From NCBI GenBank assembly GCA_964345775.1, contig CAYFSO010000001.1, positions 11,488 through 75,487 on the forward strand: DNA of 64,000 bases, in the 5' to 3' direction. This DNA is from an uncultured Leptospiraceae bacterium. Lineage in GTDB: Bacteria; Spirochaetota; UBA4802; UB4802. The position numbers were made by a program, and so were the translations under genes. How positions within the stretch are numbered: the stretch's first letter is position 1; each line of letters begins with the position of its first letter. Below the pieces are notes generated by a model, which saw nothing but the letters and a program-made list of their open reading frames with translations, made no database searches and was not told the origin of the DNA. Below are positions 1 through 64,000 of this stretch, one piece after another.

Positions 1-1012
1 GGGACTGACAAAAAAATTTATTAAGGCAATGAAGGCATCCGGAATGGTTATCGGGGCACTGTATGACGATGCCCCTTCATACTCCGGGTCAACCATTATC
101 AACGAACTTGCAAAACTGCACAGGCACAGGGGATGTGATTCGGTCATAGCCATGGGTGCCGGTCCGGTTGCAGACATAGCAAAAGGTGTAAACCTGCTTG
201 CAACATTTAAAGAAGAAAACATTCTTATTTTCAGGGACAGGACAATCAGCCAGCACCTCAATCCGCTGGTAATGATCCCCGCAGGAGGACAGCTTGGCGG
301 CGAGATGTCCAGCATGGCTCATATCGAATCATTTGTGCTGCCATCAGATCACCTGTTCCCTGACGTGGTTGTCCTCGATGACAGGATGACACGTCCAGGT
401 TCTTCGGAGGCGGCCGTTAATTCAGCCATGGCATCACTGACCCATGCCATCGAGGCCAGTGCTTTTCCGCATAACGATCCCATAAATGACGCGTATGCGC
501 ATGCCACCATACAGTTCGTCTATGAGAATTTACTGAAGTCGGCAAAACGACCCAACAACAGGGCTGCCGGACTGGCACTTGCAAATGCATCTGCCAGCGG
601 AGATGTCTGCCTGTCCAATTCCCCGGCAGGACTGGTAAAACTCCTGGCAAATGCCATTTACGAAGAGACGGGAATACCTCACGGCATCAGCATGGGGATC
701 ATCCTGCCCTATCACCTGCAGTTGAAGCTCGATTCCCGGAAGAAGGTCCGGGAGGAGCTTTTGATGGCAATGACCGGTATTGACGAATACGCGCAGACGC
801 CGGCAAAGGAACGGTCGTCACGTGCGGTTCAACTGCTCTGGAAGCTCCAGGATGATCTTTCCAGAATATTGCCACGGTCATTCAAGGAACTTAACGTGCC
901 GGGGTACAAGTTGAAATCAATCGCTGAGCGTGCGGCACTGCTCAGCGAGAAACGCTACAAGCCCACCGAGGCATTGAAGCTTCTCACCCAGGCGTGGGAA
1001 GGACGGGCATAA
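1..1012 (+). CDS. Iron-containing alcohol dehydrogenase family protein, 5'-partial and lacking metal ligands. The reading frame is open from the window edge, so the gene starts upstream of the window.
   Basis: Paralog of the gene at 1628..2890, sharing the C-terminal ...AWEG end and the LANASA...PHGI block. The nucleotide-loop motif reads GAGPVADIAKGV instead of GGGSxxDxAKGV. The Fe ligands are substituted relative to the downstream paralog: MDALTH becomes MASLTH and HTLGH becomes KLLAN. Confidence 0.75.
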   Translation, partial: GLTKKFIKAMKASGMVIGALYDDAPSYSGSTIINELAKLHRHRGCDSVIAMGAGPVADIAKGVNLLATFKEENILIFRDRTISQHLNPLVMIPAGGQLGGEMSSMAHIESFVLPSDHLFPDVVVLDDRMTRPGSSEAAVNSAMASLTHAIEASAFPHNDPINDAYAHATIQFVYENLLKSAKRPNNRAAGLALANASASGDVCLSNSPAGLVKLLANAIYEETGIPHGISMGIILPYHLQLKLDSRKKVREELLMAMTGIDEYAQTPAKERSSRAVQLLWKLQDDLSRILPRSFKELNVPGYKLKSIAERAALLSEKRYKPTEALKLLTQAWEGRA

Positions 1013-1036
1013 TGACAGGAGCAAACGGAGGAATAT

Positions 1037-1582
1037 ATGGACTATAACAGGTATCCCGAGATACACCCGGGCGGCAAGCCCTTCAAAAAGATATACCTTG
1101 CCATTATGCTCTGGGTGGTGGGACGGGCCATGCAGGCAGCCGGCCGCACCGACAGGGAGCTGAAAGAGGAATTCGCCGCACTGCGTGATGACTTCCTCCT
1201 CAAGCTCTGGGTTCTTCCCGCCGGCCCCGCCATGCTGGTAGGCAGGGACGACAAGGGACGGGTGAAGTACTTCGGCTGGAAAGAACAGGGCAAAAAGCCA
1301 ACCCTGACCATGAGCGTGAAGAACATCGAGGCGGCCATGCTGCTTTTCACCTTCCAGGAGTCAACCACCATCGCCACTGCCCGTGAACGGCTGGTGGTAG
1401 ACGGGGATCTTCCCGATGCCTGCGCGGTGGTACGGGTGCTGAACACGGTGGAAACCTACCTGCTGCCAAAGGTCATCGCGAAACTGGCGGTGAAACGCTA
1501 CCCAAAATGGTCGCAGATGAATCCCTTCAGGAAACATTTTGGCAGAATCGCGGTATACGCCCGCACCTTCCTGGGGGTATAG
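1037..1582 (+). CDS. Hypothetical protein of 181 aa sitting between the two Fe-ADH paralogs.
   Basis: Intact ORF with a GGAGG RBS 7 nt upstream of the ATG. I recognise no motif. A hydrophobic stretch LAIMLWVVG lies near the N-terminus. Confidence 0.5.
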   Translation: MDYNRYPEIHPGGKPFKKIYLAIMLWVVGRAMQAAGRTDRELKEEFAALRDDFLLKLWVLPAGPAMLVGRDDKGRVKYFGWKEQGKKPTLTMSVKNIEAAMLLFTFQESTTIATARERLVVDGDLPDACAVVRVLNTVETYLLPKVIAKLAVKRYPKWSQMNPFRKHFGRIAVYARTFLGV

Positions 1583-1627
1583 CATGACATATATGGTATG
1601 TATAAATACAACGAGAGAGGTATAAAC

Positions 1628-2890
1628 ATGCAGTTACCAGGTTATTATGAATTCTGTTCACGCGTGAAGATGATATCAGGGCACAAGGCCCTTGAAGAAA
1701 TACCCGAAGCCCTTCTTAACCTGAAGGCAGAGAAACCCCTGATCATCACCGACAAGGGGGTTGCCGGTGCAGGCCTTATCAAACAGGTTACTGCCGCAAT
1801 GAACAAGGCAAAGAAGACATCAAAGGTGAAAGTAGGAGCAACCTACGACGATGTACCGCCCGATTCAGACATAAAGGTGGTAAACGAGGTAGCAAAGCTC
1901 TACAAGAGCAAGAAGTGCGACTCCATTATCGCCGTAGGAGGCGGTTCTGTTCTTGATACTGCAAAAGGTGTGAACATCGTTGTGTCAGAAAATGCTTCAG
2001 ATCTCATGCAGTATGCCGGGTACGGTGCCATAAAGAGAAAGCTGAACCCGGTTATTGCCATCCCCACCACTTCTGGCACCGGTTCCGAGATGACACTTGC
2101 GGCAGTTATCGCCGATCATTCCAATAACATCAAGATGGTATTCGGGTCATATTTCCTTCTTCCTGATTATGCCATCATAGATTCAAGAATGACAAAGACA
2201 CTGCCGGCATCCATTACCGCATTTACCGCCATGGACGCACTCACCCATGCCATCGAGGCATATACGTGCCTTGCCAAGAACCCGTTGAGTGACACAATGG
2301 CCATGTCCGCCATACAGCTCATCACCCATAACGTGGTGAACGTGGTGAAAAAGCCCAATGACATGGAGGGCAGACTTGCCCTTGCTAACGCGTCTGCAAT
2401 GGCAGGTATAGCCTTTTCCAACTCCATGGTAGGAATGGTGCATACCCTTGGCCATGCAACCGGTGGCGTGTGTAACGTACCCCATGGCATATGCATGAAC
2501 ATACTGCTTCCTTACGGCCTGGAGTACAACATGCACAAAACCGGTAAATACACTGGCGAACTGCTCTACCCCATGGCCGGGGAAGAGGTATATAACAGTA
2601 CCCCGGAAAAAGAACGACCTGTAAAAACCGTTGAACATGTGCGAAAGCTCATACAGGATTTGCACGATGCAACTGACGGGAAACATCCAAGGTGGTTCAA
2701 GGAAGTATATGACAGGGACGGGAACCAGATGGTACCCCGCGAGAAACTGCCGGATATCGCACGTACAGGAATGAGCGACGCCTCCCAGTTCTATAACCCC
2801 GAAGACCTCGATTACAACGATTTACTCTGGGTGATGGAGAACGCCTGGGAAGGAACACCACTGGACAGAAAGAAAGTCAAGAAAGGCTGA
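1628..2890 (+). CDS. Iron-containing alcohol dehydrogenase with canonical motifs.
   Basis: The GGGSVLDTAKGV nucleotide-binding loop is present. Metal ligands are present as AMDALTHAIEAY, HTLGH and PHGICM. The start was chosen at the ATG preceded by GAGAGAGG; the ORF track begins at 1598. Confidence 0.85.
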   Translation: MQLPGYYEFCSRVKMISGHKALEEIPEALLNLKAEKPLIITDKGVAGAGLIKQVTAAMNKAKKTSKVKVGATYDDVPPDSDIKVVNEVAKLYKSKKCDSIIAVGGGSVLDTAKGVNIVVSENASDLMQYAGYGAIKRKLNPVIAIPTTSGTGSEMTLAAVIADHSNNIKMVFGSYFLLPDYAIIDSRMTKTLPASITAFTAMDALTHAIEAYTCLAKNPLSDTMAMSAIQLITHNVVNVVKKPNDMEGRLALANASAMAGIAFSNSMVGMVHTLGHATGGVCNVPHGICMNILLPYGLEYNMHKTGKYTGELLYPMAGEEVYNSTPEKERPVKTVEHVRKLIQDLHDATDGKHPRWFKEVYDRDGNQMVPREKLPDIARTGMSDASQFYNPEDLDYNDLLWVMENAWEGTPLDRKKVKKG

Positions 2891-2994
2891 CATTCAACAG
2901 ACAGCATTCATGGCATGCCGCTTCCCGGCATGCCATGTCACCATTTCCCCTCCATTATCAACTCCACGCCTCAAGTAATTATTTGTAGCTTCTC

Positions 2995-3044
2995 AAAACC
3001 AGAGTGCCGCCCCGCCTTCGGCGGGGCGGCACTCTGGTTTTTTC
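2995..3044. terminator. Bidirectional rho-independent terminator between the convergent Fe-ADH and acylase genes.
   Basis: aaaaccagagtgccgccccgcc-ttcg-ggcggggcggcactctggtttttt. The GC-rich stem is perfect and about 20 bp long. It is flanked by an A-run on the left and a T-run on the right. Confidence 0.85.
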
Positions 3045-3235
3045 AGTAGTTAGCAGCAAAAGCATTTATTGTGCCCCCTGAAAATGAGAAGCGCGGTAGA
3101 ACTCAGCTATAACAGCATTGGACTTACAGACCACAGCCGGAAAAAAATGGACCATTCCCGGTCACTTGCCCATTCACTGGAGAACCTCACGGACCAGATC
3201 GTGACATTGAAACAGGTTATGGAATAACCCGGTTA

Positions 3236-5638
3236 TTACTCCTTCAACGGCTCAAGCGTATATTCGTTTTCAGCATGCTCCTTGATCATTTTATCACTGA
3301 ACCACCAGTATACCTTTTCACCGCTCATAAAGGCATCGGCCTGGTCTTTAAAATGCGGGTCAAATATCCTGCCGCTTGTACCCGCAGAAAGCACAGACAG
3401 CACCCTGTCATTATCGGCAAAATCAACCACCATGCGCATTGCGGCAGAAACCGTTACCTGGTAGGGATCGGTAAACTTGTAAATGGCCCGGTACAGTGTC
3501 TCACCTGAGCCATCCATGGGATACGGGCCCTCCCCAATTATGTACTTGAGGGCACCCTCCCGCATGATGGCACTTACGAACCCCTTTTGATGCAGGTCTC
3601 CCCACACGTATTGCCCGGGATCGGATCCGTACTCATCAAGCACCTGGCGTGCAGAGGCAAGTATAATGTCTTCCATCCGTTCTGTCTTTTCCGTTGTTGT
3701 ATCATCAAACCAGACCGAACTGCCCGAGAGCACCATTTCCTCAAACCTGTTCTGCCAGAAATACCATGAATCCAGCATGGTGCCTGTCAGTTCTTCACCA
3801 AGCTCGTCCCTGAATGTATTCATGGCCATATTCCTGTATACTGCCTGCATTACTGCCGGGGCGGCGGTATCTTTCCTGTCAAGGAAGTCCCAGCTTTTCA
3901 GTATCTCACCCATCTGCTTTGTATCTTTCTGTTCAAGAAGAACCCTGCTTATAACAGGTGCCAGCTTTTCGGCCAGCTTGTTCTTGATATCACGCTGAAA
4001 TGCCCATGAATCATCGGCACTTATTTTTTCCTTTGAACCAAACAGTTCCATCATTCGTGCATACCTGTAATACGATGCGAAATAGGATGACACGTAATAG
4101 GGATAACCGGAGAACACCGTATTGTGATTGGAAGTACCAACCCAGCCTTTATCGGGGTTGGTCCATGATGGCATTTTGTTACAGGGTATCCATCCGGTCC
4201 AGTTGTCCTTCCCGTCCTTCACCACGTACGGAACCGTACTTTCACCCTGTGAACGTATGGGAAGTCGACCGGTTGTATGCCAGGCAATGTTTCCATCGGC
4301 ATCGGCGTACACAAAGTTCAGCATGACCATGGTAACCTTGCCCAGCTCCTTTTCAACGTCAAAGACGTTCTTACAATTGACCAGATCTTCAAGGCCTGTA
4401 ACCGGGCTCATGGTCTCGAAAGGAGACCATCTTACCGTGATGACCCTGTCGGTTTTAAGAGCGGGCATTACATTCGATATTACCGGTCCGCGCTTTGTCA
4501 GCCTGATGGTTATCTCTTCTTCACGAAATCCCTTCTCCGCATCACCATCTTTTATTTTCAGGGTTTCGGTAATTGTCTCAAACGGGATTGAGCGGGATCC
4601 CTCCATGTACCTGTTCTCGTTTTTCGGATCCACCGTCTCAATGTAGAGGTCCTGTGCGTCACCGTATGAATTGGTGATCCCAAAGGCAACATGTTCGGTT
4701 CTTCCAATGATCATGCCGGGCATTCCCGGGATAATGGCCCCAACCGCCCTGAACTCCGGGGTGATAAGGCCCATGGGATACATGGGGCCGGGGATCATGG
4801 TTGTTTCCAGGTGCGGGTCGTTGCACAGCATGGCCTTCCCGCTTTCTGTTCTTGAGGGCGATATGGCCCAGTTGTTGCTTCCCACTTCAAGCGTGAAAGG
4901 ATCTTTCAACATGGCCATCAGTTGCTCATCTTTCGAAAGGTCTATACCAATTGCTTCAAGGTTATCCAATGCGGGCCGCCTGGTATTATTTGCAAGTGAT
5001 GCTCCATCCTCGGGATTGGTGTTTATGGGAAATATCTCCCGTGCCTTTGCCGGGCCAACCTTTTCCACCAGCATCTGCGCCACCATCTCGGTGTCAATAT
5101 TGGCCGCGGTGCTCCACCCCATGTAATAGAGTATTGAGAGGATATCGTCAATTTCCCATTTCGATGGCTGTATTCCCGCCAGGCTGAACTCCACGTGATG
5201 GTTATCTTTCTGGTTTTCAATGTACTGGTTTACCCCATCCGCATATGCCTGGAAGAATGCCCTGCTTTTGTGGCTCAATATCTTCGCGTGTTTTTTCGCA
5301 TTCCTGTGAAAACCAAGGGTTCGCATTCGTGTATCCAGGCCCTTCGCCTGTTCACCTGCCAGTTCACAGATACGTCCCTGGGCAAACATGCGGGTCAATT
5401 CCATCTGGAACAGCCTGTCCTGTGCGCTAATGAACCCCTGTGCAAGAATGGCATCATGAAGATCATCCGCGTAAACATACGCCATTCCCTTCTCGTCCCG
5501 CACAACTTCAATTTTGCCATGCAGGCCATCGACAGAAATCGTACCGTCATCCTGGTAATTGTTCACGGTGTGTACAAGTATCAGTATTCCAATAATTATA
5601 ACAGCAAGCACCATACCGGCAATCTTTGCAATCTTCAT
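3236..5638 (-). CDS. Penicillin amidase / acylase family protein (Ntn hydrolase; it could be an AHL acylase), secreted.
   Basis: The translation contains the G-SNNW-A motif (EVGSNNWAISP) that marks the autoproteolytic beta-subunit N-terminus of penicillin/AHL acylases. It has an N-terminal signal/TM segment MKIAKIAGMVLAVIIIGILIL. A GGAGG RBS lies upstream. Length is 800 aa. Confidence 0.85.
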   Translation of the reverse strand: MKIAKIAGMVLAVIIIGILILVHTVNNYQDDGTISVDGLHGKIEVVRDEKGMAYVYADDLHDAILAQGFISAQDRLFQMELTRMFAQGRICELAGEQAKGLDTRMRTLGFHRNAKKHAKILSHKSRAFFQAYADGVNQYIENQKDNHHVEFSLAGIQPSKWEIDDILSILYYMGWSTAANIDTEMVAQMLVEKVGPAKAREIFPINTNPEDGASLANNTRRPALDNLEAIGIDLSKDEQLMAMLKDPFTLEVGSNNWAISPSRTESGKAMLCNDPHLETTMIPGPMYPMGLITPEFRAVGAIIPGMPGMIIGRTEHVAFGITNSYGDAQDLYIETVDPKNENRYMEGSRSIPFETITETLKIKDGDAEKGFREEEITIRLTKRGPVISNVMPALKTDRVITVRWSPFETMSPVTGLEDLVNCKNVFDVEKELGKVTMVMLNFVYADADGNIAWHTTGRLPIRSQGESTVPYVVKDGKDNWTGWIPCNKMPSWTNPDKGWVGTSNHNTVFSGYPYYVSSYFASYYRYARMMELFGSKEKISADDSWAFQRDIKNKLAEKLAPVISRVLLEQKDTKQMGEILKSWDFLDRKDTAAPAVMQAVYRNMAMNTFRDELGEELTGTMLDSWYFWQNRFEEMVLSGSSVWFDDTTTEKTERMEDIILASARQVLDEYGSDPGQYVWGDLHQKGFVSAIMREGALKYIIGEGPYPMDGSGETLYRAIYKFTDPYQVTVSAAMRMVVDFADNDRVLSVLSAGTSGRIFDPHFKDQADAFMSGEKVYWWFSDKMIKEHAENEYTLEPLKE

Positions 5639-5827
5639 CTCAAACCTCCATATTAGTGAACGGCATTCAGCATCTTTACATGAGTACCGGTATTAATCAA
5701 GAACAAAGCGGAATCTTAACACATTTAAGAAGAATTAGATTGACTGACAGCATCAGCGGGCGTATACTACAGTATAAAGTCAAATGAACATATACATAGT
5801 TGATCCTACTGGAGAGATGTGTACAGG

Positions 5828-7756
5828 ATGGAAACACCGTCAATACTCATCGTTGAAGACGAGGCCATAGTAGCCCTTGATATACGAAAAAGTCTCGAAA
5901 GCCTCGGGTACAACATAGCCGGCATGGCTTCTTCAGGTGAAGAAGCCATGGATATCGCCCGTGATACCAGGCCCCATCTTGTGATAATGGATATTGTTCT
6001 GCCCGGGAAGATGGACGGTATTGAAACCGCAAGCCAGATACATGCCGAGATAGACTGTCCCATTATATACTTAACCGCCCACTCTGACAGGGCAACAGTG
6101 GAGCGGGCCACCGAGACCATGCAGTATGGCTACCTGGTCAAACCCATCACCACCAACGAGTTGTACTCCGCCATTGAGACCACCCTGCAGCGCAGGAAAC
6201 TTGAATTACAGATACGTGACAGCGAAGAGAAGTATCGAATAACACTTAATTCAATCATGGACGCCGTCATAACAACCGATATCGACGGAAAGATCATCAG
6301 GATGAACCCGGCAGCCGAAAAGCTGTCAGGCTGGCCAGGGGACGAGGCACTGGGCCGTGATGTCTCTACTGTCATTGATATATTTGACGCAGAAACCAGG
6401 GAAAAAAACCAGCATCCCAGCTTCCGCATTCTTCAGGAAGGGCAGAGCATACGGTTTGACCGTCACATGGTACTACAGTCCCGGGACAACACTGAAAGAA
6501 GAATATCCTGTAATGGCGCCCCCCTGAGGTATTCAGACGAAGATGTATCAGGTGCGGTACTGGTGCTGCAGGATATAACCGAAAAGTTCAAGCTTGAGAA
6601 TGAACTGCGCCAGTCACAGAAAATGGAGTCCATCGGACGCCTTGCAGGCGGTGTGGCGCATGATTTCAACAATATTCTTACCACCATTATCGGGTACGCA
6701 GATCTTGGGCTCAAGGAGCTGGATGAAGACAACCCGCTGTACGAGATGATGAAAGAGATCGGCTCCGCGGGGAAACGCGGTTCCTCGCTCACCCAGCAGC
6801 TGCTTTCCATCAGCCGCAAACAGGTACTTACCCTGCAGCCTCTTCCTGTCAATGATGTAATCACGGGGATGGAAAAGATGCTCCACCGCCTCATAGGGGA
6901 GGACGTGGAACTGAGCATTCGCCTCGACCCCCTCAATACGTGCATCAGGGCCGACCATTCGCAGATCATACAGGTACTCATGAATCTCTGCATCAACGCG
7001 CGTGACGCCATGCCCGACGGCGGCATAATAATCATCGAAACCAATACCATGCTGATCGATGATACGTATACCCAGCATCACCCCTTTATTAAGCCGGGAG
7101 AATACGCTATGCTTACTGTCAGCGATAACGGCGTGGGGATGGACGAGGAGACACAGAGTCACATCTTTGAACCCTTTTACACCACAAAGGAAAAGGGGAA
7201 GGGAACAGGCCTGGGCCTTTCAACCGTGTACGGGATAATCAAGCAGCATAATGGTAATATTCTTGTTTACAGTGAACCGGGTAAAGGTACTACCTTCAGG
7301 ATATACCTTCCATCTATCGAGGAACGGATGGATCGGGAAAAACCCGTACCCAGGGAATTGCAGGAGCAGCTCAACTTAAATGGATCCATCCTTGTTGTTG
7401 AAGACAATGATGAATTGAGAAAGGTTGCTTCAAGCATATTGAAACGGTACGGTTTTACCGTGATGGATGCCGGAAGGGTAGACGAGGCAATAGAGATCGC
7501 ACAAAAAGAAGAAGGGAATATTGACCTGCTCCTTACTGACGTGGTAATGCCCGGCATGAACGGTAAAGAATTGTACGAAGAAATTCAGGATTGCCAGCCA
7601 CATATGAAAGTATTGTACATGTCCGGATATACCGAAGACATCATATCCAGCCATGGCATATTACAAGAGGGGATCAATTTCATCCAGAAACCATTTACCG
7701 TACATGGTCTTGTGCAAAAGATACACAAAGTTATGGAAAGCGGCGCATCGGGCTAA
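5828..7756 (+). CDS. Hybrid sensor histidine kinase with the domain order REC-PAS-HisKA-HATPase-REC.
   Basis: N-terminal receiver domain (ILIVEDEA...VIMDIVLPG). H-box: AGGVAHDFNNILTTI. HATPase motifs: DNGVGMD and GTGLGLSTV. A second receiver domain sits at the C-terminus (ILVVEDN...LLLTDVVMPGMNG). The ORF track begins at GTG 5819; the ATG at 5828 is the more likely start. Confidence 0.85.
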   Translation: METPSILIVEDEAIVALDIRKSLESLGYNIAGMASSGEEAMDIARDTRPHLVIMDIVLPGKMDGIETASQIHAEIDCPIIYLTAHSDRATVERATETMQYGYLVKPITTNELYSAIETTLQRRKLELQIRDSEEKYRITLNSIMDAVITTDIDGKIIRMNPAAEKLSGWPGDEALGRDVSTVIDIFDAETREKNQHPSFRILQEGQSIRFDRHMVLQSRDNTERRISCNGAPLRYSDEDVSGAVLVLQDITEKFKLENELRQSQKMESIGRLAGGVAHDFNNILTTIIGYADLGLKELDEDNPLYEMMKEIGSAGKRGSSLTQQLLSISRKQVLTLQPLPVNDVITGMEKMLHRLIGEDVELSIRLDPLNTCIRADHSQIIQVLMNLCINARDAMPDGGIIIIETNTMLIDDTYTQHHPFIKPGEYAMLTVSDNGVGMDEETQSHIFEPFYTTKEKGKGTGLGLSTVYGIIKQHNGNILVYSEPGKGTTFRIYLPSIEERMDREKPVPRELQEQLNLNGSILVVEDNDELRKVASSILKRYGFTVMDAGRVDEAIEIAQKEEGNIDLLLTDVVMPGMNGKELYEEIQDCQPHMKVLYMSGYTEDIISSHGILQEGINFIQKPFTVHGLVQKIHKVMESGASG

Positions 7757-8211
7757 GACCCCGTCTTCCATCTCCAGTCTACACCCTTCTTATCAAGGTA
7801 CCATTCGAATTGCCTCACGGTTGAGAAGTATTTTTTATATGGAGAGTCGTAGTACTCACAGTCTCCCTCCTCTTCACCGTGTGTCTTGCAGATTTTGGGC
7901 CTTGTTTTGCTTTTATGTATTGAACATAAACCGTTAGCATCAAGTTTTTCGCAGGGTGACCTGAATTCCACGTACCACTTGTTATCATGTTCGATGAACA
8001 CGTTCACGTTCTCATGTAACAGGTACCATCGTATATGATCATACTGTGTTTTCGTGGCGGGCCGGTCTATTTCAATGGCCACATACCTGCAGCAGCTTCC
8101 GCCACATGCGAAACAATCCGGGGGTTTTTTTTCGGTTTCCATGTAAAACACGGTAATCTGGCAGTTTTTGCTGTCAAACGTAAATTGCGGAAAAATATTT
8201 TCGTTTGACAT
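7753..8211 (-). CDS. YkgJ/UPF0153-type cysteine-cluster protein (putative Zn- or Fe-chelating domain).
   Basis: Central CFACGGSCC motif resembling the CxxCxxCC family, plus further conserved Cys residues. Length is 152 aa. Its 3' end overlaps the convergent kinase gene by 4 nt. Confidence 0.5.
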   Translation of the reverse strand: MSNENIFPQFTFDSKNCQITVFYMETEKKPPDCFACGGSCCRYVAIEIDRPATKTQYDHIRWYLLHENVNVFIEHDNKWYVEFRSPCEKLDANGLCSIHKSKTRPKICKTHGEEEGDCEYYDSPYKKYFSTVRQFEWYLDKKGVDWRWKTGS

Positions 8212-8279
8212 GATAATCTATTGCAATTATGACGATATAATATAGTATAGAATAGAAAATATATTACAAAGCGATTGAG

Positions 8280-9104
8280 ATGTTAGTGAGCAAAGATCAA
8301 CATGATCCGGCAGTATTGATAAAAAGACCCGGTATCGGTGTCATAGCACTTGTTGCCGTGACCATGCTCCTGGTTCAATGCGGCACCACAAGGGTTTCAC
8401 GGGACTTCGGAAGCGATGGCAGGCTGAAAGAGGTGAAAGTATTCCAGGGTGACAACCCTGTTTCACGGTATGAGCTGAGCTATGACAAAAAGGATCGGCT
8501 TACCCGAATCGATCATTATACGGGTACCCGGGAAGATCCCCATGTGATACACAGGTTTTACTACGACAGGGCCAACCGCCTGAAACTGCACTGGTACAAG
8601 GGCGAAAAAAAAATAGGGGGCAAGCAGGTACAGGATGAATGGGTCGAATCGTTTATTTTTAACCGTGCCGGAAAGTTGATCCGAACTGAAATATCATACA
8701 AAAAACCCTACAGCATCAAACAATCACAAACCCCTCTTCTTAAAACATCCTACGAGTACCGGCATAACCTGCTTGAAGAGATACTGCTTGATGGCGGGCG
8801 ATACGCGTTTACAAAGCGGGCCGTGCTCAATTATGGTAATGATTCGCTCAAGACCATTGAATACACCCGCAAAACGTACCGGTGGAAAGAAAAAAAAGAG
8901 ATACTGACCCGGCACATGACATTTTACATGGACCACATGAAACCATACAAGTACCGGGACAGGATGACCGGTGAAACCACGGGAAACAATGACCTGGCAA
9001 TGAAAAGATTCATGGAAGAAGGCATCTGGATGGCTTTACAAAAACCCGACTACGCCACTACCCCCCACAAGTATATTGACGTGCTTATCGCACAATACAG
9101 GTGA
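8280..9104 (+). CDS. Hypothetical secreted protein or lipoprotein with YD-like repeats.
   Basis: N-terminal hydrophobic segment ending in LLVQC. Repeats of the form YxYDxxxRL appear as LSYDKKDRLTRI and FYYDRANRLKL, recalling RHS/YD repeats. Confidence 0.45.
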   Translation: MLVSKDQHDPAVLIKRPGIGVIALVAVTMLLVQCGTTRVSRDFGSDGRLKEVKVFQGDNPVSRYELSYDKKDRLTRIDHYTGTREDPHVIHRFYYDRANRLKLHWYKGEKKIGGKQVQDEWVESFIFNRAGKLIRTEISYKKPYSIKQSQTPLLKTSYEYRHNLLEEILLDGGRYAFTKRAVLNYGNDSLKTIEYTRKTYRWKEKKEILTRHMTFYMDHMKPYKYRDRMTGETTGNNDLAMKRFMEEGIWMALQKPDYATTPHKYIDVLIAQYR

Positions 9105-10160
9105 TCATCCCATCTTTTGCACGTACAGTGTCTGCGTTGGAAATGCAAACTCGATGCCCATTTTTTCAAGTCTTCGCTTGAGCTGCAGGTTTACTTCCTG
9201 TTGTATATCCCTGTACTTCGCGTAATCACTGCTTAACACGTAGAATACCACTTCAAATACCAGGCTGAAGTCACCAAAAGACACAAAGTGGGCACGGCCA
9301 AAACGGGTTTCGTCAATATTCTCAACGATCTCCTGTACCACACCGGGTATCTTTTCAAGTTTAGCGGCGGTAGTCTGGTACGTAACACCAAATTCGAAGG
9401 AAACCCTTCTTTCGTACATCTTTTTATAATTTCTCAGGCGCGAACCAGTGAGATCAGTGTTGGAAAAAACAAGCTGTTCACCACTTAGACTTCTTATCCT
9501 TGTACTCTTAATGCCTATATGCTCAACGACACCCAGGTACTGGTCAACGATGATAAAGTCACCTATTTCAAAAGGCCTGTCAAAAAATATGGTGAAATAG
9601 TTGAACACGTCTCCAAGTATGGCCTGGGCTGCAAACGCAATGGCAACACCTCCAATACCAAGTCCCGCGATCAGACCCGATATCTTCACACCAAGGTTAT
9701 CAAGCAGAATAATGAGGGCTATTGACCAGATCATCACCTTGATGATGGTACCCAGCAGCACTATGGTGTTACTCTTTTCATCTTCGACCCCCTTGTTTCT
9801 CCAGTACCTGCGTATAAAAAACAGTATCAATGATACAAGAAGCTTTGCACCGTAAAATACTGCCAGTGCTACGCCTGCTACATACAGGGCATTATCGATG
9901 AAAAGATGCAGGTTAAGCCTGGTGATACTTGCATACAGCACACCGTAATACAAAAGCGGCATCAGGTTTTTTTTGATGGCATACAGCACCAGGTCGTCAA
10001 TATCGGTATCGGTTTTGGAAACGAAGACCCTGACCCTGAAAAGCACTATCATTTTGATTATGAACACCAGTACAAAGCCACCTATTATCAATGCAGCTGA
10101 ATAAAGGTATTGATCTACAGCATTTCCCCAAACAACCTGGTCAAGAATACTTAAATCCAT
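9105..10160 (-). CDS. Mechanosensitive ion channel protein of the MscS family.
   Basis: N-terminal TM helices followed by the conserved MscS core (LGDVFNYFTIFFDRPFEIGDFI...GVVEHIGIKSTRIRS). A GAAGAGGGA RBS lies upstream. Confidence 0.85.
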   Translation of the reverse strand: MDLSILDQVVWGNAVDQYLYSAALIIGGFVLVFIIKMIVLFRVRVFVSKTDTDIDDLVLYAIKKNLMPLLYYGVLYASITRLNLHLFIDNALYVAGVALAVFYGAKLLVSLILFFIRRYWRNKGVEDEKSNTIVLLGTIIKVMIWSIALIILLDNLGVKISGLIAGLGIGGVAIAFAAQAILGDVFNYFTIFFDRPFEIGDFIIVDQYLGVVEHIGIKSTRIRSLSGEQLVFSNTDLTGSRLRNYKKMYERRVSFEFGVTYQTTAAKLEKIPGVVQEIVENIDETRFGRAHFVSFGDFSLVFEVVFYVLSSDYAKYRDIQQEVNLQLKRRLEKMGIEFAFPTQTLYVQKMG

Positions 10161-10409
10161 TTACAATCCCTCTTCATTCTGTTTCTATTCATATTATCAA
10201 TACTTTTGACCCGCATGTCAAAAAAAAGATTTCATTATTATTCATATTAATTGTATACTAAGTTGCAACAAAAAGTATACTTATATGTCTTAATATTATA
10301 GATAGAAATTTGAACTTTCATAAAAAAAGTTATCCATTGTTTTTTACAAAACCAGTGATATACTGGTAGTCTTACAACTACATTCATTTTTGATGGAAAA
10401 GTAAACACT

Positions 10410-11393
10410 ATGCCGGAAAAACCAGGGAACACATCAAACAGTAAAGGAACGAAGAAAGGGACAAGGGACAACACCAAAATGACTGGCAAACAGCTTACCA
10501 GGGAAGCAGGCCAGATCATAAAGTCCCGTAAAAGCAGAAGGAAGAAAACAGCCGGCGATGAATTCACCGATTCTTCAATTGCATGGTACCTTGAACAGAT
10601 AAATAAAATACCTCTTCTCACCCGGGAAGAGGAGGATCGTCTTGCGCGTGCGGCAAGGGCCGGTGATCAGAAAGCAAAAGATGAACTGATAAAGGCCAAC
10701 CTGCGTTTCGTTGTTTCTATCGCCAAGAAATACCAGACAAGCGGCATTTCCCTGCTTGACCTCATTAACGAGGGGAACATGGGGCTCATCAAGGCTGCAG
10801 AGAAGTTTGACCCCGACCGCGGTTACCATTTTATCTCCTATGCCGTATGGTGGATACGACAGGCCATCATACTGGCCATATCACAGAAAACCTCGCTGAT
10901 ACGGCTGCCCCTGAACAGGACTGCCGACATGCAGAAGATCGACAGGATACACAAGAACCTGGAAAACAAGCTGGGCAGGGAGCCCACACCGGGTGAGATA
11001 TCCGAGGAGATCGACATGGACAACGAGGAGATCAATCACCTGAGAAATATTTCGCAGGATTACGTTTCTCTTGACGCAACCGTGGGCAATTCCGAGGACA
11101 ATTCCATCCTCAACATGGTTGAGGATCAGAGGATGGAGTCTCCTGACAAAAGGATACTGGACGAGTCCCTTAAGGATGCACTCGACCAGGTGCTCGACAC
11201 ACTCACCTCGTCCGAAAGGGAGATACTCAAATTGCGGTTCGGCCTTGACGGTAATAAACCCATGTCACTGCAACAGATCGGCGAAAAATTTAACCTTTCC
11301 AAAGAAAGGATTAGACAGATAGAGAAAAAAGCCATACGAAGATTACGGCATCCGTCAAGAAGCCAGAAACTGAAGAGTTATCTACAGGATTGA
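10410..11393 (+). CDS. Sigma-70 family RNA polymerase sigma factor, similar to RpoD or group 2 sigma factors.
   Basis: Region 2: DLINEGNMGLIKAAEKFDPDRGYHFISYAVWWIRQAI. Region 4 HTH: SLQQIGEKFNLSKERIRQIEKKAIRRLRH. The N-terminus is lysine/arginine-rich and basic, with no acidic region 1.1. Length is 327 aa. Confidence 0.85.
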   Translation: MPEKPGNTSNSKGTKKGTRDNTKMTGKQLTREAGQIIKSRKSRRKKTAGDEFTDSSIAWYLEQINKIPLLTREEEDRLARAARAGDQKAKDELIKANLRFVVSIAKKYQTSGISLLDLINEGNMGLIKAAEKFDPDRGYHFISYAVWWIRQAIILAISQKTSLIRLPLNRTADMQKIDRIHKNLENKLGREPTPGEISEEIDMDNEEINHLRNISQDYVSLDATVGNSEDNSILNMVEDQRMESPDKRILDESLKDALDQVLDTLTSSEREILKLRFGLDGNKPMSLQQIGEKFNLSKERIRQIEKKAIRRLRHPSRSQKLKSYLQD

Positions 11394-11395
11394 TC

Positions 11396-12478
11396 ATGCG
11401 ATACTTTATCACAGGCCTTCTCCTGGGTATAGCCCTGGGTTTTGCCCCGTGGCTTATGCCCGATCACTCGTTCAAGCTATACCCGCAATGGCAGGGAGGC
11501 ATATCGGGGGCTTCATCAATAGAACATTCGCCATATGCCCCTGATTCAAATGTCCTCATTGGCCCCGTCGAAATTGAAAACGGCTATTACATGTTCAAAG
11601 AGAATGGAAAGCCTGCTGCCAGCCCCGGGACCGATGACCATCTCGTTTCCCCGTCCGGTGACGGGAAATATTATGTGCAATACGGGAAACTTTCAACGGA
11701 AATATCCTACTGCAATTACAGGGGAGAGCCTTTCTGGGCCATGTCAACAGGTAAATACCCGCACCTCTCGTACGGGGGAAAACTCATACTTCTGGTTACC
11801 GCTGACAACAGCTCTATCAGCCTTGTAGATTACAATGGCAACAGCACCGGCGCCGGGACCATCAGCGGGAGATTTTGCACCACCATTGGTTTTTCAAGAC
11901 CTGGAAATGCTGCCTCCCTGGGATTCATGGAAGGCTCGTATTATTTTTTGAACAATACCGGTGAGATTGTACACAAGGGGAGCACTCCCGAAAACTCCCT
12001 GGTCAAGACAACCGGTATCAGCGGCAACGCGCGATACGGCGCCGTACATGCGGGATTACCCGGTAAAGGCGGGGATACGCTATTCCTCCATGATATCGCC
12101 GATGAAGACTCATACATGGTGTCCCTTAAGGCAGAAAGCCTGGCAAGGGCCTCCATGACCATCAACAACAATGGTACTGGCGCCTTCCTGGGCATGTCGC
12201 ATGTGTACCTTGTAAACATCAAAAGGGAAACGCATGACGCCATAGAGATACCTGAAAGAAGGGAGGGACACAGTTCAATACAGTATTCTGACAGCCTGTA
12301 CATGATATCGTATACCGAAAAGAACGGCACATCCCGGTTCTATATTTTTCACGAGAACGGGAATGTCATCTTTACAAGGACATATCCGGACGAACCATTC
12401 CTTGATGTCATGGTGCGGGGACAGTCAATTCTTCTAAGAGGTTCTGATACGCTGTACTGCTATAGTTACCAGATCTAA
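11396..12478 (+). CDS. Hypothetical membrane-anchored extracytoplasmic protein.
   Basis: N-terminal TM segment YFITGLLLGIALGFAPWLM. The start abuts the sigma-factor stop (TGA at 11391-11393, ATG at 11396). No recognisable motif. The 3' end overlaps the convergent GT2 gene by about 70 nt. Confidence 0.5.
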   Translation: MRYFITGLLLGIALGFAPWLMPDHSFKLYPQWQGGISGASSIEHSPYAPDSNVLIGPVEIENGYYMFKENGKPAASPGTDDHLVSPSGDGKYYVQYGKLSTEISYCNYRGEPFWAMSTGKYPHLSYGGKLILLVTADNSSISLVDYNGNSTGAGTISGRFCTTIGFSRPGNAASLGFMEGSYYFLNNTGEIVHKGSTPENSLVKTTGISGNARYGAVHAGLPGKGGDTLFLHDIADEDSYMVSLKAESLARASMTINNNGTGAFLGMSHVYLVNIKRETHDAIEIPERREGHSSIQYSDSLYMISYTEKNGTSRFYIFHENGNVIFTRTYPDEPFLDVMVRGQSILLRGSDTLYCYSYQI

Positions 12479-13301
12479 GATCATCAACGATGTTCTCGAC
12501 AATTGACACAAGGTAATTGTTACCCCTTTTCCCGGCTCCATGTTGCAGTATGAACAGTTTTTCAAGCGCAACTTCCATGCTCATTTCAACATACTCTACT
12601 GGCATTACGCGGTGGCATGAATTAAGCAGTTTACATATGGCATATACCCTGAACCTGTCCATTGCCCGGTATTTTGATGAAAGCTGGTCATCATGCCCAC
12701 CGTTCCTGGTAACCAGGTATTGTGGTATATATCCAACAGCCTCTTTCCATGCAATACGCAGCCAGAGATCATAATCTTCACAGGCAGGAAGTTTTTCATC
12801 GAAAAGACCCGTTTCTTCAAGCAAATCCCGTTTCACAGCAACCGCGGAGGGGCTCACCAGGCAAAGATGAAGGGAATCAGGAAATATCCACCCTCCCCTT
12901 TTCGCGTGTTTTCTACGGGGATTCACCCGTTTGCCCTTCCTTATCCAGGTCTCGTCCACCTGGTGAATACGGCCGGCTTCGCCATGACTGTTGATATACC
13001 GATGATGTACAGTTAGTTTATGGGGCAGCCAGGTATCATCTGAATCCAGAAAGGTCAGCCAGGGTGACGCCGATTCAACTATACCCCTGTTGCGGGCAGC
13101 ACTCACCCCCGAATGCTCCTGTGGTATATATTTCAGCTTCCCGGCATACTCATGTTCAACGGATGGAGTTTCGTCAGTTGATCCGTCATCTATCACCAAC
13201 AGCTGGTAGTCAGTGTATGTCTGTGCCAGTACTGAATCTATGGCCTTTTTCAGTGATGCATACCTGTTATGAGTGGGTATTATAACAGAAAAAAACGGCA
13301 T
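12408..13301 (-). CDS. Glycosyltransferase family 2 protein.
   Basis: GT2 N-terminal signature FSVIIPTHNRYASLKKAIDSVLAQTYTDYQLLVIDDGSTDET. The ATG at 13301 has an AAGGA RBS and lies 4 nt after the MlaD stop. Confidence 0.85.
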   Translation of the reverse strand: MPFFSVIIPTHNRYASLKKAIDSVLAQTYTDYQLLVIDDGSTDETPSVEHEYAGKLKYIPQEHSGVSAARNRGIVESASPWLTFLDSDDTWLPHKLTVHHRYINSHGEAGRIHQVDETWIRKGKRVNPRRKHAKRGGWIFPDSLHLCLVSPSAVAVKRDLLEETGLFDEKLPACEDYDLWLRIAWKEAVGYIPQYLVTRNGGHDDQLSSKYRAMDRFRVYAICKLLNSCHRVMPVEYVEMSMEVALEKLFILQHGAGKRGNNYLVSIVENIVDDLRSGNYSSTAYQNLLEELTVPAP

Positions 13302-13305
13302 GGTA

Positions 13306-13995
13306 CTAATCCTTGTCACCTCTCATGAGAAATTTCAATGGATGCTTTTTCAGTTCTTGAGATATTTCATTCATGGTCTCCGCGGTCTCCCTGAAAGAAC
13401 TCATAATATCTATGATGTCCTTTTGTGAATCGGCAAGCACCACGCTGACAGTTTCCACGCTGCGGGAGAGATTTGCCAGCAGGGCCCGTATATTGCTCCT
13501 GCTGTCCAGTGAAATGTCTTGAATAACACCCACGGTACTGGTGACCGTTGCCAGGAGTTCATGCACGTCTTGAAGGATTGCCTCCAGGTTCACGTATTCA
13601 ATACCCTCTATCACCGCGTATTCCTTTATTAACTGGTGCTTGGTTTCCGGGTTTCTCAATTCGATAACTGTATCACCAATAATATTCTGGTTCTGTATAA
13701 CGGCAGTACAATCCTCGTAGATGGCAATCTCGTTTTTTACCCTCATTACTGCAAGAAAGTGTAGTGCCGGCTTATAGACAGGAATGATCTCTACGATCCT
13801 TCCTATGGTATATCCTTTAACCTTTACCTGTGTGCCATTCTTTAGCGACGAGATGCTTTCTACCTTCAGATAAATATCCTTTGTAGAGGAGGCAAAGGAA
13901 TATCCAAGTTTCAACACCACAAAAATCAGCAATACGATTACAGGCAAAAGGATAAAAACTGCCACTTTTACCTCGTTTTTTTCAAGCTTTACCAT
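13306..13995 (-). CDS. mlaD: MCE-domain protein of the MlaD family.
   Basis: N-terminal TM anchor followed by an MCE domain (GTQVKVKGYTIGRIVEI...IIGDTVIEL). An AGGAGG RBS is present. Confidence 0.8.
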   Translation of the reverse strand: MVKLEKNEVKVAVFILLPVIVLLIFVVLKLGYSFASSTKDIYLKVESISSLKNGTQVKVKGYTIGRIVEIIPVYKPALHFLAVMRVKNEIAIYEDCTAVIQNQNIIGDTVIELRNPETKHQLIKEYAVIEGIEYVNLEAILQDVHELLATVTSTVGVIQDISLDSRSNIRALLANLSRSVETVSVVLADSQKDIIDIMSSFRETAETMNEISQELKKHPLKFLMRGDKD

Positions 13996-14009
13996 GATGC
14001 TTCCTCCTT

Positions 14010-14786
14010 TTACAGCGTGTGCATGGGGCCATCAATTGATGAATTCATGTACTGTGAAACGTATGGATTTTCGGCATGGGAAAACTCATCCCCGCTGCCA
14101 TCAAATACCACCTTTCCCCGGTACAGCATGACGAACCGTTCGGCGATATCAATATATAATTCAGGCCTGTAGGTAACAATGATCACAGACTTTCTCGGTG
14201 CAAAAGCCCTGTTCTGCACTGCGGATAAAAATACCTGCGTGTTCATTATACACTGTCCTTCAAGTGGGTGTTCAATGAGCAGCAGGTTTGGGTTCATGGC
14301 AATAGAACGACCATACGCTGTACGCAGCAACTGGGATGCCGTAAGATATACTGGCCGTTTTTCCCTGCAATTTTCCAGTCTCAGGTATTCAACCATGGAT
14401 TCGACCACTAAATCCACTTCGCTGGATGTGAAACTGGAATGGTAACGCAGGGGCAGCGCGATATTCTCAAACACGCTCATGTTATTGATCAGGCCGAAAT
14501 TCCTCTGAAGGTATCCAAATCCCTTGCGGAAGTTATGCACCTCAATACCGTCAAACTCTTTGATCGGCCTGCCGCCAAAATACACGTTCCCTTCAAATTC
14601 TCCCGCGGCATTCACGATCAAAGGGCAGATATGATCAATGCCGGAGTGTTCCGGTCCAAAAAAAACAATGTCTTCTCCCAGGCAGATCGACAATGAAAGG
14701 TCATCAATCCGCGTTACACCATCCACCTGGAAGGATACATTCTCAAACCGTACTATCTCATTCCCTGTTGAACATACCGTTTCCAT
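14010..14786 (-). CDS. MlaF-like ABC ATPase homolog in which every catalytic motif is degenerate (putative pseudo-ATPase).
   Basis: The ABC ATPase fold is recognisable from its position in the operon, its length, and the Q-loop/D-loop context. Walker A reads FGPEHSGIDHI and lacks the conserved Lys, where GPSGSGKST is expected. The signature motif reads LTASQ instead of LSGGx. Walker B reads LLLIEHP instead of hhhhDEP. The H-loop reads IVTYRP with no His. The ORF is intact and carries an AAGGA RBS. Confidence 0.7.
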   Translation of the reverse strand: METVCSTGNEIVRFENVSFQVDGVTRIDDLSLSICLGEDIVFFGPEHSGIDHICPLIVNAAGEFEGNVYFGGRPIKEFDGIEVHNFRKGFGYLQRNFGLINNMSVFENIALPLRYHSSFTSSEVDLVVESMVEYLRLENCREKRPVYLTASQLLRTAYGRSIAMNPNLLLIEHPLEGQCIMNTQVFLSAVQNRAFAPRKSVIIVTYRPELYIDIAERFVMLYRGKVVFDGSGDEFSHAENPYVSQYMNSSIDGPMHTL

Positions 14787-14795
14787 AATAGTCCT

Positions 14796-15692
14796 TTAGA
14801 AATAAAATAACGCAGAGATCATGGCGTTTATAACAAATATCACCAGCAGTGTACGTACAACCGCGTGTGAAACGAAAATTGGTATCTCGAATGTGGATCG
14901 CGGCTTTAATCCGTAATAACAGCATATAAGGGGGATCAATATACCGTATATAAGACTTTTCAATATAGTTATGAACAGGTCATTAAAACTGAAGGCATCA
15001 AGCAGCGTCTGAACAAATACTCCCATTGGAATATACACGGTGGAAATAGATATCAGGTACCCCCCGAAAAAGGCAACAATATCGAATATTATTATAAGGG
15101 AAAATATTGCAATAATAGAGGCGATGATCCGCGGTAAAATTATATAAAGCTTGGTATCTATACCCATCAATTCAAGAGACAGAATTTCGCTGTTCTGTTT
15201 CTGTGTGGCAATTTCAGCGGCAATGGCCGAACCAGACCTGCTTACCACGATCATGGCGGTAACCAGTGGACCCAGTTCGCGGGCAATGATGATCACCAGG
15301 AGGTTACCTATAAAACTCTCTATACCAAATTTTGGAAAATTAGTATGTGCCTGTATAATAACTGTTCCACCCAGCATCAGGGCTATTATAACCAGCAATG
15401 GCAGTGCATCGAGCCCTGTAAACCGTGTCTGGTTCACCACTATGGTGTACAGTGACCTGAAACGGAGGTACCGTATAGACTTGAATGATGTTACAATACT
15501 GACAACATAATCAAGAAAGGCCCGTATACCGTCGCGGGTACGCAGAATCCGCTGTATAATATTCTTTACGAAACGGGGAACATTTATTGAAATGTGCACG
15601 TGAAGCGCTCCATAGAATACGGGATAACTCATGAAAAACATGACCCCTTGATCACAGGGACAACAGTATACGCATTTCATTAGAAAGCGCAA
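14796..15692 (-). CDS. mlaE: MlaE-family ABC transporter permease.
   Basis: Conserved MlaE core ARELGPLVTAMIVVSRSGSAIAAEIATQKQNSEILSLELMGID and multiple TM segments. The true start may be an internal Met. Confidence 0.8.
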   Translation of the reverse strand: MRFLMKCVYCCPCDQGVMFFMSYPVFYGALHVHISINVPRFVKNIIQRILRTRDGIRAFLDYVVSIVTSFKSIRYLRFRSLYTIVVNQTRFTGLDALPLLVIIALMLGGTVIIQAHTNFPKFGIESFIGNLLVIIIARELGPLVTAMIVVSRSGSAIAAEIATQKQNSEILSLELMGIDTKLYIILPRIIASIIAIFSLIIIFDIVAFFGGYLISISTVYIPMGVFVQTLLDAFSFNDLFITILKSLIYGILIPLICCYYGLKPRSTFEIPIFVSHAVVRTLLVIFVINAMISALFYF

Positions 15693-15817
15693 TAATATTT
15701 CTCAATTTGATTCTATTTCATGATGATTGCTGACGATAGGTATACTATGACAGAAAATGAAACTATTTACATCACGTGAAAATAAAATAATTGAAAAGAT
15801 GCACCCCCTGGTTATAA

Positions 15818-17344
15818 GTGATATTTGATTATAATGGAATTGTTGATATGACAACTGGCAAAATTACAACGGGCATAATAATACTGTTACTGGTTCTTGT
15901 TGCTTTTCTGGGTATACTTAAAAAAGAACTGGTTATTTATACCGTGGACACCTGCAGGGGATACGTCCTTGGGCTTATATCGGACATGGAAAACCGTGAC
16001 AGGTTCACCATCGTGTATCCATCCCTGGAAAAGGAGTACGTACGCCCGTACGCGGGGAAAACGGAAAGGATATATCACTCCGGGCAAATGCTGTTCTACC
16101 GCACAGACTCACGTGAATCTCTCAGGGCTATATCAAAAAGACTTCTCGGGTACACCCATTATTACCGGAGTTACAACCTGGAAAAGGCCATCATGGAAGC
16201 CAATGCCCTTAATTCAAAGACAGTTGATCCGAATGTTATTCTTTTCATTCCATATTCGCTTTCAGCAGCCATACTGGACATGAAAAAGACCAGCATGCCT
16301 GATATTCCCCCGGTACGGGGCCTGTACTTTACGGGCAACAGCCTTGGCAACTATAATTTCATAAAATCACTCAAAGAACTGCGGAAACAGGGGATCAACA
16401 CCATCGTGTTCGACGCAAAAGATATCCCCGGCATTATAAGTTACCTGAGCCATGTGCCCGCCGTACAGGAGCTTAATACACACGGGAAAAGGACAGTGGA
16501 CGATATAGCCTCACTTATTCGTATCTTCAAGTCCCTGGATTATTACGTGATAGCCCGCCTGGCGGTATTTCACGACCACCTGCTGGTTAAAAAGAAACCT
16601 GAATACGGCATACAGTCCAGGACAACAGGCCGTGTATGGAACGAGGGATCAAAAGAATTATGGTGCGACCCCACGAACAAGTACGTACAGGATTACAACA
16701 TAGCTATTGCCCTGGAACTTGCCCATTATGGTGTAGACGAGATCCAGTTCGATTATATCAGGTTCCCAACCACGGGAAATCTCCATGACGCAAATTATGC
16801 CTGGCATTTTGGAAAAATGCAAAAGGAAGAGGTAATAGCGCATTTTCTGAAAAGGGCAAGCAGTGAGATACATGCAACCAATACCCGTGTCTCGATCGAC
16901 ATTTTCGGTGTGGTGGCATGGGGAAAAAGCGTAGACATCAGGAAAACCGGTCAAAAGGTTGAGCTGCTGGCCAGGTACTGCGATGTCATTTCCCCCATGT
17001 TGTACCCGTCCCATTTTAACGATGATTTTGACGGCTTCAGCAAGCCCGGCGACAACCCGTATTACTTTATTTACCAGGGATGCAAGCGGGTGAAAAAACT
17101 TGCGGGAGGCACCCGCGTAAGACCATGGCTGCAGGCTTTCAAATGGAGAGTCAGCAATTACAACGAGGAATATATATTGCAGCAGGTAAAGGCAAGCCAC
17201 GATGCGGGGGCAGAGGGGTACCTCTTCTGGAACGCGGGAAATAATTACGGCACCGTTATTAAAGCCATGGCATCGCTGAAAATACAAGATAACGATAAAA
17301 ATACCGCGAATATCACCCGCCGGCACAGCTTCTCTCAGCGCTGA
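15818..17344 (+). CDS. Putative glycoside-hydrolase-like TIM-barrel protein (GHL10/DUF4015-like) with an N-terminal membrane anchor.
   Basis: N-terminal TM segment TGIIILLLVLVAFLGIL. The motifs WCDPTN...YGVDEIQFDYIRFP and EGYLFWNAGNNY resemble the YngK/GHL10-type hydrolase core. The start is either GTG 15818 or ATG 15848. Confidence 0.55.
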   Translation: MIFDYNGIVDMTTGKITTGIIILLLVLVAFLGILKKELVIYTVDTCRGYVLGLISDMENRDRFTIVYPSLEKEYVRPYAGKTERIYHSGQMLFYRTDSRESLRAISKRLLGYTHYYRSYNLEKAIMEANALNSKTVDPNVILFIPYSLSAAILDMKKTSMPDIPPVRGLYFTGNSLGNYNFIKSLKELRKQGINTIVFDAKDIPGIISYLSHVPAVQELNTHGKRTVDDIASLIRIFKSLDYYVIARLAVFHDHLLVKKKPEYGIQSRTTGRVWNEGSKELWCDPTNKYVQDYNIAIALELAHYGVDEIQFDYIRFPTTGNLHDANYAWHFGKMQKEEVIAHFLKRASSEIHATNTRVSIDIFGVVAWGKSVDIRKTGQKVELLARYCDVISPMLYPSHFNDDFDGFSKPGDNPYYFIYQGCKRVKKLAGGTRVRPWLQAFKWRVSNYNEEYILQQVKASHDAGAEGYLFWNAGNNYGTVIKAMASLKIQDNDKNTANITRRHSFSQR

Positions 17345-17374
17345 TACCGTGCGTGAAAAAACAGGAGCATTGCT

Positions 17375-18184
17375 TTGATTGTACGTGACAGGGATTTTTT
17401 CAATGAATACGTGAAGGTGTGGGACGAGGGAGCCGTCAAGGATGCACCCTTTATTACCCTGGGCGTAGAGGCCATATTAAAAGACTACTACGGGAACCTC
17501 CTGGATGCCCCCCCGCCCTTTCCCATAGAAAAAAACGAAAAAATACTGGACCTGGGGTGTGGATGGGGCCGGGTGCTGAAACCGGTTCTTGACCTGCAGG
17601 GTGATGCGGTGGGCCTTGACATATCCCATAACATGCTGGGGCTGTCCAAAAAGCATCTTGAAAAAAACGGGTACCAGACTCCCCTTCTTCAGGGGGACGG
17701 GACACGCCTGCCATTCAGGGACAACACCTTTGACAAGGTGTACTCACTGCTGGTGCTGCAGCATCTTTCAAAGGAAAACGGTAAAGCCGTATTCGAAGAA
17801 ATACAAAGGATACTTAAGGCCGGGGGAACCGCGTATATCCGTGTACCCGGCAGGTTCGCGCCCGAAAACCTTCTATTCAGCTTTCTGCAGTTTTTCAGCA
17901 TTCACCTTTTCAGGGTAAAGGATCCAATACGGATGCGTTTTTACAGGGTGGGGGAAGCGAAAAAGATCACTGAAAAGCTGTTTTCTGATGTTGAGATCAC
18001 GGCCCATGAATTCAGGCCCCCCTGGAATTTTCACACAAGGTGGACCTGGCAATACATACTTGTACCCCGGTTCATGCATGCCAGGCTGCGGAAGATCTCT
18101 GACTGGTTCGAGAAGAAAGCCAACGGCAGGGTTCCCTTTCTGAAACATTTCGGTATTGTACTGATGGTACGGGTAACGAAGTAG
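17375..18184 (+). CDS. Class I SAM-dependent methyltransferase.
   Basis: Motif I is ILDLGCGWGRVL, the post-I motif is GLDIS and motif II is FDKVYSLLVLQHL. The start is non-ATG (TTG), after an AGGAG RBS. Confidence 0.75.
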   Translation: MIVRDRDFFNEYVKVWDEGAVKDAPFITLGVEAILKDYYGNLLDAPPPFPIEKNEKILDLGCGWGRVLKPVLDLQGDAVGLDISHNMLGLSKKHLEKNGYQTPLLQGDGTRLPFRDNTFDKVYSLLVLQHLSKENGKAVFEEIQRILKAGGTAYIRVPGRFAPENLLFSFLQFFSIHLFRVKDPIRMRFYRVGEAKKITEKLFSDVEITAHEFRPPWNFHTRWTWQYILVPRFMHARLRKISDWFEKKANGRVPFLKHFGIVLMVRVTK

Positions 18185-18191
18185 CCCGGTT

Positions 18192-19757
18192 TTATTCCCA
18201 GCGGATAGTTGTTCCTTTATTGTCCCTGTGAACCTGGAGACACTCAAGGCTCACAAGACGTTCCAGTTCCCTGTGTACTTCGCCATTACAGCCGGAAAGA
18301 TTATCCGAAATATGCTTTTCCAGGAGGCCCATCACCGCTGCATCAGGTGCACCATTGGTCATACCGCTGAATTGTTCCACCAGGCGATTCATAATAATAT
18401 CCCGGGTGATCTCAAACGAACGTATGTTCTGATATAATGTTCTATCTGCCTCTGACAGTTTTTCACCCTTTTCAAACTTGACCTGTATGGTACGTATACA
18501 GTGGACAATACTGTCATTAAAACCGTTTACGATGTTGTCAATCTCCCTGTGTGAGATAAACCCTGTATCAGATACTGACCTGTTGGCATCATACTGATCC
18601 CAGTCATCGGTAAGGATGCGAAGCCCGTATTCATCCTTCTTATCCCGAACCTCAGTACCGGGAAACGGTGCCAGGATATGATAACCGTAATTGGGGCTGA
18701 GATTGCTGGCAAATTCCATGGTTTTTTTTATCGTACCAGGTGTCTCACCCGGAAGTCCCAGGATGTACGAGGTCATGGGATCTATGCCAACCTCGTTGCA
18801 GAGGTCAACCGCCTGCTGGCATTTTTCCAGTGTAATTTTCTTTTTTACCCTATCCAGTATCTCCTGGTTGCCACTTTCAATACCAAAACAGAGCGTTGTA
18901 CACCCTGCTTCCTTGAGGTTTTCCAGCAATTCACGGTTTACCGTATCTACACGGGCAAAGGCCGTCCAGGGATGATCAATCCCCCTGTCAATTATCTCAC
19001 GGCAGATGGCAATGCAGCGTTTTTTGTGGGACGTGAAAAGGTCGTCTACCACGTTGATCTGCCTGAATTTGAGTTTCGACAGCATCTCGAACTCATCCAC
19101 CACGCGTTTCACATCAAAATACCGCACCCTGCGTCCCACCATTTTACTTCCCACGCAGAATATACACGAAAAGGGACACCCCCGTGATGTCATCAGGTTC
19201 ACAGGAAACCCCAGTGCCCGGTACTTACTCAATTCTACCAGGTGTCGCGCCGGGAAAGGCAGTATGTTAATATCTTCTATAAACGCCCTTCGGGGATTGT
19301 GATGGATCTTACCATTACGCCTGTATGAAATTCCCTTTACGCGTTCAAGCCGTGACGGTGAAGCAAGGTTTTCAAGAAGATCCACAAATGTAAGTTCACC
19401 CTCACCTCGAACAATATAATCGATCCAGCTGTTATCACGCAAAATTGCAGTAGCATCAAAGGTGACGTGCGGACCACCCATGACGGTGACTATACCGGGC
19501 GCACAATCCCTGTAATCCCTGAGAATTGCAAGGCTGCGATTTATATTCATGGTTACGCCGGTGCCGCCAACAACATCCGGTTTAAACGTGTTCACCACTT
19601 CTTGTACACGTTCTTTTGAATACGGTGTAACTATATAGTCCTCTATCCTGACCGTTGCACCCTGCTCAACAAGGTAGGCGGCCAGGGTCATAAGACCAAA
19701 TGGGGGTGACGGTGACTCCTCGAAAGGATAGGGAGGGTTAATTAACAGCACCTTCAT
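18192..19757 (-). CDS. B12-binding-domain radical SAM protein.
   Basis: N-terminal cobalamin-binding-like domain (MKVLLINPPYPF...). Radical SAM CxxxCxxC motif: RGCPFSCIFC. A C-terminal extension of about 200 aa has unknown function. The start was chosen at the ATG with a GGAG RBS; the ORF track extends to 19856. Confidence 0.8.
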   Translation of the reverse strand: MKVLLINPPYPFEESPSPPFGLMTLAAYLVEQGATVRIEDYIVTPYSKERVQEVVNTFKPDVVGGTGVTMNINRSLAILRDYRDCAPGIVTVMGGPHVTFDATAILRDNSWIDYIVRGEGELTFVDLLENLASPSRLERVKGISYRRNGKIHHNPRRAFIEDINILPFPARHLVELSKYRALGFPVNLMTSRGCPFSCIFCVGSKMVGRRVRYFDVKRVVDEFEMLSKLKFRQINVVDDLFTSHKKRCIAICREIIDRGIDHPWTAFARVDTVNRELLENLKEAGCTTLCFGIESGNQEILDRVKKKITLEKCQQAVDLCNEVGIDPMTSYILGLPGETPGTIKKTMEFASNLSPNYGYHILAPFPGTEVRDKKDEYGLRILTDDWDQYDANRSVSDTGFISHREIDNIVNGFNDSIVHCIRTIQVKFEKGEKLSEADRTLYQNIRSFEITRDIIMNRLVEQFSGMTNGAPDAAVMGLLEKHISDNLSGCNGEVHRELERLVSLECLQVHRDNKGTTIRWE

Positions 19758-20046
19758 TGACTTCACTCCTCGTGCCAATAGAACTGGAAACATTGCCACG
19801 CGCACAACCTGGCAGGGATCCAGGCAAAAAATTTTGATGACCAGAAAAGCAAGCATATATCAAAAGGTTGTTTATTTGTAAATAATATTTTGAAAAACAC
19901 CTTCCATGATCATTTTTTTCAAACATAACAGTGAAATGTATTTGACAGAAAGTGACTATTTTAAAAAATACTTGACTGCCCTCTTCAAGGGATAAGAAAC
20001 TGGAAAACCGCCAAATAAGACATGCGAACTACGCAAGGAGCGTTAA

Positions 20047-20325
20047 ATGGTAAAAGAAAAGTTATTCTGCGCAAATTGCCTCAACTGTATCGTCATTCGA
20101 CAATACGAATCCGAACCTGACAGGTATGTACTGAGAGTGCGATGCCTCAAGAAAAAATGGGTAAAACGGTCAGGAGAAGAAAAGCTTTACAAGTACTTTA
20201 CAGTTGCCAGGCGTATAATGGAAGATTGTGATGGTTACGCAGAAGCGGGAGAATTATATCCTTACATCAAGAACCTGAGAAAAGAACTACCCATCAAGGA
20301 CGAAATATACTCGACCAGGGAATAA
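20047..20325 (+). CDS. Small 92-aa Cys-containing protein (CxxCxxC plus two further Cys) placed first in the rnf operon.
   Basis: An AGGAG RBS lies 7 nt upstream. The N-terminus reads FCANCLNC and further Cys occur at about positions 33 and 61. The stop lies 3 nt before the rnfC start. Confidence 0.55.
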   Translation: MVKEKLFCANCLNCIVIRQYESEPDRYVLRVRCLKKKWVKRSGEEKLYKYFTVARRIMEDCDGYAEAGELYPYIKNLRKELPIKDEIYSTRE

Positions 20326-20328
20326 TTC

Positions 20329-21651
20329 ATGTTGTTAACCACATTCAGAGGCGGCATCCATCCTCCCGGACACAAGGAACTGAGCAGGGATAAGGCTTTT
20401 ACCAATCTTTCAGTTCCTCACAGGTGCTATATTCCCCTGCAGCAGCATATTGGAAAGCCAGCAGTTCCCCTTGTTGAAGTAGATGATATAGTCGAAGAGG
20501 GCCAGATGATAGGAAGGGCCGATGGCTTTATAAGTGCCAACGTGCATGCCTCCATTCCCGGAAAAGTAGTAGAAATTGCCGAGTACCCAACCGTATACTC
20601 TGAACATGGGAAATGTGTGGTTATAGAAACCGAGGGCTCGTTCTCATCGTCAGGCCAGTTAAAAGAATCCAGGAACTGGGAAGATATCTCACCCGAAGAG
20701 CTCATGTCCCTGATTCATGATGCAGGTATCGTTGGCATGGGAGGTGCCGCGTTCCCCACGGCGGTAAAGCTTAGCCCGCCCGAACACAGGGAAATTGACA
20801 CATTCGTGATCAACGGTGCCGAATGCGAACCATACCTTAGCGTTGACGACATGCTGATGCAGACCTACCCCGACGAGATCATCGAAGGGATACGCATCGT
20901 TCTGAAGATACTGGAAATAAACCATGCCGTTATCGGCATAGAAAAGAATAAACCCAAAGCCGTAAAGTCCATCTCGCGGGCCCTTGAAAAAGGGAACTTC
21001 AACGAGTCCATTGAATTGAATGCTCTCCCCGCCAAGTACCCGCAGGGAGCAGAAAAACAGCTCATCTATACAATGCTGAAACGAGAAGTCCCTTCCGGTG
21101 AACTCCCTCTCGATGTAGGGGTAGTCGTAAATAACGTGGGAACCATTTTTGCAATACGTGAAGCAGTTATAAACGGGAAACCACTCATTGAGCGGTATCT
21201 TACCATTACAGGAAGCATTGTAAAAAATCCAGGCAACTACAAGGTGAGGATCGGCACCAGTATATCGGATGTTATCCATGAATGCGGGGGACTTACCGAC
21301 AAACCCGCGAAGATAATAATGGGTGGACCAATGTGCGGCATGGCATTGAATCATCTTGAAATATCAGTAGTTAAAGGTACATCAGGGATACTTTTTCTCG
21401 GACAGGATGAAGTGAACATTCACGAGTACAGCCCATGTATACGATGCGGCAGATGTGTTGCCGCATGTCCCATACACCTGATGCCCAACGAGCTTGGTAA
21501 TGCGGTTGAGAAGCAGCGGTACGACATTGCCGAGAGATTACATCCCTTTGACTGTATAATGTGCGGTTCATGTACATACGTGTGCCCGTCAAAACGCCCA
21601 TTGAGCCATTTCATTAAACTGGCCCAGGTAACGTTCAGCGCCAAACGCTGA
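20329..21651 (+). CDS. rnfC: Rnf electron transport complex subunit C.
   Basis: N-terminus MLLTTFRGGIHPPGHKELS. It has an NADH/FMN-binding core and two 4Fe-4S motifs, CIRCGRCVAACP and CIMCGSCTYVCP. Confidence 0.9.
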   Translation: MLLTTFRGGIHPPGHKELSRDKAFTNLSVPHRCYIPLQQHIGKPAVPLVEVDDIVEEGQMIGRADGFISANVHASIPGKVVEIAEYPTVYSEHGKCVVIETEGSFSSSGQLKESRNWEDISPEELMSLIHDAGIVGMGGAAFPTAVKLSPPEHREIDTFVINGAECEPYLSVDDMLMQTYPDEIIEGIRIVLKILEINHAVIGIEKNKPKAVKSISRALEKGNFNESIELNALPAKYPQGAEKQLIYTMLKREVPSGELPLDVGVVVNNVGTIFAIREAVINGKPLIERYLTITGSIVKNPGNYKVRIGTSISDVIHECGGLTDKPAKIIMGGPMCGMALNHLEISVVKGTSGILFLGQDEVNIHEYSPCIRCGRCVAACPIHLMPNELGNAVEKQRYDIAERLHPFDCIMCGSCTYVCPSKRPLSHFIKLAQVTFSAKR

Positions 21652-21689
21652 TATTATCACCACAGAATACACAAGGAACCGGTACTATC

Positions 21690-22769
21690 ATGGCTGACGA
21701 AAAAAGGTTACAGGAAGATCTTGTACTCTCGAATCCTCCACATATTCGATCAAAGGATTCCCTCGGGAAAGTTATGTGGCTGGTGGTCATATCTCTTTTG
21801 CCTGCAACCATTAACTCGGTTTACCTGTTTGGCCTGCAGGTAGTGGTCCTGATCGGCACCGCCATTCTGTCGGCGGTTCTTGCTGAAGCGGTGTTCCAGT
21901 TTCTCATGAAAAAGGAAATTACCGCACTGGATGGATCGGCTGTTATTACCGGTCTTTTACTGGCAATGAACGTTCCTCCACATGCACCGGCATGGATGGT
22001 GGGTATTGGCTCCGCGTTTGCGATTATTATTGCCAAGCAGTTGTTCGGAGGCACCGGCTTCAATATTTTCAACCCGGCCCTTGCAGGCAGGGCCTTCCTT
22101 ATGGCATCATGGCCGGTTGAAATGACTACCATGTGGCACCCCTTCACGTCCGGCAATGTATTGTCATCTACGCTGCCACAGGCACATGGACTCCCGCAAA
22201 AAGCCGTGGACACCATCTCTTCGGCAACCCCGCTGGGAGTATTGAAAGAAGGTCCGGGCATGGTAAAGGAATTCAACGTTATGCCTGAACAGCTGCATGA
22301 GTTTCTTTTTTCCAATACGATGATGAAGTCACTTTTCATGGGGAATATAGGGGGGTGTATTGGCGAGACTTCAGCCATCTTCATTCTTTTAGGAGCACTT
22401 TTTCTACTTTACAGGAAAATTATCACCTGGCATATACCCGTATCATATATAGGGACGGTAGCTGTCATCATGCTGACATACTACCTGCTGAGCGGCTCCG
22501 ACATGCCGTACAGGGCCACCCTCTTTCACCTGTTATCCGGTGGATTGATGCTTGGTGCATTCTACATGGCCACCGATATGGTCACATCTCCTGTCACTGC
22601 CAGGGGAATGCTGATTTTCGGTATCGGCTGTGGTATCATCACGTCTGTTATACGGCTGTGGGGAGGGTACCCTGAAGGCGTATCATATTCCATATTATTG
22701 ATGAATGCCGCCGTTCCGCTGATTGACAGGTTGACAAGGCCAACAGTATTCGGTACAGAAAAAACATGA
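21690..22769 (+). CDS. rnfD: Rnf complex subunit D.
   Basis: Polytopic membrane protein carrying the conserved FNIFNPALAGRAFL and SSATPLG motifs. Confidence 0.9.
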   Translation: MADEKRLQEDLVLSNPPHIRSKDSLGKVMWLVVISLLPATINSVYLFGLQVVVLIGTAILSAVLAEAVFQFLMKKEITALDGSAVITGLLLAMNVPPHAPAWMVGIGSAFAIIIAKQLFGGTGFNIFNPALAGRAFLMASWPVEMTTMWHPFTSGNVLSSTLPQAHGLPQKAVDTISSATPLGVLKEGPGMVKEFNVMPEQLHEFLFSNTMMKSLFMGNIGGCIGETSAIFILLGALFLLYRKIITWHIPVSYIGTVAVIMLTYYLLSGSDMPYRATLFHLLSGGLMLGAFYMATDMVTSPVTARGMLIFGIGCGIITSVIRLWGGYPEGVSYSILLMNAAVPLIDRLTRPTVFGTEKT

Positions 22770-22797
22770 TCCAGGAATCCCAATATCGGAGAATATA

Positions 22798-23511
22798 ATG
22801 ACGACCAGGGAAATAATAAAGGGCACAATCATAATTGCCATCATCGCGTTCATAGCGGCTTTTTCGCTTTCCCATATCAATAATATTACAAGCCCGGCAA
22901 TTAAGGCGCAGCAGAAGGAAAAGGAAGAAAGTGCTCTTTCTGTGGTGCTTCCGGGGTATACAATACAGGAAAAAAGATCAACCTCCATTGATGGCGAAGA
23001 TTTTACGTACTGGACTGCGCAGAAAAAGGGAAACGGCCAGACTCTAAAAGCTTTTGCGTTTATCACAAGTCATCCAGGGTATTCAGGTGATATCAGGATG
23101 ATGGTTGGCATAAACAGTAAAAACCAGATCCTGGGACTTTCCATTCTTTCGCAGACAGAAACCCCGGGGCTGGGCGCACGATGCACCGAAATTGCCACCA
23201 CTGAAACATTTTTCGGGCATATACTCGGCACGTCCGTTGATGAAAATAAAGCACCTGGCACCGATGAACCCGCGCGTCCATGGTTCCAGAAACAATTCAA
23301 AGGCCTTGACGCAGAAGAAAAGATCGAGATCGTAAAGAAGGGCGACTGGCAGCCCTCGATGAGGGAGGAACTGCGAAAAAAGAACGCGGTAACCACCATC
23401 ACCGGGGCCACGGTAACCACCAGGGCAGTACGTGACGGCATCAAGGAAGGGATTGAAAACCTGCACAGGGCGCGCAAAAAACCTGAAAACGGGAGGGTTG
23501 ACGCAAAATGA
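22798..23511 (+). CDS. rnfG: Rnf complex subunit G, FMN-binding.
   Basis: N-terminal TM segment. The FMN-attachment region GATVTTRAV is present. Confidence 0.85.
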   Translation: MTTREIIKGTIIIAIIAFIAAFSLSHINNITSPAIKAQQKEKEESALSVVLPGYTIQEKRSTSIDGEDFTYWTAQKKGNGQTLKAFAFITSHPGYSGDIRMMVGINSKNQILGLSILSQTETPGLGARCTEIATTETFFGHILGTSVDENKAPGTDEPARPWFQKQFKGLDAEEKIEIVKKGDWQPSMREELRKKNAVTTITGATVTTRAVRDGIKEGIENLHRARKKPENGRVDAK

Positions 23512-24101
23512 GTTATCTCAATGATTTTATGAAAGGACTCTGGGAGAAGAACCCTATTCTCGTACTTGGTATAGGTCTCTGCCCCACCCTGGCGGTAACC
23601 ACGTCGGTATCAAACGCACTCTGGATGACCCTTGCAACCTCGTTTGTAATGGTCAGCTCAAATATTCTCGTGTCCATTATCCGGAAAGTCGTTCCGCCCC
23701 ATATACGTATTCCCATATTCATTACCATCATAGCAAGTTTCGTTATCATCGTGGAGCTTACACTCAAAGCATTTCAGCCTGATGTATACAAGGCACTGGG
23801 GATATTCATCCCCCTCATTGTTGTCAACTGTATGATACTTGGCAGAGCCGAGGAATTTGCATCAAAGAATACGCTGGGCAGGTCAATACTTGACGGACTT
23901 GGTATGGGAGCGGGTTTCGGCTTTACCCTGGTTATCCTTGCGTTCTTTCGTGAGACACTTGGGGCAAACAAGCTCTTTGGCCTTACCCTCATCCCCGGCA
24001 TAAAACCTGCCACCATGATGATACTGCCACCCGGGGCTTTTATAACACTTGGCCTCATGCTCTGGGCCATGAACGCCATCAAGTCAAAGACCAGGGGGTA
24101 A
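23508..24101 (+). CDS. rnfE: Rnf complex subunit E.
   Basis: MSYLNDFMKGLWEKNPILVLGIGLCPTLAVT is typical of RnfE/NqrD. Its start overlaps the rnfG stop by 4 nt. Confidence 0.9.
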   Translation: MSYLNDFMKGLWEKNPILVLGIGLCPTLAVTTSVSNALWMTLATSFVMVSSNILVSIIRKVVPPHIRIPIFITIIASFVIIVELTLKAFQPDVYKALGIFIPLIVVNCMILGRAEEFASKNTLGRSILDGLGMGAGFGFTLVILAFFRETLGANKLFGLTLIPGIKPATMMILPPGAFITLGLMLWAMNAIKSKTRG

Positions 24102-24103
24102 CC

Positions 24104-24703
24104 ATGGAGATCAAGGTACTTTTTGCCATACTTATAAGCACCATATTCGTTAACAACTACGTGCTCTCCCAGATGCTGGGATTGTGTCCTTTTCTTGGCG
24201 TTTCCAAGAGACTTGATTCTGCCATAGGCATGGGAATGGCCGTCATATTCGTTATGACCATGGCCTCCTTTTTCACGTATTTTATTTACAAGTTTGTCCT
24301 GGTTCCGTACAACATAACTTACCTCAGGACCATTGCCTTTATCATAGTCATAGCCTCACTTGTTCAGCTGGTGGAAATGGTCATAGAAAAGGTGTCCCCA
24401 TCCCTCTACCAGGCACTTGGTATTTTTCTTCCGCTGATAACTACCAACTGTGCCGTAATGGGTGTGGCGGTTTTGAACATTGATTCTGGATTCATCACGG
24501 CCAATATGGGCCTTTTGAAAACAGTGGTACAGGGACTTGGAGCGGGACTGGGCTTTACGCTGGCACTTCTGCTGCTGGCAGGCATACGTGAACGGCTCGA
24601 ACTGGCCGATATCCCTGAAAACATGAGGGGGCTCCCCATTACGTTCATTATTGCCGGACTGCTGGCCATGGCATTCTTAGGTTTTTCTGGAATGCAGATA
24701 TAA
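24104..24703 (+). CDS. rnfA: Rnf complex subunit A.
   Basis: IFVNNYVLSQMLGLCPFLGVSKRLDSAIGMG is typical of RnfA/NqrE. Confidence 0.9.
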   Translation: MEIKVLFAILISTIFVNNYVLSQMLGLCPFLGVSKRLDSAIGMGMAVIFVMTMASFFTYFIYKFVLVPYNITYLRTIAFIIVIASLVQLVEMVIEKVSPSLYQALGIFLPLITTNCAVMGVAVLNIDSGFITANMGLLKTVVQGLGAGLGFTLALLLLAGIRERLELADIPENMRGLPITFIIAGLLAMAFLGFSGMQI

Positions 24704-24725
24704 AATACTCGTACAGGACATATTA

Positions 24726-25361
24726 ATGGAACACAAGGAACCCGTAGTTACATTGCTGGCCATAACACCGGGGGCGGAAAAACTGATCGAGGAAGCAGGA
24801 AGAACCTGTTACCTGTCACTGGACCGTATTACCGACGAAAGCGAGAAAAACTTTATTCGCAAATGCATAAAGAACGGTCACCATTCCATACTGGAACACG
24901 CTTCAGCCAGTTTCAGGATACAGGGCGCTTCGCGGGCATTTACCCATCAACTGGTTCGCCACAGGGTTGCCAGTTTTTCTCAGCAGTCCCAGCGATATGT
25001 TAACGAATCAGAATTTAATTACGTAATACCTCCCGATATACTTGAGAATGATGAGGCAGCCCGCGTGTACAGGGAATTCATAGAACAATCCCGCAGGGCA
25101 TACAACAGCCTCAGGGAAGCCGGCATCAAGAAAGAAGACGCCCGTTTCGTTCTTCCCAATGCACTTGAAAGCCAGATAGTTTTCAGTGCCAATTTCAGGG
25201 AACTCAGGCACGTTTTTTCCCTCAGGCTGGAGAGGTTTGCACAGTGGGAAATACGCAGGGTGAGTGTTCAAATGCTGAAGTTACTTCAGGAAGAAGTCCC
25301 TTCCGTGTTCGGCGATTACATCATCGACGAAACGAACTGGACGGCAAAGTCTTCGTTGTAA
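24726..25361 (+). CDS. thyX: FAD-dependent thymidylate synthase ThyX.
   Basis: The ThyX signature RHR-x7-S-x-R appears as LVRHRVASFSQQSQRY. It also has SILEH and the N-terminus ITPGAEKLIEEAGRTCY. Confidence 0.85.
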   Translation: MEHKEPVVTLLAITPGAEKLIEEAGRTCYLSLDRITDESEKNFIRKCIKNGHHSILEHASASFRIQGASRAFTHQLVRHRVASFSQQSQRYVNESEFNYVIPPDILENDEAARVYREFIEQSRRAYNSLREAGIKKEDARFVLPNALESQIVFSANFRELRHVFSLRLERFAQWEIRRVSVQMLKLLQEEVPSVFGDYIIDETNWTAKSSL

Positions 25362-25377
25362 GCTATACCGTACCGGC

Positions 25378-27264
25378 TTAAACAACGATGTCCGCATGTA
25401 ACGGGCTGAAAACGTATTGCATCACACCTTCCTCGAATGAACGGGTATATTCCACGCCAGCCTTTTCGAACACCCTTTTCATGCTGTCATTTTGCGGCAG
25501 TACGTTTGCTGTCATCTTTTCTATTCCACGCTCACGCCCAATCTTTAGCAGGTACTTCACGAGAAAGGTCGCTATACCATATCCCTGGTATTCCTCGTCA
25601 ACGATGAATGCCATTTCATATCCCTTTTCCCTTTCATCATAAGCGTACCTCGCTTCGGCGATAATACGTTCTATATCCCCGTGCTGAACGATACCCACTA
25701 TGGCAAGAGTATCATCGTAATCTATATTCACGTACTGCTGCATCTGCTTATGAGGCATTATACGTATCCTGGCAAAATACCTCAGGTACTTTGACTCATC
25801 GGAAAAGATGTAAAACAGGCGGCGCATCATGTCTTCATCAGAAGGCTTGACAGGCCTGAATTTCACTTCCAGTCCATCCCTGAACGTTTTTACTGTTTCG
25901 AGGGAGACCGGGTATTCCATTGCATGTTGCATGAGGTACATCTGGTCCTGGTACACATACCCGGCTTTTTTTGCCTCTTCCAGCAACCGTTCGCGATGAT
26001 TGGGGTGGGCAACATCGATCATGGCAAGGGCCCGTTCCCGTATTGACTTGCCAAACAGGTTGGCAACACCGTACTCGGTAATGACATAACGGGTAACACC
26101 CAGCATGGAACGCATCTGTTCAAAAGATTCAGGCGGACGTATCACAATATTGCTGTTCCCGTTCTGGTCAAGAGACCTCAGGGCCACAATAGCCTTCCCT
26201 CCCCGTGAAAATGCAGCCCCCACGGCAAAATTGAGCTTACTTTCATATCCCGATACCAGGTTATCACCGGAATGGAAGACTACCGACTCACCGGAAAGAT
26301 CGATTTTCTTCACGTTCATCACGCTTGTAAGCCGTGGTATCCTGTATAGCGAAGTGGGGAAAGTAAGGCGGTTGAGAGGCATAAAGTCGAACATGGGATT
26401 TCGGCTTACGTAATCATACAGCTCCCTGGAGCCATAACAGTAGCTGGTAGAAACAGGACTGATATTCCTCATACCCCTTTCCATGGATATCACACCCGAT
26501 TCAACCAGGTCGATAACCCAGTCTGAAATAATATGACTGTACACCTTAAGGTTTTTCCTGGTTTTCAGGTGGGCCGCAACCGAATCGAACATTCGTCCCA
26601 CGTGCAGGGCAACCGTTGAACCATCATCAATAAGATTTGATATATGCCACCCGATCCGATCGATTATCTCGTCATATCGTTTTGGTTTTCTTTCCAGCAA
26701 TGGAACATCACTTTCGATGATATGATCCACCTGGTCAATATGTATAGAAGTCTCCCCGTACGTCACTGGTACATACGGGTTCACCTCGGCGATCACAACC
26801 GAAGCGTTTTTTATGGCAATATTAGCCACGTCAATGGCAATGCCAAGACTCATGAATCCCCGGTGATCCGGAGGAGAAACCTGTACAATGGCAACGTCTA
26901 CCCCTATTGCACCCGAAGAAAAGATAAAGGGGATCTCGACCAGGTGTGCGGGTATAAAGTCTACTTTGCCCTGTTCCACGTCCCTGGTAATACTTTCCCC
27001 CACATTAAAGGTTCTCAACCGGTACTTGTAAGAACTGGGATCATCACCACTCAGGTAATCCCCCATGGTGATAAGTTGAATTATTTCAAGGTCCTGCAGG
27101 CCGGGATGATCCGATTTGAGTATGCCGTTAACTGTTTTAACTGGTGTAGCAGGGCCACTGCTGAGGAATATCCTGTTACCGGGATTAATAATAGCCGGTA
27201 ACGAATCAATAATTATCTTTTTATCATTATAAATGTCACGGATGTCTTTTCGGTTATTTCTCAT
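25378..27264 (-). CDS. Fusion of an acetyl-CoA hydrolase/transferase-family domain to a GNAT N-acetyltransferase.
   Basis: The N-terminal 430 aa carry CoA-transferase family motifs (VAIVQVSPPDHRGFMSLGIAIDVANIAIKNASVVIAEVNPYVP and SGESVVFHSGDNLVSGYESKLNFAVGAA). The C-terminal GNAT fold reads EYQGYGIATFLVKYLLKIGRERG. Confidence 0.75.
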   Translation of the reverse strand: MRNNRKDIRDIYNDKKIIIDSLPAIINPGNRIFLSSGPATPVKTVNGILKSDHPGLQDLEIIQLITMGDYLSGDDPSSYKYRLRTFNVGESITRDVEQGKVDFIPAHLVEIPFIFSSGAIGVDVAIVQVSPPDHRGFMSLGIAIDVANIAIKNASVVIAEVNPYVPVTYGETSIHIDQVDHIIESDVPLLERKPKRYDEIIDRIGWHISNLIDDGSTVALHVGRMFDSVAAHLKTRKNLKVYSHIISDWVIDLVESGVISMERGMRNISPVSTSYCYGSRELYDYVSRNPMFDFMPLNRLTFPTSLYRIPRLTSVMNVKKIDLSGESVVFHSGDNLVSGYESKLNFAVGAAFSRGGKAIVALRSLDQNGNSNIVIRPPESFEQMRSMLGVTRYVITEYGVANLFGKSIRERALAMIDVAHPNHRERLLEEAKKAGYVYQDQMYLMQHAMEYPVSLETVKTFRDGLEVKFRPVKPSDEDMMRRLFYIFSDESKYLRYFARIRIMPHKQMQQYVNIDYDDTLAIVGIVQHGDIERIIAEARYAYDEREKGYEMAFIVDEEYQGYGIATFLVKYLLKIGRERGIEKMTANVLPQNDSMKRVFEKAGVEYTRSFEEGVMQYVFSPLHADIVV

Positions 27265-27355
27265 TGCCTGTCACGTGATATCGATATAAGAAGAACATCA
27301 CCCGTAATAACAGGAGCGGGATACGAAACACCATACCCCGCTCTTAAGTATAATT

Positions 27356-28060
27356 CTATCTTTCTACATATTTACCATTATTCTCGTGGGCAAGTTCTTC
27401 CATGAAAGCTTCATCCTTGTCATCACCCAGGCCAATTGAATATATTGAAACCTTTCCAGCGCTGTTCAGCTTGTCCACGTTTTTAATAATGGCGGCAGGA
27501 CGTGCGTCAGAAGGATGTCCATCCGAAAGAAAGAATATTATATCGGCACCATCTACCGAAAAGGAACGTTTAAGGCCTGCCATGGCATTTGTGCCGCCTG
27601 AGGCTGAAAGTTTTTTTACATATGCCATGGCAAGGCTTTTGTTCTTATCCGTGGCCGGAACCAGCATGGTTTTCCACATGTCAACCTTGCTGGAAAACGT
27701 TATAACCGTAAAATTCGTTGCAGGCTGCAGCCCCCTGATGGCAGGCAGAAGCTCACGCTTTGCGCTTGCCAGCTTGGTAGACTCCTTTTTCACCTGCCCC
27801 GAAACAAGGCCGCCCACCTTGCCACCGATCATATCGCCAACCTTGTCACCGGCTCTGCCCATAGCCTCAGCCCTGAGCTTATCGGTAACATTACCTTCGT
27901 TCTTACCTTCCATACTCCCCGAGATATCCACGAGAAAAATAATATTCTTGTCAAGGGTATTGACACCATAATACGTGTCAGACTTTGCAAACATGTAACA
28001 ACCTGTAAAAGCGAATACAACAAATAACGAAACCACCAATACCATTATTCTGGTTTTCAT
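27356..28060 (-). CDS. vWA-domain lipoprotein.
   Basis: Lipoprotein signal MKTRIMVLVVSLFVVFAFTGC. MIDAS motif DISGSMEG is followed downstream by SASGGT. A GGAGGA RBS is present. Confidence 0.8.
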   Translation of the reverse strand: MKTRIMVLVVSLFVVFAFTGCYMFAKSDTYYGVNTLDKNIIFLVDISGSMEGKNEGNVTDKLRAEAMGRAGDKVGDMIGGKVGGLVSGQVKKESTKLASAKRELLPAIRGLQPATNFTVITFSSKVDMWKTMLVPATDKNKSLAMAYVKKLSASGGTNAMAGLKRSFSVDGADIIFFLSDGHPSDARPAAIIKNVDKLNSAGKVSIYSIGLGDDKDEAFMEELAHENNGKYVER

Positions 28061-28203
28061 ACTTTCCTCCGGTTTTTAGGAAATATTATTGTAAGTCAAC
28101 ATTGACGGTACAGCCACATTGGTACTTATTTATCGCAATACGTCAAAACTTTTTTTATTTACTCCAGGTTGACCGGTATTTTTACAGTTAATATATTATA
28201 TGC

Positions 28204-28539
28204 ATGTCAAAAAAGGAATTCATACATCCCCCGTTGAACAGTGTTATTGAATCGATTTCCGGACATTATGAATACGTCAACGAATCTATTTTAGATACCG
28301 GAGAAAAAAAACTATTATACTATACGGGTTATTCTGTTACAGACAGGAGTTGTTGTGGAACCGGTGGATGTATTTTCATCTCGATCCCCGGATACGTTAT
28401 TAACCTGCGACATACTCATAAAACCGACGGAAGCTGCATATCTACTGTAGAGCCCATCGTTGACGATAAAGAGAGAACTCGCATTCGTCATTTGCTGAAA
28501 GGTGAGGTATACCATCACCAGGTTATTTTCATTGAATAA
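28204..28539 (+). CDS. Hypothetical 111-aa protein with a CCGTGGC motif.
   Basis: The ORF is intact but has no clear RBS and no recognisable domain. Confidence 0.35.
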   Translation: MSKKEFIHPPLNSVIESISGHYEYVNESILDTGEKKLLYYTGYSVTDRSCCGTGGCIFISIPGYVINLRHTHKTDGSCISTVEPIVDDKERTRIRHLLKGEVYHHQVIFIE

Positions 28540-28543
28540 CGCC

Positions 28544-28930
28544 TCATGGTTTCAGGTATCGAAAATGATTAACGGCTTCAACTTCGGTATTAAAAAACTT
28601 TATGAATTTCTCCAGGTTGATCACATCAAGAACTACCTTTACACTCTCCTTCACGTTTGATATAACCAGGTCGCCTTCTTCCTTTCTCAGCATTTTTGCC
28701 GTATTTATCAGGATCCCTATCCCCGCACTATCGATATACTCTACTTCACCCATGTTAACCACGATTTTCCTTGCACCGCCACCAACCAGCGTGTGAAAGA
28801 GTACCCAGAAATCATTGGAGGTTTCAATATCCATTTTACCGGGAAAATCCACCTTGAAGATAACGGTACTATAATCAATATCCTTCTTGTTTACCGGTGA
28901 GATGTTGATTATTTCGCAATTAATGTTCAT
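28544..28930 (-). CDS. STAS-domain anti-sigma-factor antagonist (SpoIIAA/RsbV-like).
   Basis: STAS core VVNMGEVEYIDSAGIGILI with the conserved phosphorylatable Ser in DSAG. Confidence 0.8.
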   Translation of the reverse strand: MNINCEIINISPVNKKDIDYSTVIFKVDFPGKMDIETSNDFWVLFHTLVGGGARKIVVNMGEVEYIDSAGIGILINTAKMLRKEEGDLVISNVKESVKVVLDVINLEKFIKFFNTEVEAVNHFRYLKP

Positions 28931-28999
28931 TTGTTATACCATCTATTCATCTAGTTTATTAACCTGCCCACCTGCTGGTACAGTATTCCTGGTTATCTC

Positions 29000-29374
29000 C
29001 TATATAAACTTCAAGTAATTAACGGCTTCATTTACCGATGGAAACACCTTTATAAAACGTTGAAGATTGATGGGTTTAAAGATTATCTCAATCCTCTGCG
29101 GCATATCTATGAATACAAGGTCTCCGCTCTTTGCTCTCAATAACTTGGTTATCTCTATTATGGCGCCGATACCCTGGCTGTCAATGAATTCCAGGCCATT
29201 CATATCGATTATAATTTTTTTACCGCCACCGTTTACAATGGTAAACAGGAACTGGTATACATCGTTGGTGCGATCAATATCCATGAGATCGGCGATCTCA
29301 ACCCTGAAAATGATAGTATCATAGTTAACATCTTCTACTTTCAACCTGGTCAATTCAATAATCTCAACTATCAT
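29000..29374 (-). CDS. STAS-domain anti-sigma-factor antagonist; tandem paralog of the gene at 28544..28930.
   Basis: IIDMNGLEFIDSQGIGAII with the conserved Ser in DSQG. A GAGGAAAG RBS is present. Confidence 0.8.
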   Translation of the reverse strand: MIVEIIELTRLKVEDVNYDTIIFRVEIADLMDIDRTNDVYQFLFTIVNGGGKKIIIDMNGLEFIDSQGIGAIIEITKLLRAKSGDLVFIDMPQRIEIIFKPINLQRFIKVFPSVNEAVNYLKFI

Positions 29375-29486
29375 TAATAATTCTTTCCTCGTAATTATAA
29401 TAATAACGGGTCAGTGACAATTATGCATATTATGTTCATCAATGCAATAATAATTACGCAATTAATTCCCAGGAAGTTAAAAAACG

Positions 29487-32234
29487 TTACACGATATCCA
29501 GCACCATGATAGTTACGTCATCTTCAAAGCTTTCGTTGTGCCCCATGCCTGCCCACCTTCTGATGGATAGAACAACGTCTTCCACAAGCGCCTCGCCATC
29601 ACGGTGAACATCATCGGCAATTTTTTTTATGAACTGTTCATATCCAAAAAGCTTACCTTCACTGTTTCGGGTTTCAATTATGGCGTCTGTATACAGAACT
29701 ATCCTGTCACCGGAATGTATATTCACAGTAGTTTCATCATATGTACCGTCTTCAACCCATCCTATGGGGAGAGACTTGGCCCATTCGGTAACTGTTTTGT
29801 CTTCCTGGAATAACAGCGGTGCCCAGTGTCCCGCGTTGGAAACAGTCATAATGTTCTTACTTGTGTCGATGAACACATAACAGGCCGTAATGTAATTACT
29901 CTGGAGGTAATCATGCATGGTCCTGTTAATGCTTGTCATCAGTTTACCCGGCTGGTCTGCATAATCCATGTAAAATCCGGTCACCATCTTGAACATGGCA
30001 CAAATTATTGCGGCAGAGATCCCATGACCTGAAACATCGGCCATGATAAAACCGGTATGATCTTCATCAATTTTGATAATATCATAGAAATCCCCTCCCA
30101 TCTCCTGCATGGGGATATACCTGTATGCCACCTGTATATGCGCCAGTTCAGGCAATTCCTGGATAACCACCGAGTGATGTATCTGGTGGGCAATAAAGAG
30201 GTCTCTCTTGATCATGCTCAGTTCATTATGTTCTTCCACCGACCTCTTCATTGAAATAAGGCTGCGCACCCTTGCTATCAACTCCTCCCTGTTCACCGGT
30301 TTTGAGAGATAGTCATTTGCCCCTGACTGCAGGCCGGTAATGATGTCCTCTACCCTGCTTTTGGCAGTCAGCATCATAACCGGCAACTCGTGCATGGAAT
30401 ACTTCTCCCTGATCTTCCTGCAAACATCATAGCCTGACATGCGGGGAAGCATTACATCAAGCAGTATCAGGTCGGGCAACTGGCCTTCGTCTATCTTGTC
30501 CAGCAGGCGGTCAGCGCTCATTACATGATCAACGTGGTATCCTTCCATTGTTAGAAAATTGATCAGCACCTGCAGGTTGACCGGGTCGTCATCAACAATA
30601 AGCACATGCTTTGGATCTTCGTCATCACTGACCTGCGCATGTTGAAGTGTCAACTTTACTTCATCGTTAAAAATCCCGGTGTATTTCCAGGGAACTGGTT
30701 CTTCCCCGGCTTCAACAATACGGGTGGGTTCAACTGGTTCCGCTTTTGGCATGGTAAAATAGAACACTGAGCCCTGTCCGGGGCTGGATTCAGCCCATAT
30801 TATACCCCCGTGCAGCTCCACGAGTTTCCTGGTAATGGCAAGGCCAAGCCCCGTCCCACCGAATCTTCTGGCATCAGAACCATCCGCCTGTTCAAATGAT
30901 TCAAATATTCGCTCAATCCTGTTTTCGGGTATCCCTATCCCTGTATCGGCAATTGATACCTCAATTATGTTTTTGCCGGGTATTTCACGTGAGGATACCG
31001 TGATAGATCCCATTTCGGTAAACTTTACCGCGTTACCCACCAGGTTCATCATTATCTGCTGTATACGGTTCTCATCACCTTCAACAAACTCTGTTTCCCC
31101 CGGAATATCCACTTCCACTGACAATTGCCTGGTCTCAATAACCGGTTGCAGAATTGACAGAACGAACTGAGCAACGGAGCATATATTCACCGTTGTTCGT
31201 ACAAGTTCGATATCCCTGTTCTTCAACTTGGAAAAATCAAGGATGTCATCAACCAGGTATGAAAGCCTTTGCCCGCTTCTCACTATCAGGGCAAGGTCAT
31301 GAACCGCTTCTTCGGGCATCCGGCCTCCAACACCACCAAGGAGTGATTCTGCAAGTCCTATCATGCCATTGAGTGGTGTACGTAATTCATGGGATATATT
31401 GGCAAGGAACTCGTCTTTTAAATGGTCAAGTCTTTTCAGATCCCTGTTGTTGTCCTGCAGCTGCGAGATCTCCATGTTTATCATCCTGGTGAGATGATTG
31501 AAGGTATTTGCCAGCCGGCCTATCTCATCATTGCCCGTCACAGGTACCTCGTAATTCATGTTCCCGCTTTCAAATTCTGATACAGCAGATGTCAACCTGT
31601 CTATTGGCCTTGAAAAAAACCTGCTGAAAAAAAGGCCCAATATACTTACAACCAGGATAACCATGCCGGTGGCAACAAGTGCAAACATTCTCATTCTGCG
31701 AACAGGTGCCAGTATTTCTTCTTCTGAATACAACAACCTCGCCAGGCAAAGGGGACTTTTCCCGGGTAGTGAAGCCGTCTGTACAAACTGGTAACACTGG
31801 CCATTACCATTGGGACATTTCACGTTTGAAAACCCCGTATTCCCTTCCAGGTGTTCCACCATCTCTTCATCCAGTTGTGCCATCTTCTCATCTTTAAGAT
31901 CGATACCGGGGAACCGGGCAAGGACAATCCCGTTATAACGGGTCTTGGATGAAAGGAGAACCGCCTCTGCCGATATCAAGCCATCTTTGTCGAGCACCTG
32001 CATCATCTTCATGTATTCACCGGCATCCACCCGGGTTGAGTTGAGGTCTCCTCCATTCAGTAGCAGGGTATTCAGCACGGTTCGCGCCAGCATGCTTCCC
32101 TGCAGTTCTCCCTGGTGCATCAGCATTGATATTGTCTCATCCTTCTGCCTGTCCAGTATAAAGAGGGACACCGGGAGAGCAGCAAGCAGTGTGATTATTA
32201 TAAAGGCGATGATGAACTTGTAGCGTAACCTCAT
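29487..32234 (-). CDS. Multidomain sensor with the domain order periplasmic sensor-TM-HAMP-HisKA-HATPase-REC-PP2C (SpoIIE/RsbU-like phosphatase).
   Basis: Two TM segments flank a periplasmic region of about 160 aa. H-box: LANISHELRTPLNGMIG. HATPase motifs: NLVGNAVKFT, DTGIGIP and GGTGLGLAI. Receiver domain: VLIVDDDPV...LILLDVMLPRMSGYD...LSKP. C-terminal PP2C domain: GGDFYDII...GFIMADVSGHGISAAI. Length is 915 aa. Confidence 0.85.
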   Translation of the reverse strand: MRLRYKFIIAFIIITLLAALPVSLFILDRQKDETISMLMHQGELQGSMLARTVLNTLLLNGGDLNSTRVDAGEYMKMMQVLDKDGLISAEAVLLSSKTRYNGIVLARFPGIDLKDEKMAQLDEEMVEHLEGNTGFSNVKCPNGNGQCYQFVQTASLPGKSPLCLARLLYSEEEILAPVRRMRMFALVATGMVILVVSILGLFFSRFFSRPIDRLTSAVSEFESGNMNYEVPVTGNDEIGRLANTFNHLTRMINMEISQLQDNNRDLKRLDHLKDEFLANISHELRTPLNGMIGLAESLLGGVGGRMPEEAVHDLALIVRSGQRLSYLVDDILDFSKLKNRDIELVRTTVNICSVAQFVLSILQPVIETRQLSVEVDIPGETEFVEGDENRIQQIMMNLVGNAVKFTEMGSITVSSREIPGKNIIEVSIADTGIGIPENRIERIFESFEQADGSDARRFGGTGLGLAITRKLVELHGGIIWAESSPGQGSVFYFTMPKAEPVEPTRIVEAGEEPVPWKYTGIFNDEVKLTLQHAQVSDDEDPKHVLIVDDDPVNLQVLINFLTMEGYHVDHVMSADRLLDKIDEGQLPDLILLDVMLPRMSGYDVCRKIREKYSMHELPVMMLTAKSRVEDIITGLQSGANDYLSKPVNREELIARVRSLISMKRSVEEHNELSMIKRDLFIAHQIHHSVVIQELPELAHIQVAYRYIPMQEMGGDFYDIIKIDEDHTGFIMADVSGHGISAAIICAMFKMVTGFYMDYADQPGKLMTSINRTMHDYLQSNYITACYVFIDTSKNIMTVSNAGHWAPLLFQEDKTVTEWAKSLPIGWVEDGTYDETTVNIHSGDRIVLYTDAIIETRNSEGKLFGYEQFIKKIADDVHRDGEALVEDVVLSIRRWAGMGHNESFEDDVTIMVLDIV

Positions 32235-32241
32235 GAACCAC

Positions 32242-33372
32242 CTATTGGAATTTTTCCATTGTTCTCAGGTGTTTTTTCGCCCTTGAAAGATAGACACGGG
32301 CCACCTGGTTTTCCGGATCTATGAGAAGTATTTTCTGCATAATTGATATACATGCTTCGTAATTCCTTTTGTTAAAGGCCTCGATACCGTTCTTTTCGAG
32401 TGTATCGATCCTGTCTTTGAGCATGTTCCTGGTGTTTTCAAGCTTTTTGCCGGCCTTCTCCATGTAGGCGGACGCGTGGATCAGGTAAGGTATTGCAGTA
32501 TAATACCTGTCCCTGGCAAGGAGTGCGACTGCCTCGTCATAGGCATTCTCTGCTTCCCTTATCTCTTCAAGTTTCTCGACAGCTTCATCCAGGTCGGGAT
32601 CCAGGCTCAATGCCTTTTGAAAATATTCTTTTGCCTTCCCCGCCTTCCTGTTTTTCAACTCCTTTATACCTTTCCGGTAGTTCTCCCTGGCGCGGTCAAG
32701 GCTGGAACGCATTTCCTTCCTGGCTTCTTCACGGTATTCCCCGGGTTCGCCGGCGGCAAGGGTATACGAAACCCCCATGTTGAAGGAATTATTCAGCAGG
32801 GGTTCTCTCGAAAGCCACACCTGGCTGTAGACGGCATCAACTCGAAGGGACAACCGGTGAGTGATCTTCACATATGACCCTGCTGTCAGAACATATCCTG
32901 GTTTGAATGTATTCACCTCCTGCCCCGTAAGAACAGCATTTACCCGAAGGTACCGCAGGTCAAGGCCCGCTCCCGCAAAAAACCTGAAATTTTCATGCAC
33001 GTCATAATATAACAGGGGAGCAAGGGTCATCTCGTACGAGTACAGGAAGGAATCATTACTGCTGGTAAACTCGTGGGATGAGAGAGCAAGCCGCGTATCT
33101 GCCATAACATACCGGTTTAACGGAAAGGTGATGTACATTCCGTATGCAATGGAGGAATTCAACTTACCACTGTAATATCCCGGTATACTGGAATAACCTC
33201 CAAAGAGGCCTATGGTTACACGATCATCGGGGATAACCGGCCCTGCATTATTATTCCCGGCATACGTACATTTTGAAATGAATAAAAACAGAACACAAAT
33301 GCTGATCTGCAGAAACAGAAGCGGGACAACTTGCTGGCGGCATGCTGGTCTTTGAATTGTCAGATTCCCCAT
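32242..33372 (-). CDS. Outer-membrane beta-barrel domain protein with a C-terminal TPR-like helical domain.
   Basis: A signal peptide is followed by an OmpA-like beta-barrel pattern with alternating aromatic residues (...VSYTL). The C-terminal region of about 170 aa is helical with TPR-like repeats (AKEYFQKALSLDPDLDEA...). Confidence 0.55.
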   Translation of the reverse strand: MGNLTIQRPACRQQVVPLLFLQISICVLFLFISKCTYAGNNNAGPVIPDDRVTIGLFGGYSSIPGYYSGKLNSSIAYGMYITFPLNRYVMADTRLALSSHEFTSSNDSFLYSYEMTLAPLLYYDVHENFRFFAGAGLDLRYLRVNAVLTGQEVNTFKPGYVLTAGSYVKITHRLSLRVDAVYSQVWLSREPLLNNSFNMGVSYTLAAGEPGEYREEARKEMRSSLDRARENYRKGIKELKNRKAGKAKEYFQKALSLDPDLDEAVEKLEEIREAENAYDEAVALLARDRYYTAIPYLIHASAYMEKAGKKLENTRNMLKDRIDTLEKNGIEAFNKRNYEACISIMQKILLIDPENQVARVYLSRAKKHLRTMEKFQ

Positions 33373-33447
33373 CAGGCGATACTATCACATCCATGTTTTA
33401 GTGTAAATATACAGTACGCTGTTTCAACACAAAGTCAAGACAGTTCT

Positions 33448-34527
33448 TTACCAGCAGATACAGATAAGATCATGAGAGGATACACATACAGGTGCCCCTG
33501 AAGATATCCATTTGCTAACGATACTATCGCTGTCACCAGTTCGACCGTTATATGAAACAGTTCCATTGCTCCAGGTGTCACATGTATTAGCCGCATCAAG
33601 ACTGCCCTCAGTTGTTGACCCCGACCACCAGCTGGATGCTGCCACGCCTGCGGCATCCAGTGCTTTATTTATAGAACCATCCATCAGGTCATCCCAGTTG
33701 TATGCCACAAGGGTCCCGTCGGGTGATCTCACCGGCCAGTCCATGGGCACGCCATGCATGGCGGGAAAGTTCTTGATTGCATCGGTATCAGATATGCTTA
33801 TGAATGCAACTACATGACTGGTTTCCAATTCAGGGTGCTCTTCTTCTTTTCGCTCAGCACACATGTTATCAAGTTCTTCACGTGCCGAGGAAGCGGTCAT
33901 GGTCGCCATGTTGCCCCGGTACGTTCCCACGGAAAAGATATAGATAACTCCCCTTGTCGTTGCGGAGGTTGTGCTATACGCCGAGATATTATCATCTCCA
34001 TCACGTATCACCACATTAAAGTAATAGGTGGTTCCCTTATCAAGTGTTTCTGCCATCACCTGTGTTGTATTTATATACCAGCCGGTAACGGGGGAACCGT
34101 TATTCATGGCATCGGTTGCCGTTTTTATATTGTTCGATCTTGAACGGTACACCCTGTATTCAAGGTTTTCCACAGGCGTCATATCATCTGAGCCCTTTGC
34201 CCACTGCAGTTTCACACTGTTATCATTCACTGATGACGTGGTGATGATACCATCATTCCCGGAATTCGGAAACTGGTTGAAAGGATCAGGATTACCTGAC
34301 GTATCCTCATCCTGTTGTGCGGCAGTATTCTCTTCGTTTACTACATCTTTAACACCATCTTCAAAACAGGCAGTAAAAACGGCAAGTACAAACATGAAAA
34401 CCAGCACAAGTACAACATTGATAACCGACCGTACGGTATGTGCTGAAAAATGAAAAATCACTGCCTTCTTTCCAGCAGTGATTACCTTTTCTTCCCGGGC
34501 TTTAAGCCCATTCTTTAACAGTTTCAT
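33448..34527 (-). CDS. Hypothetical secreted protein with a fibronectin-III-like segment.
   Basis: N-terminal TM/signal segment VINVVLVLVFMFVLAVFTAC. A stretch LQWAKGSDDMTPVENLEYRVYRS resembles an FN3 strand. The C-terminus is Cys-rich (VCVSSHDLICICW). Confidence 0.45.
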   Translation of the reverse strand: MKLLKNGLKAREEKVITAGKKAVIFHFSAHTVRSVINVVLVLVFMFVLAVFTACFEDGVKDVVNEENTAAQQDEDTSGNPDPFNQFPNSGNDGIITTSSVNDNSVKLQWAKGSDDMTPVENLEYRVYRSRSNNIKTATDAMNNGSPVTGWYINTTQVMAETLDKGTTYYFNVVIRDGDDNISAYSTTSATTRGVIYIFSVGTYRGNMATMTASSAREELDNMCAERKEEEHPELETSHVVAFISISDTDAIKNFPAMHGVPMDWPVRSPDGTLVAYNWDDLMDGSINKALDAAGVAASSWWSGSTTEGSLDAANTCDTWSNGTVSYNGRTGDSDSIVSKWISSGAPVCVSSHDLICICW

Positions 34528-34657
34528 AATTGCCTCTTTTTGCTACCTGTTTTACCACCTGTCACGTATAAGTTTTATACAACCACTTTCCGTCTACAAA
34601 CATTAATTTACTAAAAGGCTGTGCAAAAATCAAGAAATATTTATTTTTTTGCATTTT

Positions 34658-35890
34658 TTAGTAATCGGTGTGATAATCGATGCACAGTATGAAAGTATCG
34701 CCCTCAATAGTGGCAAATGACGTGGACATGGTGGTACAGAGTTCTCCCGTTGCAGTCGAAATATACGGTTCCGTTGTATACTTATTCATTCCAGCATTAA
34801 TAAAGTAATAGTAATCCTTGAACGAGAGGTCCTCTCCTGTTTCTGCAGGACGAAACAACCTGCTGGTTGCCGGTGCGCTGAATCCCGGGTTCATAACCGT
34901 TCGGGTTATCTGCACACCTTTTGAATCAAGTATATAGCCACAACTAATCTCTGTAAGCCCTGCCAGCAATTCGGTAAGTGTTTCATCCAGTTCAGAAGCA
35001 TAACAGTTTGAAAGTTCACTCTTTATTTCAGCTGTTATGTGGTTAAGAAAACGAAACGTATCCCTTTTCTTCTGGATCTTTTTCAGCGTATGTTCCCTGA
35101 AATCAAGTGCCACTTCTTCTATAGTTTCATATAAAGATCCCACGGGTATATCAGCAGCCGGGGCAGGCTCAGCAAAGTAATATCCCTGCAGGACATCTAC
35201 CCCCAGTTCAAGAAGATGTGCCGCATCATCGCTGTTTTCAATCCCTTCTGCTACTATCACCGCACCCGTTTTATGCCCAAGGTTCACTATTGAACGGGAA
35301 ACTTCCTGCCTGTAAAAACTCTTGTTCACATCCTTCACAAGTGAGCGGTCAAGCTTCAAGAGATGGGGGCTGATAGAGAACAACCTGTCCCAGTTGAGGT
35401 TCTGTCGACCCATGTCGTCAAGGGCAACAAGGAACCCGTTATCCTTGTAATCATCGACAAAGGACCGGAGCAGGTCGGTATGACTGTTGCATGATTCTAC
35501 TATTTCGATCATAACATTTCCGGGATGGATATTATACTGGTTAACCATATCCAGGAGCATATTCGAACAAAGGAAGGTATCATCAAGAAAGGTAATATCC
35601 ATGTTTATTGACAAAATGTGCTCCGGGTTAAGCCGGTGGAGAGGGGCGTATGCCTGTATGCCCTTTTTGCGGCATAGCCTGTCAAGTTGGAGCACCACTC
35701 CCTGCTCCCTGGCAGACTGAAATAATATATCAGGAGGAATAATAGAGCCTTTTTCAGGATGGATACCCCTTGATAATGCCTCGTAGCCAATCACCTTTTT
35801 TTTACGAAGGGATACCATTGGCTGAAAATGTGTTTCTATCAATTCTTCATCAATTATTCTCTTTATGTCAAAATCAATTGCTATCTGCAT
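34658..35890 (-). CDS. EAL-domain c-di-GMP phosphodiesterase with a C-terminal domain of about 150 aa of unknown function.
   Basis: EAL motifs: YEALSRG, NxD..., VALDDMG and GHKTGAVIVAEGIEN...QGYYFAEP. The canonical catalytic residues are present. Confidence 0.8.
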   Translation of the reverse strand: MQIAIDFDIKRIIDEELIETHFQPMVSLRKKKVIGYEALSRGIHPEKGSIIPPDILFQSAREQGVVLQLDRLCRKKGIQAYAPLHRLNPEHILSINMDITFLDDTFLCSNMLLDMVNQYNIHPGNVMIEIVESCNSHTDLLRSFVDDYKDNGFLVALDDMGRQNLNWDRLFSISPHLLKLDRSLVKDVNKSFYRQEVSRSIVNLGHKTGAVIVAEGIENSDDAAHLLELGVDVLQGYYFAEPAPAADIPVGSLYETIEEVALDFREHTLKKIQKKRDTFRFLNHITAEIKSELSNCYASELDETLTELLAGLTEISCGYILDSKGVQITRTVMNPGFSAPATSRLFRPAETGEDLSFKDYYYFINAGMNKYTTEPYISTATGELCTTMSTSFATIEGDTFILCIDYHTDY

Positions 35891-36011
35891 ACCATTACCG
35901 TTTATCTCCGTATTTACGAGGACAATAATACAGCAGGCAACCTGCTGTATACCAGTTTTTTATAATAATTTCAGCAGGTTGCCCTGATCAACATGGAGGT
36001 AATACGGTCTT

Positions 36012-37220
36012 TCAAACCCCGTGCATCCCGATGATGGCTATACTGCATACATTCATCATGGGAAATCCACCCAGGTTGTGGGTCAAGCCCAGCTTCGGAT
36101 CCTTCAACTGCCGCTCTCCTGCCCGTCCATGAAGCTGGAGGTACACCTCGTACAGCATACGCAGCCCCGATGCGCCTATGGGATGGCCAAAGCATTTCAA
36201 CCCGCCATCGGTCTGGCATGGTATCTGCCCATCCAGGTCAAAAAAGCCGTTTAAAATATCTTCCGGTGCACTGCCCCTTTCAGATATATGCAGGTCTTCC
36301 ATTGTAATAAGTTCTGTAATCGAAAAGCAGTCGTGAACTTCCAGCATGCTCAGTTCTTTCCTGGGATCTTTAATGCCCGCTTCACTGTACGCTTCACTGC
36401 TCGCCTTTGATGTGGTAACAAAATGCGCGCCATCCCAGTTGCTGAACGCAATTTCCTCACCGTTACTCAATGCCAGTTGCAATGCCTTCACTGACACGAA
36501 ATCCTTTTTCCCCATCTTTTTTGCAAGTTCGGGGGTGGTGACTATGGCACAGGCCGCGCCATCACTGACCCCGCAACAATCAAAAAGGCCAAGCGGGAAG
36601 GCGATCATGGGTGCGTTCAGTACCTGGTCCTCTGTGACCGCCTTCTGCAAATGGGCTTTTTTATTCAGCACGCCATTCCTGTGACTTTTTGCCGAAACAT
36701 GGGCCATGGCCTTTTTCAGGTCTTCCATCTTTACACCGTATTTGGCCGTGTATCCGCTTGCCAGCATGGCAAAACAACCGGGCGCCGTTACGTTGGGAAA
36801 CCAGAGCCCATTCAACGTGCCGATGGCAGAACTGAACTCCGGAAGTCCACCATACCCCACATCCTTGAGTTTTTCCGACCCTATGGCCAGGGCAATGTCA
36901 TACGCGCCTGATGCCACTGCATATACTGCCCCCCTGAAAGCCTCTGTGCCGCTTGCACAAAAATTTTCAGTGCGGGTTACTGCTATATTAGGAAACCGCA
37001 ATGCCATGGAGGCGGGCAGCGCGCTTTTCCCTACGTTGACCTCGTCAAAACAACTGGAAAACCATGCGGCCTCTACCTGGTTCTTTTCTATACCTGCATC
37101 CTGGATAGCTTCTTCGAAGGCTTCCACCATCAGGTCCTCTGAACTGTCTTCCCACCGTTCACCAAACTTTGTACAGCCCATTCCTATTATGGCTACCTTG
37201 TCACGAATACCCTTAGCCAT
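36012..37220 (-). CDS. SCPx-type (non-specific lipid-transfer protein-like) thiolase.
   Basis: MAKGIRDKVAIIGMGCTKFGERWE... has the thiolase fold with the active-site Cys in GMGCTKFG. A GGAGG RBS is present. It overlaps the upstream gene by 8 nt. Confidence 0.8.
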   Translation of the reverse strand: MAKGIRDKVAIIGMGCTKFGERWEDSSEDLMVEAFEEAIQDAGIEKNQVEAAWFSSCFDEVNVGKSALPASMALRFPNIAVTRTENFCASGTEAFRGAVYAVASGAYDIALAIGSEKLKDVGYGGLPEFSSAIGTLNGLWFPNVTAPGCFAMLASGYTAKYGVKMEDLKKAMAHVSAKSHRNGVLNKKAHLQKAVTEDQVLNAPMIAFPLGLFDCCGVSDGAACAIVTTPELAKKMGKKDFVSVKALQLALSNGEEIAFSNWDGAHFVTTSKASSEAYSEAGIKDPRKELSMLEVHDCFSITELITMEDLHISERGSAPEDILNGFFDLDGQIPCQTDGGLKCFGHPIGASGLRMLYEVYLQLHGRAGERQLKDPKLGLTHNLGGFPMMNVCSIAIIGMHGV

Positions 37221-38682
37221 GAGATACCTCCTCTGCCTTTGGGACTGCCTTCCAGAAATATCCACTGAAGCCACGCACATGGTCCCGGTATTTCCGCCTG
37301 AAAGACAGGTCCATTTCCATCCCTACCGATACGTTATCAAGCTGGCAGTCCGTGAAGTCCAGCATTGTACGTCCACCACCCTCGAATTCAACAAGTCCAT
37401 ATATTGCGGGAGGGTCAATTGAAGCAGCCAGCATATCCCCGGTATACATGAGCACCCTGGCAGTCTTTCCCGGAAAACTGTAATCTTCCATGTCATTCAC
37501 CGCGTTGCATTCCGGGTTCACACACATTGGTGTTGGAGGGAACTGTACAGTACCACATGCCCTGCACTTTGCCCCTGTCATGCCCAGTATCATTTTCCTG
37601 TGACGCCATAGTGCGGTAAGCGGAGTATTTTTTACCGATTCACCCCTGATGCCCATATCCGCTTCAAGCATGTCCCTGAACTTGAGATACCTGGGATAAG
37701 ATGCCATCTCCAGCCTGTGTCCCAGCAATTCTGCGAATCCCCGTGGTCGTGATAATTTTTCTATATTATCCGTAACCCTAAAGCCCAGCACATCACATCC
37801 CTGTCCAAAACCGGCAATCACTATGATCTCCCCCGGTCTGGCCTTATCCAAAACCGGGTTAAGCATAAGCAGTGGATGTGCTGACCCGGTATCCCCGCAA
37901 CTATCATGCAGGTTATCCTGTACCTTCTCTTCCGGCAGGCCCAGCTTTCTGGCGATGTTCCTGTGCTCACGGTTGTAGTAGCAGGGATATACCACGTGGG
38001 ATACGTCTTCGATCTTAACAGAATGCCGTGCCAGGAAACCCTTTATTGCTTCCGGGATAATGGTTGCAAAGCCTTCATCCCGAACCCATCTTTCTTCCCA
38101 GTTATAATCGAATTTATTTCGAGGACTCCTGTAATGATCAACCAGGTCATGTTGTATTGAGTATGATCCGAGATATTCAGCTATTACGTTGTCATCACCA
38201 ACTATCACCGCCGCGGCACCATCCCCTATGAACATTTCGTACATGGTTGCTGATTTTGCCATCCTGTTATCCGAAGCGGCAACCATTATGGCAGAAGATG
38301 CTCCGCTTGACGCGGTTTCACACGCGGTAATAAGAGCACCTGTTCCCGATTTCAACGAACCGGTAAAATCAGACGTACGTACTCCTTCCTCCGGCAGGTT
38401 GAGTGCATTCGCGATGATCCCTGCATTTTGCCTGTCAAGGAAGGGAGGGGTGGTGGTGGCATAAAACAGGGTATCCACCTTTTTCATGTCCGCATCCCTG
38501 CTGCAGTCATACGCGGCGGCAACAGCCATGGTCAATGCGTCCTCGTCCCAGTTTGCCACGGTGCGTTCACCTTTGGCCACGGCAAATATTACCGGGTTAA
38601 ACCATGCCATGTTTTGCACCACGGTCATCCTGGGCAGCCTGTTACGCGGCAGGTAACCTCCATAACTCACAATTCCAGCCAT
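37213..38682 (-). CDS. HMG-CoA-synthase-like (thiolase-fold) protein fused to a C-terminal DUF35-type Zn-ribbon/OB-fold domain.
   Basis: The N-terminus AGIVSYGGYLPRNRL...ERTVANWDEDALTMAVAAA is typical of HMGCS-like condensing enzymes. The C-terminus has a CRACG...CVNPEC rubredoxin-like Zn ribbon followed by an OB-fold (DUF35/ChsH2-like). A GGAGG RBS is present. Confidence 0.75.
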   Translation of the reverse strand: MAGIVSYGGYLPRNRLPRMTVVQNMAWFNPVIFAVAKGERTVANWDEDALTMAVAAAYDCSRDADMKKVDTLFYATTTPPFLDRQNAGIIANALNLPEEGVRTSDFTGSLKSGTGALITACETASSGASSAIMVAASDNRMAKSATMYEMFIGDGAAAVIVGDDNVIAEYLGSYSIQHDLVDHYRSPRNKFDYNWEERWVRDEGFATIIPEAIKGFLARHSVKIEDVSHVVYPCYYNREHRNIARKLGLPEEKVQDNLHDSCGDTGSAHPLLMLNPVLDKARPGEIIVIAGFGQGCDVLGFRVTDNIEKLSRPRGFAELLGHRLEMASYPRYLKFRDMLEADMGIRGESVKNTPLTALWRHRKMILGMTGAKCRACGTVQFPPTPMCVNPECNAVNDMEDYSFPGKTARVLMYTGDMLAASIDPPAIYGLVEFEGGGRTMLDFTDCQLDNVSVGMEMDLSFRRKYRDHVRGFSGYFWKAVPKAEEVSHG

Positions 38683-38744
38683 TACTTTCCTCCTCCTGGA
38701 CACCCGGCGGGAAATCTCCCGTCGGGTCGTTTTTGCGTTCTTTT

Positions 38745-39653
38745 TTATTTCAAAAGTGGAGCCATGAAACCGAAACTTTCCCCCAGGTTGTTCAGGGGTT
38801 TGGCATCACCTATATCGGTGATCTTATCCCAGTTCTCTTTTATCTCCTCCGGTGATATTTCACGGGAACCGTCCCCGATAATTGTACCGCTTGCACACAC
38901 AACAGCGGTTCTGCTGTACCATCCTGCTGCACAGTTGAATATCATTCCACTGTCCTGGCAGTCTTCCGAGGCGAGGTACAACACCAGTGGTACTATGAAG
39001 TCTGGCTTTAGCTTTTCGAACATTTCAGGCGGCAGTACATCTTCGGTAAGCCTTGATGCCGCCACCGGTGCGATAGTATTGGTAAATATGCTGTTCTTGG
39101 CGCCTTCCAGTTTCAATACGTTCATTAAGCCTATAAGTCCCGTCTTTGCGGAGGCGTAATTTGCCTGTCCAAAGTTACCGTAAAGACCGGCACCTGAAGT
39201 GGTAAATATGATCCTGCCGTACCCCTGTTCCTTCATCGCAAGGAAGGCAGGCTGGGTCACGCAGTATGCACCACGCAGGTGAACCGCAACAACCGAGTCC
39301 CATTCGGCCTCTGACATCCTGGAAAAGCTCCTGTCACGAAGAATTCCAGCGTTATTGACCAAAACATCAATCTTCCCGAAAGCGTCAATAGCGGTCTTGA
39401 CGATGTTCTGTCCACCTTCAATTGTTGCAACGTTATCGTAATTTGCAACAGCCTCTCCACCCTGTGATCTTATCTCGTCAACAACCGTATCCGCCGCGTT
39501 GTGACTTTCACCAGACCCATCTCGTGATCCACCAAGGTCATTGACCACAACCTTTGCGCCTCTTTTCGCAAACTCCAGGGCGTAGTTCTTCCCCAGACCG
39601 GCACCGGCCCCGGTAATTATTACTACCCTGTCCTTGAAATCAATTGATGCCAT
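38745..39653 (-). CDS. SDR-family 3-hydroxyacyl-CoA dehydrogenase, resembling the dehydrogenase domain of MFE-2/HSD17B4.
   Basis: RVVIITGAGAGLGKNYALEFAKRGAKVVVNDLGG closely matches the MFE-2 N-terminus. YxxxK appears as YASAK. A GGGAGG RBS precedes the ATG at 39653. Confidence 0.8.
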   Translation of the reverse strand: MASIDFKDRVVIITGAGAGLGKNYALEFAKRGAKVVVNDLGGSRDGSGESHNAADTVVDEIRSQGGEAVANYDNVATIEGGQNIVKTAIDAFGKIDVLVNNAGILRDRSFSRMSEAEWDSVVAVHLRGAYCVTQPAFLAMKEQGYGRIIFTTSGAGLYGNFGQANYASAKTGLIGLMNVLKLEGAKNSIFTNTIAPVAASRLTEDVLPPEMFEKLKPDFIVPLVLYLASEDCQDSGMIFNCAAGWYSRTAVVCASGTIIGDGSREISPEEIKENWDKITDIGDAKPLNNLGESFGFMAPLLK

Positions 39654-39713
39654 ATACAACCTCCCATGTATTTATCATGAATTATACTTGTTTTAATTAC
39701 CATTCACCATCCA

Positions 39714-40574
39714 CTAAACACCATCATCCACCATGCACCAGCTGTTACGCAACACGTCCTTACCCTCGTTATTGACAGCGTTTATGCCGTAACGTGTTCC
39801 CTCACCGGTTTTCTCTACCTGGAAGCCCTCGAAGCTTATGGTTTGTCCCGGTATAACCGGCCTTGCAAAACGGACTTTCAGGGCACGTAATCTCATGGGG
39901 TCACGATCATCCCCGCAGAGGTTATCCACAGCCGCCTTATGGGTAAATGCCATTGTACACAAACCCTGTAATATTATCCCGGGTAAGCCAACCTTTTTTG
40001 CAAATTCATCATCAACATGTATTGGGTTATGATCTCCCGATGGTTCTGCGTAAATGAAACTTTGCCCGTTCCTTACCTGCATGCTGTCCTTCCAGAGGAC
40101 ATTCGTCTTCTCAATGGTTTCTTCTTTGTGATCATCCGGTTTCCCTGAACCGGCACTTCGGTCATAGAATTCCCATTTTGATCTTACCACTTCCTCACCA
40201 TCCTGGTTACTACTGGTAGTTTCCCAGCCGAGGATCCCCCCTCTTTCACGGACATGGATATGACGTATAGTTCCTTCGGTGGTTATCACGTCATCCGGCC
40301 GTACCGGCTTTAGCCAGTGAAATTCCTGCGAGTAATGCACCACCATCATCATGTTCATACCAATCTCTTCGTCAAACATTATCCGGGCCGTGGGACCCGC
40401 AGCATAATGAACCGCGTACATGGGAGGAACTATGATACCCCCCTGCCTCCTGTTATCATAAAACGCATTATTATCCTCGTTATACGCCAGGGCATAATAG
40501 ATACTTTCGTGCCTGGATATCGTTACAGGTGAAGAGGTGTACGTTTTACCGATGACGTTCTCATTGAGCGGCAT
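39714..40574 (-). CDS. MaoC-family double hot-dog (R)-specific enoyl-CoA hydratase (hydratase-2-like).
   Basis: Two hot-dog halves. The C-terminal half carries the MaoC motif region PIHVDDEFAKKVGLPGIILQGLCTMA. A GGAGGA RBS is present. Confidence 0.75.
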   Translation of the reverse strand: MPLNENVIGKTYTSSPVTISRHESIYYALAYNEDNNAFYDNRRQGGIIVPPMYAVHYAAGPTARIMFDEEIGMNMMMVVHYSQEFHWLKPVRPDDVITTEGTIRHIHVRERGGILGWETTSSNQDGEEVVRSKWEFYDRSAGSGKPDDHKEETIEKTNVLWKDSMQVRNGQSFIYAEPSGDHNPIHVDDEFAKKVGLPGIILQGLCTMAFTHKAAVDNLCGDDRDPMRLRALKVRFARPVIPGQTISFEGFQVEKTGEGTRYGINAVNNEGKDVLRNSWCMVDDGV

Positions 40575-40666
40575 AGATGTCCTCCGTTATTGTTATTACA
40601 CAATGGCATGGGACACGCAAGAAAAATATGTAATTACATATTTATATATACAATATTACGCAAAAG

Positions 40667-40705
40667 CCGTATTTTATTGTATTATTGTAATACAATAAAA
40701 TACGG
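40667..40705. promoter_or_regulatory. Perfect 18-bp inverted repeat with a 3-nt spacer; candidate operator about 90 bp upstream of the hydratase-SDR-HMGCS/DUF35-thiolase operon.
   Basis: ccgtattttattgtatta-ttg-taatacaataaaatacgg is a perfect palindrome. A second 12-bp palindrome atgtaattacat lies at 40628-40639. Confidence 0.5.
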
Positions 40706-41109
40706 TATAACTACTCATCCCGTGTGTCAATCTTTTTTCATTGGAACAAATGCTTCTTCACTCGCAGCTACCTTCACTCTTCAGTTTTGTGAAGATACAC
40801 TGTATGCGTGGGGAATGGTATTGTTATGTCCGCCAAGTTAAGGGCATTGTATATCTTTTTGGTGGCTTCCAGTTTCTTTATATACTGATTCTCGTATATA
40901 GGCCACACCGAAGTCAACAACCACCCGAATTGCAGGGGCTGGCAAATTGTAGAAATCAGCAACCACAACTTTAATAACATTCCGATTGTCACTGACATCT
41001 GCATTTACGGCGTTTTCAGTCTTTGCACACAATCCAGACGGGAATACAATAGTAACAAACATCAGGGTATATATCAAGACCCCTCATTCCAGTTGTCCTT
41101 TAAAATTAA

Positions 41110-42111
41110 TTATGTAAGCAAAATCTTTCTTCCCACATGTATGGTGGTATATCTGTCACCGAAAGCATTCTTGAACCGCTCAAGTGTCCAGTCAGAACTG
41201 TCGTGCGGGGACAGGGACACAACAGCCGGGTTTTCTTTCCGCAGCATTTCTATGGCGCTGAAAACGTCCTCCTCGTTAAGCCCATTCCATGGAACCCTGT
41301 CAGAACCCACCAGGCGCTGCAGGTTAATGGGGCCAAGCGTGATCCGTCCGCCGTGAACAGGGTAATGCAGACCCCCGATTACCGCGTATATCGGATCATC
41401 AAAAAGCATTTTTGCCCTTTCAACAATACGTTCAATAGCAGGATGCCCGCAACCGATTATCAGCACCAGCCCCCTGCCCTTCAAGCGAACTGCCAGGACA
41501 TGCTCAAGGGTATGCCCCATCAGGTACAAAAAACGGGGCATCGCTCCCATTGAATATACTCCTTTTGTTATTTCAACCGGTTCACTGGCAATGTGCACGT
41601 CCATCCGGTCTGCCTGTACCCGTGTAGATGGTGCCACCTGCTCGGGAGCATACACAGGTACTGATGGTATGGCCACATTACCGGCAGACGGGCTGAAAGT
41701 GCTGTTTTTCTGGTCTTTCATACCCCCCACGTGATCCAGGTGTACATGGCTTATAAAGATGGCATTGAGATCATCCATGGAAGCTCCAAGCCGATCCATG
41801 TTTTGCAGCAATGGAGACGGGTGCGAGGACACTGCATTTAACCCCATGTCCATTAAAATGGTATAATCATCAGCTTTAACCAGGTATGATACACCTGCCT
41901 CTGTTTTAAGGTTTTCATTCTCAGCATAATAGTCGATGAGTGGTAATATTGACAGCTGGCTAACCTGTCCGGGATTTGAAAATTTTTCATGTGATGCAGA
42001 TGCAAGTTCCCCTGCCGCTTTCCTTCTTCCTGCAAGCAGTTTTACAAGGGTTAAAAGAAACAGTAACACTACGATTGCCAGAAATCCTGCAATTATATAA
42101 AGAGCTGTCAT
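41110..42111 (-). CDS. MBL-fold metallo-hydrolase with an N-terminal membrane anchor.
   Basis: N-terminal TM segment. The metallo-beta-lactamase motif is FISHVHLDHVGG. A GGAGG RBS is present. Confidence 0.8.
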   Translation of the reverse strand: MTALYIIAGFLAIVVLLFLLTLVKLLAGRRKAAGELASASHEKFSNPGQVSQLSILPLIDYYAENENLKTEAGVSYLVKADDYTILMDMGLNAVSSHPSPLLQNMDRLGASMDDLNAIFISHVHLDHVGGMKDQKNSTFSPSAGNVAIPSVPVYAPEQVAPSTRVQADRMDVHIASEPVEITKGVYSMGAMPRFLYLMGHTLEHVLAVRLKGRGLVLIIGCGHPAIERIVERAKMLFDDPIYAVIGGLHYPVHGGRITLGPINLQRLVGSDRVPWNGLNEEDVFSAIEMLRKENPAVVSLSPHDSSDWTLERFKNAFGDRYTTIHVGRKILLT

Positions 42112-42321
42112 GCTATACCTCCGTTACCCGTTGCGGGTAATAATTTTTACTACCATTTTAATGCGCATAATTCAATGAATTTTTTAATAATAACAGTTGA
42201 ACAGTAACATTGTTTTTTTGATAAAATATGAAACAATGATAAAATTAGACTTGACTAAGTATGTTTTTATATAGTAGTAACTTTACATACAAGAAAAAAA
42301 GAATAACAATGGTACATTTAC

Positions 42322-43038
42322 ATGGCAAAAGAACCTGTGGACATATCATGTGATACTTCAGAATTTGAAGATTCAGGGCTTACCGCCAACATGGAAGATT
42401 ACATGGAAAATATCGCTCTCCTTGCCAGGGAGAAGAACGTTGTACGCGTGAAGGATATTGCCAAAAACCTTGACATAAAGATGCCCAGTGTCTCCGCCGC
42501 GCTGAACAAGCTTAAAGAAAAAGGACTGATAAACTACGAGAAGTACGGGCATATAGAGCTTACCCGCAAGGGACAGAAGATCGCTGAAAGTATTTACCGG
42601 CGTCATTCATTCCTGGCAGAGTTTTTCCATTCTATTTTGAAACTGGATGAAAAGAAATCCAATGACCAGGCCTGCACAATTGAGCATCATCTTTCACCGG
42701 AGGCCTGTACGCAATTATACAAGTTTATCGAGTTTTACAAGTCAGAGGATAACGCCAACGAGGACTGGACCGAAAGATTGTCCGCCACCCTTCTCGAAAA
42801 GCATCTATCTGAACTCAAGGCGGGGGACAGTGGTGAAATAGTCCGTATCCTGGGAAGCGGCCCTCTCAAGAAAAGGCTGGTTGAAATGGGTTTCCGCAAG
42901 GGTGAGAATATCCGCGTGGTAAAGTATGCCCCGTTGCGGGACCCCATGGAAGTAGCGATAAAGGATTATCTCATCTCCCTGCGGGTAGAAGAAGCACGAT
43001 CAATCATAGTATCCGGAGCCAGTGATCGGGAAGAATAA
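42322..43038 (+). CDS. DtxR/MntR-family metal-dependent transcriptional regulator fused to a C-terminal FeoA domain.
   Basis: N-terminal winged HTH and metal-binding region (EDYMENIALL...SVSAALNKLKEKGLI...RRHSFLAEFF). The C-terminal FeoA/SH3-like domain reads LKAGDSGEIVRILGSGPLKKRLVEMGFRKGENIRVV. The start codon is uncertain. Confidence 0.75.
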   Translation: MAKEPVDISCDTSEFEDSGLTANMEDYMENIALLAREKNVVRVKDIAKNLDIKMPSVSAALNKLKEKGLINYEKYGHIELTRKGQKIAESIYRRHSFLAEFFHSILKLDEKKSNDQACTIEHHLSPEACTQLYKFIEFYKSEDNANEDWTERLSATLLEKHLSELKAGDSGEIVRILGSGPLKKRLVEMGFRKGENIRVVKYAPLRDPMEVAIKDYLISLRVEEARSIIVSGASDREE

Positions 43039-45251
43039 TGTCAAAGAAAGAAATTGTAATAGGACTGGTTGGTAACCCAAACTGCGGGAAGACAACCCTG
43101 TTTAACGCCTTCACCGGGGCCAGGCAAAAGGTGGCAAACTGGGGCGGTGTAACCGTGGAACGCCGGGAAGGGTACTGCAGGCATCGTGGGTATCGCATCC
43201 GCATCATCGATCTGCCCGGGACGTACAGTCTCACGTCCTACACTATTGAAGAACTGATCACCAGGGACTTTATACTGAACGACAGGCCCGATTTTATCAT
43301 CAATGTCATCGACTCGGGCAACCTTGAGCGGAACCTCTATCTCACCTCGCAACTGGTCAACATGGAAGCAAGTGTGATCCTGGCATTGAACATGTTTGAC
43401 GAGGCCAGGGCAAAGGGCCTGGAAATTGATACGGAACAACTTGGACGACTCATGGGCATGCCGGCTATCCCCACCATCGGCACCAGGGGAGAGGGCATCC
43501 AGGAAATACTGGACACCATTATCGATGAATATACAAAACCTGACGAGAGATTGCGTCACATTTCCATACCATTTGGCAGGGATATCGAACACCAACTGGA
43601 CAAGATCCAGAACCTCATGGAAAAATACAGCAGCGGGGGCCTCCCCTATCCATCACGGTGGATGGCAATACGCCTGCTGGAAGGCGACAGTGACGTTGAA
43701 AAGAAATCCGCATCCCTCGACCTTCCCAAAGAGTTCATGGAGGAAGTTAAGAACTCGAGAAAGCATATTGAGAACATTTACCATGATGATATTGAAACTA
43801 TCTTTTCCGATGTGCGATACGGATTTATCAGCGGCGCAGCCAAAGAAGTTGTACGGAAAACCCATATTAAACGCAGGGACCTGACAGAACAGATCGACAG
43901 GGTTATCACAAACAGGTACCTGGGATTTCCCATCCTCTTCCTTTTCATGTGGATCCTCTTCAATATTACCTTTTCACTGGGCGAATACCCCATGCAGCTC
44001 ATTGAATCAGCAGTTTCCTGGCTTGGTTCAAAGGCCCAGCTGGTAATTCCCGAAGGCCCCCTGAAACAACTGCTGATCGAAGGGGTTATTGGCGGGGTTG
44101 GCGGCGTCATCGTATTCCTCCCCAACATCCTTATTCTTTTCCTGGGCATCAGCTTGATGGAAGATACCGGCTACATGGCCAGATCTGCCTTTATTATGGA
44201 CAAGATCATGCACCGCATGGGCCTGCATGGTAAGTCTTTTATTCCGCTGATCATGGGTTTCGGGTGCAACGTACCCGCCATCATGGCCACCAGGACGCTC
44301 GAAAACAAGAAAGACCGCATAGTCACCATTTTGGTCAACCCCTTTATGAGTTGTTCGGCACGTCTTCCCGTATACGTGCTGTTTGCCGGGGTTTTCTTTC
44401 ACCAGCACGCGGGAATGGTAATATTCTCTTTATACCTTATCGGGATCCTGTTGGCATTTCTCTCGGCCAGGATTTTCAACGCTGTTTTTTTCAGGGGAGA
44501 ATCTACGCCATTTGTCATGGAACTGCCACCGTACAGGATGCCTACCCTTAAAACAACCATCATGCACATGTGGGACAGGGCATCGCATTACCTTAGAAAA
44601 ATGGGTGGAGTTATACTCGCTTTTTCCATAATCATATGGGTACTGGGTGAATACCCGAAAGCCCCGGAAGTCACAGCCCATTACCAGCAGCTGGCAAGCG
44701 AAACCCGCCAGGAATACAACAACAAAATTGAGAACCTGGTTCGGCAGGATCGCTATAACGAAGAGGCCGTGGACGGGTTAAAAGAAGACATGCAAAAAGA
44801 GCTGTCTACAATTTCCATGAAGCGGCAGACGGCTGAAACACGTGAAAGCTTTATCGGCAGGTTTGGAGATCTCATCTACCCCCTCATCAGGCCGCTGGGA
44901 TTCAACTGGCAGATGGGAATATCCCTTTCAACAGGGTTTGTCGCCAAGGAAGTAGTGGTCAGCACCATGGGCGTCCTTTACCAGGGAAAAGACCCGTTCG
45001 ACAGTTCGCCCCACGCGGCAGAACCGCTGGAAAAGAGGCTGAAGGAGCCGCGGTTCAATATTACACCGCTGGTTGCCTATACCTTCATGTTATTCGTCCT
45101 TCTCTATACGCCATGCATTGCCACCATAGTGGTGATCGGAAGGGAGATCGGCTGGGGCTGGAGTGTCTTTTCAATATTCTACCAGCTGCTCGTTGCCTGG
45201 TCATTCAGCTTTCTTGTATATAACATGGTACTGCTGCTGGGTTTTGCCTGA
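43038..45251 (+). CDS. feoB: Ferrous iron transport protein B.
   Basis: The G-domain reads IGLVGNPNCGKTTLFNAFTG, and polytopic permease domains follow. Its ATG overlaps the upstream stop as TAATG. Confidence 0.9.
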   Translation: MSKKEIVIGLVGNPNCGKTTLFNAFTGARQKVANWGGVTVERREGYCRHRGYRIRIIDLPGTYSLTSYTIEELITRDFILNDRPDFIINVIDSGNLERNLYLTSQLVNMEASVILALNMFDEARAKGLEIDTEQLGRLMGMPAIPTIGTRGEGIQEILDTIIDEYTKPDERLRHISIPFGRDIEHQLDKIQNLMEKYSSGGLPYPSRWMAIRLLEGDSDVEKKSASLDLPKEFMEEVKNSRKHIENIYHDDIETIFSDVRYGFISGAAKEVVRKTHIKRRDLTEQIDRVITNRYLGFPILFLFMWILFNITFSLGEYPMQLIESAVSWLGSKAQLVIPEGPLKQLLIEGVIGGVGGVIVFLPNILILFLGISLMEDTGYMARSAFIMDKIMHRMGLHGKSFIPLIMGFGCNVPAIMATRTLENKKDRIVTILVNPFMSCSARLPVYVLFAGVFFHQHAGMVIFSLYLIGILLAFLSARIFNAVFFRGESTPFVMELPPYRMPTLKTTIMHMWDRASHYLRKMGGVILAFSIIIWVLGEYPKAPEVTAHYQQLASETRQEYNNKIENLVRQDRYNEEAVDGLKEDMQKELSTISMKRQTAETRESFIGRFGDLIYPLIRPLGFNWQMGISLSTGFVAKEVVVSTMGVLYQGKDPFDSSPHAAEPLEKRLKEPRFNITPLVAYTFMLFVLLYTPCIATIVVIGREIGWGWSVFSIFYQLLVAWSFSFLVYNMVLLLGFA

Positions 45252-45286
45252 CCTGTCTTGACTTTTCTGCTCTTATTGACTACGTT

Positions 45287-46228
45287 TTGATCATATCCCA
45301 TGTTCTCCATGCAGGCGTACATGCCGTTACAGGGAGAATACACAACGTGACACCCCGATATCTATACAGCATCGAGGAAATAGAGAATACATACGCCAAT
45401 GTACGTCACCATATCTCCACGAAGGAGATCATACTGAGACATTCAACAAACACCTCTGATATCAGATGGGTAGCCATTGACGGCCTGGATCTTTCAGAAA
45501 CGAAACACGTGCTCGATCTTGGTTGTGGATACGGCTTTTTCATAGAAGCACTTGAAGGCAGGCTGCATAATGACGCGCTTATAACGGGTATTGACATAAT
45601 CGACAACAGTAACAGGGAAATATTTCTTTTCACCGCCGATTCCATGGGATACGGGGGTGAATTCATCCATGGGAGCGCTGACATTATCAACAGCATGGAT
45701 GAGAACATTTTCGACATGGTTATATCAAGTTATTCACTGTATTTTTTCCCCCACCTCATTCCTGCCATTGCCCGCATCCTGGTACCGGGAGGTGTTTTCA
45801 TCTCGTTAACCCATTCCCGGCACACGCTGAAAGAGGTTGTTCAGATGATCCCGCTATGTCTTTTAGACGCAGGCATTGAACCACCGGAAACCATCAGCAT
45901 TAAGCAGCTGTTTTCAGAATTCTGCCGGGAAAACGGGGAGTCACTACTTGAACCGTACTTTGAGAACATAGAGACCATAGAGTTCATCAACTCTCTTTTA
46001 TTCAGGGATATACAAATTGACGATTGCATATACTACCTGGATAAAAAGAAAAACCTGCTCTTCAAGGAGGTTTTCACCAATTATGTTGACATGGCTCCCC
46101 TGGTGATGGATAACTTCTACTACAGGCTGATAAACGAAGTATCTACTGAAAGAATACTGAGACTGACCAAGGACGATGCCATCTTCAGGGCATTTCATTC
46201 TGTGAAACGCGGGGGAGAACAGGCATGA
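45287..46228 (+). CDS. SAM-dependent methyltransferase-like protein.
   Basis: Motif I is VLDLGCGYGFFIEAL, the post-I motif is ITGIDI, motif II is FDMVISSYSLYFF and motif III is LVPGGVFISL. No in-frame ATG occurs near the 5' end, so the start is a non-ATG codon and uncertain. Confidence 0.55.
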   Translation: MIISHVLHAGVHAVTGRIHNVTPRYLYSIEEIENTYANVRHHISTKEIILRHSTNTSDIRWVAIDGLDLSETKHVLDLGCGYGFFIEALEGRLHNDALITGIDIIDNSNREIFLFTADSMGYGGEFIHGSADIINSMDENIFDMVISSYSLYFFPHLIPAIARILVPGGVFISLTHSRHTLKEVVQMIPLCLLDAGIEPPETISIKQLFSEFCRENGESLLEPYFENIETIEFINSLLFRDIQIDDCIYYLDKKKNLLFKEVFTNYVDMAPLVMDNFYYRLINEVSTERILRLTKDDAIFRAFHSVKRGGEQA

Positions 46229-47235
46229 ACAGGAACCGGGTCTATTGCGCCTACTGCGGGTCCCTGCTTACCAGGAAGATAATTGAAGACAGGGAACGTG
46301 ATTACTGTTCCGAGTGCAACACGGTATTTTATGAAAACCCACTCCCCGTTGCTTCCAGCATTGTCATGAACGAGAAACGGGAGATACTTCTTGTTAAGCG
46401 TAAAAACGACCCCTATCGTGACATGTGGTGTCTCCCCATCGGTTTTGCTGAATCCCACGAGAAACTCCAGGAAGCGGCCCTGAGAGAGCTCAATGAAGAA
46501 GCGGGTATAGAAGGAGAGGTCATACGCCTTATTGACGTGGATACCGTTAATAACTACTACTACGGGAGCCTGGCCATTGTGACATACGAAGTAAAGAGGA
46601 CGGGGGGGACGGTCATGGCAGGAGACGATGCTTCGGACGCGGGGTATTTCCACATTGACGCATTGCCTGATCTTGCCTGGTCTTCCAACGAGAAGGCTGT
46701 TGACGTATTCAAAAAGCTTTATCATGACATGTGGGCCATGATGGAATCTTTTAAAAACCTGTACCCTTCAATTGATTCACCTTATGAAATATCCAACCAT
46801 GAACAGCACCAGGAGGAGCTTCTCTCCAACGTGCTTATATCCATGATCGACTCGGACTTTGCCCTGATAACGGGGGAGTGGCAGGAGGAGATGCAGGCAC
46901 GTTTAGAAATACTTGCACCGTGGTTTGACATTATCACATGGATACATACCGCCACACTCAGGAGCGTTCAACACTGGTTACAGGGGAATTTGAGTACTTC
47001 ACTTTTCAAACAGTTTTCAGCGGCGGGAAAGGCGCTAAAAGACCATGATGTGCCTCTCGAGGAGGTTCTTACCGCCCTGGCATTGAGCAGGAAATCCATA
47101 TGGCAGCATGTTATACGCAGAAGAATTCTTGCATCTCCCCTGGAAATTTATATCTCCCTGGAATTGAATAACAGGATCATTTTCTGTTATGACCGGGTAA
47201 TATATAATCTTACTCGCGGATATAACGCCCTGTAA
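46225..47235 (+). CDS. NUDIX hydrolase with an N-terminal Zn ribbon and a C-terminal helical domain of about 170 aa with unknown function.
   Basis: The Zn ribbon is CAYCGS...CSECN. The NUDIX box is GFAESHEKLQEAALRELNEEAGIEG. The start overlaps the upstream stop as ATGA. Confidence 0.8.
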   Translation: MNRNRVYCAYCGSLLTRKIIEDRERDYCSECNTVFYENPLPVASSIVMNEKREILLVKRKNDPYRDMWCLPIGFAESHEKLQEAALRELNEEAGIEGEVIRLIDVDTVNNYYYGSLAIVTYEVKRTGGTVMAGDDASDAGYFHIDALPDLAWSSNEKAVDVFKKLYHDMWAMMESFKNLYPSIDSPYEISNHEQHQEELLSNVLISMIDSDFALITGEWQEEMQARLEILAPWFDIITWIHTATLRSVQHWLQGNLSTSLFKQFSAAGKALKDHDVPLEEVLTALALSRKSIWQHVIRRRILASPLEIYISLELNNRIIFCYDRVIYNLTRGYNAL

Positions 47236-47237
47236 CA

Positions 47238-47272
47238 GAAAACGCGATGCCTGAAGCATCGCGTTTTCTTTA
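47238..47272. terminator. Bidirectional rho-independent terminator between the convergent NUDIX and EF-G genes.
   Basis: gaaaacgcgatgc-ctgaa-gcatcgcgttttctt. The stem is perfect and about 11 bp long, with an A-run on the left and a T-run on the right. Confidence 0.85.
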
Positions 47273-47308
47273 TACGTTAGTGGAGGTTTATGTAAGTATA
47301 TATGGGCC

Positions 47309-49387
47309 TTACGCGCTTTGCTGCTTCTTCTTTTCTCGAAGCCTTTCAAGTACCTTCGACTGGGTTTCGGAAGGAAGCGGTGCGTACTTAGAAAATTCCA
47401 TTGAATAATTCGCCCGCCCGCTGGTCATACTTCTCAGCTGTGTTGCGTACCCGAACATTTCCATGAGTGGCACGAACCCGTTTACTTTCTGGGCGCCTTT
47501 TCTGAACCTTCTCATTGACTCAACCCGTCCCCGTCTCCTGTTGATATCTCCAATTACGTCCCCGATATAATCATCGGGTGTGTTTATCTCTATCTTCATC
47601 TGGGGCTCAAGCAATACCGGTGTGGCTTTCATGAACGCTTCCTTGAAACACATTGACGCACAGGTTCTAAATGCCATATCTGAAGAGTCAACCGCGTGAA
47701 AACTGCCATCAAGAAGCACTACGCGCACATCAACCACGGGGAAACCCCCAAGTATGCCTTCTTCCATGGACGCTTTCACACCTTTTTCTACTGAAGGTAT
47801 AAATTCGGCAGGTATGGCTCCACCCTTGATATGATCAATAAATTCGAACCCTTTTCCTTCATTGGGTTCAATCCTGAGAACACAATGAGCATACTGTCCT
47901 TTCCCGCCGGTCTGCTTGGAATACTTCACCTCGTTTTGAGCTTCATTGGTAATAGCTTCCCTGTAGGAAACCGAGGGCTCACCCACTTCAACGTCAACAT
48001 TAAATTCATGCTTCAGGCGGTCGACGATAATCTCGAGGTGCAGTTCACCCATACCCGCAATGATGGTTTCACCTGTTTCATCGTCAACACGTACCGTGAA
48101 AGAGGGATCTTCCATTGCCAGTTTTCGAAGGGCAATACCAAGCTTTTCCTCTTCCTTCTTCGAGGTTGGTGATACCTGCAGGTCAATAACCGCGGGTGGC
48201 ACGTAGATGGATTCAAGGGATATGGGATTTTGCATGTCACACAGGGTATCGCCGGTCTTGGTTACCTTCATGCCGATCAGGGCAACGATCTCACCGGGAC
48301 CCGCTGATTCGATCTCTTCCCGTTCCTTGGCCTTTATCTTCATGATACGGCCTATCCTCTCGGTCTTACCCTTCGTGGTATTGTTCACCTGCATCCCGCT
48401 TTCAAGCTTACCCGAGTAGATCCTGATAAAGGTCTGCTGTCCAACGTAAGGATCATGAATAAGCTTAAATGCCAGGGCGGCAAACGGATCATTTGCGGAC
48501 GGGTGCCTGGCATGGGTCTTTTCCGGATTTTCAAGATCTGTTCCGAAAATGGCACCAACATCTACCGGTGATGGCATGTAATCGATCACCGCGTCCAGGA
48601 GCAGCTGTATACCCTTATTCTTGTAAGCGGCCCCGCAAAGCACAGGTGTAATAAGAAGCTTAAGGGTGGCCTCTCTTGCAGCACGCCTGAGAACATCTTC
48701 GGGTACATCCTTCTCTTCAAGGAACAACTCCATGATCTCTTCATCGTAATCTGCAAGTTTCTCAACCAGGAACAGCCTGGCCTCTTCACATTTATCCTTA
48801 TAATCCTCTGGTATCTCCTCCACGGATCGTTCTAAATCCCTGAATATGACTGCCTTTCTGCTGATTATATCAATACAGCCCTGGAAGTCATCCTCTGCAC
48901 CAATGGGAAGATTGAATGGCACCGGGTTGGCATCAAGGTACTTTTCCATCTGCCCAACCACTTCGTAGAAATCTGCGCCAACACGGTCCATCTTGTTCAC
49001 GAACGCAATACGCGGTACATGATACCTGTCCGCCTGGTTCCATACGGTCTCACTCTGGGGCTCAACACCACCCACGGCACAGAAAAGGGCTACCAGGCCG
49101 TCAATAACACGAAGTGATCGTTCAACCTCAACCGTAAAGTCAACGTGCCCGGGTGTATCAATAATATTGATATTATGGTCATCCCAGAAACAGGAAATGG
49201 CTGCAGAGGCGATGGTAATACCCCTTTCCTGTTCCTGTTTCATAAAGTCCATGGTTGCCTGTCCATGATGCACTTCTCCCAGCTTCCTTGTGGTACCGGA
49301 AAAGAAGAGTACTCGCTCGGTAACGGTCGTCTTACCTGCATCGATATGGGCGGCGATCCCGATATTTCGTAATTTCTGTAGTGACAT
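47309..49387 (-). CDS. fusA: Translation elongation factor G. It stands alone, outside any str-operon context, so it may be an EF-G2 paralog.
   Basis: G1 motif AHIDAGKTT. DxxG and NKxD are present. EF-G domains II-V are present ([17 protein letters not shown]...). Length is 692 aa. A GAGGTAA RBS is present. Confidence 0.85.
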
Positions 49388-49562
49388 ATGTATATTACCT
49401 CATTCTTTGAAATTTCTATAGTTCAACTTACACAGCGAACAACACTGCGCTATTGCATGTAGGGATTTTTAATTATAAGAACAACGAGATATGAAGCAGA
49501 AGAGTTACATAGAATAATTTCCCCACGAACTGCGTTTTGTTCGTTATCGTCAGCATGTTGCA

Positions 49563-49594
49563 CTAAAAACAGCCCTTTTGTTAGCAGGGCTGTT
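49563..49594 (-). terminator. Rho-independent terminator on the minus strand downstream of the TPR gene.
   Basis: Read on the minus strand: AACAGCCC-tgctaacaaaa-GGGCTGTT followed by TTTTTAG. Confidence 0.6.
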
Positions 49595-49692
49595 CTACTA
49601 CAATAGCATATAAAACAACTTTCTTTAATAATAGCACATCTTTTGTCAAAATAATGATATTTTTATAAATTTTCCATAAAAAAAGGGATTAT

Positions 49693-50193
49693 TTATTCAT
49701 TACTGACAATTTTCATCACGTCCAGCATAACCCTGGAATGATGCGCGTATGACGATGAAGGATACTCCTTGATAAGTCGTGAAAAAATTTCCGCCGCCTT
49801 TTCTGAATCACCCATTTTCTTGTAGCATATCCCCATTTTGTACATGCCGCGAATGCCCGGTTCAGTCCCGGGATACTCTTCAAGCAGTGAACGGTACACC
49901 TCTGCCGCCCTGTCATACCTGAATTCATCAAAGTATATATTTGCGATCATTCTGTATGCCTCTGCCCTGTGCGCGCCATGGAGAAACAATTCCAGGTATT
50001 CCTGCAGATGACTTGTTGCGCGCTGGTATTTTTCCAGCTGGTAAAAATACTTACCCTGATCGAATTTCATCTGGTCTGCCACGCGCTCCATGTTCATTGT
50101 ATCACCTTCTTCGTCGCCGTTATCCTGGGCCATCGAATACTGGCAAATCACCAATAATACACACAATAGTGCAATGAACGTATAGCACCTCAC
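49693..50193 (-). CDS. Secreted or lipoprotein TPR-repeat protein, YbgF/BamD-like.
   Basis: A signal peptide is followed by TPR repeats (AEAYRMIANIYFDEFRYDRAAEVYRSLLEEYPG...). The likely start is the GTG at 50193, preceded by a GAGGAGG RBS; the ORF track begins at TTG 50199. Confidence 0.65.
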   Translation of the reverse strand: MRCYTFIALLCVLLVICQYSMAQDNGDEEGDTMNMERVADQMKFDQGKYFYQLEKYQRATSHLQEYLELFLHGAHRAEAYRMIANIYFDEFRYDRAAEVYRSLLEEYPGTEPGIRGMYKMGICYKKMGDSEKAAEIFSRLIKEYPSSSYAHHSRVMLDVMKIVSNE

Positions 50194-50412
50194 CTGCAAC
50201 CTCCTCTACAAGGGTGGAAACTGAAGCTGCCGGATACAAGCCGGTTTTTCACGGGTTCCCTGTTCATACTATATTTTCGTACAAACCAGGGTTTTTATTC
50301 TGCATTTTTTTATGTCCCATCATGTTAAAAATATATTTAATCGTCCCCTGCGCTCAACGCCGTGCTGAGCGACGCCGAAGCATAAACGCGGATTCATTGA
50401 GAATTTCCCCGT

Positions 50413-50440
50413 TCACTTTTCACTTCTCACTTTTCACTTA
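50413..50440. repeat. Four tandem heptamer repeats of the form TCACTTN in a 600-bp intergenic region.
   Basis: tcacttt tcacttc tcacttt tcactta are contiguous, so a 14-bp unit is duplicated exactly. They lie between the divergent TPR and MCP genes. Confidence 0.6.
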
Positions 50441-50668
50441 TCCGTGTTCATCCGCGTGTATCTGTGGTTAAAAAAAATCATGTAAATTGCAATTTCATAG
50501 ATTATTGTTATAAAGAACTGTTTCCCATTCCGAGGAATCCGGAAAAAGTGAAATATATTTGTTATTACTAAGCTATTATCAAAACAACAATCAATTCTCT
50601 ATAATTAACAGGAATAGTGATGGTTCCCCCCTCCTGCGGCGGTGAAAACCGGAAAAATAAAATCGGTG

Positions 50669-50697
50669 TTGACATTCATTTTACGATGATTGAATAT
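50669..50697 (+). promoter_or_regulatory. Candidate sigma-70 promoter for the MCP gene.
   Basis: Perfect -35 TTGACA at 50669-50674, a 17-bp spacer, then a -10-like GAATAT / TGATTGAATAT at 50692-50697. It lies about 100 bp upstream of the ATG at 50798. Confidence 0.35.
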
Positions 50698-50797
50698 TTT
50701 GAAAATGACAGCTGAAAAGTTACATTTTTTATACATATAAATTATTGTGGACGAAACCCTGCTTTTCTTTTTTTATGGTAAGAAAAAAGGGGGCATC

Positions 50798-53269
50798 ATG
50801 AGTCATATAAAGTTATACCGACGATTCTATTTGTATATGCTTGTGTACGGGAATGCCCTCTCCGCATTAATTGGAGCACCGCTTACCGTTCTTTTCTTTA
50901 TATGGCAGACAGAAATATCACTTTCAAACATTCACGTGGTTCTCGTTCCCGGTGCGGCTGTAATGGCAGTCGTGACCGTTCTTACTTATCTCTGGTACCA
51001 GTTCCTCCTTGCACCATTCCGCTGGTATTTCACTTCAAGGGAAAAGGGTACCGATTTTGGCGAGAAACAGGCACTCATTGTTAAGGAAAGGATCACTAAT
51101 ATTTCCGTCCTGTACTCACTGGGGCTCATTGGTCAGTGGATCATAGGTCTTCTTACCTTCAGTATTGTCAGTGCGTTATTGTATGGCCTTACTTTCGACC
51201 AGCTGCTCTACCTCTGGGTTGGTGGTATTATATCTATAAGCGTATCTGTGATGGCAGGATCTTTTTTCATTCCCCGTACCATCAATCGCATCGTGGAAAA
51301 AGGTGTATTTAATAACATTATCAATGTTATCAGCACCAGACCTGTTACCTGGTTTGGCTCTCTTGTTCCGGTTATAACCTCTTCAAACAGTATCGTAAGT
51401 ATTCTACTGGTTTTCTTACTTACCGCTTCAGGAATTCTTCTTGCGCATAACCTTATAGAAGATCTTTATGAAACGAACGTTAAAACACTTACAGGGCAGG
51501 TTTCTGAGAACCTTGACAATACGTTCAATGAAGCATTCGAGGACATGGAATTAATATCGCAGCTTTCAAGCCCTTCCGAGTCAGCACGTCGTTTGAGATC
51601 CTTAAAGCCTGAATACAATGACATACTAATAATCGAAAATGGTAACATCATCTCTTCCCTTACCGGTCAATATAATTCCCTTATACGAAAATCGTGGAAC
51701 AATCTGGAACTGGAAAAGTCCGGGAATAATGTAGTAAGCAAGCCTGTAATTGATAAGAAGCGAAACAACTCATACGTCATTGCAGGACACAGGCTGGGCA
51801 ACAGGTTATATGCAGTCATTTTCCAGGCTAAGCAATTGAGAGAACTCATACTTGATGAAGTTGTTATTGGGCAGTCCGGTTATATATTTGTTGGTTATCA
51901 AGATGGTGATGGACTTGTTCACCCCAAAATGGATATTACCGTTAAGTCCATTTTTGATTATGACTGGGGTAAATCTCTCTACAAAAATGCTGGTACTTTC
52001 ATTCCCTACCTGTTTCAGGGTGAACACAAGATCGGATACCTGGAAAATACCAATACAGGTTTTATACTTATCGCAACTTTTCCCAGGTCTGAGCTGAACA
52101 TGTACTCTAAGAAACTGGCTATAATCACTGTGCTGATAGGTTTACTCTGGAGTATATTTGCCGCCGCAATAATCTACAGGAATGTACGCCGCCTTCTTTC
52201 ACCATTACAAGAGGCCCGTGAAGTTATCAGTAATATCGCAAATGGTGACCTTACATCCCGAATGGACATCGCCCGTGGTGATGAAGTGGGCATCCTTTCC
52301 TCAGCTGTAAATATTCTTACAAATGAGCTGCGTGAAGCAATATCAGGAATTTACGGGATCTCAGATCAACTTGCATCCTCTTCGTCCCATATGTCCATGG
52401 CAATATCGTCATTCTCAGAAAATGTTCAGAACGAGGCATCAACCGTAGAAGAGATATCTGCCACCATCGAGGAGATATCTGCCGGGATGGAAAACGTTGC
52501 CAGAAGAGCAGATAGTCAGAACGAAAGCCTTGTGTCTCTTATATCACTGCTGAAAAACCTTTCAGAGACTATACAGAAAGTGGCAGATACAATGAACGTA
52601 TCAATAGAACAAGTTGATATGATCACCAGGAAATCCAGCGAAGGCAGCCAGTCCCTGAACCAGATGAATAACACCATGAAGGTACTGGCAAAGAGTTCTG
52701 ATGACATGAAAAATATTATACAGATAATAAATGATATATCAGAACAGATAAACCTCCTTTCCCTGAACGCAGCCATTGAAGCGGCCCGTGCCGGCGACTT
52801 TGGACGGGGGTTTGCAGTAGTTTCTGACGAGATCTCAAAGCTTGCCGATCAGACGGCACAGAGTATAAAAGAGATTGATAACCTGATAATGCAGAACAGT
52901 ACTGAAATGTCGAAGGGGACAGTAACCATTGAACAATCCATTCAGACCTTCGGTATTATCATACAGGGTGTGGAACATGTTTCAGGCCGCATGCAACAGG
53001 TTGCAACTGAAATGAATGAACAACTATCCCTGAATACCAGGGTGCAGAAAATGATAACCGAGGTACAGGCCGGTTCGGAAGAGATAAAGAATGCAACCGG
53101 TGAACAGCGCGCAGCTGTTTCAGAGATATCAACTTCAATAGGGAGTATAAACGAACTGGCACAAACCAATGCGGGTGCAGCAGAAGAGATGTCTGCAAAT
53201 GCTTCTAATGTTGAAGATCTTGCAGTAAAACTCAAGGATATGGTTTCATTCTTTAAGACTAAGGCGTAA
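50798..53269 (+). CDS. Methyl-accepting chemotaxis protein with a multi-TM N-terminal region, a sensor domain, HAMP and an MCP signalling domain.
   Basis: At least 6 TM helices at the N-terminus. The MCP signal domain reads [42 protein letters not shown]. The start was taken at the ATG preceded by AAGGGGG; the ORF track begins at 50747. Confidence 0.85.
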
Positions 53270-55363
53270 TGAAAAAGTGGTCAAGGGCTTCTTTTGCAAT
53301 TCCAGTGTTCCTCCAACCTGCTCGGTCAACGCATGCAGCAATCGCAGTCCCAGTGTATCCTGGTTATGAATATCGATGTTTTCAGGAAACGTCGAACCAT
53401 TATTTGACATTGAAATAGTATACTCATCATTGCCATCTACCATTGACATTTGCACTTTGAATTCAGGAGGAATGCCCGGGATGAAACCATGTTTCATGGC
53501 ATTTGTTGCGATTTCATTCAATATAAGGCCAAGAGGTATGGCAATCCCGAGGGGGAAATTGATATCAGGCATGTTCAGCTCATAGCGAACCCTGTCTCCC
53601 GGGTACGTGGAGAATATCTCTTCGAGCAGTTCCTCAACATACTCCCTCAGGTTAATACTTGTTAATTCGTCAGAGTAATAGAGCTTTTCATGTACGATCC
53701 TGATGGCATTAACCTGATCTTTTAGATCAGACAGGTCGATCTTATCTCCAGTAGTTGACTGCTTAAGGTTAATGAACGATGATACCATGGCAAGGTTGTT
53801 CTTTACCCTGTGATTAATTTCTTTGAGCAGAAACTCTTTTTCCTGCAGCAACCCTTCTATTTTTTCCTCCCTCTCTTTTTGTTCGGTAATATCAGTGTTA
53901 AATCCCACAAATCGGACACCTTTTCCTGGCTCATCGAAAAGGGCCTTCCCCCTGCCCGTTATCCAGCGGTAAGTACCATCTTTTGCCCTCATTCTAAAAG
54001 TTGACTCGTAGAAATCTGTTTCACCTTCCAGGTACCGGTTTACCCGGTTATACGCGTCTTCCAGGTCATCAGGATGGACAAGGTCACTCCAGACAGCACT
54101 TGTATAAGGCAGTTCATCGGGATGGTAACCAAGCATGGTTGCAAACCTTTCCGAATGATAGGTATCATTTGTTAAAAGGTTCCAGTCCCACAGGCCGTCC
54201 CTGCTTCCCTCTACTGCCAGCCTGAACCGTTCCTCGCTTTCCCGTAAGTCATGCTGCGCAGCCCTCAGGTTGGACACATCATGGAATATTGCCTGAAGGC
54301 AGTTATCCCCTGCTTTACTTGTATTCATTATTACCGGGACAGTTTCACCATTCATTTTCTTTATGAACCGTTCCATGTACACGGTCTCTCCAGCATGTAC
54401 CCTGTCATACCTGAGAGGGTTACTTTTTAACTCAGTGTCCGGGAAGAGCAATGTAATATTAGATCCTGTTAATTCATCGATGCTGTAACCTGAGATCTTG
54501 CTCATGGAGATATTGGCATCAGTGATATAACCGTCATTGGTACCTATAAGAATTCCGTCCGCGGCATTATCAAAGATTGACTTGAAACGCTCTTCACTGC
54601 TTTTAACACGCTCTTCAATCTCTTTTTTCTTTGTTATATCCCTTGTTACTGATAATATGTGAGGTTCATTATTAATATTGATGACCCTGGCAGACATCAA
54701 TCCCGTTTTCAATGTCCCATCTTTGCACCTGAAAATTGATTCAAGGTTTTCCATCACCCCGTTTTTCTCCAGACCTTCTACGAGTTTTTCACGATCTTCT
54801 GGAATTGCCCATACCTCAATTTCAGAGGAAAGTTTCCCTATGACATCTTCACGTGTATATCCCGTTAATGCGGTAAACCCTTCATTTATATCAATATAAA
54901 GGCCATCTAATCTATTGATATTAATTGAATCCGGACTTGTCATAAATGCGGCACGGTATTTCTCTTCACTTTCAATTGTCTTTTCATGGGCAAAAAACAG
55001 CTCAAATGCCATATTTATTGCTTCAATGAGAACAAATTCCCCTGAATTTTTTAAAATATAGCCATACCGGGTTATACCCTTAACCCGTTCAACCATTTCT
55101 CTTTCAGAATGGCTGGTGAGGAATACTATGGGAAGCCGGTGATGCTTCAGTATATTCTGGGCTGCTATAGTGCCGTCCACTTTGTCACTGCCGAGATCAA
55201 TATCCATGAGAACAAGGTCAACCCTTTCCTGGTTCACCTTGTCAATCGCATCAGAAGCATTATGCACTACTACTACATAAAAACCATGACTTTCAAGCAT
55301 CCTTGCTTCGTCCATGGCAATAATGGCTTCATCTTCTACAAGTAATATGCTCTTCCTGTCCAT
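53246..55363 (-). CDS. Receiver-first sensor histidine kinase with the domain order REC-PAS x3-HisKA_2-type kinase.
   Basis: Receiver domain: ILLVEDEAIIAMDEA...LVLMDIDLGS. Several PAS segments follow. The H-box is of the HisKA_2 type: INHRVKNNLAMVSSFINL. A C-terminal ATPase region is present. Confidence 0.8.
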   Translation of the reverse strand: MDRKSILLVEDEAIIAMDEARMLESHGFYVVVVHNASDAIDKVNQERVDLVLMDIDLGSDKVDGTIAAQNILKHHRLPIVFLTSHSEREMVERVKGITRYGYILKNSGEFVLIEAINMAFELFFAHEKTIESEEKYRAAFMTSPDSININRLDGLYIDINEGFTALTGYTREDVIGKLSSEIEVWAIPEDREKLVEGLEKNGVMENLESIFRCKDGTLKTGLMSARVININNEPHILSVTRDITKKKEIEERVKSSEERFKSIFDNAADGILIGTNDGYITDANISMSKISGYSIDELTGSNITLLFPDTELKSNPLRYDRVHAGETVYMERFIKKMNGETVPVIMNTSKAGDNCLQAIFHDVSNLRAAQHDLRESEERFRLAVEGSRDGLWDWNLLTNDTYHSERFATMLGYHPDELPYTSAVWSDLVHPDDLEDAYNRVNRYLEGETDFYESTFRMRAKDGTYRWITGRGKALFDEPGKGVRFVGFNTDITEQKEREEKIEGLLQEKEFLLKEINHRVKNNLAMVSSFINLKQSTTGDKIDLSDLKDQVNAIRIVHEKLYYSDELTSINLREYVEELLEEIFSTYPGDRVRYELNMPDINFPLGIAIPLGLILNEIATNAMKHGFIPGIPPEFKVQMSMVDGNDEYTISMSNNGSTFPENIDIHNQDTLGLRLLHALTEQVGGTLELQKKPLTTFSLRLSLKE

Positions 55364-55488
55364 TTCATGTATAATGTATACACGATATCAAATATATCAA
55401 CCATATTTATATATTAATATTGATAATAATCAGCAAATCTGATACCGTAATCATTGTAATCCATAAAAAACACTACAGGATCGCATTA

Positions 55489-57537
55489 ATGATTCGGATA
55501 TTGATCGTTGAAGATGAAGCAATTGTTGCCCTTGATATTTCCCAAAAACTTGAACAGCTGGGTTATTCTGTTACCGGCACCGCATCCAATTTCGAAGAGG
55601 CGGTAAGCCAGGCCGAAACAACAAGTCCTGATCTTGTACTGATGGACATTCACCTTCGTGGTGAAAAAGATGGTATCGAGGCCGCGAAGACCATACTTGA
55701 CAGGATGGACATACCCGTTGTGTACCTGACGGCCTATAGTGACAACGAGACATTACGAAAAGCCGCCCGGTCAGGCGCGTACGCCTATATAAAAAAACCA
55801 TACTCCGATGCCGAGATAAACTGGAATATCGAACTTGCCGTTAAAGTGCATTCTCTTAAAAAACAACTGCAAACAAGCGAAGAGCAGTATAAGAACCTTT
55901 TCAACAATTCCGTGGTTGGGGTTTTCCAGGCCACCCCAAGAGGAGAGATCATTACCGCCAACAAGACCCTGGCCGCTATGCTGGGATATGAGAACATAGA
56001 GAACCTGGTTGAAGACTCGGCCGGAAGCGATGGACACATCTTCGCCGATGCGGGTCAATGGGTCAAATGCATAGAGTTACTTGAAAAAAACGGCTTAATA
56101 GACAACTACCAGGTTGAACTGAATCAAGTTTCGGGTGAAACCATCTGTGTTTCCATTACCGCCCGAAGTGTGTATGAGAACGAAAAACTGAAATATATTG
56201 ATGGCATCATGCGGGACATGAGTGAAAAGATGTCCCTTGAAAAGAGAATTGATTATCTTGCCTTTTACGACGAAAAGACCAGCCTGCCGAACCGTAACCT
56301 TTTTATCGACCGTTTGAGCCAGGCGGTGGCCCGCACAGAACATTCTGATCGAAGCTCTGCCGTACTGATAATCGACATTGACAGGTTCAAAACGTTGAAT
56401 GACGTGTATGGAGTTGCAACAGGTGACATGCTGTTAAATGTTATTGGCAAACGGCTGAAAGAAGTCACACGTGATGGTGACACTGTCGCAAGAATTGGAA
56501 GTGATGATTTCGGGGTACTCCTGGTGGACATGGCAGATCCCGATGACGTTATTGTACTGGTGGAAAAAATACGTAACGCCATATCAAAGCCGGCGCAGGT
56601 TTCAAAAAACACAATTGTAATGACATCCTGTATCGGTATAGCCGTCTGCCCGGTGGACGGTACAGACGCCCATACGTTATTACAGAATACAGACATGGCC
56701 CTGATGAGTGCCAGGAAAGAAGGGTACAATTCGTACAAGTTCTACACCGCGGCCATGAATACCAGGGCAGAGGATTACCTGAAACTGGAACACATGATGT
56801 ATGACGCGCTGGAACACGAAGAATTTTTACCGTATTATCAACCCTATTACAACATAGCAACCGGCCACATGGCAGGAATGGAATGCCTGCTTCGCTGGCA
56901 AAACGAAGAACTTGGACTTGTTTCTCCTGGCAGGTTCATTCCCATACTGGAGGATACAGGTTTCATAATTGACGTGGGCGAATGGTTGATCCACAGGGTA
57001 TGTGAAGACATCCTTAAATGGAAAAGCCGTGACTACAATTGCGTACCTGTTTCCATCAACCTTTCGCAGGTTCAGTTCAGGCAGAAGAAACTCATTTCAA
57101 CATTACGAAAGATCATCCGTGAAACCCATGTCTCACCTTCGCTTCTGAACTTCGAAATTACCGAAAGCACCTTCGCCCTGGATATTGACTATACCGGCAA
57201 AATACTGCAGGAAATGCGTGACCTGGGCATTACCATCTCCATTGATGATTTCGGAACAGGGTATTCTTCCCTCAGTTACCTGAGAAAACTGCCGCTGGAT
57301 TATCTGAAAATAGACATATCCTTTATCAGGGATATCTCCACCAACGAGGAAAGCGAGTCAATAGTCCGTGCCATCGTCAGCATGGCCCACAGCCTGAACC
57401 TGAAGACCATCGCAGAAGGCGTAGAAACAAAGGATCAACTGGACAGGCTGGCAGAACTTGGTTCTGACCTGGCGCAGGGATTCATGCTGAACAGGCCAAT
57501 GCCCATAGAAAAACTTGAAGATCTTATAAAGGAATAG
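55489..57537 (+). CDS. REC-PAS-GGDEF-EAL protein whose cyclase motif is non-canonical.
   Basis: Receiver domain: ILIVEDEAIVALD...LVLMDIHL. The GGDEF domain carries RIGSDDF in place of RxGGDEF. EAL domain motifs are ECLLRW...ISIDDFGTGYSSLSYL...EGVET. The start was chosen at the MIRILIVEDE ATG; the ORF track begins at 55420. Confidence 0.8.
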   Translation: MIRILIVEDEAIVALDISQKLEQLGYSVTGTASNFEEAVSQAETTSPDLVLMDIHLRGEKDGIEAAKTILDRMDIPVVYLTAYSDNETLRKAARSGAYAYIKKPYSDAEINWNIELAVKVHSLKKQLQTSEEQYKNLFNNSVVGVFQATPRGEIITANKTLAAMLGYENIENLVEDSAGSDGHIFADAGQWVKCIELLEKNGLIDNYQVELNQVSGETICVSITARSVYENEKLKYIDGIMRDMSEKMSLEKRIDYLAFYDEKTSLPNRNLFIDRLSQAVARTEHSDRSSAVLIIDIDRFKTLNDVYGVATGDMLLNVIGKRLKEVTRDGDTVARIGSDDFGVLLVDMADPDDVIVLVEKIRNAISKPAQVSKNTIVMTSCIGIAVCPVDGTDAHTLLQNTDMALMSARKEGYNSYKFYTAAMNTRAEDYLKLEHMMYDALEHEEFLPYYQPYYNIATGHMAGMECLLRWQNEELGLVSPGRFIPILEDTGFIIDVGEWLIHRVCEDILKWKSRDYNCVPVSINLSQVQFRQKKLISTLRKIIRETHVSPSLLNFEITESTFALDIDYTGKILQEMRDLGITISIDDFGTGYSSLSYLRKLPLDYLKIDISFIRDISTNEESESIVRAIVSMAHSLNLKTIAEGVETKDQLDRLAELGSDLAQGFMLNRPMPIEKLEDLIKE

Positions 57538-57597
57538 AATAATACCGAAATATTTACTATTTGACATTCTTCCCCTGTGCACAGTATTCTTCCCCGC

Positions 57598-58794
57598 ATG
57601 AAACGCTACTGCATTATTTTACTTACCATCCTGCTCACGTCCTGTTCCGGTTCTTGTATACAGATGCCGTGGGAAAAAGGACCTGTCATCTCCTTTACCG
57701 GTGATGTAATGATGCATGGCCCGGTGAAATCATGTGCCTACAGCCGTACCGCGAGAAATAACGGGGCCATTGTGAAGAATGGTTTCCATCATCTCTTTGA
57801 GCCGGTAACCGCCCAGCTGCAACGGGGAGACCTCACCGTGGGGAACATGGAATTTCCCGTTAAGCCGCCATTTACCGGCAAAAGTATCGTGTTCAACTGC
57901 CGTCCGGAAGTAGTTGATGCCATGAAGAATGCAGGATTTGACCTGGTGACCCTCGCGAATAACCACGTGCTTGACCAGGGACCTGAAGGCATCGACACTA
58001 CCCTTCGTTACCTGGATGAAAGGGGAATAGAACATGTGGGTGTACAAATAACAAATAAGACGGGATCCAGGGGATACTTTACCACCATAAAAGACATTCG
58101 CATTGGTATCATCGCCTATACAGGAGTGCACAATTACCCCATGCCCCGAAAAGTGCGGCACAGGTACAATATAAACGATTTTTATCACAAAGAGACCGTG
58201 CTGAAAGATATTAAACAGGCCCGCAAGGACTGCGACTTTCTCTTCATGCTTGTCCATACGGGCACCGAATACAGGCTGCTTCCGGACGAGAGGGACAGGA
58301 AGCTGATGAAAGAATACTGCCTCAACGGGGTAGACTGCGTTATCGGCCATCACCCGCATGTTTTGCAGCCTGTTGAGCAGATCACAGCTGAGAGCGGCCG
58401 GGTGTGTACCATATTTTACAGCCTGGGAAATTTCATTTCCAACCAGCGTTATCATCATACAACCGATGATGGATCAATGGAAATCACCACCCGGGATTCG
58501 GCCATAGTACACTGCAGGCTGAAGAGATCACTTGGCTCCATCACTGCCAGTTACGAGGTGGTTCCCATATATACCCGGAATATTCCCGACAGGCCGTACC
58601 GGAAATACGGAAGGAATATACAGACACTGTCAATACCAGGAGAGATGCAAAGGCTCAACGGGATGCTCGGGGAAACACCCGGCAATGAGAAAACACTGTA
58701 CCGCAAAAAGCTTCACGTACTTGAAAAACACCGGAACCACATACATACCCTGTTGCAATACTATGGATCCTACGATAATATAACCATTCGTTGA
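57598..58794 (+). CDS. CapA/PgsA-family metallophosphatase-like lipoprotein.
   Basis: Lipoprotein signal MKRYCIILLTILLTSC. CapA motifs are FTGDVMMHGP, LANNHVLDQGPEG and IGHHPHVLQP. The alternative start is GTG 57577. Confidence 0.75.
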   Translation: MKRYCIILLTILLTSCSGSCIQMPWEKGPVISFTGDVMMHGPVKSCAYSRTARNNGAIVKNGFHHLFEPVTAQLQRGDLTVGNMEFPVKPPFTGKSIVFNCRPEVVDAMKNAGFDLVTLANNHVLDQGPEGIDTTLRYLDERGIEHVGVQITNKTGSRGYFTTIKDIRIGIIAYTGVHNYPMPRKVRHRYNINDFYHKETVLKDIKQARKDCDFLFMLVHTGTEYRLLPDERDRKLMKEYCLNGVDCVIGHHPHVLQPVEQITAESGRVCTIFYSLGNFISNQRYHHTTDDGSMEITTRDSAIVHCRLKRSLGSITASYEVVPIYTRNIPDRPYRKYGRNIQTLSIPGEMQRLNGMLGETPGNEKTLYRKKLHVLEKHRNHIHTLLQYYGSYDNITIR

Positions 58795-58798
58795 CGTG

Positions 58799-59926
58799 TT
58801 ACAGCTGGGACGCGATGATCATGCGCTGCACGTTTGCGGTACCATCAATTGATTTCAGCAGCTGTGCATCATGGTATATCTGCTTAACAGGGTTCCGCTG
58901 AGACATCCCCCTGTAACCCAATACCTCCATTCCGAAAGAGGACAGGTCTTCAAGCAGCATGCTGGCATAATGCTTGGCCATTGACGCTTCCATGGTGAAG
59001 GGATCACCGTTGTCAATTTTTTGCAAGGCGTCACGGTACAACAGCCGTGCCGCGTGCAGCCGGGTGGCATATTCTGCCAGGGGAAAGGTGATCCCCTGGA
59101 AATAGGCGAGTGGCTTGTTGAACTGGCTGCGCTTTTTGGTGTACTGCACTATGATGTCCATCACCTTCTGTGCCGCCCCCACGCAGCTTGCGGCCACCAG
59201 GGGCCTTCCCTTGTCCAGGCATTCTATGAGCATGAAATACCCCACCCCTTCCCTGCTCAGCCTGTTCTCGTCTGACAGGAGAACGTTATGAAATGCAACC
59301 GGGCCCATCACGCTGTTGTGAAAACCGTCAAGCTGATAGGGTTCTTCGATCATCAGCCCATCACTGCCCTGTTCAACCGAGAACACGTTTATGCCCGCCC
59401 GTCCCTGGCCGCGCGATACCGTGGCAAACACGAGGTAGAGCTGGGCAACGGTACTGCTGATCACCACCGTCTTCCTTCCATGTAAGCGAACATCTTTTTT
59501 GGTTTTCAGCGCCGTGCTTTTTATGCCCCCTATGTCAGATCCCGCTTCCTCCTCGGTAAGGCAGAAAGACAGGGGTTTGGCTGTGTGAAGCACCCTTTTC
59601 AGCAGCTTTTTTTTCCGGTTTTCATCAGAGGACAGCCTGATAAGCTCAATGCAATGCATGGTAGTTATAAGTGAAGGAAGTGCGCCGATAAGATCATAAC
59701 TGAGATCTTCCATGACCAGTCCCGCCTCATGGTAGGTACACCCGTATCCTCCTTCACTTTCCGGGATGAGAAGGGACTGCAATCCATGGGACGCAAACTT
59801 CTGGTAACAGTAAAGGGTTCTTTCACTGACATCCGGCATGGTGCTGACTGCATCTTCAGAGAATTCATTTCTGAGCGCTCTTGCAGCCTCAATGGCCCCT
59901 TCATAACCACCGCGCGTATCAGACAT
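58799..59926 (-). CDS. Acyl-CoA dehydrogenase family protein.
   Basis: ACAD fold. The catalytic-base region is YxxxxGxEGTANVQRMIIASQL. A GGAGG RBS lies 7 nt before the ATG at 59926. Confidence 0.75.
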   Translation of the reverse strand: MSDTRGGYEGAIEAARALRNEFSEDAVSTMPDVSERTLYCYQKFASHGLQSLLIPESEGGYGCTYHEAGLVMEDLSYDLIGALPSLITTMHCIELIRLSSDENRKKKLLKRVLHTAKPLSFCLTEEEAGSDIGGIKSTALKTKKDVRLHGRKTVVISSTVAQLYLVFATVSRGQGRAGINVFSVEQGSDGLMIEEPYQLDGFHNSVMGPVAFHNVLLSDENRLSREGVGYFMLIECLDKGRPLVAASCVGAAQKVMDIIVQYTKKRSQFNKPLAYFQGITFPLAEYATRLHAARLLYRDALQKIDNGDPFTMEASMAKHYASMLLEDLSSFGMEVLGYRGMSQRNPVKQIYHDAQLLKSIDGTANVQRMIIASQL

Positions 59927-60281
59927 CCCGCTGCCTCCATTCAAGGTAGGTTATATATTCATCAATACTCTGCAGATCATTCTCACTCAACCTGGAGATC
60001 CTGTCAACTACGCGATTGCGTAATTGTTCCAACCCGTTTTCCCCGGTTATCACTTCTCCATCGTTAACAGCATTGCCCATGTCCTTCACAAAAAACGAGA
60101 TGCTCTTATCAAGCAACCCGGCCATGGTCTCGATCTGGTGTATGTACAGTCTTCTCTTCCCAAGCTCGTAATTTGAAAGTGCCGCCTGGGTGATACCCAG
60201 CGCACGGGCCAGGTCAACCTGGGTCATACCCTTTTCTTCACGGGCTTCCTGTATCTTTTTACCTATATTCTTAAATGCCAT
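59919..60281 (-). CDS. XRE-family helix-turn-helix transcriptional regulator.
   Basis: The HTH reads GMTQVDLARALGITQAALSNYELGKR. It overlaps the ACAD start by 8 nt, which indicates translational coupling. Confidence 0.7.
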   Translation of the reverse strand: MAFKNIGKKIQEAREEKGMTQVDLARALGITQAALSNYELGKRRLYIHQIETMAGLLDKSISFFVKDMGNAVNDGEVITGENGLEQLRNRVVDRISRLSENDLQSIDEYITYLEWRQRDV

Positions 60282-60497
60282 TTGTTCTGCATATCCTGTC
60301 AGTGTGTTCACTGATCCTGTAGTAATGGGTATACACGCAAAAAAAAAATCAACCATGAATTTAAAAAATGCTGTTCTCGCACTAAATACTTGACAATATA
60401 ACACTACTGCATATAATATAACAAAACGTTATATTTTCAAGAAGAAAATCATTTTTACATGAAAGTATGACATTTAATTATACAAGGGGAGGACGTA

Positions 60498-61748
60498 ATG
60501 TTTGATTACATGATGACAGAAGAACAGCTGAAGCTCCGTGACGAGGCCAGGGACTTCACCAACTGGGTTCCGAAGGAAATGATCCTGGACATGGATGCCG
60601 AAAAGATACAGTTTCCGCAGGAATACCTGAAAGAGGCAGGCCGCAGGAACCTGCTGGGCATCAGGATCCCGAAAGAGTACGGGGGCCGCGGGCTCACATG
60701 GGTGGATGACACCATCGTTGCCGAAGAAGTTGGTGTTGCCAGCTACTCGCTTGCTTGTCTCTGGGGAGTTGGTGCAGATATCGTATGCGAAGCTGTGGCT
60801 TTATATGGCTCAGAGGAGCTGAAACAGGAGATAGTTGTGCCCCTGTTGAAAGGTGAAGCGTATGCCGCAGAATGCCTTACCGAACCGCGTGGAGGATCTG
60901 ACTTTTTTGGCGCGACCACCACCGCCCGCAAGGAAGGGGACGACTGGATAATCAACGGCCAGAAGCGGTTCATCGTGGGAGCCGAAGGTGCCGACTGGTT
61001 TATGGTATACGCGGTGACGAATCCTGACGCTGACAGGCCTCACGAGCGCATGTCCTGCTTCATGGTTCCCAGGGACGCCGGTGTTGAGTCAAAGTACATC
61101 TACGGTCTCATGGGTGTCCGCGGCGGTGGTGCAGGACGGGTCATCTTTGACGAGGTAAAGGTTCCCGAGCGGTACTGTCTCAACGGTATCAACAACGGGT
61201 TCGAGGTATTCATGACCAACATGGTACCCGAACGCCTTGGAACGGCAGCCATGACCCTGGGAGCTGTGCGTCCCGCCATCGAGATAGCCACCAGGTACAC
61301 GTCAAAGCGCAAGGCATTTGGCCAGCCAATCATGAATTTCCAGGCTGTTGGATTCAAGGTATCTGACAGCGTCATGATGCTTGACGCGGCACGGTCACTG
61401 GTCTATACCACCTGCCGCGCGGTAGATTCAGGAAAGGCGCATCCCGGCAGGATCAGAAGAATGGTTTCTGAGACCAAGAAGTTCGTGACCGACTCTGCAT
61501 GGGACATTGCCAACAACTGCATGCAGGTTATGGGCGGTATCGGGTATACCAGCGTGTACCCGCTTGAACGCATTGTTCGTGATATCAGGCTTTCACAGAT
61601 ATGGGTGGGTTCCAACGAGATCATGCAGCTGATCATCCAGGGCGAGTGGTACAAGGAATACGAGAAGGTATTGTCAAAACAGCCGGTTCGTGACGTTGAA
61701 AGCGACGCCCTGAACGCCCACGAAACCGAAGAAAAGGTGTACGAGTAA
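60498..61748 (+). CDS. Acyl-CoA dehydrogenase.
   Basis: A GGGGAGG RBS is present. ACAD motifs include CLTEPRGGSDF, and a C-terminal catalytic Glu lies in ...IWVGSNEIMQLII. Confidence 0.8.
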   Translation: MFDYMMTEEQLKLRDEARDFTNWVPKEMILDMDAEKIQFPQEYLKEAGRRNLLGIRIPKEYGGRGLTWVDDTIVAEEVGVASYSLACLWGVGADIVCEAVALYGSEELKQEIVVPLLKGEAYAAECLTEPRGGSDFFGATTTARKEGDDWIINGQKRFIVGAEGADWFMVYAVTNPDADRPHERMSCFMVPRDAGVESKYIYGLMGVRGGGAGRVIFDEVKVPERYCLNGINNGFEVFMTNMVPERLGTAAMTLGAVRPAIEIATRYTSKRKAFGQPIMNFQAVGFKVSDSVMMLDAARSLVYTTCRAVDSGKAHPGRIRRMVSETKKFVTDSAWDIANNCMQVMGGIGYTSVYPLERIVRDIRLSQIWVGSNEIMQLIIQGEWYKEYEKVLSKQPVRDVESDALNAHETEEKVYE

Positions 61749-61789
61749 GGGCACCTTTTTGGCCCCGTCAACCAGCCGCCTTCCAAGGG

Positions 61790-62000
61790 TTCCCTCGGCC
61801 TGGTATCCCGCGAACACCACGCTTGATTCACGGCGGTACGGGTTATTCTGCAGGTGAAACTTGATACGCCCGGCGGTACACATGCCGCTTGCTGATATGA
61901 TGATGGAGCTTTTCGCTTCCCTGTTCAGCCTTTTCGATTCGTCGGCGGTGCGCGTAAATTCAAGTTCCGGGAAATCCAGGGGGCTGTCCCCTGGAAGCAA
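61790..62000 (-). pseudogene. Internal fragment (remnant) of a beta-CASP family MBL-fold RNA-metabolising hydrolase.
   Basis: The translation ...ADESKRLNREAKSSIIISASGMCTAGRIKFHL...VVFAGYQAEGTLGRRLVDGAKKV matches the conserved C-terminal beta-CASP block (iisaSGM..GRi.hHL...vGYqa.gTlGrrl..Ga). The roughly 290-aa N-terminal region with the MBL HxHxDH motif is absent, and the space where it would sit is occupied by the LolD-like gene. The far C-terminus is also absent. Confidence 0.55.
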
Positions 62001-62120
62001 TATGCGGGCCGTCTCATCGTCGAAACAGCCCCGGTTCTGCCTGAATATCTCCGTGGCGGATATGGCAAGAGGTGAATCAATGTAAACCGGGATTCCTGGC
62101 CCCTCCCACGAATTCTATTT

Positions 62121-62831
62121 TCATGGCTGTTCTCCGCCTGTCATCAAGGTATCATCGATTATGGAACCATCCACCAGCGTGACCACCCTCTCGGTCCTTG
62201 CGGCAATGCTGCTGTCATGGGTGACTATGATGATGGTGGCATCCTTTTCCCTGCCAAGCTCAAGAAGGCGGCCGGTAAGCAGGTCAGAATTGGCGGTATC
62301 CAGGTTACCCGTGGGCTCGTCTGCCAGGACGATATCGGGGTTCCCCACCATGGCCCGGGCCACTGCGATCCGCTGGCATTCGCCGCCGGAGAGCTCGGCA
62401 GGCTTGTGGGTGGCCCTTTCTGAAAGACCGAAATGGTCAAGCAGGTGCATGGCATCTTCCCGTGCCTTCCGTTTGGGCCATCGGCGTATCAGCAGCGGCA
62501 TCATGATGTTCTCAAGGGCATTGAACTCGGGAAGAAGGTTATGCATCTGGAAGATAAACCCGATATGTTCATTCCTGAACCCGGACATGTCATCCACGGA
62601 AAAGGGAGGCACGTTGTGGGACAACACCGATACACTGCCATGCTGGTAGGTATCGAGACAGCCTATAATATTCAGAAGGGTTGACTTGCCCGCACCGGAT
62701 GGCCCCACGATGGTAACGGTCTCACCTTTTTGTATGGTAAGGGAAAGGTCCTGTATGACCGTTACCCTGCTCTCACCGTACCCGTAATGTTTTACCAGGT
62801 CCTGTATTTCTATTATCGTATCTTTTATCAT
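62121..62831 (-). CDS. ABC transporter ATP-binding protein, LolD/MacB-type.
   Basis: Walker A is GPSGAGKST, the signature is LSGGECQRIAVARAM, Walker B is VLADEPTGNLD, and the H-loop is VTHD. Confidence 0.85.
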   Translation of the reverse strand: MIKDTIIEIQDLVKHYGYGESRVTVIQDLSLTIQKGETVTIVGPSGAGKSTLLNIIGCLDTYQHGSVSVLSHNVPPFSVDDMSGFRNEHIGFIFQMHNLLPEFNALENIMMPLLIRRWPKRKAREDAMHLLDHFGLSERATHKPAELSGGECQRIAVARAMVGNPDIVLADEPTGNLDTANSDLLTGRLLELGREKDATIIIVTHDSSIAARTERVVTLVDGSIIDDTLMTGGEQP

Positions 62832-62849
62832 TAGCCTGTCCTGAAGGGT

Positions 62850-64000
62850 TTACTCGTACCTGATGGTTTCAACCGGGTGCAGCCTCGACGCATGCCATGA
62901 CGGGAAGATGGCTGCCACCGTGGCGATGAATACCGCGAATATGGCGATGAACACCACGAATTGCGGATCTATCTGCGCCGGTATGGTGTCTATATAATAT
63001 ACACTGCTGGGAACCAGTGAGAGGGGCTCGAACATTCCAAGATCTAAAAGCTCGTACACCAATCCCATCCCGTAATTGATAGTTCGTTCAATCCAGCGAA
63101 TAATGGCTTCAAGGTTGAGGGCGGTTGCAAGTCCAAAGACCACGCCCAGGAATGAACCGATTATCCCGATAAAGAATCCCTCCAGCACAAAGATAACCAT
63201 GATGGACAGCGGACGGGCACCCATGGCTTTCAGCACCCCGATGGCCTTTCGCTTTTCCATCACCACCATCACCAGCGTCCCCATTATGGTAAAGGCCGCG
63301 GAGATAATGACCAGGAAGAGGATGATGGTCATGATCAGTTTTTCAAGCTTCAATGCGTAGAAAAGGTTCTGGTTGCGCTGTTCGGCGGTCAATGTCTGGT
63401 ATTCCCAGCCAACGGCAGACTGTATTTTACGGGCAATGCTGTTCATGGCATAAATGTCTTTAATCTTTACACCGATACCCCAGACTATATCTCCAACATC
63501 GTAAAGACGCTGCGCCGCCGTAAGGGACATGATGATAAGCCTGGTATCAAAATCGTAATACCCGGTCTTAAAAAAGCCGATCACTTTATATCGCCCCATC
63601 CCCGGCTGCACCCCTTCCCTTGCGGTCAACCGTCCCTTGGGTACGATGAGCTCAATGTAATCACCAATGGATATATTGTAATTGAGGGCCATCTCTTCTC
63701 CCACGAAAATCCCACGCCGGTTGCCGAAATCCTTCTCTCCCTCGGTGAGAAAACTGGTCACGTCTTCAGGGATCTCTCCGTTCTCCAGTCCAACCCCGCG
63801 CAGCATTACGGGACTGATATAGCTTCTGAACCTGAACAGCCCCTGCCCCTGTATGAATGGCATGGTGCTTGTCACCCCGTCGATGTTGTTTATCTTCTCT
63901 ACTTTTTCACGGTAATCACGTATCCCTTCACCTTCGCTCACGCCGGTATAACGGCTGACGGTTATATGGGAATCCACGTCCAGTATCTTGTCACGTATCT
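62850..64000 (-). CDS. ABC transporter permease of the FtsX / LolC/E family. It is partial: its N-terminus lies beyond the window end.
   Basis: Large periplasmic domain followed by the C-terminal FtsX-type TM bundle (...LSIMVIFVLEGFFIGIIGSFLGVVFG...). It sits directly downstream of the LolD-like ATPase. Confidence 0.75.
   Translation of the reverse strand, partial: IRDKILDVDSHITVSRYTGVSEGEGIRDYREKVEKINNIDGVTSTMPFIQGQGLFRFRSYISPVMLRGVGLENGEIPEDVTSFLTEGEKDFGNRRGIFVGEEMALNYNISIGDYIELIVPKGRLTAREGVQPGMGRYKVIGFFKTGYYDFDTRLIIMSLTAAQRLYDVGDIVWGIGVKIKDIYAMNSIARKIQSAVGWEYQTLTAEQRNQNLFYALKLEKLIMTIILFLVIISAAFTIMGTLVMVVMEKRKAIGVLKAMGARPLSIMVIFVLEGFFIGIIGSFLGVVFGLATALNLEAIIRWIERTINYGMGLVYELLDLGMFEPLSLVPSSVYYIDTIPAQIDPQFVVFIAIFAVFIATVAAIFPSWHASRLHPVETIRYE

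Follow-up and report, generated by a model that had tools for sequence, protein, structure and literature searches.

A conserved operon of anaerobic bacteria that combines a tungsten AOR, a protein with a predicted SCP2 fold and two Fe-ADHs, one of them degenerate

The locus and its gene order

We analysed a window of 64,000 nucleotides, whose positions 1..3049 are the distal part of a five-gene operon with the order AOR - X - ADH1 - X - ADH2. An earlier reading made from the letters alone (the sequence-only reading) had reported two tandem Fe-ADH paralogs on the + strand and, between them, an unknown 181-aa ORF with its own GGAGG ribosome-binding site (RBS). Both observations hold. The paralogs, here termed ADH1 and ADH2, each score above the Pfam gathering thresholds and are 36% identical to each other (E = 4e-67); the ORF, termed X, is preceded by GGAGG and matches no Pfam or NCBIfam family model above threshold. 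The features of the locus are:

2..1012, + strand: ADH1, degenerate Fe-ADH paralog, 3' part (336 codons and stop; the window edge cuts the 5' end)
1024..1645, + strand: second copy of a direct repeat of ~620 nt, delimited by the repeat comparison on contig L001
1027..1031, + strand: GGAGG RBS of X, 5 nt 5' of the ATG, read directly from the sequence
1037..1582, + strand: X, 181 aa, unannotated family, predicted SCP2-like fold, invariant C-terminal LAVKRYPxW
1598..2890, + strand: ORF of ADH2, canonical Fe-ADH with GGGS, TTSGTGSE and D213/H217/H282/H296
2997..3049, + strand: intrinsic terminator-like hairpin and T run (20-bp stem with 15 G-C pairs)
L001:8066-9979, outside the window: AOR, large subunit with the Pfam domains AFOR_N and AFOR_C

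ADH2 probably starts at the ATG at 1628 (420 aa), since GAGAGG lies upstream of it and most gene calls in its protein cluster use this position. The hairpin marks the end of the operon, and an Rfam search of the window returned no match.

The genes upstream of the window, including AOR and the first copy of X, were read from contig L001, which is 99.88% identical to the window (7 mismatches in 5695 nt). On this contig the full-length ADH1 gene occupies 10562-11746; its N-terminal ~48-58 codons lie upstream of the window, for a total of 384-394 aa. The best PDB matches of the AOR are 9mqx (1e-112) and 1aor (1.4e-109). It has the large subunit of Class I or II tungsten oxidoreductases (WOR/AOR) and is nearest to the characterised AOR clade. 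The same gene order is found in L007, from a related species. This lineage-specific order is a variant of a widespread module of four genes, namely AOR, X, a degenerate and a canonical Fe-ADH. The three-component unit that had been proposed does recur, but is incomplete, because the tungsten AOR and a second, identical X lie upstream of the window.

The first copy of the ~620-nt repeat lies between AOR and ADH1. Each copy contains the RBS, X, the spacer between X and the ADH gene and the first ~45 nt of the latter. On L001, 9988-10610 and 11758-12380 differ by ~2 mismatches, after which identity collapses. The two X coding sequences are identical at 545 of 546 positions within L001 and at 546/546 within L007, whereas between the two genomes only 450/546 positions agree (82% DNA identity). 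These comparisons indicate that the two copies of X are kept identical by gene conversion. Could the second X instead be an assembly artefact, the real genome having a single one? A short Logan contig (L002) reads AOR-X-ADH2 directly, several contigs end at X, and an exact 620-nt repeat is difficult for short reads. However, the AOR>X, X>ADH1, ADH1>X and X>ADH2 junctions are all found in independent assemblies (L001, L003 and L095), and in L007, a different species, both the gene arrangement and the repeat boundaries are the same. Moreover, the repeat includes the 5' end of each ADH gene, and mixing of strains would not give rise to this. We consider an artefact very improbable and on these grounds reject it.

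The canonical and the degenerate Fe-ADH

ADH2 scores 148.6 bits against PF00465 (gathering 31.3) and 138.8 bits against PF25137 (gathering 27). The Fe ligands of FucO are Asp196, His200, His263 and His277 (PMC10087678); in alignment coordinates these residues (1rrm) correspond to D213, H217, H282 and H296 of ADH2, which also carries both cofactor motifs, GGGS and TTSGTGSE. All canonical orthologs with a complete alignment keep GGGS, TT(S/A)GTGSE and the ligand Asp, and all have D-H-H-H except L080 (D-H-Y-H). They form one tight clade with a mean identity of 64%, in which 198 alignment columns are conserved to at least 80%, and the dN/dS of ADH2 is 0.03-0.12. The solved proteins nearest to ADH2 are methanol dehydrogenase, 1,3-propanediol dehydrogenase and FucO, all of them short-chain enzymes, and long-chain substrates are therefore not favoured. 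Maleylacetate reductases are also among its PDB matches.

ADH1 has the same fold: its 336 in-window residues score 46.1 bits against PF00465 (gathering 31.3) and 66.0 bits against PF25137 (gathering 27). The sequence-only reading had held that it lost its iron ligands and had suggested mapping them on FucO. In this mapping the Asp and one His are substituted at true ligand positions, which read Ala-His-Lys-His, so that two of the four ligands are kept. The Asp had been reported as changed to Ser; compared residue by residue, MASLTH and MDALTH give Ala. From KLLAN in place of HTLGH both ligand His were thought to be lost, and the first is indeed replaced by Lys, but the second substitution, His to Asn, falls at FucO His267, a residue outside the set of four ligands. 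Likewise, the His of PHG is retained, but it is not the only one, as the His of ligand 2 (T-H-A-I-E) is retained too. The alignment agrees that ADH1 has GAGP where ADH2 has GGGS, and TTSGTGSE is replaced by AGGQLGGE.

The ligand Asp is missing in 81/81 degenerate copies surveyed, its position being taken by A, T, L, S, C, R, K, I, V, M, P or G. The four ligand positions are highly variable among the orthologs (AHKH, THHP, LQRA, RESR, CDGR and IHHH), and those with LQRA, RESR or CDGR have 0/4 ligands. Within the cofactor motifs, conservation is limited to the first Gly and the final G-x-E. Such wide variation at the former ligand and NAD-motif positions is the pattern expected of a site that is no longer catalytic. 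We therefore infer that ADH1 is probably inactive as a catalyst. This part of the earlier proposal of a metal-free, dead pseudo-enzyme probably stands, whereas "metal-free" is unsupported for the window copy with its two His. In Syntrophales the degenerate orthologs even have three His left, and their NAD motifs are almost intact (IHHH, GGGA and TASGTGFE). Thus, some of the copies that we call degenerate may still bind metal or cofactor.

This bears on the question of whether ADH1 is still an enzyme, neofunctionalised with a reduced site of two to three His or with no metal at all, and acting on another substrate or step, for example as a second reductase of the pathway. Besides the retained His and the Syntrophales motifs, strong purifying selection on ADH1 would fit such a role. 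Maleylacetate reductases, which belong to the same superfamily, work without a catalytic metal, and metal-independent catalysis may thus occur among Fe-ADH relatives. However, almost any residue is found at the former ligand positions, some orthologs having none of the four ligands, and neither GGGS nor the TTSGTGSE loop is conserved. The degenerate alignment has 72 columns conserved to at least 80%, compared to 198 in the canonical one; they are mostly Gly, Pro and core residues common to ADH2, and no alternative conserved polar constellation emerged in this alignment. We consider a retained enzymatic activity unlikely.

That ADH1 is a pseudogene decaying after a recent tandem duplication has next to no probability. 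Catalytic motifs are gone from it and it evolves at roughly twice the rate of ADH2, but its frame is intact in ~70 genomes of at least three phyla and its dN/dS of 0.045-0.275 (17 close pairs) is far from neutral. Moreover, the duplication is older than the split between the Spirochaetota and Desulfobacterota versions. The pseudogene reading is refuted by these three results, in line with the sequence-only reading, which had described the upstream copy as kept. The degenerate copies have a mean identity of 39%, and their tree topology mirrors that of the canonical set. Taken at the sequence level, the data indicate that ADH1 is under purifying selection and that the two ADHs go back to a single old duplication followed by co-inheritance.

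Protein X and the conservation of the module

Against Pfam SCP2 (PF02036), X scores 13.3 bits (cut-off 21.3; E = 0.11), which does not place it in the family by sequence, and only 3/32 members of the X family show a weak match (best E = 0.029). The sequence link to SCP2 is thus weak. The AlphaFold (AF2) model of X (pLDDT 82, pTM 0.77), however, is predicted to have an SCP2 fold: in a Foldseek search of the PDB, 47 of the best 50 matches have the SCP2 fold, as whole proteins or as domains, with probabilities of 0.84-1.0. Against free-standing SCP2 proteins, the target-normalised TM scores are 0.45-0.63. The best matches are UbiJ-SCP2, SCP2-like 2 and AF1534 (E = 4.5e-4 to 1e-3, probability 1.0, TM 0.55-0.63). 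X has no redox cofactor motif. It may bind a ligand.

The X family comprises 479 representatives at 50% identity. In-frame fusions of X to the C-terminus of AOR, giving a protein of ~806 aa, occur in about 85 of the 120 clusters listed at 90% identity. The model of the fusion has a pLDDT of 87 and a pTM of 0.79, with a disordered linker at 629-640. The fusion is present in the cultured Desulfosarcina ovata (WP_155308791.1; AP021879.1), where the degenerate and the canonical ADH follow. In distant X lineages, an Fe-ADH lies directly 3' of X in 4/4 cases sampled, and it is canonical in the three whose sequence reaches the motifs.

The N-terminal helix of X (residues 15-38) is long and hydrophobic or amphipathic, and we considered it as a transmembrane anchor. 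We set this idea aside because an invariant Arg breaks the helix at its middle and the AF2 model packs the helix onto the sheet, as in SCP2 proteins. The same two features argue against a broader alternative, in which X, rather than carrying a ligand, serves AOR and the ADHs as a factor for their maturation or assembly, or tethers them to the membrane or to a particular site in the cell. The helix itself and the invariant, basic C-terminal LAVKRYPxW, which resembles a protein-contact surface, would suit such a function. Moreover, SCP2 domains can have a purely structural role, and Foldseek matches of the Eis and SpnK type suggest such domains in some enzymes. A permanent fusion of X to AOR, on the other hand, speaks against a transient maturation factor. 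We regard this alternative as fairly unlikely.

A degenerate ADH, X and a canonical ADH were found together at ~70 loci of Spirochaetota, Syntrophales, other Desulfobacterota and one Aminicenantes MAG. The trio had been suggested to be a unit that could be checked in orthologous loci, and it is indeed present, in varying order, in every sampled locus with enough sequence. At least five trio loci are flanked by more than 5 kb on each side and lack AOR, which shows that the trio also stands as a unit by itself. We surveyed gene order at 80 loci from species-representative genomes and found AOR>degenerate>X>canonical 30 times, AOR>X>degenerate>canonical 10 times, X>degenerate>canonical>AOR seven times and degenerate>X>canonical without AOR nine times. 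The ADH1 stop and the X start overlap by 4 or 1 nt at 15/52 loci. The module is conserved across phyla, in most cases with a tungsten AOR next to the trio.

Recurrent neighbours are the ThiS-like WorX (22 loci), a four-cluster ferredoxin (15), the long-chain acyl-CoA synthetase NF006134 (11, above cut-off) and PlsB (8). They fit AOR biology and possibly fatty substrates. CobW and HypA adjoin ADH2 in one genome only, and we dropped the link to metal insertion that they had suggested.

AraC-type regulators and sensor kinases also recur near the module. They could suggest that ADH1, and perhaps X, is regulatory, ADH1 being an ErcA-like sensor of alcohol or aldehyde that modulates ADH2, AOR or transcription. 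The best NCBIfam match of both ADHs is in fact the "alcohol dehydrogenase-like regulatory protein ErcA" (NF041833). However, with 99.8 bits for ADH1 and 282.4 bits for ADH2, neither belongs to this family (cut-off 550). Scores so far under the cut-off, with ADH2 above ADH1, mark the match as generic. Tight operon linkage, the stop/start overlaps and 1:1 co-inheritance with ADH2 are subunit-like rather than regulator-like, and a regulatory ADH1 is improbable.

Literature searches for AOR with SCP2 or sterol carrier protein, for Fe-ADH pseudoenzymes and for the Desulfosarcina AOR returned no description of the module. The only pseudoenzyme match was an unrelated microcompartment survey. The operon is widely conserved in anaerobic bacteria and, by these searches, previously undescribed.

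A proposed assembly and its relation to known systems

We lean, by a modest degree, towards the view that the operon encodes an alcohol/aldehyde/acid oxidoreductase assembly with ADH1 as a pseudo-enzyme subunit and X as an SCP2-like adaptor. The trio and the tungsten AOR probably form one assembly that oxidises alcohol to acid, although its physical formation, the chain length of its substrate and the direction in which it runs are deduced indirectly. ADH2 would be the sole catalytically competent alcohol dehydrogenase, interconverting alcohol and aldehyde with NAD(P), and AOR would interconvert the same aldehyde and the carboxylate with ferredoxin. ADH1 would be a non-catalytic structural paralog, most likely a partner of ADH2, because Fe-ADHs are oligomers. 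The scaffold role once suggested for it is conceivable by such reasoning. X would be an adaptor that binds AOR and the ADHs. It may also hold or hand over a hydrophobic alcohol or aldehyde, so that the reactive intermediate is kept from the free pool, and such sequestration would in addition pull the unfavourable alcohol-oxidation step.

More tentatively, and with more doubt than belief, we propose that the four proteins are an unrecognised aldehyde-channelling metabolon. X, free or fused to AOR, would dock a heteromer of active and dead Fe-ADH onto AOR, and the hydrophobic or reactive aldehyde would pass between the active sites without release. If true, this would add a new class of assembly to the tungsten oxidoreductases, next to WOR classes I-V, and ADH1 would be the first pseudo-enzyme that the Fe-ADH family has as an obligate subunit.

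Many anaerobes rely on an ADH combined with a tungsten AOR for syntrophic alcohol oxidation or acid-to-alcohol reduction, which is also of relevance for biofuels. Aldehyde in free form is toxic, and the ADH step is awkward in thermodynamic terms. An adaptor and a pseudo-enzyme subunit that tie both catalysts together would, if true, explain how the intermediate is controlled. The X family would then extend the accessory repertoire of tungsten enzymes, and ADH1 would be a clean, phylogenetically deep case of a degenerate paralog kept next to the active one. The cultured Desulfosarcina ovata carries the module, which makes the hypothesis directly testable.

Compared to group-III ADHs (FucO, DhaT, Zymomonas ADH2 and the Bacillus and Cupriavidus methanol dehydrogenases), ADH2 has the same fold, GGGS and four metal ligands at 35-40% identity, and its clade adds a 7-aa insert and a C-terminal AWEG extension. 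ADH1 shares the fold of the canonical group-III enzymes, but the ligand Asp and one ligand His are missing and its NAD motifs are degenerate. That a protein with the Fe-ADH fold can have a role other than bulk catalysis has a precedent in ErcA of Pseudomonas; the module, however, has no ErcS-type partner and its ADHs score far under the family cut-off. The best structural match of the X model is the SCP2 domain of UbiJ (PDB 6h6o, 6h6p and 6h6n). Hydrophobic intermediates of ubiquinone biosynthesis are held by this small SCP2 protein for the multi-enzyme metabolon of the pathway. At 15-17% identity to it, X differs by its long N-terminal helix, by two C-terminal helices bearing LAVKRYPxW and by its enzyme partners.

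The accessory subunits of tungsten oxidoreductases have been classified into WOR classes I-V, with WorS, WorN, WorABC and WorX (PMC13328260, June 2026). In Spirochaetota the AOR of the module resembles Class I WorL and comes with a ThiS-like WorX; in Syntrophales it resembles Class II WorL and is accompanied by a four-cluster WorS. None of the classes has an SCP2-like partner or fusion or linked Fe-ADHs, and the text of PMC13328260 mentions neither alcohol dehydrogenase nor SCP2.

An NAD-dependent ADH and a tungsten AOR are an established route between alcohol and acid (PMC4275255, PMC12727526), and with an ADH of the Fe type it is used by Pelobacter in syntrophic ethanol oxidation (PMC4275255) and by Clostridium autoethanogenum in the reduction of acetate to ethanol (PMC12727526). 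The module has the same catalysts, an AOR nearest to the P. furiosus type (1aor, 9mqx and 9g7j) and a canonical group-III ADH, and the same two-step alcohol/aldehyde/acid chemistry. Whereas the enzymes of Pelobacter and C. autoethanogenum are described as separate soluble proteins, here one operon adds a degenerate ADH and X, and the fusion of AOR to X in many genomes is a feature of the module that sets it apart from them.

Degenerate and canonical alcohol dehydrogenases flanking X

The window opens with two paralogous iron-containing alcohol dehydrogenases (Fe-ADHs), the degenerate upstream ADH1 and the canonical downstream ADH2, and an SCP2-like protein, termed X, encoded between them. This tandem arrangement, already recognized in the sequence-only reading, is confirmed by the ORFs, as is the GGAGG ribosome-binding site of X, 5 nt before the ATG:

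2..1012, + strand: ADH1, 3' 336 residues (open frame 2, stop 1010-1012; 5' end beyond the window start)
1037..1582, + strand: X, ORF of 181 codons
1598..2890, + strand: ADH2, ORF of 430 codons, full-length Fe-ADH by Pfam
2997-3049, + strand: G+C-rich 20-bp hairpin with a T run, closing the unit
3236-5638, - strand: PvdQ-like acylase, penicillin amidase-family Ntn-hydrolase of 800 aa, convergently oriented towards the ADH2 terminator

The ADH1 residues in the window exceed the gathering scores of both the N- and the C-terminal Fe-ADH Pfam models. ADH2 probably starts at ATG 1628 (420 aa, GAGAGG upstream), since most gene calls of its protein cluster use this codon. The acylase matches PvdQ weakly, and its place beside the module is not conserved elsewhere. 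A JGI metagenome contig (L001), which shows 7 mismatches to the window in 5695 overlapping positions, reaches 10.7 kb farther upstream. Its gene order is AOR, X, ADH1, X, ADH2, acylase, where AOR is a tungsten aldehyde:ferredoxin oxidoreductase of 637 aa with AFOR_N and AFOR_C domains, and ADH1 has a full length of 394 or 384 aa. All four junctions of AOR-X-ADH1-X-ADH2 are present in independent short contigs.

ADH1 and ADH2 are 36% identical. A 104-residue segment of ADH2 aligns with residues 192-292 of Escherichia coli FucO (1rrm) and places D213, H217, H282 and H296 on residues 196, 200, 263 and 277, the Fe(II) ligands of FucO (PMC10087678). Mapped on this structure, ADH2 has the complete D-H-H-H set and ADH1 reads Ala, His, Lys, His. 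The loss of iron ligands initially ascribed to ADH1 thus holds for the Asp and one His, while two of the four ligands are kept. Moreover, the Asp is replaced by Ala rather than by Ser, which stands one position on, and the histidine of T-H-A-I-E is retained in addition to that of PHG. KLLAN, taken to mark two lost histidines, replaces a single ligand with its first residue; its other residues are no ligands. Elsewhere in ADH1, GGGS is changed to GAGP and TTSGTGSE to AGGQLGGE.

Fold of X and the repeat that carries its gene

X has no match in Pfam or NCBIfam, its hit to Pfam SCP2 being sub-threshold (E = 0.11). When an AlphaFold2 model based on 32 homologs (pLDDT 82, pTM 0.77) was compared to the PDB with Foldseek, 47 of the 50 best matches were SCP2-fold proteins or domains, among them UbiJ-SCP2, mosquito and yeast SCP2, AF1534 and alkylsulfatase SCP2 domains. 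In the predicted structure the SCP2-fold core is extended at the N-terminus by one long helix and at the C-terminus by two helices, the latter bearing an invariant LAVKRYPxW motif.

The gene for X lies in a direct repeat with about 2 mismatches, which begins some 12 nt ahead of the X start codon and takes in the first 45 nt or so of the next ADH gene:

1024-1645, + strand: second copy of the about 620-nt repeat; first copy beyond the window start, at L001:9988-10610

Because the repeat extends into the ADH genes, the ORFs of ADH1 and ADH2 both begin MYKYNERGINMQ. A related species (L007) shares both the five-gene order of L001 and the boundaries of the repeat. In that species the two X copies are identical at 546 of 546 positions, and in L001 at 545 of 546, yet X of the two species is identical at only 450 of 546 (82%). 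This pattern, near-identity within and divergence between species, indicates concerted evolution by gene conversion rather than a one-off recent event. In one Logan contig (L002) the order is AOR-X-ADH2, the ADH1-X loop being skipped, which could reflect a collapsed assembly or a variant with a recombinational deletion.

Distribution, selection and AOR fusions

More than 400 homologs of X at 50-70% identity were found, each unnamed or 'hypothetical', and 479 members of the family came out of a profile search of 1.84 billion representatives (E <= 1e-3). When one genome per species was scanned, 217 X-encoding stretches were recovered, MAGs throughout, from Spirochaetota (Leptospirales-like), Syntrophales, other Desulfobacterota and one Aminicenantes. 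Degenerate ADH, X and canonical ADH recur together in orthologous loci, as the gene orders of the best 80 loci show.

Gene orders in the best 80 loci, ORFs classified against seed proteins
AOR > degenerate ADH > X > canonical ADH: 30 loci
AOR > X > degenerate ADH > canonical ADH: 10 loci
X > degenerate ADH > canonical ADH > AOR: 7 loci
degenerate ADH > X > canonical ADH, AOR absent from the locus: 9 loci

At least five of the nine AOR-less loci have more than 5 kb of AOR-free flank on each side. Every locus with enough sequence has one ADH of each kind. The canonical ADH keeps GGGS, TT(S/A)GTGSE and the ligand Asp in all complete alignments, and its ligands are D-H-H-H throughout with the sole exception of D-H-Y-H in one locus (L080). 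In the degenerate ADH, the ligand Asp is never present in the surveyed loci, and the ligand positions read AHKH, THHP, IHHA, IHHH, LQRA, RESR, CDGR and others.

Comparison of ADH2 (1598-2890) with the single ADHs at L088:4163-5344 and L092:6510-7691 shows that canonical ADHs of lineages with a degenerate partner have a conserved insert of 7 aa (DRDGNQM-like) and, at the C-terminus, an 'AWEG...' extension. The single ADHs of 393 aa found after distant X homologs lack both; the AWEG motif also occurs in the degenerate ADH. The 4.9-Mb genome OW818666.1 has the complete module, AOR > degenerate ADH > X > ADH, twice, at 1.85 Mb (L036) and 4.53 Mb (L043/L006). CobW, an 892-aa Fer4/Pyr_redox oxidoreductase and HypA follow the second module but not the first, suggestive of dedicated insertion of metal and of an additional partner for electron transfer in this genome.

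In a distance tree the canonical ADHs form one tight clade (64% mean pairwise identity), whereas the degenerate ADHs are long-branched (39%) with a branching that mirrors that of their partners. This fits one ancient duplication followed by co-inheritance. By the Nei-Gojobori method, dN/dS in 17 close pairs was 0.045-0.275 for the degenerate ADH, 0.027-0.118 for the canonical ADH and 0.022-0.288 for X. At least 80% conservation was found in 72 alignment columns of the degenerate compared to 198 of the canonical ADHs, and the 72 are mostly Gly, Pro and core positions common to the active enzyme. In the degenerate ADH, purifying selection therefore acts on the fold and not on a catalytic site, which is the signature of a pseudo-enzyme. 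The earlier view of ADH1 as metal-free and catalytically dead therefore gains support for inactivity, but is weakened by the two retained histidines. The degenerate ADHs of Syntrophales retain three His together with cofactor motifs close to normal, and both they and ADH1 may have residual metal or cofactor binding.

X is found in frame at the AOR C-terminus in three loci. A homolog search with one fusion yielded about 85 clusters of AOR-X fusions of about 806 aa among the 120 listed, including the fusions of Desulfosarcina ovata, a cultured sulfate reducer, in both its subspecies (WP_155308791.1, WP_155321072.1), where AOR-X is followed by a degenerate (V-H-H-E) and then a canonical ADH. The multi-domain X proteins of the profile search (725-861 aa) have the size of AOR fusions, and P0179 and P0299, the two followed up at locus level, are such fusions; no ADH-plus-X-sized protein was found among the 1.84 billion representatives. 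A fusion model of high overall confidence (pLDDT 87, pTM 0.79) has a disordered linker. In four distant X lineages sampled, an Fe-ADH directly follows X in all four and is canonical in all three whose sequence reaches the motifs; AOR follows the ADH once and is not nearby in two. Since the deepest adjacency of X is with ADH and its fusion with AOR, X could be an adaptor between the ADHs and AOR.

In D. ovata (AP021879.1), a DJ-1/PfpI protein (L087:8328-8984), of a family that includes glyoxalase-type aldehyde detoxifiers, is encoded directly upstream of the fusion, and a DUF3192 protein one gene beyond the ADHs. The latter directly follows the ADHs in L090 (CDLKET010000320.1, 2086-7151), where an 861-aa AOR-X fusion precedes a fully degenerate ADH (M-I-P-A) and another ADH with intact GGGS and TTAGSGSE. 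With ligand positions N-H-S-Y, even this 'canonical' partner has lost most metal ligands.

Genomic context and a putative coupled pathway

Recurrent neighbours of the module
84-aa ThiS-like protein ending GGG ('WorX' of PMC13328260): 22 loci
AraC-type regulators with membrane domain: 19 loci
four-cluster ferredoxin 'WorS', in Syntrophales: 15 loci
long-chain acyl-CoA synthetase (NF006134, 691 bits vs 625 cut-off): 11 loci
PlsB: 8 loci

Other genes in the window
5819-7756, + strand: PAS/hybrid histidine kinase with receiver domains
18192-19856, - strand: B12-binding radical SAM protein
20329-21651, + strand: RnfC-like protein (RnfC_N, Complex1_51K, SLBB, Fer4)
29487-32234, - strand: HAMP-HK-receiver-SpoIIE phosphatase
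36012-40574, - strand: beta-oxidation-like cluster (SCP2-type thiolase, KAS-III/ChsH2-like OB-fold protein, SDR, double MaoC hydratase)
43038-45251, + strand: FeoB
60498-61748, + strand: acyl-CoA dehydrogenase

Acyl-CoA synthetase, PlsB and the SCP2 fold together point weakly to a fatty alcohol or aldehyde substrate, weakly because the closest solved relatives of ADH2 are short-chain enzymes. The beta-oxidation-like cluster and the acyl-CoA dehydrogenase are in keeping with a capacity of the organism to degrade fatty acids or side chains. The RnfC-like protein may belong to an Rnf complex that could re-oxidise AOR-reduced ferredoxin. The radical SAM protein, FeoB and the two kinase/phosphatase genes are ordinary regulatory and transport genes.

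We propose that ADH2 would interconvert alcohol and aldehyde with NAD(P), and AOR aldehyde and acid with ferredoxin. ADH1 would be a non-catalytic partner of ADH2 in a putative complex, in which X would bridge AOR and the ADHs and may hold a hydrophobic intermediate. The domain identities, their conservation, the selection, the AOR-X fusions and the fold prediction are data, and the complex, the inactivity of ADH1, binding of a ligand by X and the range of substrates are inferred. Such coupling would keep free aldehyde low and would allow the AOR step, which is strongly exergonic, to draw the unfavourable ADH step forward, a rationale drawn from established ethanol-oxidation thermodynamics and the Pelobacter (PMC4275255) and C. 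autoethanogenum (PMC12727526) systems.

Our literature search returned nothing relevant on Fe-ADH pseudo-enzymes, or on AOR in combination with a sterol carrier protein or SCP2. A classification of June 2026, which assigns over 4,000 tungsten oxidoreductases to classes I-V (PMC13328260), mentions neither alcohol dehydrogenase nor SCP2. Compared to the ADH plus W-AOR route, the proposed chemistry is the same and known, whereas the accessory proteins ADH1 and X are not yet described; the system is testable in a cultured organism.

Follow-up and report, generated by a model that had tools for sequence, protein, structure and literature searches.

An MlaF-like protein with conserved replacements at its ATP-handling motifs is encoded between mlaE and mlaD in Spirochaetota metagenome-assembled genomes

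The operon described here lies on the minus strand of a 64-kb stretch of DNA, the whole of which was analysed and is referred to below as the window. It encodes an MlaE-family permease, an MlaF-like protein that we call F* and take to be a pseudo-ATPase, an MlaD/MCE-domain protein and a glycosyltransferase, and a further gene is divergent from its first one. The features of the locus are as follows:

15818..17344, plus strand: DUF4015 protein (putative glycosyl-hydrolase-like), divergent from mlaE
14796..15692, minus strand: MlaE-family permease, mlaE (PF02405, 190 bits); the longest ORF has 298 aa and a TTG start
14792..14796, minus strand: Shine-Dalgarno sequence AAGGA of F*, 5 nt 5' of the start codon, read from the DNA
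14010..14786, minus strand: F*, the MlaF-like pseudo-ATPase, 258 aa with an ATG start, between mlaE and mlaD
13306..13995, minus strand: MlaD/MCE-domain protein, mlaD, 229 aa (PF02470, 46 bits), with an N-terminal transmembrane helix
12408..13319, minus strand: family-2 glycosyltransferase (GT2), the last gene of the operon

These genes are closely spaced. The Shine-Dalgarno sequence of F* overlaps the stop codon of mlaE (TAA, 14796-14798), the two genes being in the same reading frame and 9 nt apart, and mlaD, preceded by the ribosome-binding site GGAGGA, starts 14 nt past the F* stop codon; with these two spacers, F* is encoded together with both an MlaE permease and an MlaD MCE protein. The likely start of GT2 is at 13301, 4 nt past the mlaD stop codon, and other gene calls place the start of mlaE at 15641 (281 aa) or 15680 (294 aa) instead. 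An earlier note on this DNA, made from its letters alone, had described F* as a full-length ORF with a good ribosome-binding site, which the ATG start, the length of 258 aa and the AAGGA element 5 nt upstream bear out. When the other large ORFs of the window were scanned with Pfam, no MlaA, MlaB/STAS or MlaC was detected.

At the level of sequence families, F* is a divergent member of the ABC ATPases. Its match to ABC_tran (PF00005) is weak but significant (32 bits, cut-off 25), and its top NCBIfam family is MlaF (NF008809), with a score of 80.6 bits that stays below the equivalog cut-off of 441. Among PDB sequences MlaF was the best match, and HMMER aligned F* to that of A. baumannii (7d06/6z5u; E = 8e-25) and of E. 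coli (6xbd; E = 6e-21). A confident AlphaFold2 model (pLDDT 88.8, pTM 0.87) was obtained from 28 family members, and in a Foldseek comparison with the PDB its top matches were E. coli MlaF structures (6xgz/6xbd/7ch7; TM 0.87-0.89), ahead of other MlaF chains and of MceG. Across ABC nucleotide-binding domains (NBDs) the TM scores in Foldseek ranged from 0.75 to 0.89, in agreement with a RecA-like core plus a helical subdomain. Since the model is confident and its best PDB matches are MlaF proteins, we conclude that the fold of F* is intact and of the MlaF type.

Two further regions were compared with MlaF. In the C-terminal extension (the 'handshake' of MlaF), the conserved DGPM of F* aligns with the DGPV of E. 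coli MlaF, in a tail that was modelled at low confidence, and the alignment places the end of F* about 14 residues before the C-terminus of the E. coli protein. The most conserved part of F* is the block of residues 99-116, which lies just past the Q-loop position and shares N108, P112, L113 and H116 with canonical MlaF. A coupling helix of the transmembrane domain is known to bind a cleft in each NBD (PMC7367683), and what is generally known of ABC NBDs leads us to infer that block 99-116 contributes to the cleft in which this helix of the permease docks. F* was previously called a paralog; its place in the operon suggests instead that it is the resident MlaF ortholog and not an additional copy.

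All six ABC motifs of F* are non-canonical, namely Walker A, the Q-loop, the signature, Walker B, the D-loop and the H-loop. Their positions come from HMMER alignment to the A. baumannii and E. coli MlaF sequences and, for all but the Q-loop, also from a hand check against the DNA:

14634..14657, minus strand: Walker A remnant GPEHSGID, residues 44-51, with His for the fourth Gly, Ile for the Lys and Asp for the Ser/Thr
14502..14507, minus strand: Q-loop position, Q94-R95, where the canonical Gln aligns with R95
14331..14345, minus strand: signature remnant LTASQ, residues 148-152 (family consensus L-[TS]-x-S-E)
14250..14285, minus strand: Walker B and D-loop remnant LLLIEHPLEGQC, residues 168-179
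14163..14180, minus strand: H-loop remnant IVTYRP, residues 203-208, in which the switch His is Tyr206

The earlier note had reported four changed motifs and quoted the strings found at Walker A, the signature, Walker B and the H-loop. All four strings are present and the HMMER alignments back their positions, and the count proved too low, the Q-loop and the D-loop being altered as well. For the Q-loop, the string YLQR could suggest that the motif is kept, a reading that we rejected on the alignments, which put the canonical Gln at R95 and leave Q94 one residue upstream.

The same replacements recur throughout the clade of F* relatives that lack the Walker A lysine (the K-less clade), for which we counted residues in 73 non-redundant sequences. 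The lysine is absent from all 73, its place being taken by Ile, Ala, Leu, Val, Thr or His, and the adjoining Ser/Thr position holds Asp or Glu in most of them; Glu46 is present in 99% of the sequences, and Gly44 and Gly49 in 100%. Position 95 is never Gln and is Arg or Lys in 56/73, with Gln at position 94 in 65/73. The second Gly of the signature (position 151) survives in only two sequences, and Glu occupies position 152 in 66/73. Within LLLIEHPLEGQC, the Walker B Asp is replaced by Glu172 (72/73), the catalytic Glu by His173 (71/73) and the D-loop Asp by Cys179 (67/73). At position 206, where the H-loop His would be expected, 69 of the 73 sequences have Tyr or Phe and 3 have His, and Pro208 is invariant. 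Altogether, the replacement residues E46, C54, E152, E172, H173, Q178, C179 and P208 are conserved at 90-100%, and this near-invariance points to a new constraint on the site and not to neutral drift. The motif content of F* predicts that the protein does not hydrolyse ATP.

The gene itself is real and widely maintained. An identical 258-aa protein is encoded on a JGI metagenome contig (78.5 kb) and on an ENA microbial-mat contig (9.8 kb), and is also listed on an NCBI contig of ~100 kb, giving three independent assemblies in total. A search of 5.8 billion proteins returned ~29 relatives of F* with 43-73% identity, all from Spirochaetes/Spirochaetota metagenome-assembled genomes (MAGs), and among genomes sampled at one per GTDB species we found at least 43 further loci (L005-L047) with intact ORFs and 39-73% identity, in MAGs labelled Spirochaetota, Leptospirales or Leptospiraceae. 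The non-canonical motifs of F* recur in all of these loci and relatives. The family is small: when 1.84 billion cluster representatives were searched with a profile, ~20 of them scored above 190 bits, and below that score the matches were mostly ordinary ABC ATPases. Neither cluster look-ups nor a search seeded with Turneriella-type sequences yielded a cultured or named carrier of F*, only MAG and metagenome proteins being matched.

Gene order is equally stable. In nearly every locus, a DUF4015 gene on the minus strand is followed by mlaE-F*-mlaD-GT2 on the plus strand and then by genes for a 360-aa hypothetical protein and a sigma-70 factor, both on the minus strand. The order mlaE-F*-mlaD is constant in essentially all K-less loci (~45), the DUF4015 neighbour is kept in almost all orthologous loci, and GT2 is syntenic in most. 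The dN/dS of F* (Nei-Gojobori, pairs with unsaturated dS) was 0.02-0.15, comparable to that of mlaE (0.02-0.11) and mlaD (0.02-0.08) and below that of the co-operonic GT2 (0.10-0.28). These values come from closer pairs inside the clade, because dS was saturated for F* and mlaD when the window was paired with its closest ortholog. F* is thus intact and under purifying selection. The weak Pfam and NCBIfam scores of F* as an ABC ATPase are what a decaying pseudogene would give, or motifs that are mere sequencing or assembly errors. However, the identical protein in three independent assemblies, the same substitutions in intact ORFs of at least 43 other loci, the conservation of the replacement residues and the low dN/dS lead us to reject both decay and error, as does the confident fold prediction, and we regard this possibility as practically nil. 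The suggestion that the gene had been selected as a non-hydrolysing ABC homolog, as opposed to having decayed recently, is accordingly upheld by the syntenic orthologs, the dN/dS values and the independent assemblies; the findings that had been named as able to overturn it, sequencing error at the motifs and canonical motifs in the orthologs, were not borne out.

A second group of near relatives, from Turneriella/Leptospiraceae-type MAGs, keeps the Walker A Lys ('GPE.SGK'). These K-retaining relatives have lost the signature ('L..SE'), the catalytic Glu (replaced by Asn, Ser or His), the D-loop Asp (replaced by Cys) and the H-loop His (replaced by Tyr), and in some of them, such as P0061, P0065 and L049, GxxGxGK[S] is intact. 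Cys179 and Glu46 are already fixed in this group. In a neighbour-joining (NJ) tree on the full data the K-less clade was monophyletic, as it was in 74/100 bootstraps. That all degenerate forms, K-less and K-retaining together, share one origin was weakly supported (37/100 NJ bootstraps), and we therefore claim only the monophyly of the K-less clade and no order of events; if an ATP-free transporter did arise here, the K-retaining lineage could represent an earlier stage of that conversion. In the K-retaining relatives, F* and mlaD form a unit of two genes, and the 10 kb on either side contained no mlaE. Canonical MlaEF operons are present in other Spirochaetota (L055, L056, L058, L065 and L069), in Fibrobacter and in others. 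For the K-less clade, we therefore describe a real gene with an MlaF fold, all of whose catalytic motifs have been replaced, whose replacements are conserved across a monophyletic clade and whose operon context is fixed.

Whether a second, canonical MlaF might supply ATPase activity was raised by the earlier note, and this could be answered only in part. A six-frame search of the 64-kb window with a Walker A regular expression, together with phmmer searches using canonical ABC queries, revealed no second MlaF; the sole other ABC ATPase of the window is LolD (62121..62831), beside LolCE. Nor was a canonical MlaF found in the flanks (10 kb on either side) of ~45 orthologous loci, which does not exclude one elsewhere in these genomes. 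The ABC matches that did occur in flanks were LolD-like at L008 and L013, as judged by reading the sequences, and at L031, L033, L034 and L040 were ORFs of ~650 aa that we took to be of the MacB type by length alone; none of these matches resembles MlaF.

We infer from its motifs alone, without biochemical evidence, that F* neither binds nor hydrolyses ATP. If this inference holds and if docking on MlaE is retained, which is likewise inferred, it follows that F* would have a structural or gating function. On this view the protein descends from MlaF and has kept the ABC NBD fold, the MlaF-type C-terminus and the permease-docking block, and it is catalytically dead, the canonical binding and hydrolysis of ATP having been lost. 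Most probably it would serve as the cytoplasmic structural subunit of a complex of the MlaE2-F*2-MlaD6 type, in which it would keep the two MlaE protomers joined and set or gate the conformation of MlaE, and a lipid, possibly a glycolipid, would pass through MlaE and MlaD without hydrolysis by the system's own NBD, moving down a gradient or driven by another source of power. That F* forms a complex with MlaE and MlaD, and that transport is independent of ATP, are both inferences, for which there is no interface model. On balance we favour, without regarding it as settled, the reading of F* as a selected, non-catalytic structural or regulatory NBD of the MlaE-MlaD complex, with lipid movement that is ATP-independent or otherwise powered. 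There is precedent for a role of this kind in MceG, which stabilises its MCE complex besides catalysing hydrolysis (PMC9947336). In M. tuberculosis, however, the Walker B residues of MceG are needed both for transport and for stabilisation of the Mce complexes (PMC9947336), and the failure of Walker B mutants in the latter means that an NBD without activity need not make a good scaffold. Another possible meaning of the strong conservation seen at the substituted positions is that the site binds a different ligand and is perhaps not simply inert.

The main rival to the structural-subunit reading is that ATP power is supplied in trans, by an unlinked canonical MlaF- or MceG-like ATPase; this would either take the place of F* on MlaE or pair with F* as a heterodimer, leaving F* as a regulatory or asymmetric partner. 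We think this unlikely, though to be taken seriously; the searches of these genomes reached no further than the window and the 10-kb flanks, so that it cannot be ruled out. Other Spirochaetota do have canonical MlaEF operons, an unlinked MceG serves both Mce1 and Mce4 (PMC9947336), and many ABC transporters tolerate one degenerate site (PMC7756269). Against this stand the absence of a canonical MlaF from the window and from any of the ~45 flanked loci, and the operon structure, which predicts that MlaE and F* are co-produced 1:1. Moreover, in an arrangement with one degenerate site the deviant NBD needs an intact Walker A/B half of its own or else an intact signature. In F* neither half is left: Walker A, the Q-loop, Walker B and the H-loop are degenerate, as are the signature and the D-loop. 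A heterodimer with a canonical MlaF would therefore have no consensus site, whereas the degenerate ABC transporters described so far deviate at one of two composite sites (PMC7756269).

The former nucleotide site may have been rebuilt for another ligand (a metal ion, second messenger or lipid head group, for instance), making F* a sensor that gates MlaE; this is really a refinement of the structural-subunit model, and as a specific proposal we find it doubtful. The near-invariant E46, C54, C140, E152, E172, H173 and C179 are typical ligand or metal binders, and two of them, Cys179 and Glu46, were fixed already in the K-retaining relatives, but F* matches no known metal- or ligand-binding family in Pfam or NCBIfam, there are no structural data on the geometry of these residues, and conserved polar residues might just as well make up a direct interface between proteins, in place of the 'glue' provided by ATP. 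Put most concretely, and as a speculation that we would not rate as likely, F* would belong to an ATP-free MlaE/MCE transporter in which both pockets of the NBD dimer have been rebuilt, from Glu46, Cys54, Glu152, Glu172, His173 and Cys179, as inter-subunit metal, redox or ligand sites that staple the dimer permanently or switch it. If true, an ABC pump would have been turned into a gated passive conduit for lipid or glycolipid. That F* still binds and hydrolyses nucleotide at a non-canonical site seems to us very improbable. The P-loop glycines Gly44 and Gly49 are kept, an acidic residue (E172) stands at the Walker B position and some K-retaining relatives preserve GxxGxGK[S]; the K-less clade, however, is without the Walker A Lys and Ser/Thr, the Q-loop Gln, the catalytic Glu, the H-loop His and LSGGQ, and in E. 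coli MlaF either K47A or E170Q alone is inactivating, abolishing function and complementation (PMC7367683).

Mla and MCE systems are central to outer-membrane lipid homeostasis, and both the role of ATP hydrolysis and the direction of lipid movement are debated. The F* clade amounts to a natural experiment on these questions, in which the permease and the MCE subunit are strongly constrained and the cognate NBD is without ATP-handling motifs. It allows one to ask which Mla functions need no ATP, and which roles an NBD has besides hydrolysis, such as scaffolding, gating or sensing. Our searches of the literature turned up no degenerate or pseudo-ATPase MlaF, nor an Mla system containing one, and a phylogenomic survey of Mla systems does not discuss motif loss (PMC10665443); a clade-wide pseudo-ATPase subunit in an Mla/MCE transporter has thus apparently not been described before. 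In databases, F* proteins are named 'MlaF ATPase subunit' or 'ATP-binding cassette domain-containing protein', annotations that overstate their capability. Specialists are likely to be surprised by such a protein, and ATP-independent Mla functions are directly testable in its clade, the mechanism itself being deduced at present from sequence and nothing else.

Among known systems, F* is most like the MlaF of the MlaFEDB complexes of E. coli, A. baumannii and P. aeruginosa (PDB 6xbd, 7d06, 7ch8), with which it shares fold, family and its MlaE and MlaD neighbours, as well as the MlaF-type 'PL(R)xH' block and the C-terminal '...Q-x7-DGP[MV]' tail. It differs from them in its C-terminal extension, which is ~14 residues shorter than in E. 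coli, in the GT2 gene of its operon and in that no STAS/MlaB protein was found in the window. E. coli MlaF also needs K47 and E170 (PMC7367683), whereas in F* all catalytic motifs have been replaced. The minimal MlaEFD system of Veillonella parvula has the same mlaE-F-D order and, as at the F* locus, no MlaA, MlaB or MlaC (PMC10665443).

MceG (Mkl), which serves the mycobacterial Mce1 and Mce4 systems (PDB 8fed), belongs to the MlaF family and matches F* significantly in both sequence and structure. In contrast to F*, it is catalytically active and its gene lies away from those of the permeases, while F* is embedded between mlaE and mlaD.

A parallel for the substitutions themselves is offered by the heterodimeric ABC transporters with a degenerate site (such as TM287/288, TAP1/2, CFTR and BSEP), in which, as in F*, the catalytic Glu, the H-loop and the signature have undergone naturally selected changes that do not support hydrolysis (PMC7756269). 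In those transporters one of the two sites is deviant, and usually still binds ATP, while the other is consensus (PMC7756269); F* is without both halves, including the Walker A Lys. If F* forms a homodimer as MlaF does, both of its sites would be predicted to be dead. The second NBD that defines the heterodimeric systems is also missing from what we could inspect, there being no MlaF-type NBD in the window or the flanks and both half-sites of F* being degenerate. As far as we could find, this would be the first ABC-type transporter family in which the sole operon-encoded NBD is fully degenerate in both half-sites.

PqiABC and LetAB/YebST of E. coli are MCE lipid conduits that apparently work without a dedicated ATP-hydrolysing NBD. 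To our knowledge, PqiABC and LetAB have membrane proteins of the PqiA/LetA type, not MlaE, and no NBD-like subunit. The F* locus, by contrast, encodes both an MlaE permease (PF02405, 190 bits) and a protein with an NBD fold, and does not qualify as a PqiAB or LetAB system. The F* system may represent an intermediate between the ABC-driven Mla transporters and the ATPase-less MCE systems of the Pqi and Let type.

The genes for the permease MlaE and for the MlaF-like pseudo-ATPase that follows it share one reading frame, separated by TAA and 9 nt alone (window 14784-14798, minus strand), and the mlaE stop codon is overlapped by the Shine-Dalgarno sequence of the pseudo-ATPase gene. This layout is compatible with translational coupling, and read-through of the stop codon would yield a permease-NBD fusion. 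The operon continues into mlaD and a glycosyltransferase gene; that last gene and other features of the window are:

10410-11393, plus strand: sigma-70-family gene, adjoining the next
11390-12478, plus strand: 362-aa protein without a Pfam or NCBIfam match
12408-13319, minus strand: family-2 glycosyltransferase, translationally coupled to mlaD
15818-17344, plus strand: DUF4015 protein, putative glycosyl hydrolase
17375-18184, plus strand: class-I SAM methyltransferase, directly past the DUF4015 gene
18192-19856, minus strand: B12-binding radical-SAM protein (HpnJ/BchE-like matches, below cut-off)
20329-25361: Rnf-type operon (RnfC, D, G, E and A-like genes), then thyX
62121-63977, end of window: LolD-LolC/E lipoprotein-release pair

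Because the glycosyltransferase is coupled to mlaD, and the divergent DUF4015 gene keeps its place beside the operon in about 40 species, the gene order hints that a glycolipid or polysaccharide, rather than a plain phospholipid, is involved in what this Mla-like system transports or in how it is regulated. The methyltransferase and radical-SAM genes past DUF4015 (window 17375-19856) could represent a lipid-modification neighbourhood; the methyltransferase also adjoins DUF4015 in the related locus L001. On the other side of the operon, the 362-aa protein and sigma-70-family genes keep their synteny in most orthologous loci, the 3' end of the former overlapping the convergent glycosyltransferase gene by ~70 nt. 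Apart from LolD, the 64-kb window encodes no canonical ABC ATPase.

A set of relatives in other genomes (loci L048-L050, L053, L054 and L087-L090) has kept the Walker A lysine and lost the signature, the catalytic glutamate, the D-loop aspartate and the H-loop histidine. At these loci the pseudo-ATPase gene and mlaD form a tight two-gene unit, as in these examples:

L049, 9953-11473: pseudo-ATPase gene and mlaD
L087, 10001-11568: pseudo-ATPase gene and mlaD

No mlaE was present within +-10 kb of any of these units. A convergent gene of ~260 aa with a weak SH3_3 match lies 3' of the unit.

In the pseudo-ATPase of the window (14010-14786, minus strand), residues C54, C140, H116, H173 and C179 are near-invariant and peculiar to the degenerate clade, the relatives that share its motif substitutions. 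They lie in or beside the former ATP site, alongside the invariant E46 and E172, and together with these glutamates could constitute a putative metal or redox site, for which there are no geometry data. In canonical MlaF-like sequences, by contrast, the majority residue is Leu at position 54, Glu at 173 and Asp at 179, in place of the Cys, His and Cys found here.

Follow-up and report, generated by a model that had tools for sequence, protein, structure and literature searches.

The five-gene cluster described here forms a signalling module that is conserved among uncultured Spirochaetota and centres on a 915-aa protein in which a periplasmic sensor, a histidine kinase, a receiver and a PP2C phosphatase are fused. 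The reading favoured here, and regarded as reasonably probable, is that an envelope-gated two-component relay contained in this one polypeptide sets PP2C activity on phosphorylated STAS proteins, with the STAS kinase and the output encoded elsewhere. The analysis covered the whole 64-kb stretch of DNA, referred to as the window, and orthologous loci.

All five ORFs are located on the minus strand and span positions 28544-34527 exactly (Table 1), which agrees with the first-pass annotation of five consecutive minus-strand genes with short gaps. The intergenic gaps measure, from low to high coordinate, 69, 112, 7 and 75 nt, and a terminator search of the gaps between the genes found none. The predicted operon status is based on spacing and synteny. 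Short gaps, the missing internal terminator and recurrent linkage support the five genes as one putative unit.

Table 1 Features of the five-gene cluster in the window
Feature	Position	Strand	Description
STAS_B	28544..28930	(-)	128 aa, single-domain STAS; Pfam STAS
STAS_A	29000..29374	(-)	124 aa, single-domain STAS; Pfam STAS
Fused sensor kinase-phosphatase	29487..32234	(-)	915 aa; sCache-HAMP-HisKA-HATPase_c-REC-PP2C
PP2C/SpoIIE phosphatase codons	29496..30068	(-)	Residues 723-913; motifs GGDFYD, ADVSGHG, NAGH, YTDA, DDVT
sCache/PDC-like sensor domain codons	31686..32153	(-)	Periplasmic, kinase residues 28-183
OMP-TPR protein	32242..33372	(-)	376 aa; TPR_2, OMP_b-brl
Predicted lipoprotein	33448..34527	(-)	359 aa; FN3 + endostatin-like/DUF1554-type

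For the synteny analysis, ten distinct orthologous neighbourhoods from uncultured Spirochaetota were compared (loci labelled L002-L019). Every orthologue derives from a metagenome-assembled genome. The lineages share 39-49% identity, their flanking genes are unrelated, and the gene order is permuted in L005 and L018. The sensor gene is linked to STAS genes in eight of the ten contexts and to the OMP-TPR gene in seven, mostly with the latter 7-12 nt upstream. A lipoprotein gene is present in six contexts, and its type varies (FN3-endostatin, FN3 only, or Kelch). The STAS genes are relocated in L005 and missing in L006, where in both cases the OMP-TPR gene is still found directly upstream of the kinase gene. 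Since the OMP-TPR gene is missing in three of the ten contexts and an adjacent STAS gene in two, neither partner is obligatory. The variable or missing lipoprotein, together with the three contexts that lack the OMP-TPR gene, marks the envelope link as an accessory layer on a three-gene core. No gene class, target genes included, was found to co-vary with the module across the contexts examined. The earlier suggestion that the five genes act together is thus upheld by terminator-free gaps and by linkage that recurs among divergent lineages with unrelated flanks and permuted order. Gaps of 69-112 nt could house internal promoters, and a TATAAT-like box is present in the gap between the kinase and STAS_A genes, as might be expected of functionally unrelated genes that are adjacent by chance. 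This explanation is scarcely credible, as it is contradicted by the co-occurrence of the same gene types, in differing order, in lineages that share no flanking genes.

The 915-aa protein starts with a transmembrane helix (TM1, residues 6-27), followed by the periplasmic sCache/PDC domain, TM2 and a HAMP domain (202-251). The C-terminal part consists of HisKA (273-339, with H282), HATPase_c (386-498), a receiver (544-657, with D593), a helical linker and the PP2C/SpoIIE domain. Pfam scores exceed the gathering scores for HAMP (50 bits), HisKA (66), HATPase_c (110), Response_reg (107) and SpoIIE/PP2C (139), so that the histidine kinase, receiver and PP2C calls of the first-pass annotation are borne out. 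The sensor domain shows the sCache/PDC architecture, i.e. a long N-terminal helix, a five-stranded antiparallel sheet and flanking helices between two transmembrane helices. Its closest folds are the ligand-binding domains of CitA and DctB, and across 24 orthologues nine of its positions are fully or almost fully invariant (N60, G61, D70, G85, A89, S95, G102, R166 and S170).

The catalytic residues are conserved throughout the family. The H-box H282 is kept in 71 of 72 orthologues, the ATP-binding residues N401, D430, G432, G434 and G464 in all 72, and the receiver residues D548, D549, D593 and K645 likewise in 72/72 (T623 in 70/72). With an H-box His, N, G1 and G2 boxes and a complete receiver pocket, the protein classifies as a hybrid histidine kinase. 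Loss of the metal-binding aspartates of PP2C had been named as grounds for rejecting the proposal; D715, D733, D850, D905 and D906 are invariant in the 72 orthologues. An Hpt domain is absent from the protein according to Pfam and from the Pfam tables of the neighbourhoods, and the receiver is fused straight to the output domain, without onward Hpt transfer. The REC-linker-PP2C part is homologous to Pseudomonas aeruginosa RssB (phmmer, 3eq2/3es2, E 5e-20, covering linker and PP2C). The NCBIfam model RR_RssB_Pseudo aligns with residues 543-859 at 129 bits, versus an equivalog cut-off of 700. Fusion of this part behind TM-sCache-HAMP-HisKA-HATPase_c is seen in all 72 orthologues; the protein is not a stand-alone soluble regulator.

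The two small proteins downstream of the kinase gene score 65 bits (STAS_B) and 55 bits (STAS_A) with Pfam STAS and are 38.5% identical to each other. With the NCBIfam model ant_ant_sig, STAS_B reaches 67.8 bits, above the cut-off, and STAS_A 47, slightly below the cut-off of 53.45. As previously proposed, both paralogues keep a phosphorylatable Ser. The candidate phospho-acceptors are Ser66 of STAS_A (codon 29179-29177, motif IDSQGIG) and Ser68 of STAS_B (codon 28729-28727, motif IDSAGIG). A phmmer search of the PDB with STAS_B matches TM1081, SpoIIAA and RsbV, and in the PDB alignments the Asp-Ser pair of the STAS proteins is placed on the DSSG motif of SpoIIAA, the Ser of which (Ser58) is the phospho-acceptor. 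This pair (D65-S66 in STAS_A) is invariant in 11/11 STAS sequences from these loci. A-type orthologues, 38-85% identical, are found in L002-L005, L008, L011 and L017. B-type orthologues are 49-87% identical and resemble one another more than any A-type copy (34-44%), which indicates that the STAS duplication predates these lineages.

The STAS proteins are likely the substrates of the PP2C domain, an assignment that is assumed since no STAS kinase was found in the window or the neighbourhoods. Alternatively, they could be MlaB-like subunits of a lipid transporter or nucleotide/anion binders, with PP2C dephosphorylating something else. STAS_B has a weak match to the NCBIfam MlaB model (27.6 bits, E 2.9e-6) and an MlaD/MlaE/ABC cluster is located in the window at 13306-15692. 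However, STAS_B falls far short of the MlaB cut-off of 90, whereas it exceeds that of the anti-sigma-antagonist superfamily model. The best solved relatives are the antagonists SpoIIAA, RsbV and TM1081/TM1442, the Asp-Ser motif is invariant, and it is the STAS genes, not Mla genes, that track the PP2C gene in eight of ten contexts. A role apart from the phosphatase is therefore very improbable.

The 376-aa product of the gene upstream of the kinase gene comprises a signal peptide, a putative N-terminal OmpA/OmpX-like beta-barrel (approx. residues 50-205) and a C-terminal TPR domain (approx. 225-370), the latter with a predicted periplasmic location. TPR_2 scores 30.8 bits, above the gathering threshold, and a PDB profile search matches TPR proteins at residues 228-281 and 332-368. 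OMP_b-brl scores 25.5 bits, slightly below its threshold of 28.7; this weak score is corroborated by the nine homologues, of which four match OMP_b-brl (best E 1.8e-7) and all match TPR_2, in line with the barrel/TPR call made initially. In the window, 7 nt separate the OMP-TPR stop codon from the start of the kinase gene. Homologues are encoded directly upstream of the kinase in L003, L004, L005, L006, L008, L011 and L019 with gaps of 7-56 nt, the distance from stop to start being 7-12 nt in six loci; in L018 the homologue is divergent from the kinase gene.

The 359-aa protein is a predicted lipoprotein with a hydrophobic signal segment leading to Cys54 (..AVFTAC), a linker, an FN3 domain (approx. 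residues 87-192) and an endostatin-like/DUF1554-type C-terminal domain (approx. 195-359). In the protein itself, the fn3 match is weak (20.9 bits versus a threshold of 25), and the DUF1554 and Endostatin models stay below Pfam significance. Among 33 homologues, fn3 is matched by 26, DUF1554 by 12 and Endostatin by nine. The AF2 model (pLDDT 88.7) retrieves endostatin from the PDB with Foldseek (1dy1/1koe, E 5e-8, TMt 0.71-0.73) as well as FN3 domains. The protein thus combines FN3 and a following endostatin (C-type-lectin-like) fold with a lipobox Cys, lipidation being predicted. Full-length homologues adjoin the OMP-TPR gene in L003, L004, L008 and L019, FN3-only versions occur in L005 and L018, and a Kelch lipoprotein substitutes in L011. 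The FN3 fold of the secreted protein first described as FN3-like is hence corroborated by homologues and structure prediction, but the protein is an inconstant member of the cluster, being absent or replaced in part of the contexts.

From synteny only, we infer an input role for the envelope proteins; nothing distinguishes this from an output role or from co-expression. They may instead be cargo, outputs or co-expressed envelope components, e.g. of a coordinated surface structure, with the sCache domain sensing a small periplasmic ligand alone. The resemblance of the sCache fold to CitA and DctB, the invariant Arg166, the inconstant lipoprotein type and the membership of its FN3 unit in a very large adhesin-like family are consistent with this alternative. 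In addition, three of the ten contexts have kinase and STAS genes without an OMP-TPR or lipoprotein gene, from which it follows that the kinase can work without envelope proteins. In contrast, the OMP-TPR gene is kept 7-12 nt upstream of the kinase in lineages of below 50% identity, and its retention where the STAS genes are relocated or missing is consistent with a stoichiometric partner. TPR domains serve to bind proteins, and here the TPR domain would share a compartment with the sensor domain. Envelope proteins without a sensory role are accordingly considered a doubtful, though real, possibility.

A search for the serine kinase revealed no PF13581/RsbW-type kinase among the 54 window ORFs that are 90 aa or longer and none in the ten orthologous neighbourhoods (Pfam tables where present). 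An RsbW/SpoIIAB HMM run over 428 kb, i.e. the window and the loci, including those (such as L011) for which there is no Pfam table, gave no hits other than GHKL domains of large histidine kinases. The statement that no RsbW-type kinase is encoded nearby thus holds in the window and in every neighbourhood examined. By the standard of RsbU/RsbV/RsbW-type systems, an intact PP2C and a Ser-bearing STAS antagonist are present, and a GHKL Ser kinase was not found within the window and neighbourhoods. The partner-switching label given earlier is therefore justified for the phosphatase and STAS components but not for an RsbW-type kinase/anti-sigma factor or another STAS-binding target, which the same regions did not yield; the cluster cannot yet be called a partner-switching system. 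A group-2-like sigma-70 gene is located at 10410-11393, 18 kb from the cluster, without linkage evidence.

By analogy, a kinase missing in cis would not be unusual in itself, because the rssB-rssC operon of Pseudomonadaceae, as described, encodes only the REC-PP2C and STAS proteins (PMC12923157), and the HenR/All4160 STAS kinases of Anabaena were identified separately via a two-hybrid screen (PMC13555669). The same examples make absence in cis weak evidence for a self-contained switch without RsbW, in which HATPase_c or the whole 915-aa protein would also phosphorylate the STAS Ser, so that one polypeptide writes and erases the mark. SypE and HsbR, to which such a switch has been likened, do so using an RsbW-like domain. 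The GHKL fold is common to RsbW-type kinases and the ATPase domains of histidine kinases, the RsbW/SpoIIAB HMM weakly cross-matches these histidine kinases, and none of the ten neighbourhoods yielded a separate kinase. Yet a canonical HATPase_c with HisKA (His282 in 71/72) and a complete receiver pocket is what an ordinary His-to-Asp relay needs, and no PF13581 signal was found in the 915-aa protein. To our knowledge, there is no precedent for a HisKA-type kinase that phosphorylates a STAS Ser. A self-contained switch is thus highly unlikely. Equally poor prospects are given to its outer-membrane-gated version, in which the barrel/TPR protein and an interchangeable lipoprotein would relay a surface cue to sCache, the GHKL domain would phosphorylate and PP2C dephosphorylate both STAS proteins, and the target would be non-sigma.

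In the favoured relay with a distant STAS kinase, an envelope stimulus would reach the periplasmic sCache domain, possibly directly as a small ligand, or else via the periplasmic TPR domain of the co-translated OMP protein and the variable lipoprotein (FN3-endostatin-like here). The stimulus would alter autophosphorylation at His282, and the phosphoryl group would move inside the dimer to the fused receiver, at Asp593, making an Hpt step unnecessary. The receiver may then act via the helical linker on the PP2C dimer, such that dephosphorylation of phospho-Ser66 (STAS_A) and phospho-Ser68 (STAS_B) rises or falls. Unphosphorylated STAS proteins would bind partners encoded elsewhere, either an RsbW-type kinase/anti-sigma factor or a non-sigma target, and thereby change transcription or enzyme activity. 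The protein-protein contacts, the sign of receiver control, the presence of a STAS kinase elsewhere and the output are inferred.

Few bacterial stress and lifestyle switches are as widespread as partner-switching modules, and the way signals enter is understood in just a few of these modules. The fused family collapses the input layer (sensor, histidine kinase, receiver and phosphatase) into one protein. If the envelope proteins are true inputs, the cluster would connect the cell surface with Ser-phospho signalling in diderms, and would represent a compact three-to-five-gene system for receiver control of a PP2C dimer and for the division of output between two STAS paralogues. It also adds a conserved case of PP2C-STAS pairs without a cognate kinase in cis, which bears on their wiring into genome-wide kinase networks.

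In RcsF/OMP-IgaA-RcsCDB and NlpE-CpxA, a protein associated with the outer membrane signals the condition of the envelope or surface to an inner-membrane histidine kinase via the kinase's periplasmic domain. The likeness of these relays to the spirochaete cluster would be one of concept, without sequence relationship. In the spirochaete cluster, a predicted beta-barrel/TPR fusion would serve as adaptor and a Ser phosphatase as output, whereas Rcs and Cpx end in a DNA-binding regulator. The modelled C-terminal domain of the lipoprotein has the endostatin fold of DUF1554 (PF07588)/endostatin-like proteins, but here it is joined to FN3 and linked to a signalling operon.

The kinase and phosphatase domain inventory of the 915-aa protein is the same as that of Bacillus cereus RsbK-RsbY-RsbV-RsbW-sigmaB and Mycobacterium smegmatis RsfS-RsfR-RsfB-RsbW1-SigF. 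Two-component control of a REC-PP2C protein acting on phospho-STAS has been shown experimentally for these systems in split form: a transmembrane sensor kinase phosphorylates the REC-PP2C receiver, and the target is a single-domain STAS antagonist (PMC4574943, PMC10950880). The sign of control is opposite, receiver phosphorylation activating RsbY and inhibiting RsfR. In the spirochaete cluster, by contrast, kinase and REC-PP2C are fused, an sCache sensor takes the place of the CHASE3 of RsfS (PMC10950880), and two STAS paralogues and envelope partner genes are added. Both known systems include an RsbW kinase/anti-sigma factor and a sigma factor (PMC4574943, PMC10950880), neither of which is found near the spirochaete cluster. 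Chlamydia RsbU-RsbV1/RsbV2-RsbW includes the RsbW kinase, but its RsbU has no histidine-kinase or receiver layer.

Receiver-controlled PP2C likewise acts on STAS in P. aeruginosa HptB-HsbR-HsbA, Shewanella CrsR-CrsA and Vibrio fischeri SypE-SypA, where upstream hybrid kinases supply the receiver. In HsbR, CrsR and SypE, an RsbW-like Ser-kinase domain is part of the same polypeptide and phosphate arrives in trans (from HptB for HsbR), whereas in the 915-aa protein the relay runs in cis, and HisKA is paired with a GHKL domain of the canonical histidine-kinase ATPase type. Outputs in this group may differ from classical sigma release: HsbA has FlgM or the diguanylate cyclase HsbD as binding partner, and SypA a post-transcriptional target (PMC6482189, PMC12826045). 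The closest solved relative of the REC-linker-PP2C part is RssB-RssC of Pseudomonadaceae (PDB 3eq2/3es2/3f79/3f7a). RssB, as described, is a soluble response regulator needed with RssC for ClpXP degradation of RpoS; this system has one STAS protein and neither a fused kinase nor envelope genes. In the RssB structure, crossing linker helices connect the receiver to the phosphatase dimer, an arrangement argued to be general for PPM phosphatases (PMC12143880). The separate parts of the spirochaete module are therefore precedented by RsbK/RsbY, RsfS/RsfR, HsbR/HsbA, SypE/SypA and RssB/RssC, whereas the full fusion with envelope partners appears to be uncharacterised so far and to represent a new arrangement of a well-known bacterial switch.

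The five genes of the cluster were recovered as minus-strand ORFs whose coordinates are identical to those in the first-pass annotation, and the kinase and STAS architecture predicted there was found with the Pfam models for HAMP, HisKA, HATPase_c, Response_reg, SpoIIE and STAS. The genes are separated by 75 nt (lipoprotein/OMP-TPR), 7 nt (OMP-TPR/kinase), 112 nt (kinase/STAS_A) and 69 nt (STAS_A/STAS_B). A consensus scan of the minus strand detected no intrinsic-terminator-like site in these four internal gaps. The sole strong hairpin followed by a T-run is located within codons 1-25 of the lipoprotein ORF, which has a plausible ribosome-binding site (AAGAGG) ahead of the ATG at 34527. The hairpin could be an attenuator, the terminator of the upstream EAL gene, or a sign that the true lipoprotein start is further downstream. 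In a scan of the window for riboswitches and other RNA elements, no Rfam family reached its gathering score.

Genomic features in the window and in loci carrying kinase orthologues (L numbers)
Feature	Sequence	Position	Strand	Remarks
Sigma-70 family protein, 327 aa	window	10410-11393	+	regions 1.2, 2, 3, 4
Rnf-type cluster, then thyX	window	20047-25361	+	
Cys-rich ORF, 111 aa	window	28204-28539	+	convergent with STAS_B, 5 nt between stop codons
STAS_B	window	28544-28930	-	65 bits (Pfam); acceptor candidate Ser68
STAS_A	window	29000-29374	-	55 bits (Pfam); acceptor candidate Ser66
Kinase-PP2C protein, 915 aa	window	29487-32234	-	Pfam HAMP, HisKA, HATPase_c, Response_reg, SpoIIE/PP2C, each above gathering score
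Putative OMP-TPR protein, 376 aa	window	32242-33372	-	
Predicted lipoprotein, 359 aa	window	33448-34527	-	
Hairpin with T-run	window	34483-34456	-	10-bp stem
EAL phosphodiesterase gene	window	34658-35890	-	175 bits; upstream of cluster, 130-nt gap
Thiolase-MaoC cluster, four genes	window	36012-40574	-	
Beta-Casp ORF, 108 aa	window	61674-62000	-	
Second kinase-REC-PP2C paralogue	L004	11821-14580	-	same as L010 14972-17716
rRNA operon	L007	2411-7444		16S-tRNA-tRNA-23S, complete
HisKA-like kinase, 466-480 aa	L007	10799-12199	-	downstream of kinase
HisKA-like kinase, 466-480 aa	L020	10786-12228	-	downstream of kinase
Kelch lipoprotein	L011	8669-9799	+	lipobox LFSC

The EAL gene was considered as a member of the cluster and rejected. 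It is collinear just in close relatives (L003 and L008; 75% identity) and absent elsewhere, and is therefore not counted as core; the C-terminal ~165 aa of its product are without a Pfam match. The Cys-rich ORF is likewise kept in L003 and L008 only (53-54% identity) and has no match in Pfam or NCBIfam. Two other parts of the window are shared with L003, namely the Rnf-type cluster (RnfC, RnfD, an FMN-binding subunit and two Rnf-Nqr membrane subunits), which is collinear, and the thiolase-MaoC cluster, whose gene order is retained. The latter encodes a thiolase, a fused ACP_syn_III_C, zf-ChsH2 and OB_ChsH2 (DUF35-type) protein, a short-chain dehydrogenase and a MaoC-type hydratase. The Beta-Casp ORF, which matches only the last 70 positions of its domain and overlaps an acyl-CoA dehydrogenase gene at the 3' end of the latter, is probably what is left of a truncated gene.

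A database search returned ~72 full-length orthologues (39-100% identity) of the central kinase-PP2C protein, and its five Pfam domains are common to all of them. Those with a named source all stem from metagenome-assembled genomes (MAGs), chiefly labelled Spirochaetes/Spirochaetota. The phospho-accepting H282 is present in 71 of the 72 orthologues, and the ATP-binding boxes (N401, D430, G432, G434, G464), the receiver pocket (D548, D549, D593, T623, K645) and the metal and catalytic motifs of PP2C (D715, D733, G736-H737-G738, D850, D905, D906) are essentially invariant among them. Loss of the PP2C aspartates, singled out beforehand as evidence against the proposed function, does not occur in this set. 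No Hpt domain was found in the protein; therefore, the receiver is the last relay step, with PP2C as its output domain. Judged by its sequence, the 915-aa protein is a hybrid histidine kinase on every catalytic criterion, but without the Hpt step. The nearest solved relative of its REC-linker-PP2C part is RssB of P. aeruginosa (3eq2/3es2, E 5e-20), in which the receiver is coupled to the phosphatase dimer via crossing linker helices (PMC12143880).

Databases contain fusions of HisKA, HATPase_c, REC and SpoIIE, in other phyla also with different sensor domains, and some members are annotated by JGI as 'histidine kinase/serine phosphatase RsbU'. Full-text literature searches turned up neither a characterization of the HisKA-HATPase_c-REC-PP2C fusion nor any account linking it to OMP-TPR and lipoprotein partners. 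The spirochaete terms looked for are absent from a review of STAS proteins (PMC8256260), and such modules are not addressed in the Leptospira literature examined.

To characterize the linkage of the five genes, ten distinct genomic contexts of kinase orthologues were compared, with flanking genes not common with the window. STAS genes are found adjacent to the kinase in 8 of the 10 contexts and OMP-TPR in 7, whereas a lipoprotein of FN3 or Kelch type is present in 6. The distance from the OMP-TPR stop codon to the kinase start is 7-12 nt at six loci. Gene order is permuted in contexts iii and v, which speaks for selection on linkage and against collinearity by descent. The kinase-PP2C protein and STAS form the stable core; OMP-TPR often accompanies them as a tight partner, whereas the lipoprotein partner is variable and exchangeable. 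A contig scan with the OMP-TPR alignment, using a single pattern, yielded nine loci, five of them informative, and a metagenome scan added two full-length loci only, both from lineages already sampled.

Gene order around kinase orthologues in ten genomic contexts
Context	Loci	Gene order
i	window, L003, L008, L021	FN3-endostatin, OMP-TPR, kinase, STAS_A, STAS_B
ii	L004/L010	as context i, plus convergent second kinase-REC-PP2C paralogue
iii	L005/L022	STAS_A, STAS_B, 2xFN3 protein, OMP-TPR, kinase
iv	L011	Kelch lipoprotein, OMP-TPR, kinase, STAS_A, STAS_B
v	L018	3xFN3 protein, STAS, OMP-TPR (opposite strand), kinase
vi	L019	FN3-endostatin, OMP-TPR, kinase; STAS gene 5.4 kb upstream
vii	L006/L012	OMP-TPR, kinase
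viii	L002/L017	kinase, STAS_A, STAS_B
ix	L007/L020	STAS, kinase
x	L033	kinase, STAS, STAS

A single MAG, Bin_56_1 (GCA_009885955.1), encodes at least three paralogues of the kinase-REC-PP2C protein and three of the OMP-TPR protein (L004/L010, L006, L013). The second kinase paralogue of context ii is convergent with STAS_B of the main cluster, suggesting several inputs acting on one STAS pair. At L007, a complete rRNA operon is encoded directly upstream of the STAS and kinase-REC-PP2C pair; the MAG is labelled Zixibacteria, and nearly all remaining orthologues are from Spirochaetota.

The 376-aa OMP-TPR protein starts with a signal segment. Its TPR_2 match is above the Pfam threshold and its OMP_b-brl match just below; among nine homologues, TPR_2 is found in all nine and OMP_b-brl in four (best E 1.8e-7). 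Residues 228-281 and 332-368 match TPR proteins in a PDB profile search, and the beta-barrel is predicted from HMM evidence only. The termini of small outer-membrane barrels are normally on the periplasmic side. If the protein is such a barrel, its TPR domain would therefore be periplasmic.

The 359-aa protein has a hydrophobic segment ending at Cys54. In its AlphaFold2 model (pLDDT 88.7, from 38 sequences), the middle part resembles FN3 domains and the C-terminal half endostatin (E 5e-8, TMt 0.71-0.73). Within its family, Pfam assigns fn3 to 26 of 33 members, DUF1554 to 12 and Endostatin to 9. An exhaustive phmmer search placed the FN3 unit in a large family (2650 matches), which includes giant proteins carrying up to 42 repeats; the entire FN3-endostatin architecture is common to ~30 proteins of ~280-365 aa among the matches listed. 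The lipoprotein is thus not specific to the module. At L011, a Kelch beta-propeller lipoprotein is encoded in its position, so that the receptor-like partner appears to be exchangeable.

STAS_A and STAS_B are single-domain proteins with 38.5% mutual identity. Among solved structures, they are closest to the anti-sigma antagonists TM1081, SpoIIAA, TM1442 and RsbV. In their IDSAG/IDSQG motifs, Asp-Ser lines up with the phospho-acceptor motif DSSG of SpoIIAA and is unchanged in all 11 STAS sequences gathered from the loci, in agreement with the earlier description of two paralogues that both retain a phosphorylatable Ser. B-type copies from other lineages are 49-87% identical to STAS_B of the window and A-type copies 34-44%. 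As the B-type copies are closer than any A-type copy, the duplication is old and both copies have been maintained. An MlaB-like role of the STAS proteins was rejected because of the NCBIfam scores.

None of the 54 ORFs ≥90 aa in the window matched HATPase_c_2 (PF13581), and neither did any gene of the neighborhoods with a Pfam table. An RsbW-type HMM was built from B. subtilis RsbW (sequence verified against PDB 6m36) and SpoIIAB, and run on all stop-to-stop segments ≥70 aa in the window and all loci, also those lacking a Pfam table (428 kb in total). Its matches are confined to the GHKL (ATPase) domains of large histidine kinases. The absence of an RsbW-type kinase nearby, reported in the first-pass annotation, is thus borne out by both approaches and is conserved. 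The top match (E 1e-5) is the convergent HisKA-like kinase of L007/L020, with weak HisKA and clear HATPase_c; this protein might be a candidate STAS kinase in this single-STAS subclade.

Going beyond anatomy, residue conservation and synteny, we infer that an envelope signal would alter the sCache domain, either by itself or with OMP-TPR, presumably co-translated with the kinase and with its TPR domain predicted to be periplasmic, and the lipoprotein as intermediaries. His282 would then be autophosphorylated and the phosphoryl group transferred to Asp593, upon which the receiver may reset the PP2C dimer via the helical linker. As a result, STAS_A and STAS_B would carry more or less phosphate at Ser66 and Ser68, respectively, and both could then bind partners encoded elsewhere. 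The sigma-70 family gene of the window is located 18 kb from the module, without apparent linkage to it. Its product scored below every NCBIfam equivalog cut-off (RpoD, 311 vs 572 bits; RpoS, 275 vs 379) and looks, by sequence, like a group-2-type alternative sigma factor. STAS outputs other than sigma factors are established for HsbA-HsbD, SypA and SiaC (PMC6482189, PMC12826045, PMC9239204), and a non-sigma output of the module, suggested in the first-pass annotation, would be reasonable.

The cluster had been proposed to be a partner-switching operon. This holds for the phosphatase and the antagonists; a kinase/anti-sigma factor and a target were not found within the sequence available, and the module is therefore not filed as a complete partner-switching system. 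In function, it would work like the input branch of partner switching. The module is conserved and testable, and no existing picture is overturned. Its logic, from two-component system to PP2C to STAS, has been demonstrated experimentally in split form in B. cereus (PMC4574943) and M. smegmatis (PMC10950880). Because the receivers of these two systems have opposite effects on the phosphatase (PMC4574943, PMC10950880), the direction of receiver control is not predictable here. Compared with REC-PP2C response regulators, the 915-aa protein is homologous, yet not stand-alone. The absence of a kinase in cis is less unusual than it sounds, because the rssB-rssC operon of Pseudomonadaceae is described as coding just for a REC-PP2C protein and a STAS protein (PMC12923157), and the kinases of the STAS domain controlled by Anabaena HenR were found separately, in a two-hybrid screen (PMC13555669).

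Follow-up and report, generated by a model that had tools for sequence, protein, structure and literature searches.

STAS proteins are the characteristic targets of SpoIIE/RsbU-type PP2C enzymes (PMC10950880, PMC12143880, PMC4574943), and in the closest described systems such a phosphatase is controlled by a histidine kinase that is a separate protein. In the split system of B. cereus, RsbK and RsbY act on RsbV (PMC4574943). Within the sequence RsbK-RsbY-RsbV-RsbW-sigmaB, which involves no Hpt, the REC-PP2C phosphatase is phosphorylated by a transmembrane sensor kinase with a receiver and in turn dephosphorylates the STAS anti-sigma antagonist (PMC4574943, PMC10950880). The gating REC is that of RsbY, while RsbK's own REC is additional and has been modelled as inhibitory. 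[quoted passage not shown] In the likewise split system of M. smegmatis, the membrane histidine kinase RsfS and the REC-PP2C regulator RsfR act on the STAS protein RsfB, which is dephosphorylated by RsfR; phosphotransfer and phosphatase activity have been shown in vitro (PMC10950880). RsfS, whose sensor is of the CHASE3 type, is a prototypical non-hybrid kinase, and a neighbouring gene encodes an RsbW homologue. Phosphorylation activates RsbY but inhibits RsfR by lowering its phosphatase activity (PMC10950880).

Control of PPM phosphatases by receiver domains via a helical linker has also been described (PMC12143880), and the mechanism of this linker has so far been worked out on RsbU and RssB. 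P. aeruginosa RssB is a soluble, stand-alone response regulator of ~394 aa with no fused kinase, and it is known to work with RssC as an adaptor in the proteolysis of RpoS (PMC12143880, PMC12923157). HptB-HsbR-HsbA in P. aeruginosa and the related SypE-SypA in Vibrio fischeri and CrsR-CrsA in Shewanella likewise feed a two-component phosphoryl signal into a receiver, which governs a PP2C domain whose substrate is a STAS protein (PMC8256260, PMC6482189). In regulators of the HsbR/SypE/CrsR type, as these reviews describe, the chain includes an RsbW-type Ser kinase domain, and the phosphate comes via Hpt from separate kinases. Canonical hybrid kinases such as TorS, BarA, ArcB, LuxQ, and ShkA also relay via Hpt to a separate regulator.

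The locus described here lies in a window of 64 kb, which is the whole stretch of DNA that was analysed; features written as start..end are all on the minus strand. A single uninterrupted ORF with an ATG start (29487..32234, including the stop codon) encodes a protein of 915 aa, and a Shine-Dalgarno-like AGGTGG located 5 nt 5' of the start shares bases with the stop codon of the gene before it. According to the ORF list, Pfam, and a hydrophobicity scan, the protein consists of a TM helix, a periplasmic sCache/PDC-like sensor, a second TM helix, HAMP, HisKA, HATPase_c, REC, a helical linker, and PP2C (SpoIIE), which is exactly the order TM-sensor-TM-HAMP-HisKA-HATPase-REC-SpoIIE claimed in a preliminary description. 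All five Pfam domains are far over their cut-offs, and 72 database orthologues of 899-940 aa, mostly from Spirochaetota MAGs and with 39-100% identity to the fusion protein, contain the same five domains and are collinear over the full length. The protein represents a variant of the characterised RsbK/RsbY and RsfS/RsfR systems in which the two partners are fused in cis. It is probably a membrane sensor that unites a complete two-component system in one chain and whose PP2C output acts on two STAS proteins encoded next to it, with an unlinked partner as the next step in the pathway. The fusion protein is presumably dimeric. A whole-chain AF2 model reached a pTM of only 0.40, at which the inter-domain geometry is unreliable.

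In a Kyte-Doolittle scan, two hydrophobic segments, TM helix 1 (~aa 7-27, 32154..32216), which is also a helix in the AF2 model, and TM helix 2 (~aa 183-205, 31620..31688), enclose a loop of 155 aa. This periplasmic domain (aa 28-182, 31689..32153) is modelled by AF2 with a pLDDT of 91.1 as a single extracytoplasmic PAS/PDC (sCache-like) fold, and its Foldseek matches are the extracellular domain of WalK (TMq 0.61-0.73), CitA, KinD, DctB, and the LapD-like CdgS9. The isolated domain had no match in Pfam at E<=5, and the sCache/PDC-like fold is therefore assigned from the AF2 model only. Unlike in RsbK and RsfS, there was no CHASE3 match in the sensor by Pfam, nor a GAF match, and the AF2/Foldseek fold is sCache/PDC-like. 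An RsbM-like regulator is not linked either, as no methyltransferase gene adjoins the fusion gene. The second TM helix leads into a HAMP domain (aa 202-251, 31482..31631; Pfam E 3.7e-13), whose distance to the phospho-acceptor His282 is 31 residues in all 72 orthologues.

Two genes upstream of the fusion gene may contribute to sensing. The first, whose stop codon precedes the kinase start by 7 bp, encodes a secreted protein of 376 aa (32242..33372). The N-terminal half of this protein resembles an OMP beta-barrel and the C-terminal half is TPR/helical (Pfam TPR_2 over the cut-off, OMP_b-brl just under), and a homologue adjoins the fusion gene in five of eight lineages. The second encodes a protein of 359 aa (33448..34527) with a weak Pfam fn3 match and an N-terminal hydrophobic segment that ends in a lipobox-like FTAC, and its homologue is present in four of the eight lineages. 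The former is a candidate accessory sensor and the latter a candidate accessory component; such conserved outer-membrane-barrel/TPR and lipoprotein neighbours suggest a role in envelope surveillance. A signal would thus be sensed by the periplasmic sCache/PDC-like domain, possibly via the OMP/TPR protein and the fn3 lipoprotein, and HAMP would relay it to the kinase core, leading to autophosphorylation of His282.

The kinase core begins with a HisKA/DHp domain (aa 273-339, 31218..31418; Pfam E 2.9e-18) that harbours His282 in the motif SHELRTP; this residue is kept in 71 of the 72 aligned orthologues. The following HATPase_c domain (aa 386-498, 30741..31079; Pfam E 1.2e-31) has an N box (N397/N401), a G1 box (D430-G432-G434), F444, and a G2 box (G460-G462-G464), and N397, N401, D430, G432, G434, F444, and G464 are invariant (72/72). 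By these sequence features, the protein is predicted to be a HisKA-type (class I) sensor histidine kinase, which distinguishes it from HsbR/SypE/CrsR-type regulators with their RsbW-type domain, as it has none. The HisKA-HATPase_c-REC core is homologous to that of the canonical hybrid kinases. Foldseek matches include ShkA and GacS, and the NCBIfam models TorS, BarA, ArcB, and LuxQ match partially, all far under their cut-offs.

As in hybrid kinases, a receiver follows C-terminal to the core (Response_reg, aa 544-657, 30264..30605; Pfam E 8.6e-31). Its residues D548, D549, the phospho-acceptor D593, and K645 are found in all 72 orthologues, and position 623 is T in 70 and S in two. The core and receiver are joined by a tether (aa 499-543, 30606..30740) that is 38-51 aa long with ~10% identity among the orthologues and has an AF2 pLDDT below 50 at residues 502-538, indicating a variable, disordered, and flexible segment. 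Pfam searches of the fusion protein, of all genes of the window, and of 11 related loci found no Hpt domain (PF01627), and a one-step His-to-Asp transfer is therefore favoured over a multi-step phosphorelay. The flexible tether would allow the protein's own receiver to dock, and the phosphoryl group would pass from His282 to Asp593 in a single step. Of the intramolecular phosphorelay that had been proposed for this protein, the part concerning its own receiver with conserved residues directly behind the kinase core is thus supported in silico, but the absence of Hpt from the window and loci speaks against several relay steps. Orphan REC-containing proteins are encoded elsewhere in the window at positions 5819-7756, 53246-55363, and 55420-57537.

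The receiver is connected to the phosphatase by a helical linker (aa 658-697, 30144..30263), which is delimited by AF2 secondary structure, orthologue spacing, and alignment with RssB. In the AF2 model, a helix spanning residues 649-689 extends alpha5 of the receiver into the linker, and the distance between the end of REC and the GGD motif is exactly 56 aa in every one of the 72 orthologues. A receiver-PP2C helical linker that is continuous with REC alpha5 appears, by this model, to be shared with the REC-PP2C regulators RsbY, RsfR, and RssB; unlike in these stand-alone soluble regulators, the module forms the C-terminal part of a membrane kinase. No register stood out in a heptad-register test, and a canonical coiled coil was not called. 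The PP2C/SpoIIE-type Ser/Thr phosphatase domain (~aa 698-915, 29490..30143), recognised by Pfam and Foldseek, matches Pfam SpoIIE (PF07228) at residues 723-913 with E 2.5e-40 and 138.9 bits against a cut-off of 25, covering profile positions 1-190 of 192. It contains the motifs GGD715, D733-x-x-GHG, T849-D850, and D905-D906. All 72 orthologues retain the metal-binding residues D715, D733, D850, and D906 together with G736-H737-G738. The domain is accordingly predicted to have the complete SpoIIE/RsbU-type fold with its set of metal-coordinating Asp residues. A pseudo-phosphatase like that of E. coli RssB is excluded by this completeness and the retention of all Asp motifs.

The best match to the REC-helical linker-PP2C half, both in sequence and in fold, is P. 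aeruginosa RssB (PDB 3EQ2, 3F7A, 3F79). This half aligns continuously with 3EQ2/3F7A by sequence (E 1.7e-32) and by fold (~393 columns, E ~1e-22; Foldseek), and the phosphatase domain of RssB alone (3F79) is matched with a TMt of 0.78. The NCBIfam model RR_RssB_Pseudo matches residues 543-859. Phosphorylation of the receiver would act through the fixed-length alpha5-linker helix to switch PP2C activity, as in RssB, RsbY, and RsbU. Residue conservation and the fixed-length RssB-like linker support, in silico, the receiver-gated phosphatase of the preliminary description. RsbY and RsfR respond to phosphorylation with opposite signs, and the direction of gating in the fusion protein is therefore not predictable.

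Alternatively, the receiver might serve as an inhibitory domain of the kinase or as a phosphate sink, or might pass phosphate on to Hpt and a response regulator that are both unlinked; something else would then control the PP2C domain. RsbK offers a precedent, since deletion of its REC leads to constitutive sigma-B activation and this REC has been modelled as inhibitory (PMC4574943). Most hybrid kinases feed Hpt relays, and the window contains the several orphan REC-containing proteins mentioned above. This explanation is nevertheless unlikely, because the output domain follows the receiver covalently via the invariant-length RssB-like linker, the layout typical of a terminal response regulator, and because the full D-D-D-T-K set of the receiver is conserved. 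A main route depending on Hpt is improbable for the further reason that no Hpt protein is encoded in the window or in the 11 related loci. The fusion protein differs here from canonical hybrid kinases in that an enzymatic output domain is placed directly after the receiver.

Directly 3' of the fusion gene are two genes for single-domain STAS proteins. STAS1 (124 aa, 29000..29374; Pfam STAS E 7.5e-15, with a TIGR00377 match) is of the anti-sigma-antagonist type and has Ser66 in the motif FIDSQGIG, which aligns to the YMDSAGLG motif of TM1442. STAS2 (128 aa, 28544..28930; Pfam STAS E 6e-18, TIGR00377 over the cut-off) has Ser68 in YIDSAGIG, aligning with Ser58 of SpoIIAA (motif FMDSSGLG). The two proteins form separate orthologous groups, and all 10 aligned orthologues retain the phospho-Ser motif. 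Seven of eight independent lineages have STAS genes linked to the fusion gene; their gene orders differ, and the remaining neighbours are unrelated. STAS1 and STAS2 are presumed to be the substrates of the fusion phosphatase, which would remove phosphate from Ser66 and Ser68, respectively.

A rather improbable alternative is that the phosphatase has other targets, such as those of Hanks kinases or its own phospho-Ser/Thr, and that the STAS linkage exists for another reason. This would agree with the finding that no STAS gene is near one paralogue (L010) or adjacent to the genes of fusions whose sensor modules differ (L012, L013, L028), and that the STAS protein of another locus (L011) has no D-S-x-G motif. 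It fits poorly with a linkage that persists in seven of eight lineages although the surroundings are rearranged, with the retention of the phospho-Ser motif in all STAS1/STAS2 orthologues aligned, and with the characteristic action of SpoIIE/RsbU-type PP2C enzymes on STAS proteins.

Further components of a partner switch were sought in Pfam scans of the window and of 8-10 kb around the fusion gene in the eight lineages. Neither an RsbW-type Ser kinase (PF13581, HATPase_c_2) nor a SigB/F/G-type sigma factor was found in these regions, and an RsbW-type kinase is also absent from precomputed Pfam lists of the 11 related loci. A search of the window and related loci with RsbW/SpoIIAB seeds matched only the ATPase domains of large kinases; the seed sequences are possibly inexact, and the Pfam scans are the main basis of the negative result. 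With neither an RsbW-type kinase nor a SigB/F-type sigma factor encoded in the window or loci, the partner switch is incomplete locally, in contrast to B. cereus, where these genes are linked; here, everything upstream of the STAS proteins is in one chain. The wiring to a partner switch suggested in the preliminary description is consequently borne out on the side of the STAS genes with their phospho-Ser, but not for a linked RsbW-type kinase or SigB/F-type sigma factor. Under the favoured model, the STAS proteins would, once dephosphorylated, associate with a partner whose gene is located in another part of the genome. An RsbW-type kinase/anti-sigma factor is the most likely candidate, and its binding would change gene expression or produce another output.

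It is quite improbable that the REC-PP2C module and the STAS proteins instead form an adaptor pair like RssB-RssC of Pseudomonas and Azotobacter, which would control the stability of a sigma factor rather than an RsbV-RsbW switch. Among solved structures, P. aeruginosa RssB is the nearest relative. Its PP2C domain is active and full-length, and its gene shares an operon with the STAS gene rssC, with no RsbW linked (PMC12143880); the predicted complete PP2C domain, the neighbouring STAS gene, and the lack of an adjacent RsbW-type kinase are common to both loci. RssB requires RssC for the delivery of RpoS to ClpXP (PMC12143880, PMC12923157), and the only sigma gene in the window (10410-11393) encodes a group-2 RpoD/RpoS-type protein of 327 aa. 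However, this gene is 19 kb away from the fusion gene with unrelated genes in between and is not linked to it in other lineages. Moreover, the fusion protein is membrane-anchored and kinase-fused, unlike soluble RssB, and there are two conserved STAS paralogues instead of one.

A switch that dispenses with RsbW altogether is very improbable: the GHKL ATPase domain of the fusion protein, a relative of RsbW/SpoIIAB, would itself phosphorylate the STAS serines and the PP2C domain would remove the phosphate, so that one sensor would set STAS phosphorylation both ways. This reading is considered only because no RsbW-type gene is linked in the eight lineages while the STAS genes stay linked.

If the favoured model of an unlinked partner holds, the locus would represent the most compact known coupling of an extracytoplasmic signal to a partner switch, as a single chain holds the sensor, kinase, receiver, and phosphatase and the substrate genes adjoin. 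It would also provide a convenient single-protein system for studying transmission from a receiver via a helical linker to a PPM phosphatase, and an entry point into partner switching in spirochaetes. No new signalling principle is involved, as each step has a characterised precedent in split systems, which are also the only ones for which experimental studies were found in the literature.

The likelihood that the ORF is an artefact of assembly or of a frameshift, or a pseudogene in decay that fuses two genes, is practically nil, since the identical protein is present on an independent assembly (L001), all 72 orthologues share the length of the fusion protein and align collinearly with all catalytic residues conserved, the same fusion occurs in 140 further 50%-identity clusters, and no support for such an origin was found. 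A scan of a genome collection yielded two close relatives only and thus no diversity. A metagenome scan with the orthologue alignment was drawn to generic receiver motifs, and ordinary hybrid kinases make up 77 of the 80 loci. Only L014, L016, and L028 extend into the C-terminal region; the PP2C domain of L014 and L016 was not confirmed by phmmer, and both were set aside. When REC-PP2C modules are clustered at 50% identity, 140 of the 150 nearest clusters have a fused kinase core. The novelty implied for this architecture was therefore overstated: it is common in sequence databases, not rare, and tidy rather than surprising.

The fusion gene (window positions 29487..32234, minus strand) appears in the ORF listing of the window as a single unbroken ORF of 915 codons with an ATG start. 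A Shine-Dalgarno-like AGGTGG, located 5 nt 5' of the start, shares nucleotides with the stop codon of the gene before it. The N-terminal half of the protein contains two strongly hydrophobic segments (residues ~7-27 and ~183-205) separated by a 155-residue loop. These are followed by HAMP (aa 202-251, Pfam E 3.7e-13), HisKA (aa 273-339, E 2.9e-18), HATPase_c (aa 386-498, E 1.2e-31), Response_reg (aa 544-657, E 8.6e-31), and SpoIIE domains (aa 723-913, E 2.5e-40), and all five Pfam domains far exceed the curated cut-offs. Thus, the domain order read from the DNA in the preliminary description, which combined a histidine kinase, a receiver (REC), and a PP2C phosphatase in one polypeptide, is exactly correct. 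An identical copy is encoded on one independent assembly, and the nearest genome records show 74-75% identity. In total, 72 database orthologues (899-940 aa, 39-100% identity) align from end to end and have the identical set of five Pfam domains.

Conservation of catalytic residues was counted across these 72 orthologues. The phospho-acceptor His282 is present in 71 of them, and the N, G1, F, and G2 boxes for ATP binding show little or no variation. In the receiver, D548, D549, D593, and K645 are found in 72/72 proteins, and T623 is replaced by serine in two (T in 70/72). The PP2C motifs GGD715, D733-x-x-GHG, T849-D850, and D905-D906 are likewise present in 72/72, so that both the receiver aspartate and the metal-binding residues are retained. 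Since profile positions 1-190 of 192 of SpoIIE are covered, the PP2C domain is not a truncated pseudo-phosphatase like that of E. coli RssB.

The two connections of the receiver have different properties. The tether between HATPase_c and REC, 38 to 51 residues long with ~10% identity across orthologues, is disordered according to the AF2 prediction (pLDDT <50 at residues 502-538), as expected of a receiver that has to move over to the DHp helices for phosphate. Between the receiver end and the first PP2C motif there are 56 residues in 72/72 orthologues, a spacing as constant as that from HAMP to His282 (31 residues, 72/72). In the AF2 model (mean pLDDT 79.9), receiver helix alpha5 is predicted to extend as a single helix (649-689) into the phosphatase; no clean heptad register was found in this linker, which is therefore termed a fixed-length helix only. 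The periplasmic loop had no Pfam match even at E<=5, and its confident model (pLDDT 91.1) suggests one extracytoplasmic domain of PAS/PDC (sCache-like) fold, for which the top structural hits are WalK (extracellular domain), CitA, KinD, DctB, and the LapD-like CdgS9 (periplasmic domain). The match to WalK with YycH/YycI (9a5d) provides a precedent for protein partners of the sCache-like fold, and LapD with LapG is a further one.

The REC-linker-PP2C half resembles P. aeruginosa RssB (3EQ2/3F7A) in a continuous sequence alignment (E 1.7e-32) and in fold (~393 columns, E ~1e-22), and the NCBIfam Pseudomonas RssB model matches residues 543-859. In RsbU and RssB, N-terminal domains, receivers included, control PPM phosphatases via crossing helical linkers (PMC12143880). 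Pseudomonad RssB has an active PP2C domain, is encoded in one operon with rssC, a STAS gene, and requires RssC for delivery of RpoS to ClpXP (PMC12143880, PMC12923157). In B. cereus, the hybrid kinase RsbK and the REC-PP2C protein RsbY control RsbV (PMC4574943). In M. smegmatis, RsfS and the REC-PP2C protein RsfR control RsfB, and phosphotransfer and dephosphorylation have been demonstrated in vitro (PMC10950880). The fusion system is a cis-fused variant of these two-component-to-PP2C-to-STAS input modules. As phosphorylation activates RsbY but inhibits RsfR (PMC10950880), the direction of gating in the fusion protein cannot be derived from them.

Downstream of the fusion gene and on its strand, STAS1 (29000-29374) and STAS2 (28544-28930) encode single-domain STAS proteins of the anti-sigma-antagonist type. 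The STAS2 motif YIDSAGIG aligns with FMDSSGLG of SpoIIAA, in which Ser58 is the phosphorylated residue, and FIDSQGIG of STAS1 aligns with the corresponding motif of TM1442. The motif serine is kept in 10/10 aligned orthologues. STAS1 and STAS2 form separate orthologous groups, indicating that the duplication is old. A 111-aa Cys-rich ORF without Pfam match (28204-28539, plus strand) runs convergently towards STAS2 and terminates 4 bp from its stop; L003 and L004, the relatives at 75% identity, retain this ORF, but it was not seen in more distant loci.

Eleven related loci, representing eight independent lineages, were compared. In seven of the eight, STAS genes lie within a few genes of the fusion gene: they follow it in the window group, L002/L095, L094, and L097, and precede it in L009, L011, and L096; L010 has none. 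Directly upstream of the kinase gene, the window encodes an outer-membrane-barrel/TPR protein (32242-33372, minus strand), whose stop precedes the kinase start by 7 bp, and a putative fn3-like lipoprotein with a lipobox-like FTAC (33448-34527, minus strand). Their homologs occur in five and four of the eight lineages, respectively; the barrel assignment is weak for the window protein (OMP_b-brl 25.5 bits vs. a cut-off of 28.7). Both may serve as accessory envelope sensors. A 410-aa protein encoded on the kinase strand, three genes upstream (34658-35890), carries an EAL domain at residues 13-242, behind which ~170 residues lack a Pfam match; its gene is syntenic only in the close relatives L003-L005. 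In L094 (GCA_009885955.1, VFJS01000003.1, 8001-14580), one STAS pair lies between two convergent full-length sensor-kinase-REC-PP2C paralogues, namely P0012 and a second protein of 919 aa with 40% identity to the window protein and the same topology. The same assembly encodes a third paralogue, P0069, at L010 with no STAS gene nearby. It is thus possible that one STAS pair serves several such sensors.

When essentially every gene of the 64-kb window was scanned against Pfam, neither a kinase of the RsbW/SpoIIAB type (PF13581) nor an Hpt protein or a SigB/F/G-type sigma factor was found, so that the partner switch is incomplete locally. In none of the eight lineages does an RsbW-type kinase or Hpt gene lie near the fusion gene. 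The only sigma gene of the window (10410-11393, plus strand), 19 kb from the fusion gene, encodes a 327-aa group-2 RpoD/RpoS-like protein that falls under every NCBIfam equivalog cut-off; the gene shares 4 bp with the start of the ORF behind it, which encodes 362 aa without family match (10410-12478 for both). In the distant hybrid kinase L016:193-2280, which aligns to the fusion protein as far as residue 910, the C-terminal part is matched by an approximate RsbW-like seed (E 2.8e-5) and not by a PP2C domain; this protein might tentatively be regarded as a kinase-REC-RsbW-type fusion.

From the observed anatomy, conservation, structural similarity, and gene linkage, we infer the chemical steps, signal, and output as follows. 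The sCache-like domain would detect a periplasmic or envelope signal, possibly via the conserved OMP/TPR and lipoprotein neighbors, and HAMP would set kinase activity and thus phosphorylation of His282. The tethered receiver would accept the phosphate at Asp593, and the fixed-length helix would convey the change to the PP2C domain; phospho-Ser66 of STAS1 and phospho-Ser68 of STAS2 would be its substrates, and the free STAS proteins would bind an unlinked partner. As a whole, this mechanism is considered probable by a modest measure. The earlier proposal of a receiver-gated phosphatase feeding a partner switch is supported by the conserved residues, the fixed linker, and the STAS linkage as far as sequence analysis reaches. 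Alternatively, the receiver could be an inhibitory domain or a relay to an unlinked Hpt protein, a reading that is unlikely. Slightly less likely is that the phosphatase acts on proteins other than STAS, a view that fits L010 and is set against the linkage in the other seven lineages. The module could also be an RssB/RssC-like adaptor affecting sigma-factor stability, as the likeness to RssB would allow; its chances are rated a little lower again. Because an RsbW gene is never linked, the fusion protein itself might also provide the STAS kinase activity, which appears improbable. A hidden frameshift or other ORF artefact is ruled out for practical purposes by the identical protein on an independent assembly and the 72 collinear orthologues.

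The fused architecture is abundant. Among 1.84 billion cluster representatives (50% identity), 4,772 proteins matched the REC-linker-PP2C half at E<=1e-30. Among the best 150 of these, all but a handful match end to end, 126 exceed 800 aa, and in 140 the REC-PP2C module is preceded by a HisKA/HATPase core; the window-type sensor domain is found in only 32. The kinase core is absent in ten, most of which have the length of stand-alone response regulators. The same kinase-REC-PP2C core also occurs behind Reg_prop/Y_Y_Y beta-propellers in Chloroflexota and behind a larger periplasmic domain in other Spirochaetota. Such proteins are already catalogued by automatic annotation as 'SpoIIE family protein phosphatase' or 'histidine kinase/serine phosphatase RsbU'. 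No published study of the kinase-fused form was found in a literature search that mostly did not extend to subscription journals. The protein is thus one member of a large, uncharacterised family known from database sequences, and the system is a neat model rather than a surprise.

Orphan two-component proteins are numerous in the window and include REC-PAS-HisKA-HATPase-REC (5819-7756, plus strand), REC-PAS-PAS-HisKA_2-HATPase (53246-55363, minus strand), and REC-PAS-GGDEF-EAL proteins (55420-57537, plus strand), together with a HAMP chemoreceptor (50747-53269, plus strand). A 628-aa protein (25378-27264, minus strand) has a syntenic counterpart of 75% identity in L003, for which the Pfam list of that locus gives an unusual fusion of acetyl-CoA hydrolase/transferase domains with a C-terminal GNAT acetyltransferase domain. 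A cluster for an Rnf-type ion-translocating complex (20329-25361, plus strand) encodes RnfC/D/G and two Rnf-Nqr membrane subunits; behind it comes a Thy1 (ThyX) gene, and the arrangement is likewise syntenic with L003.
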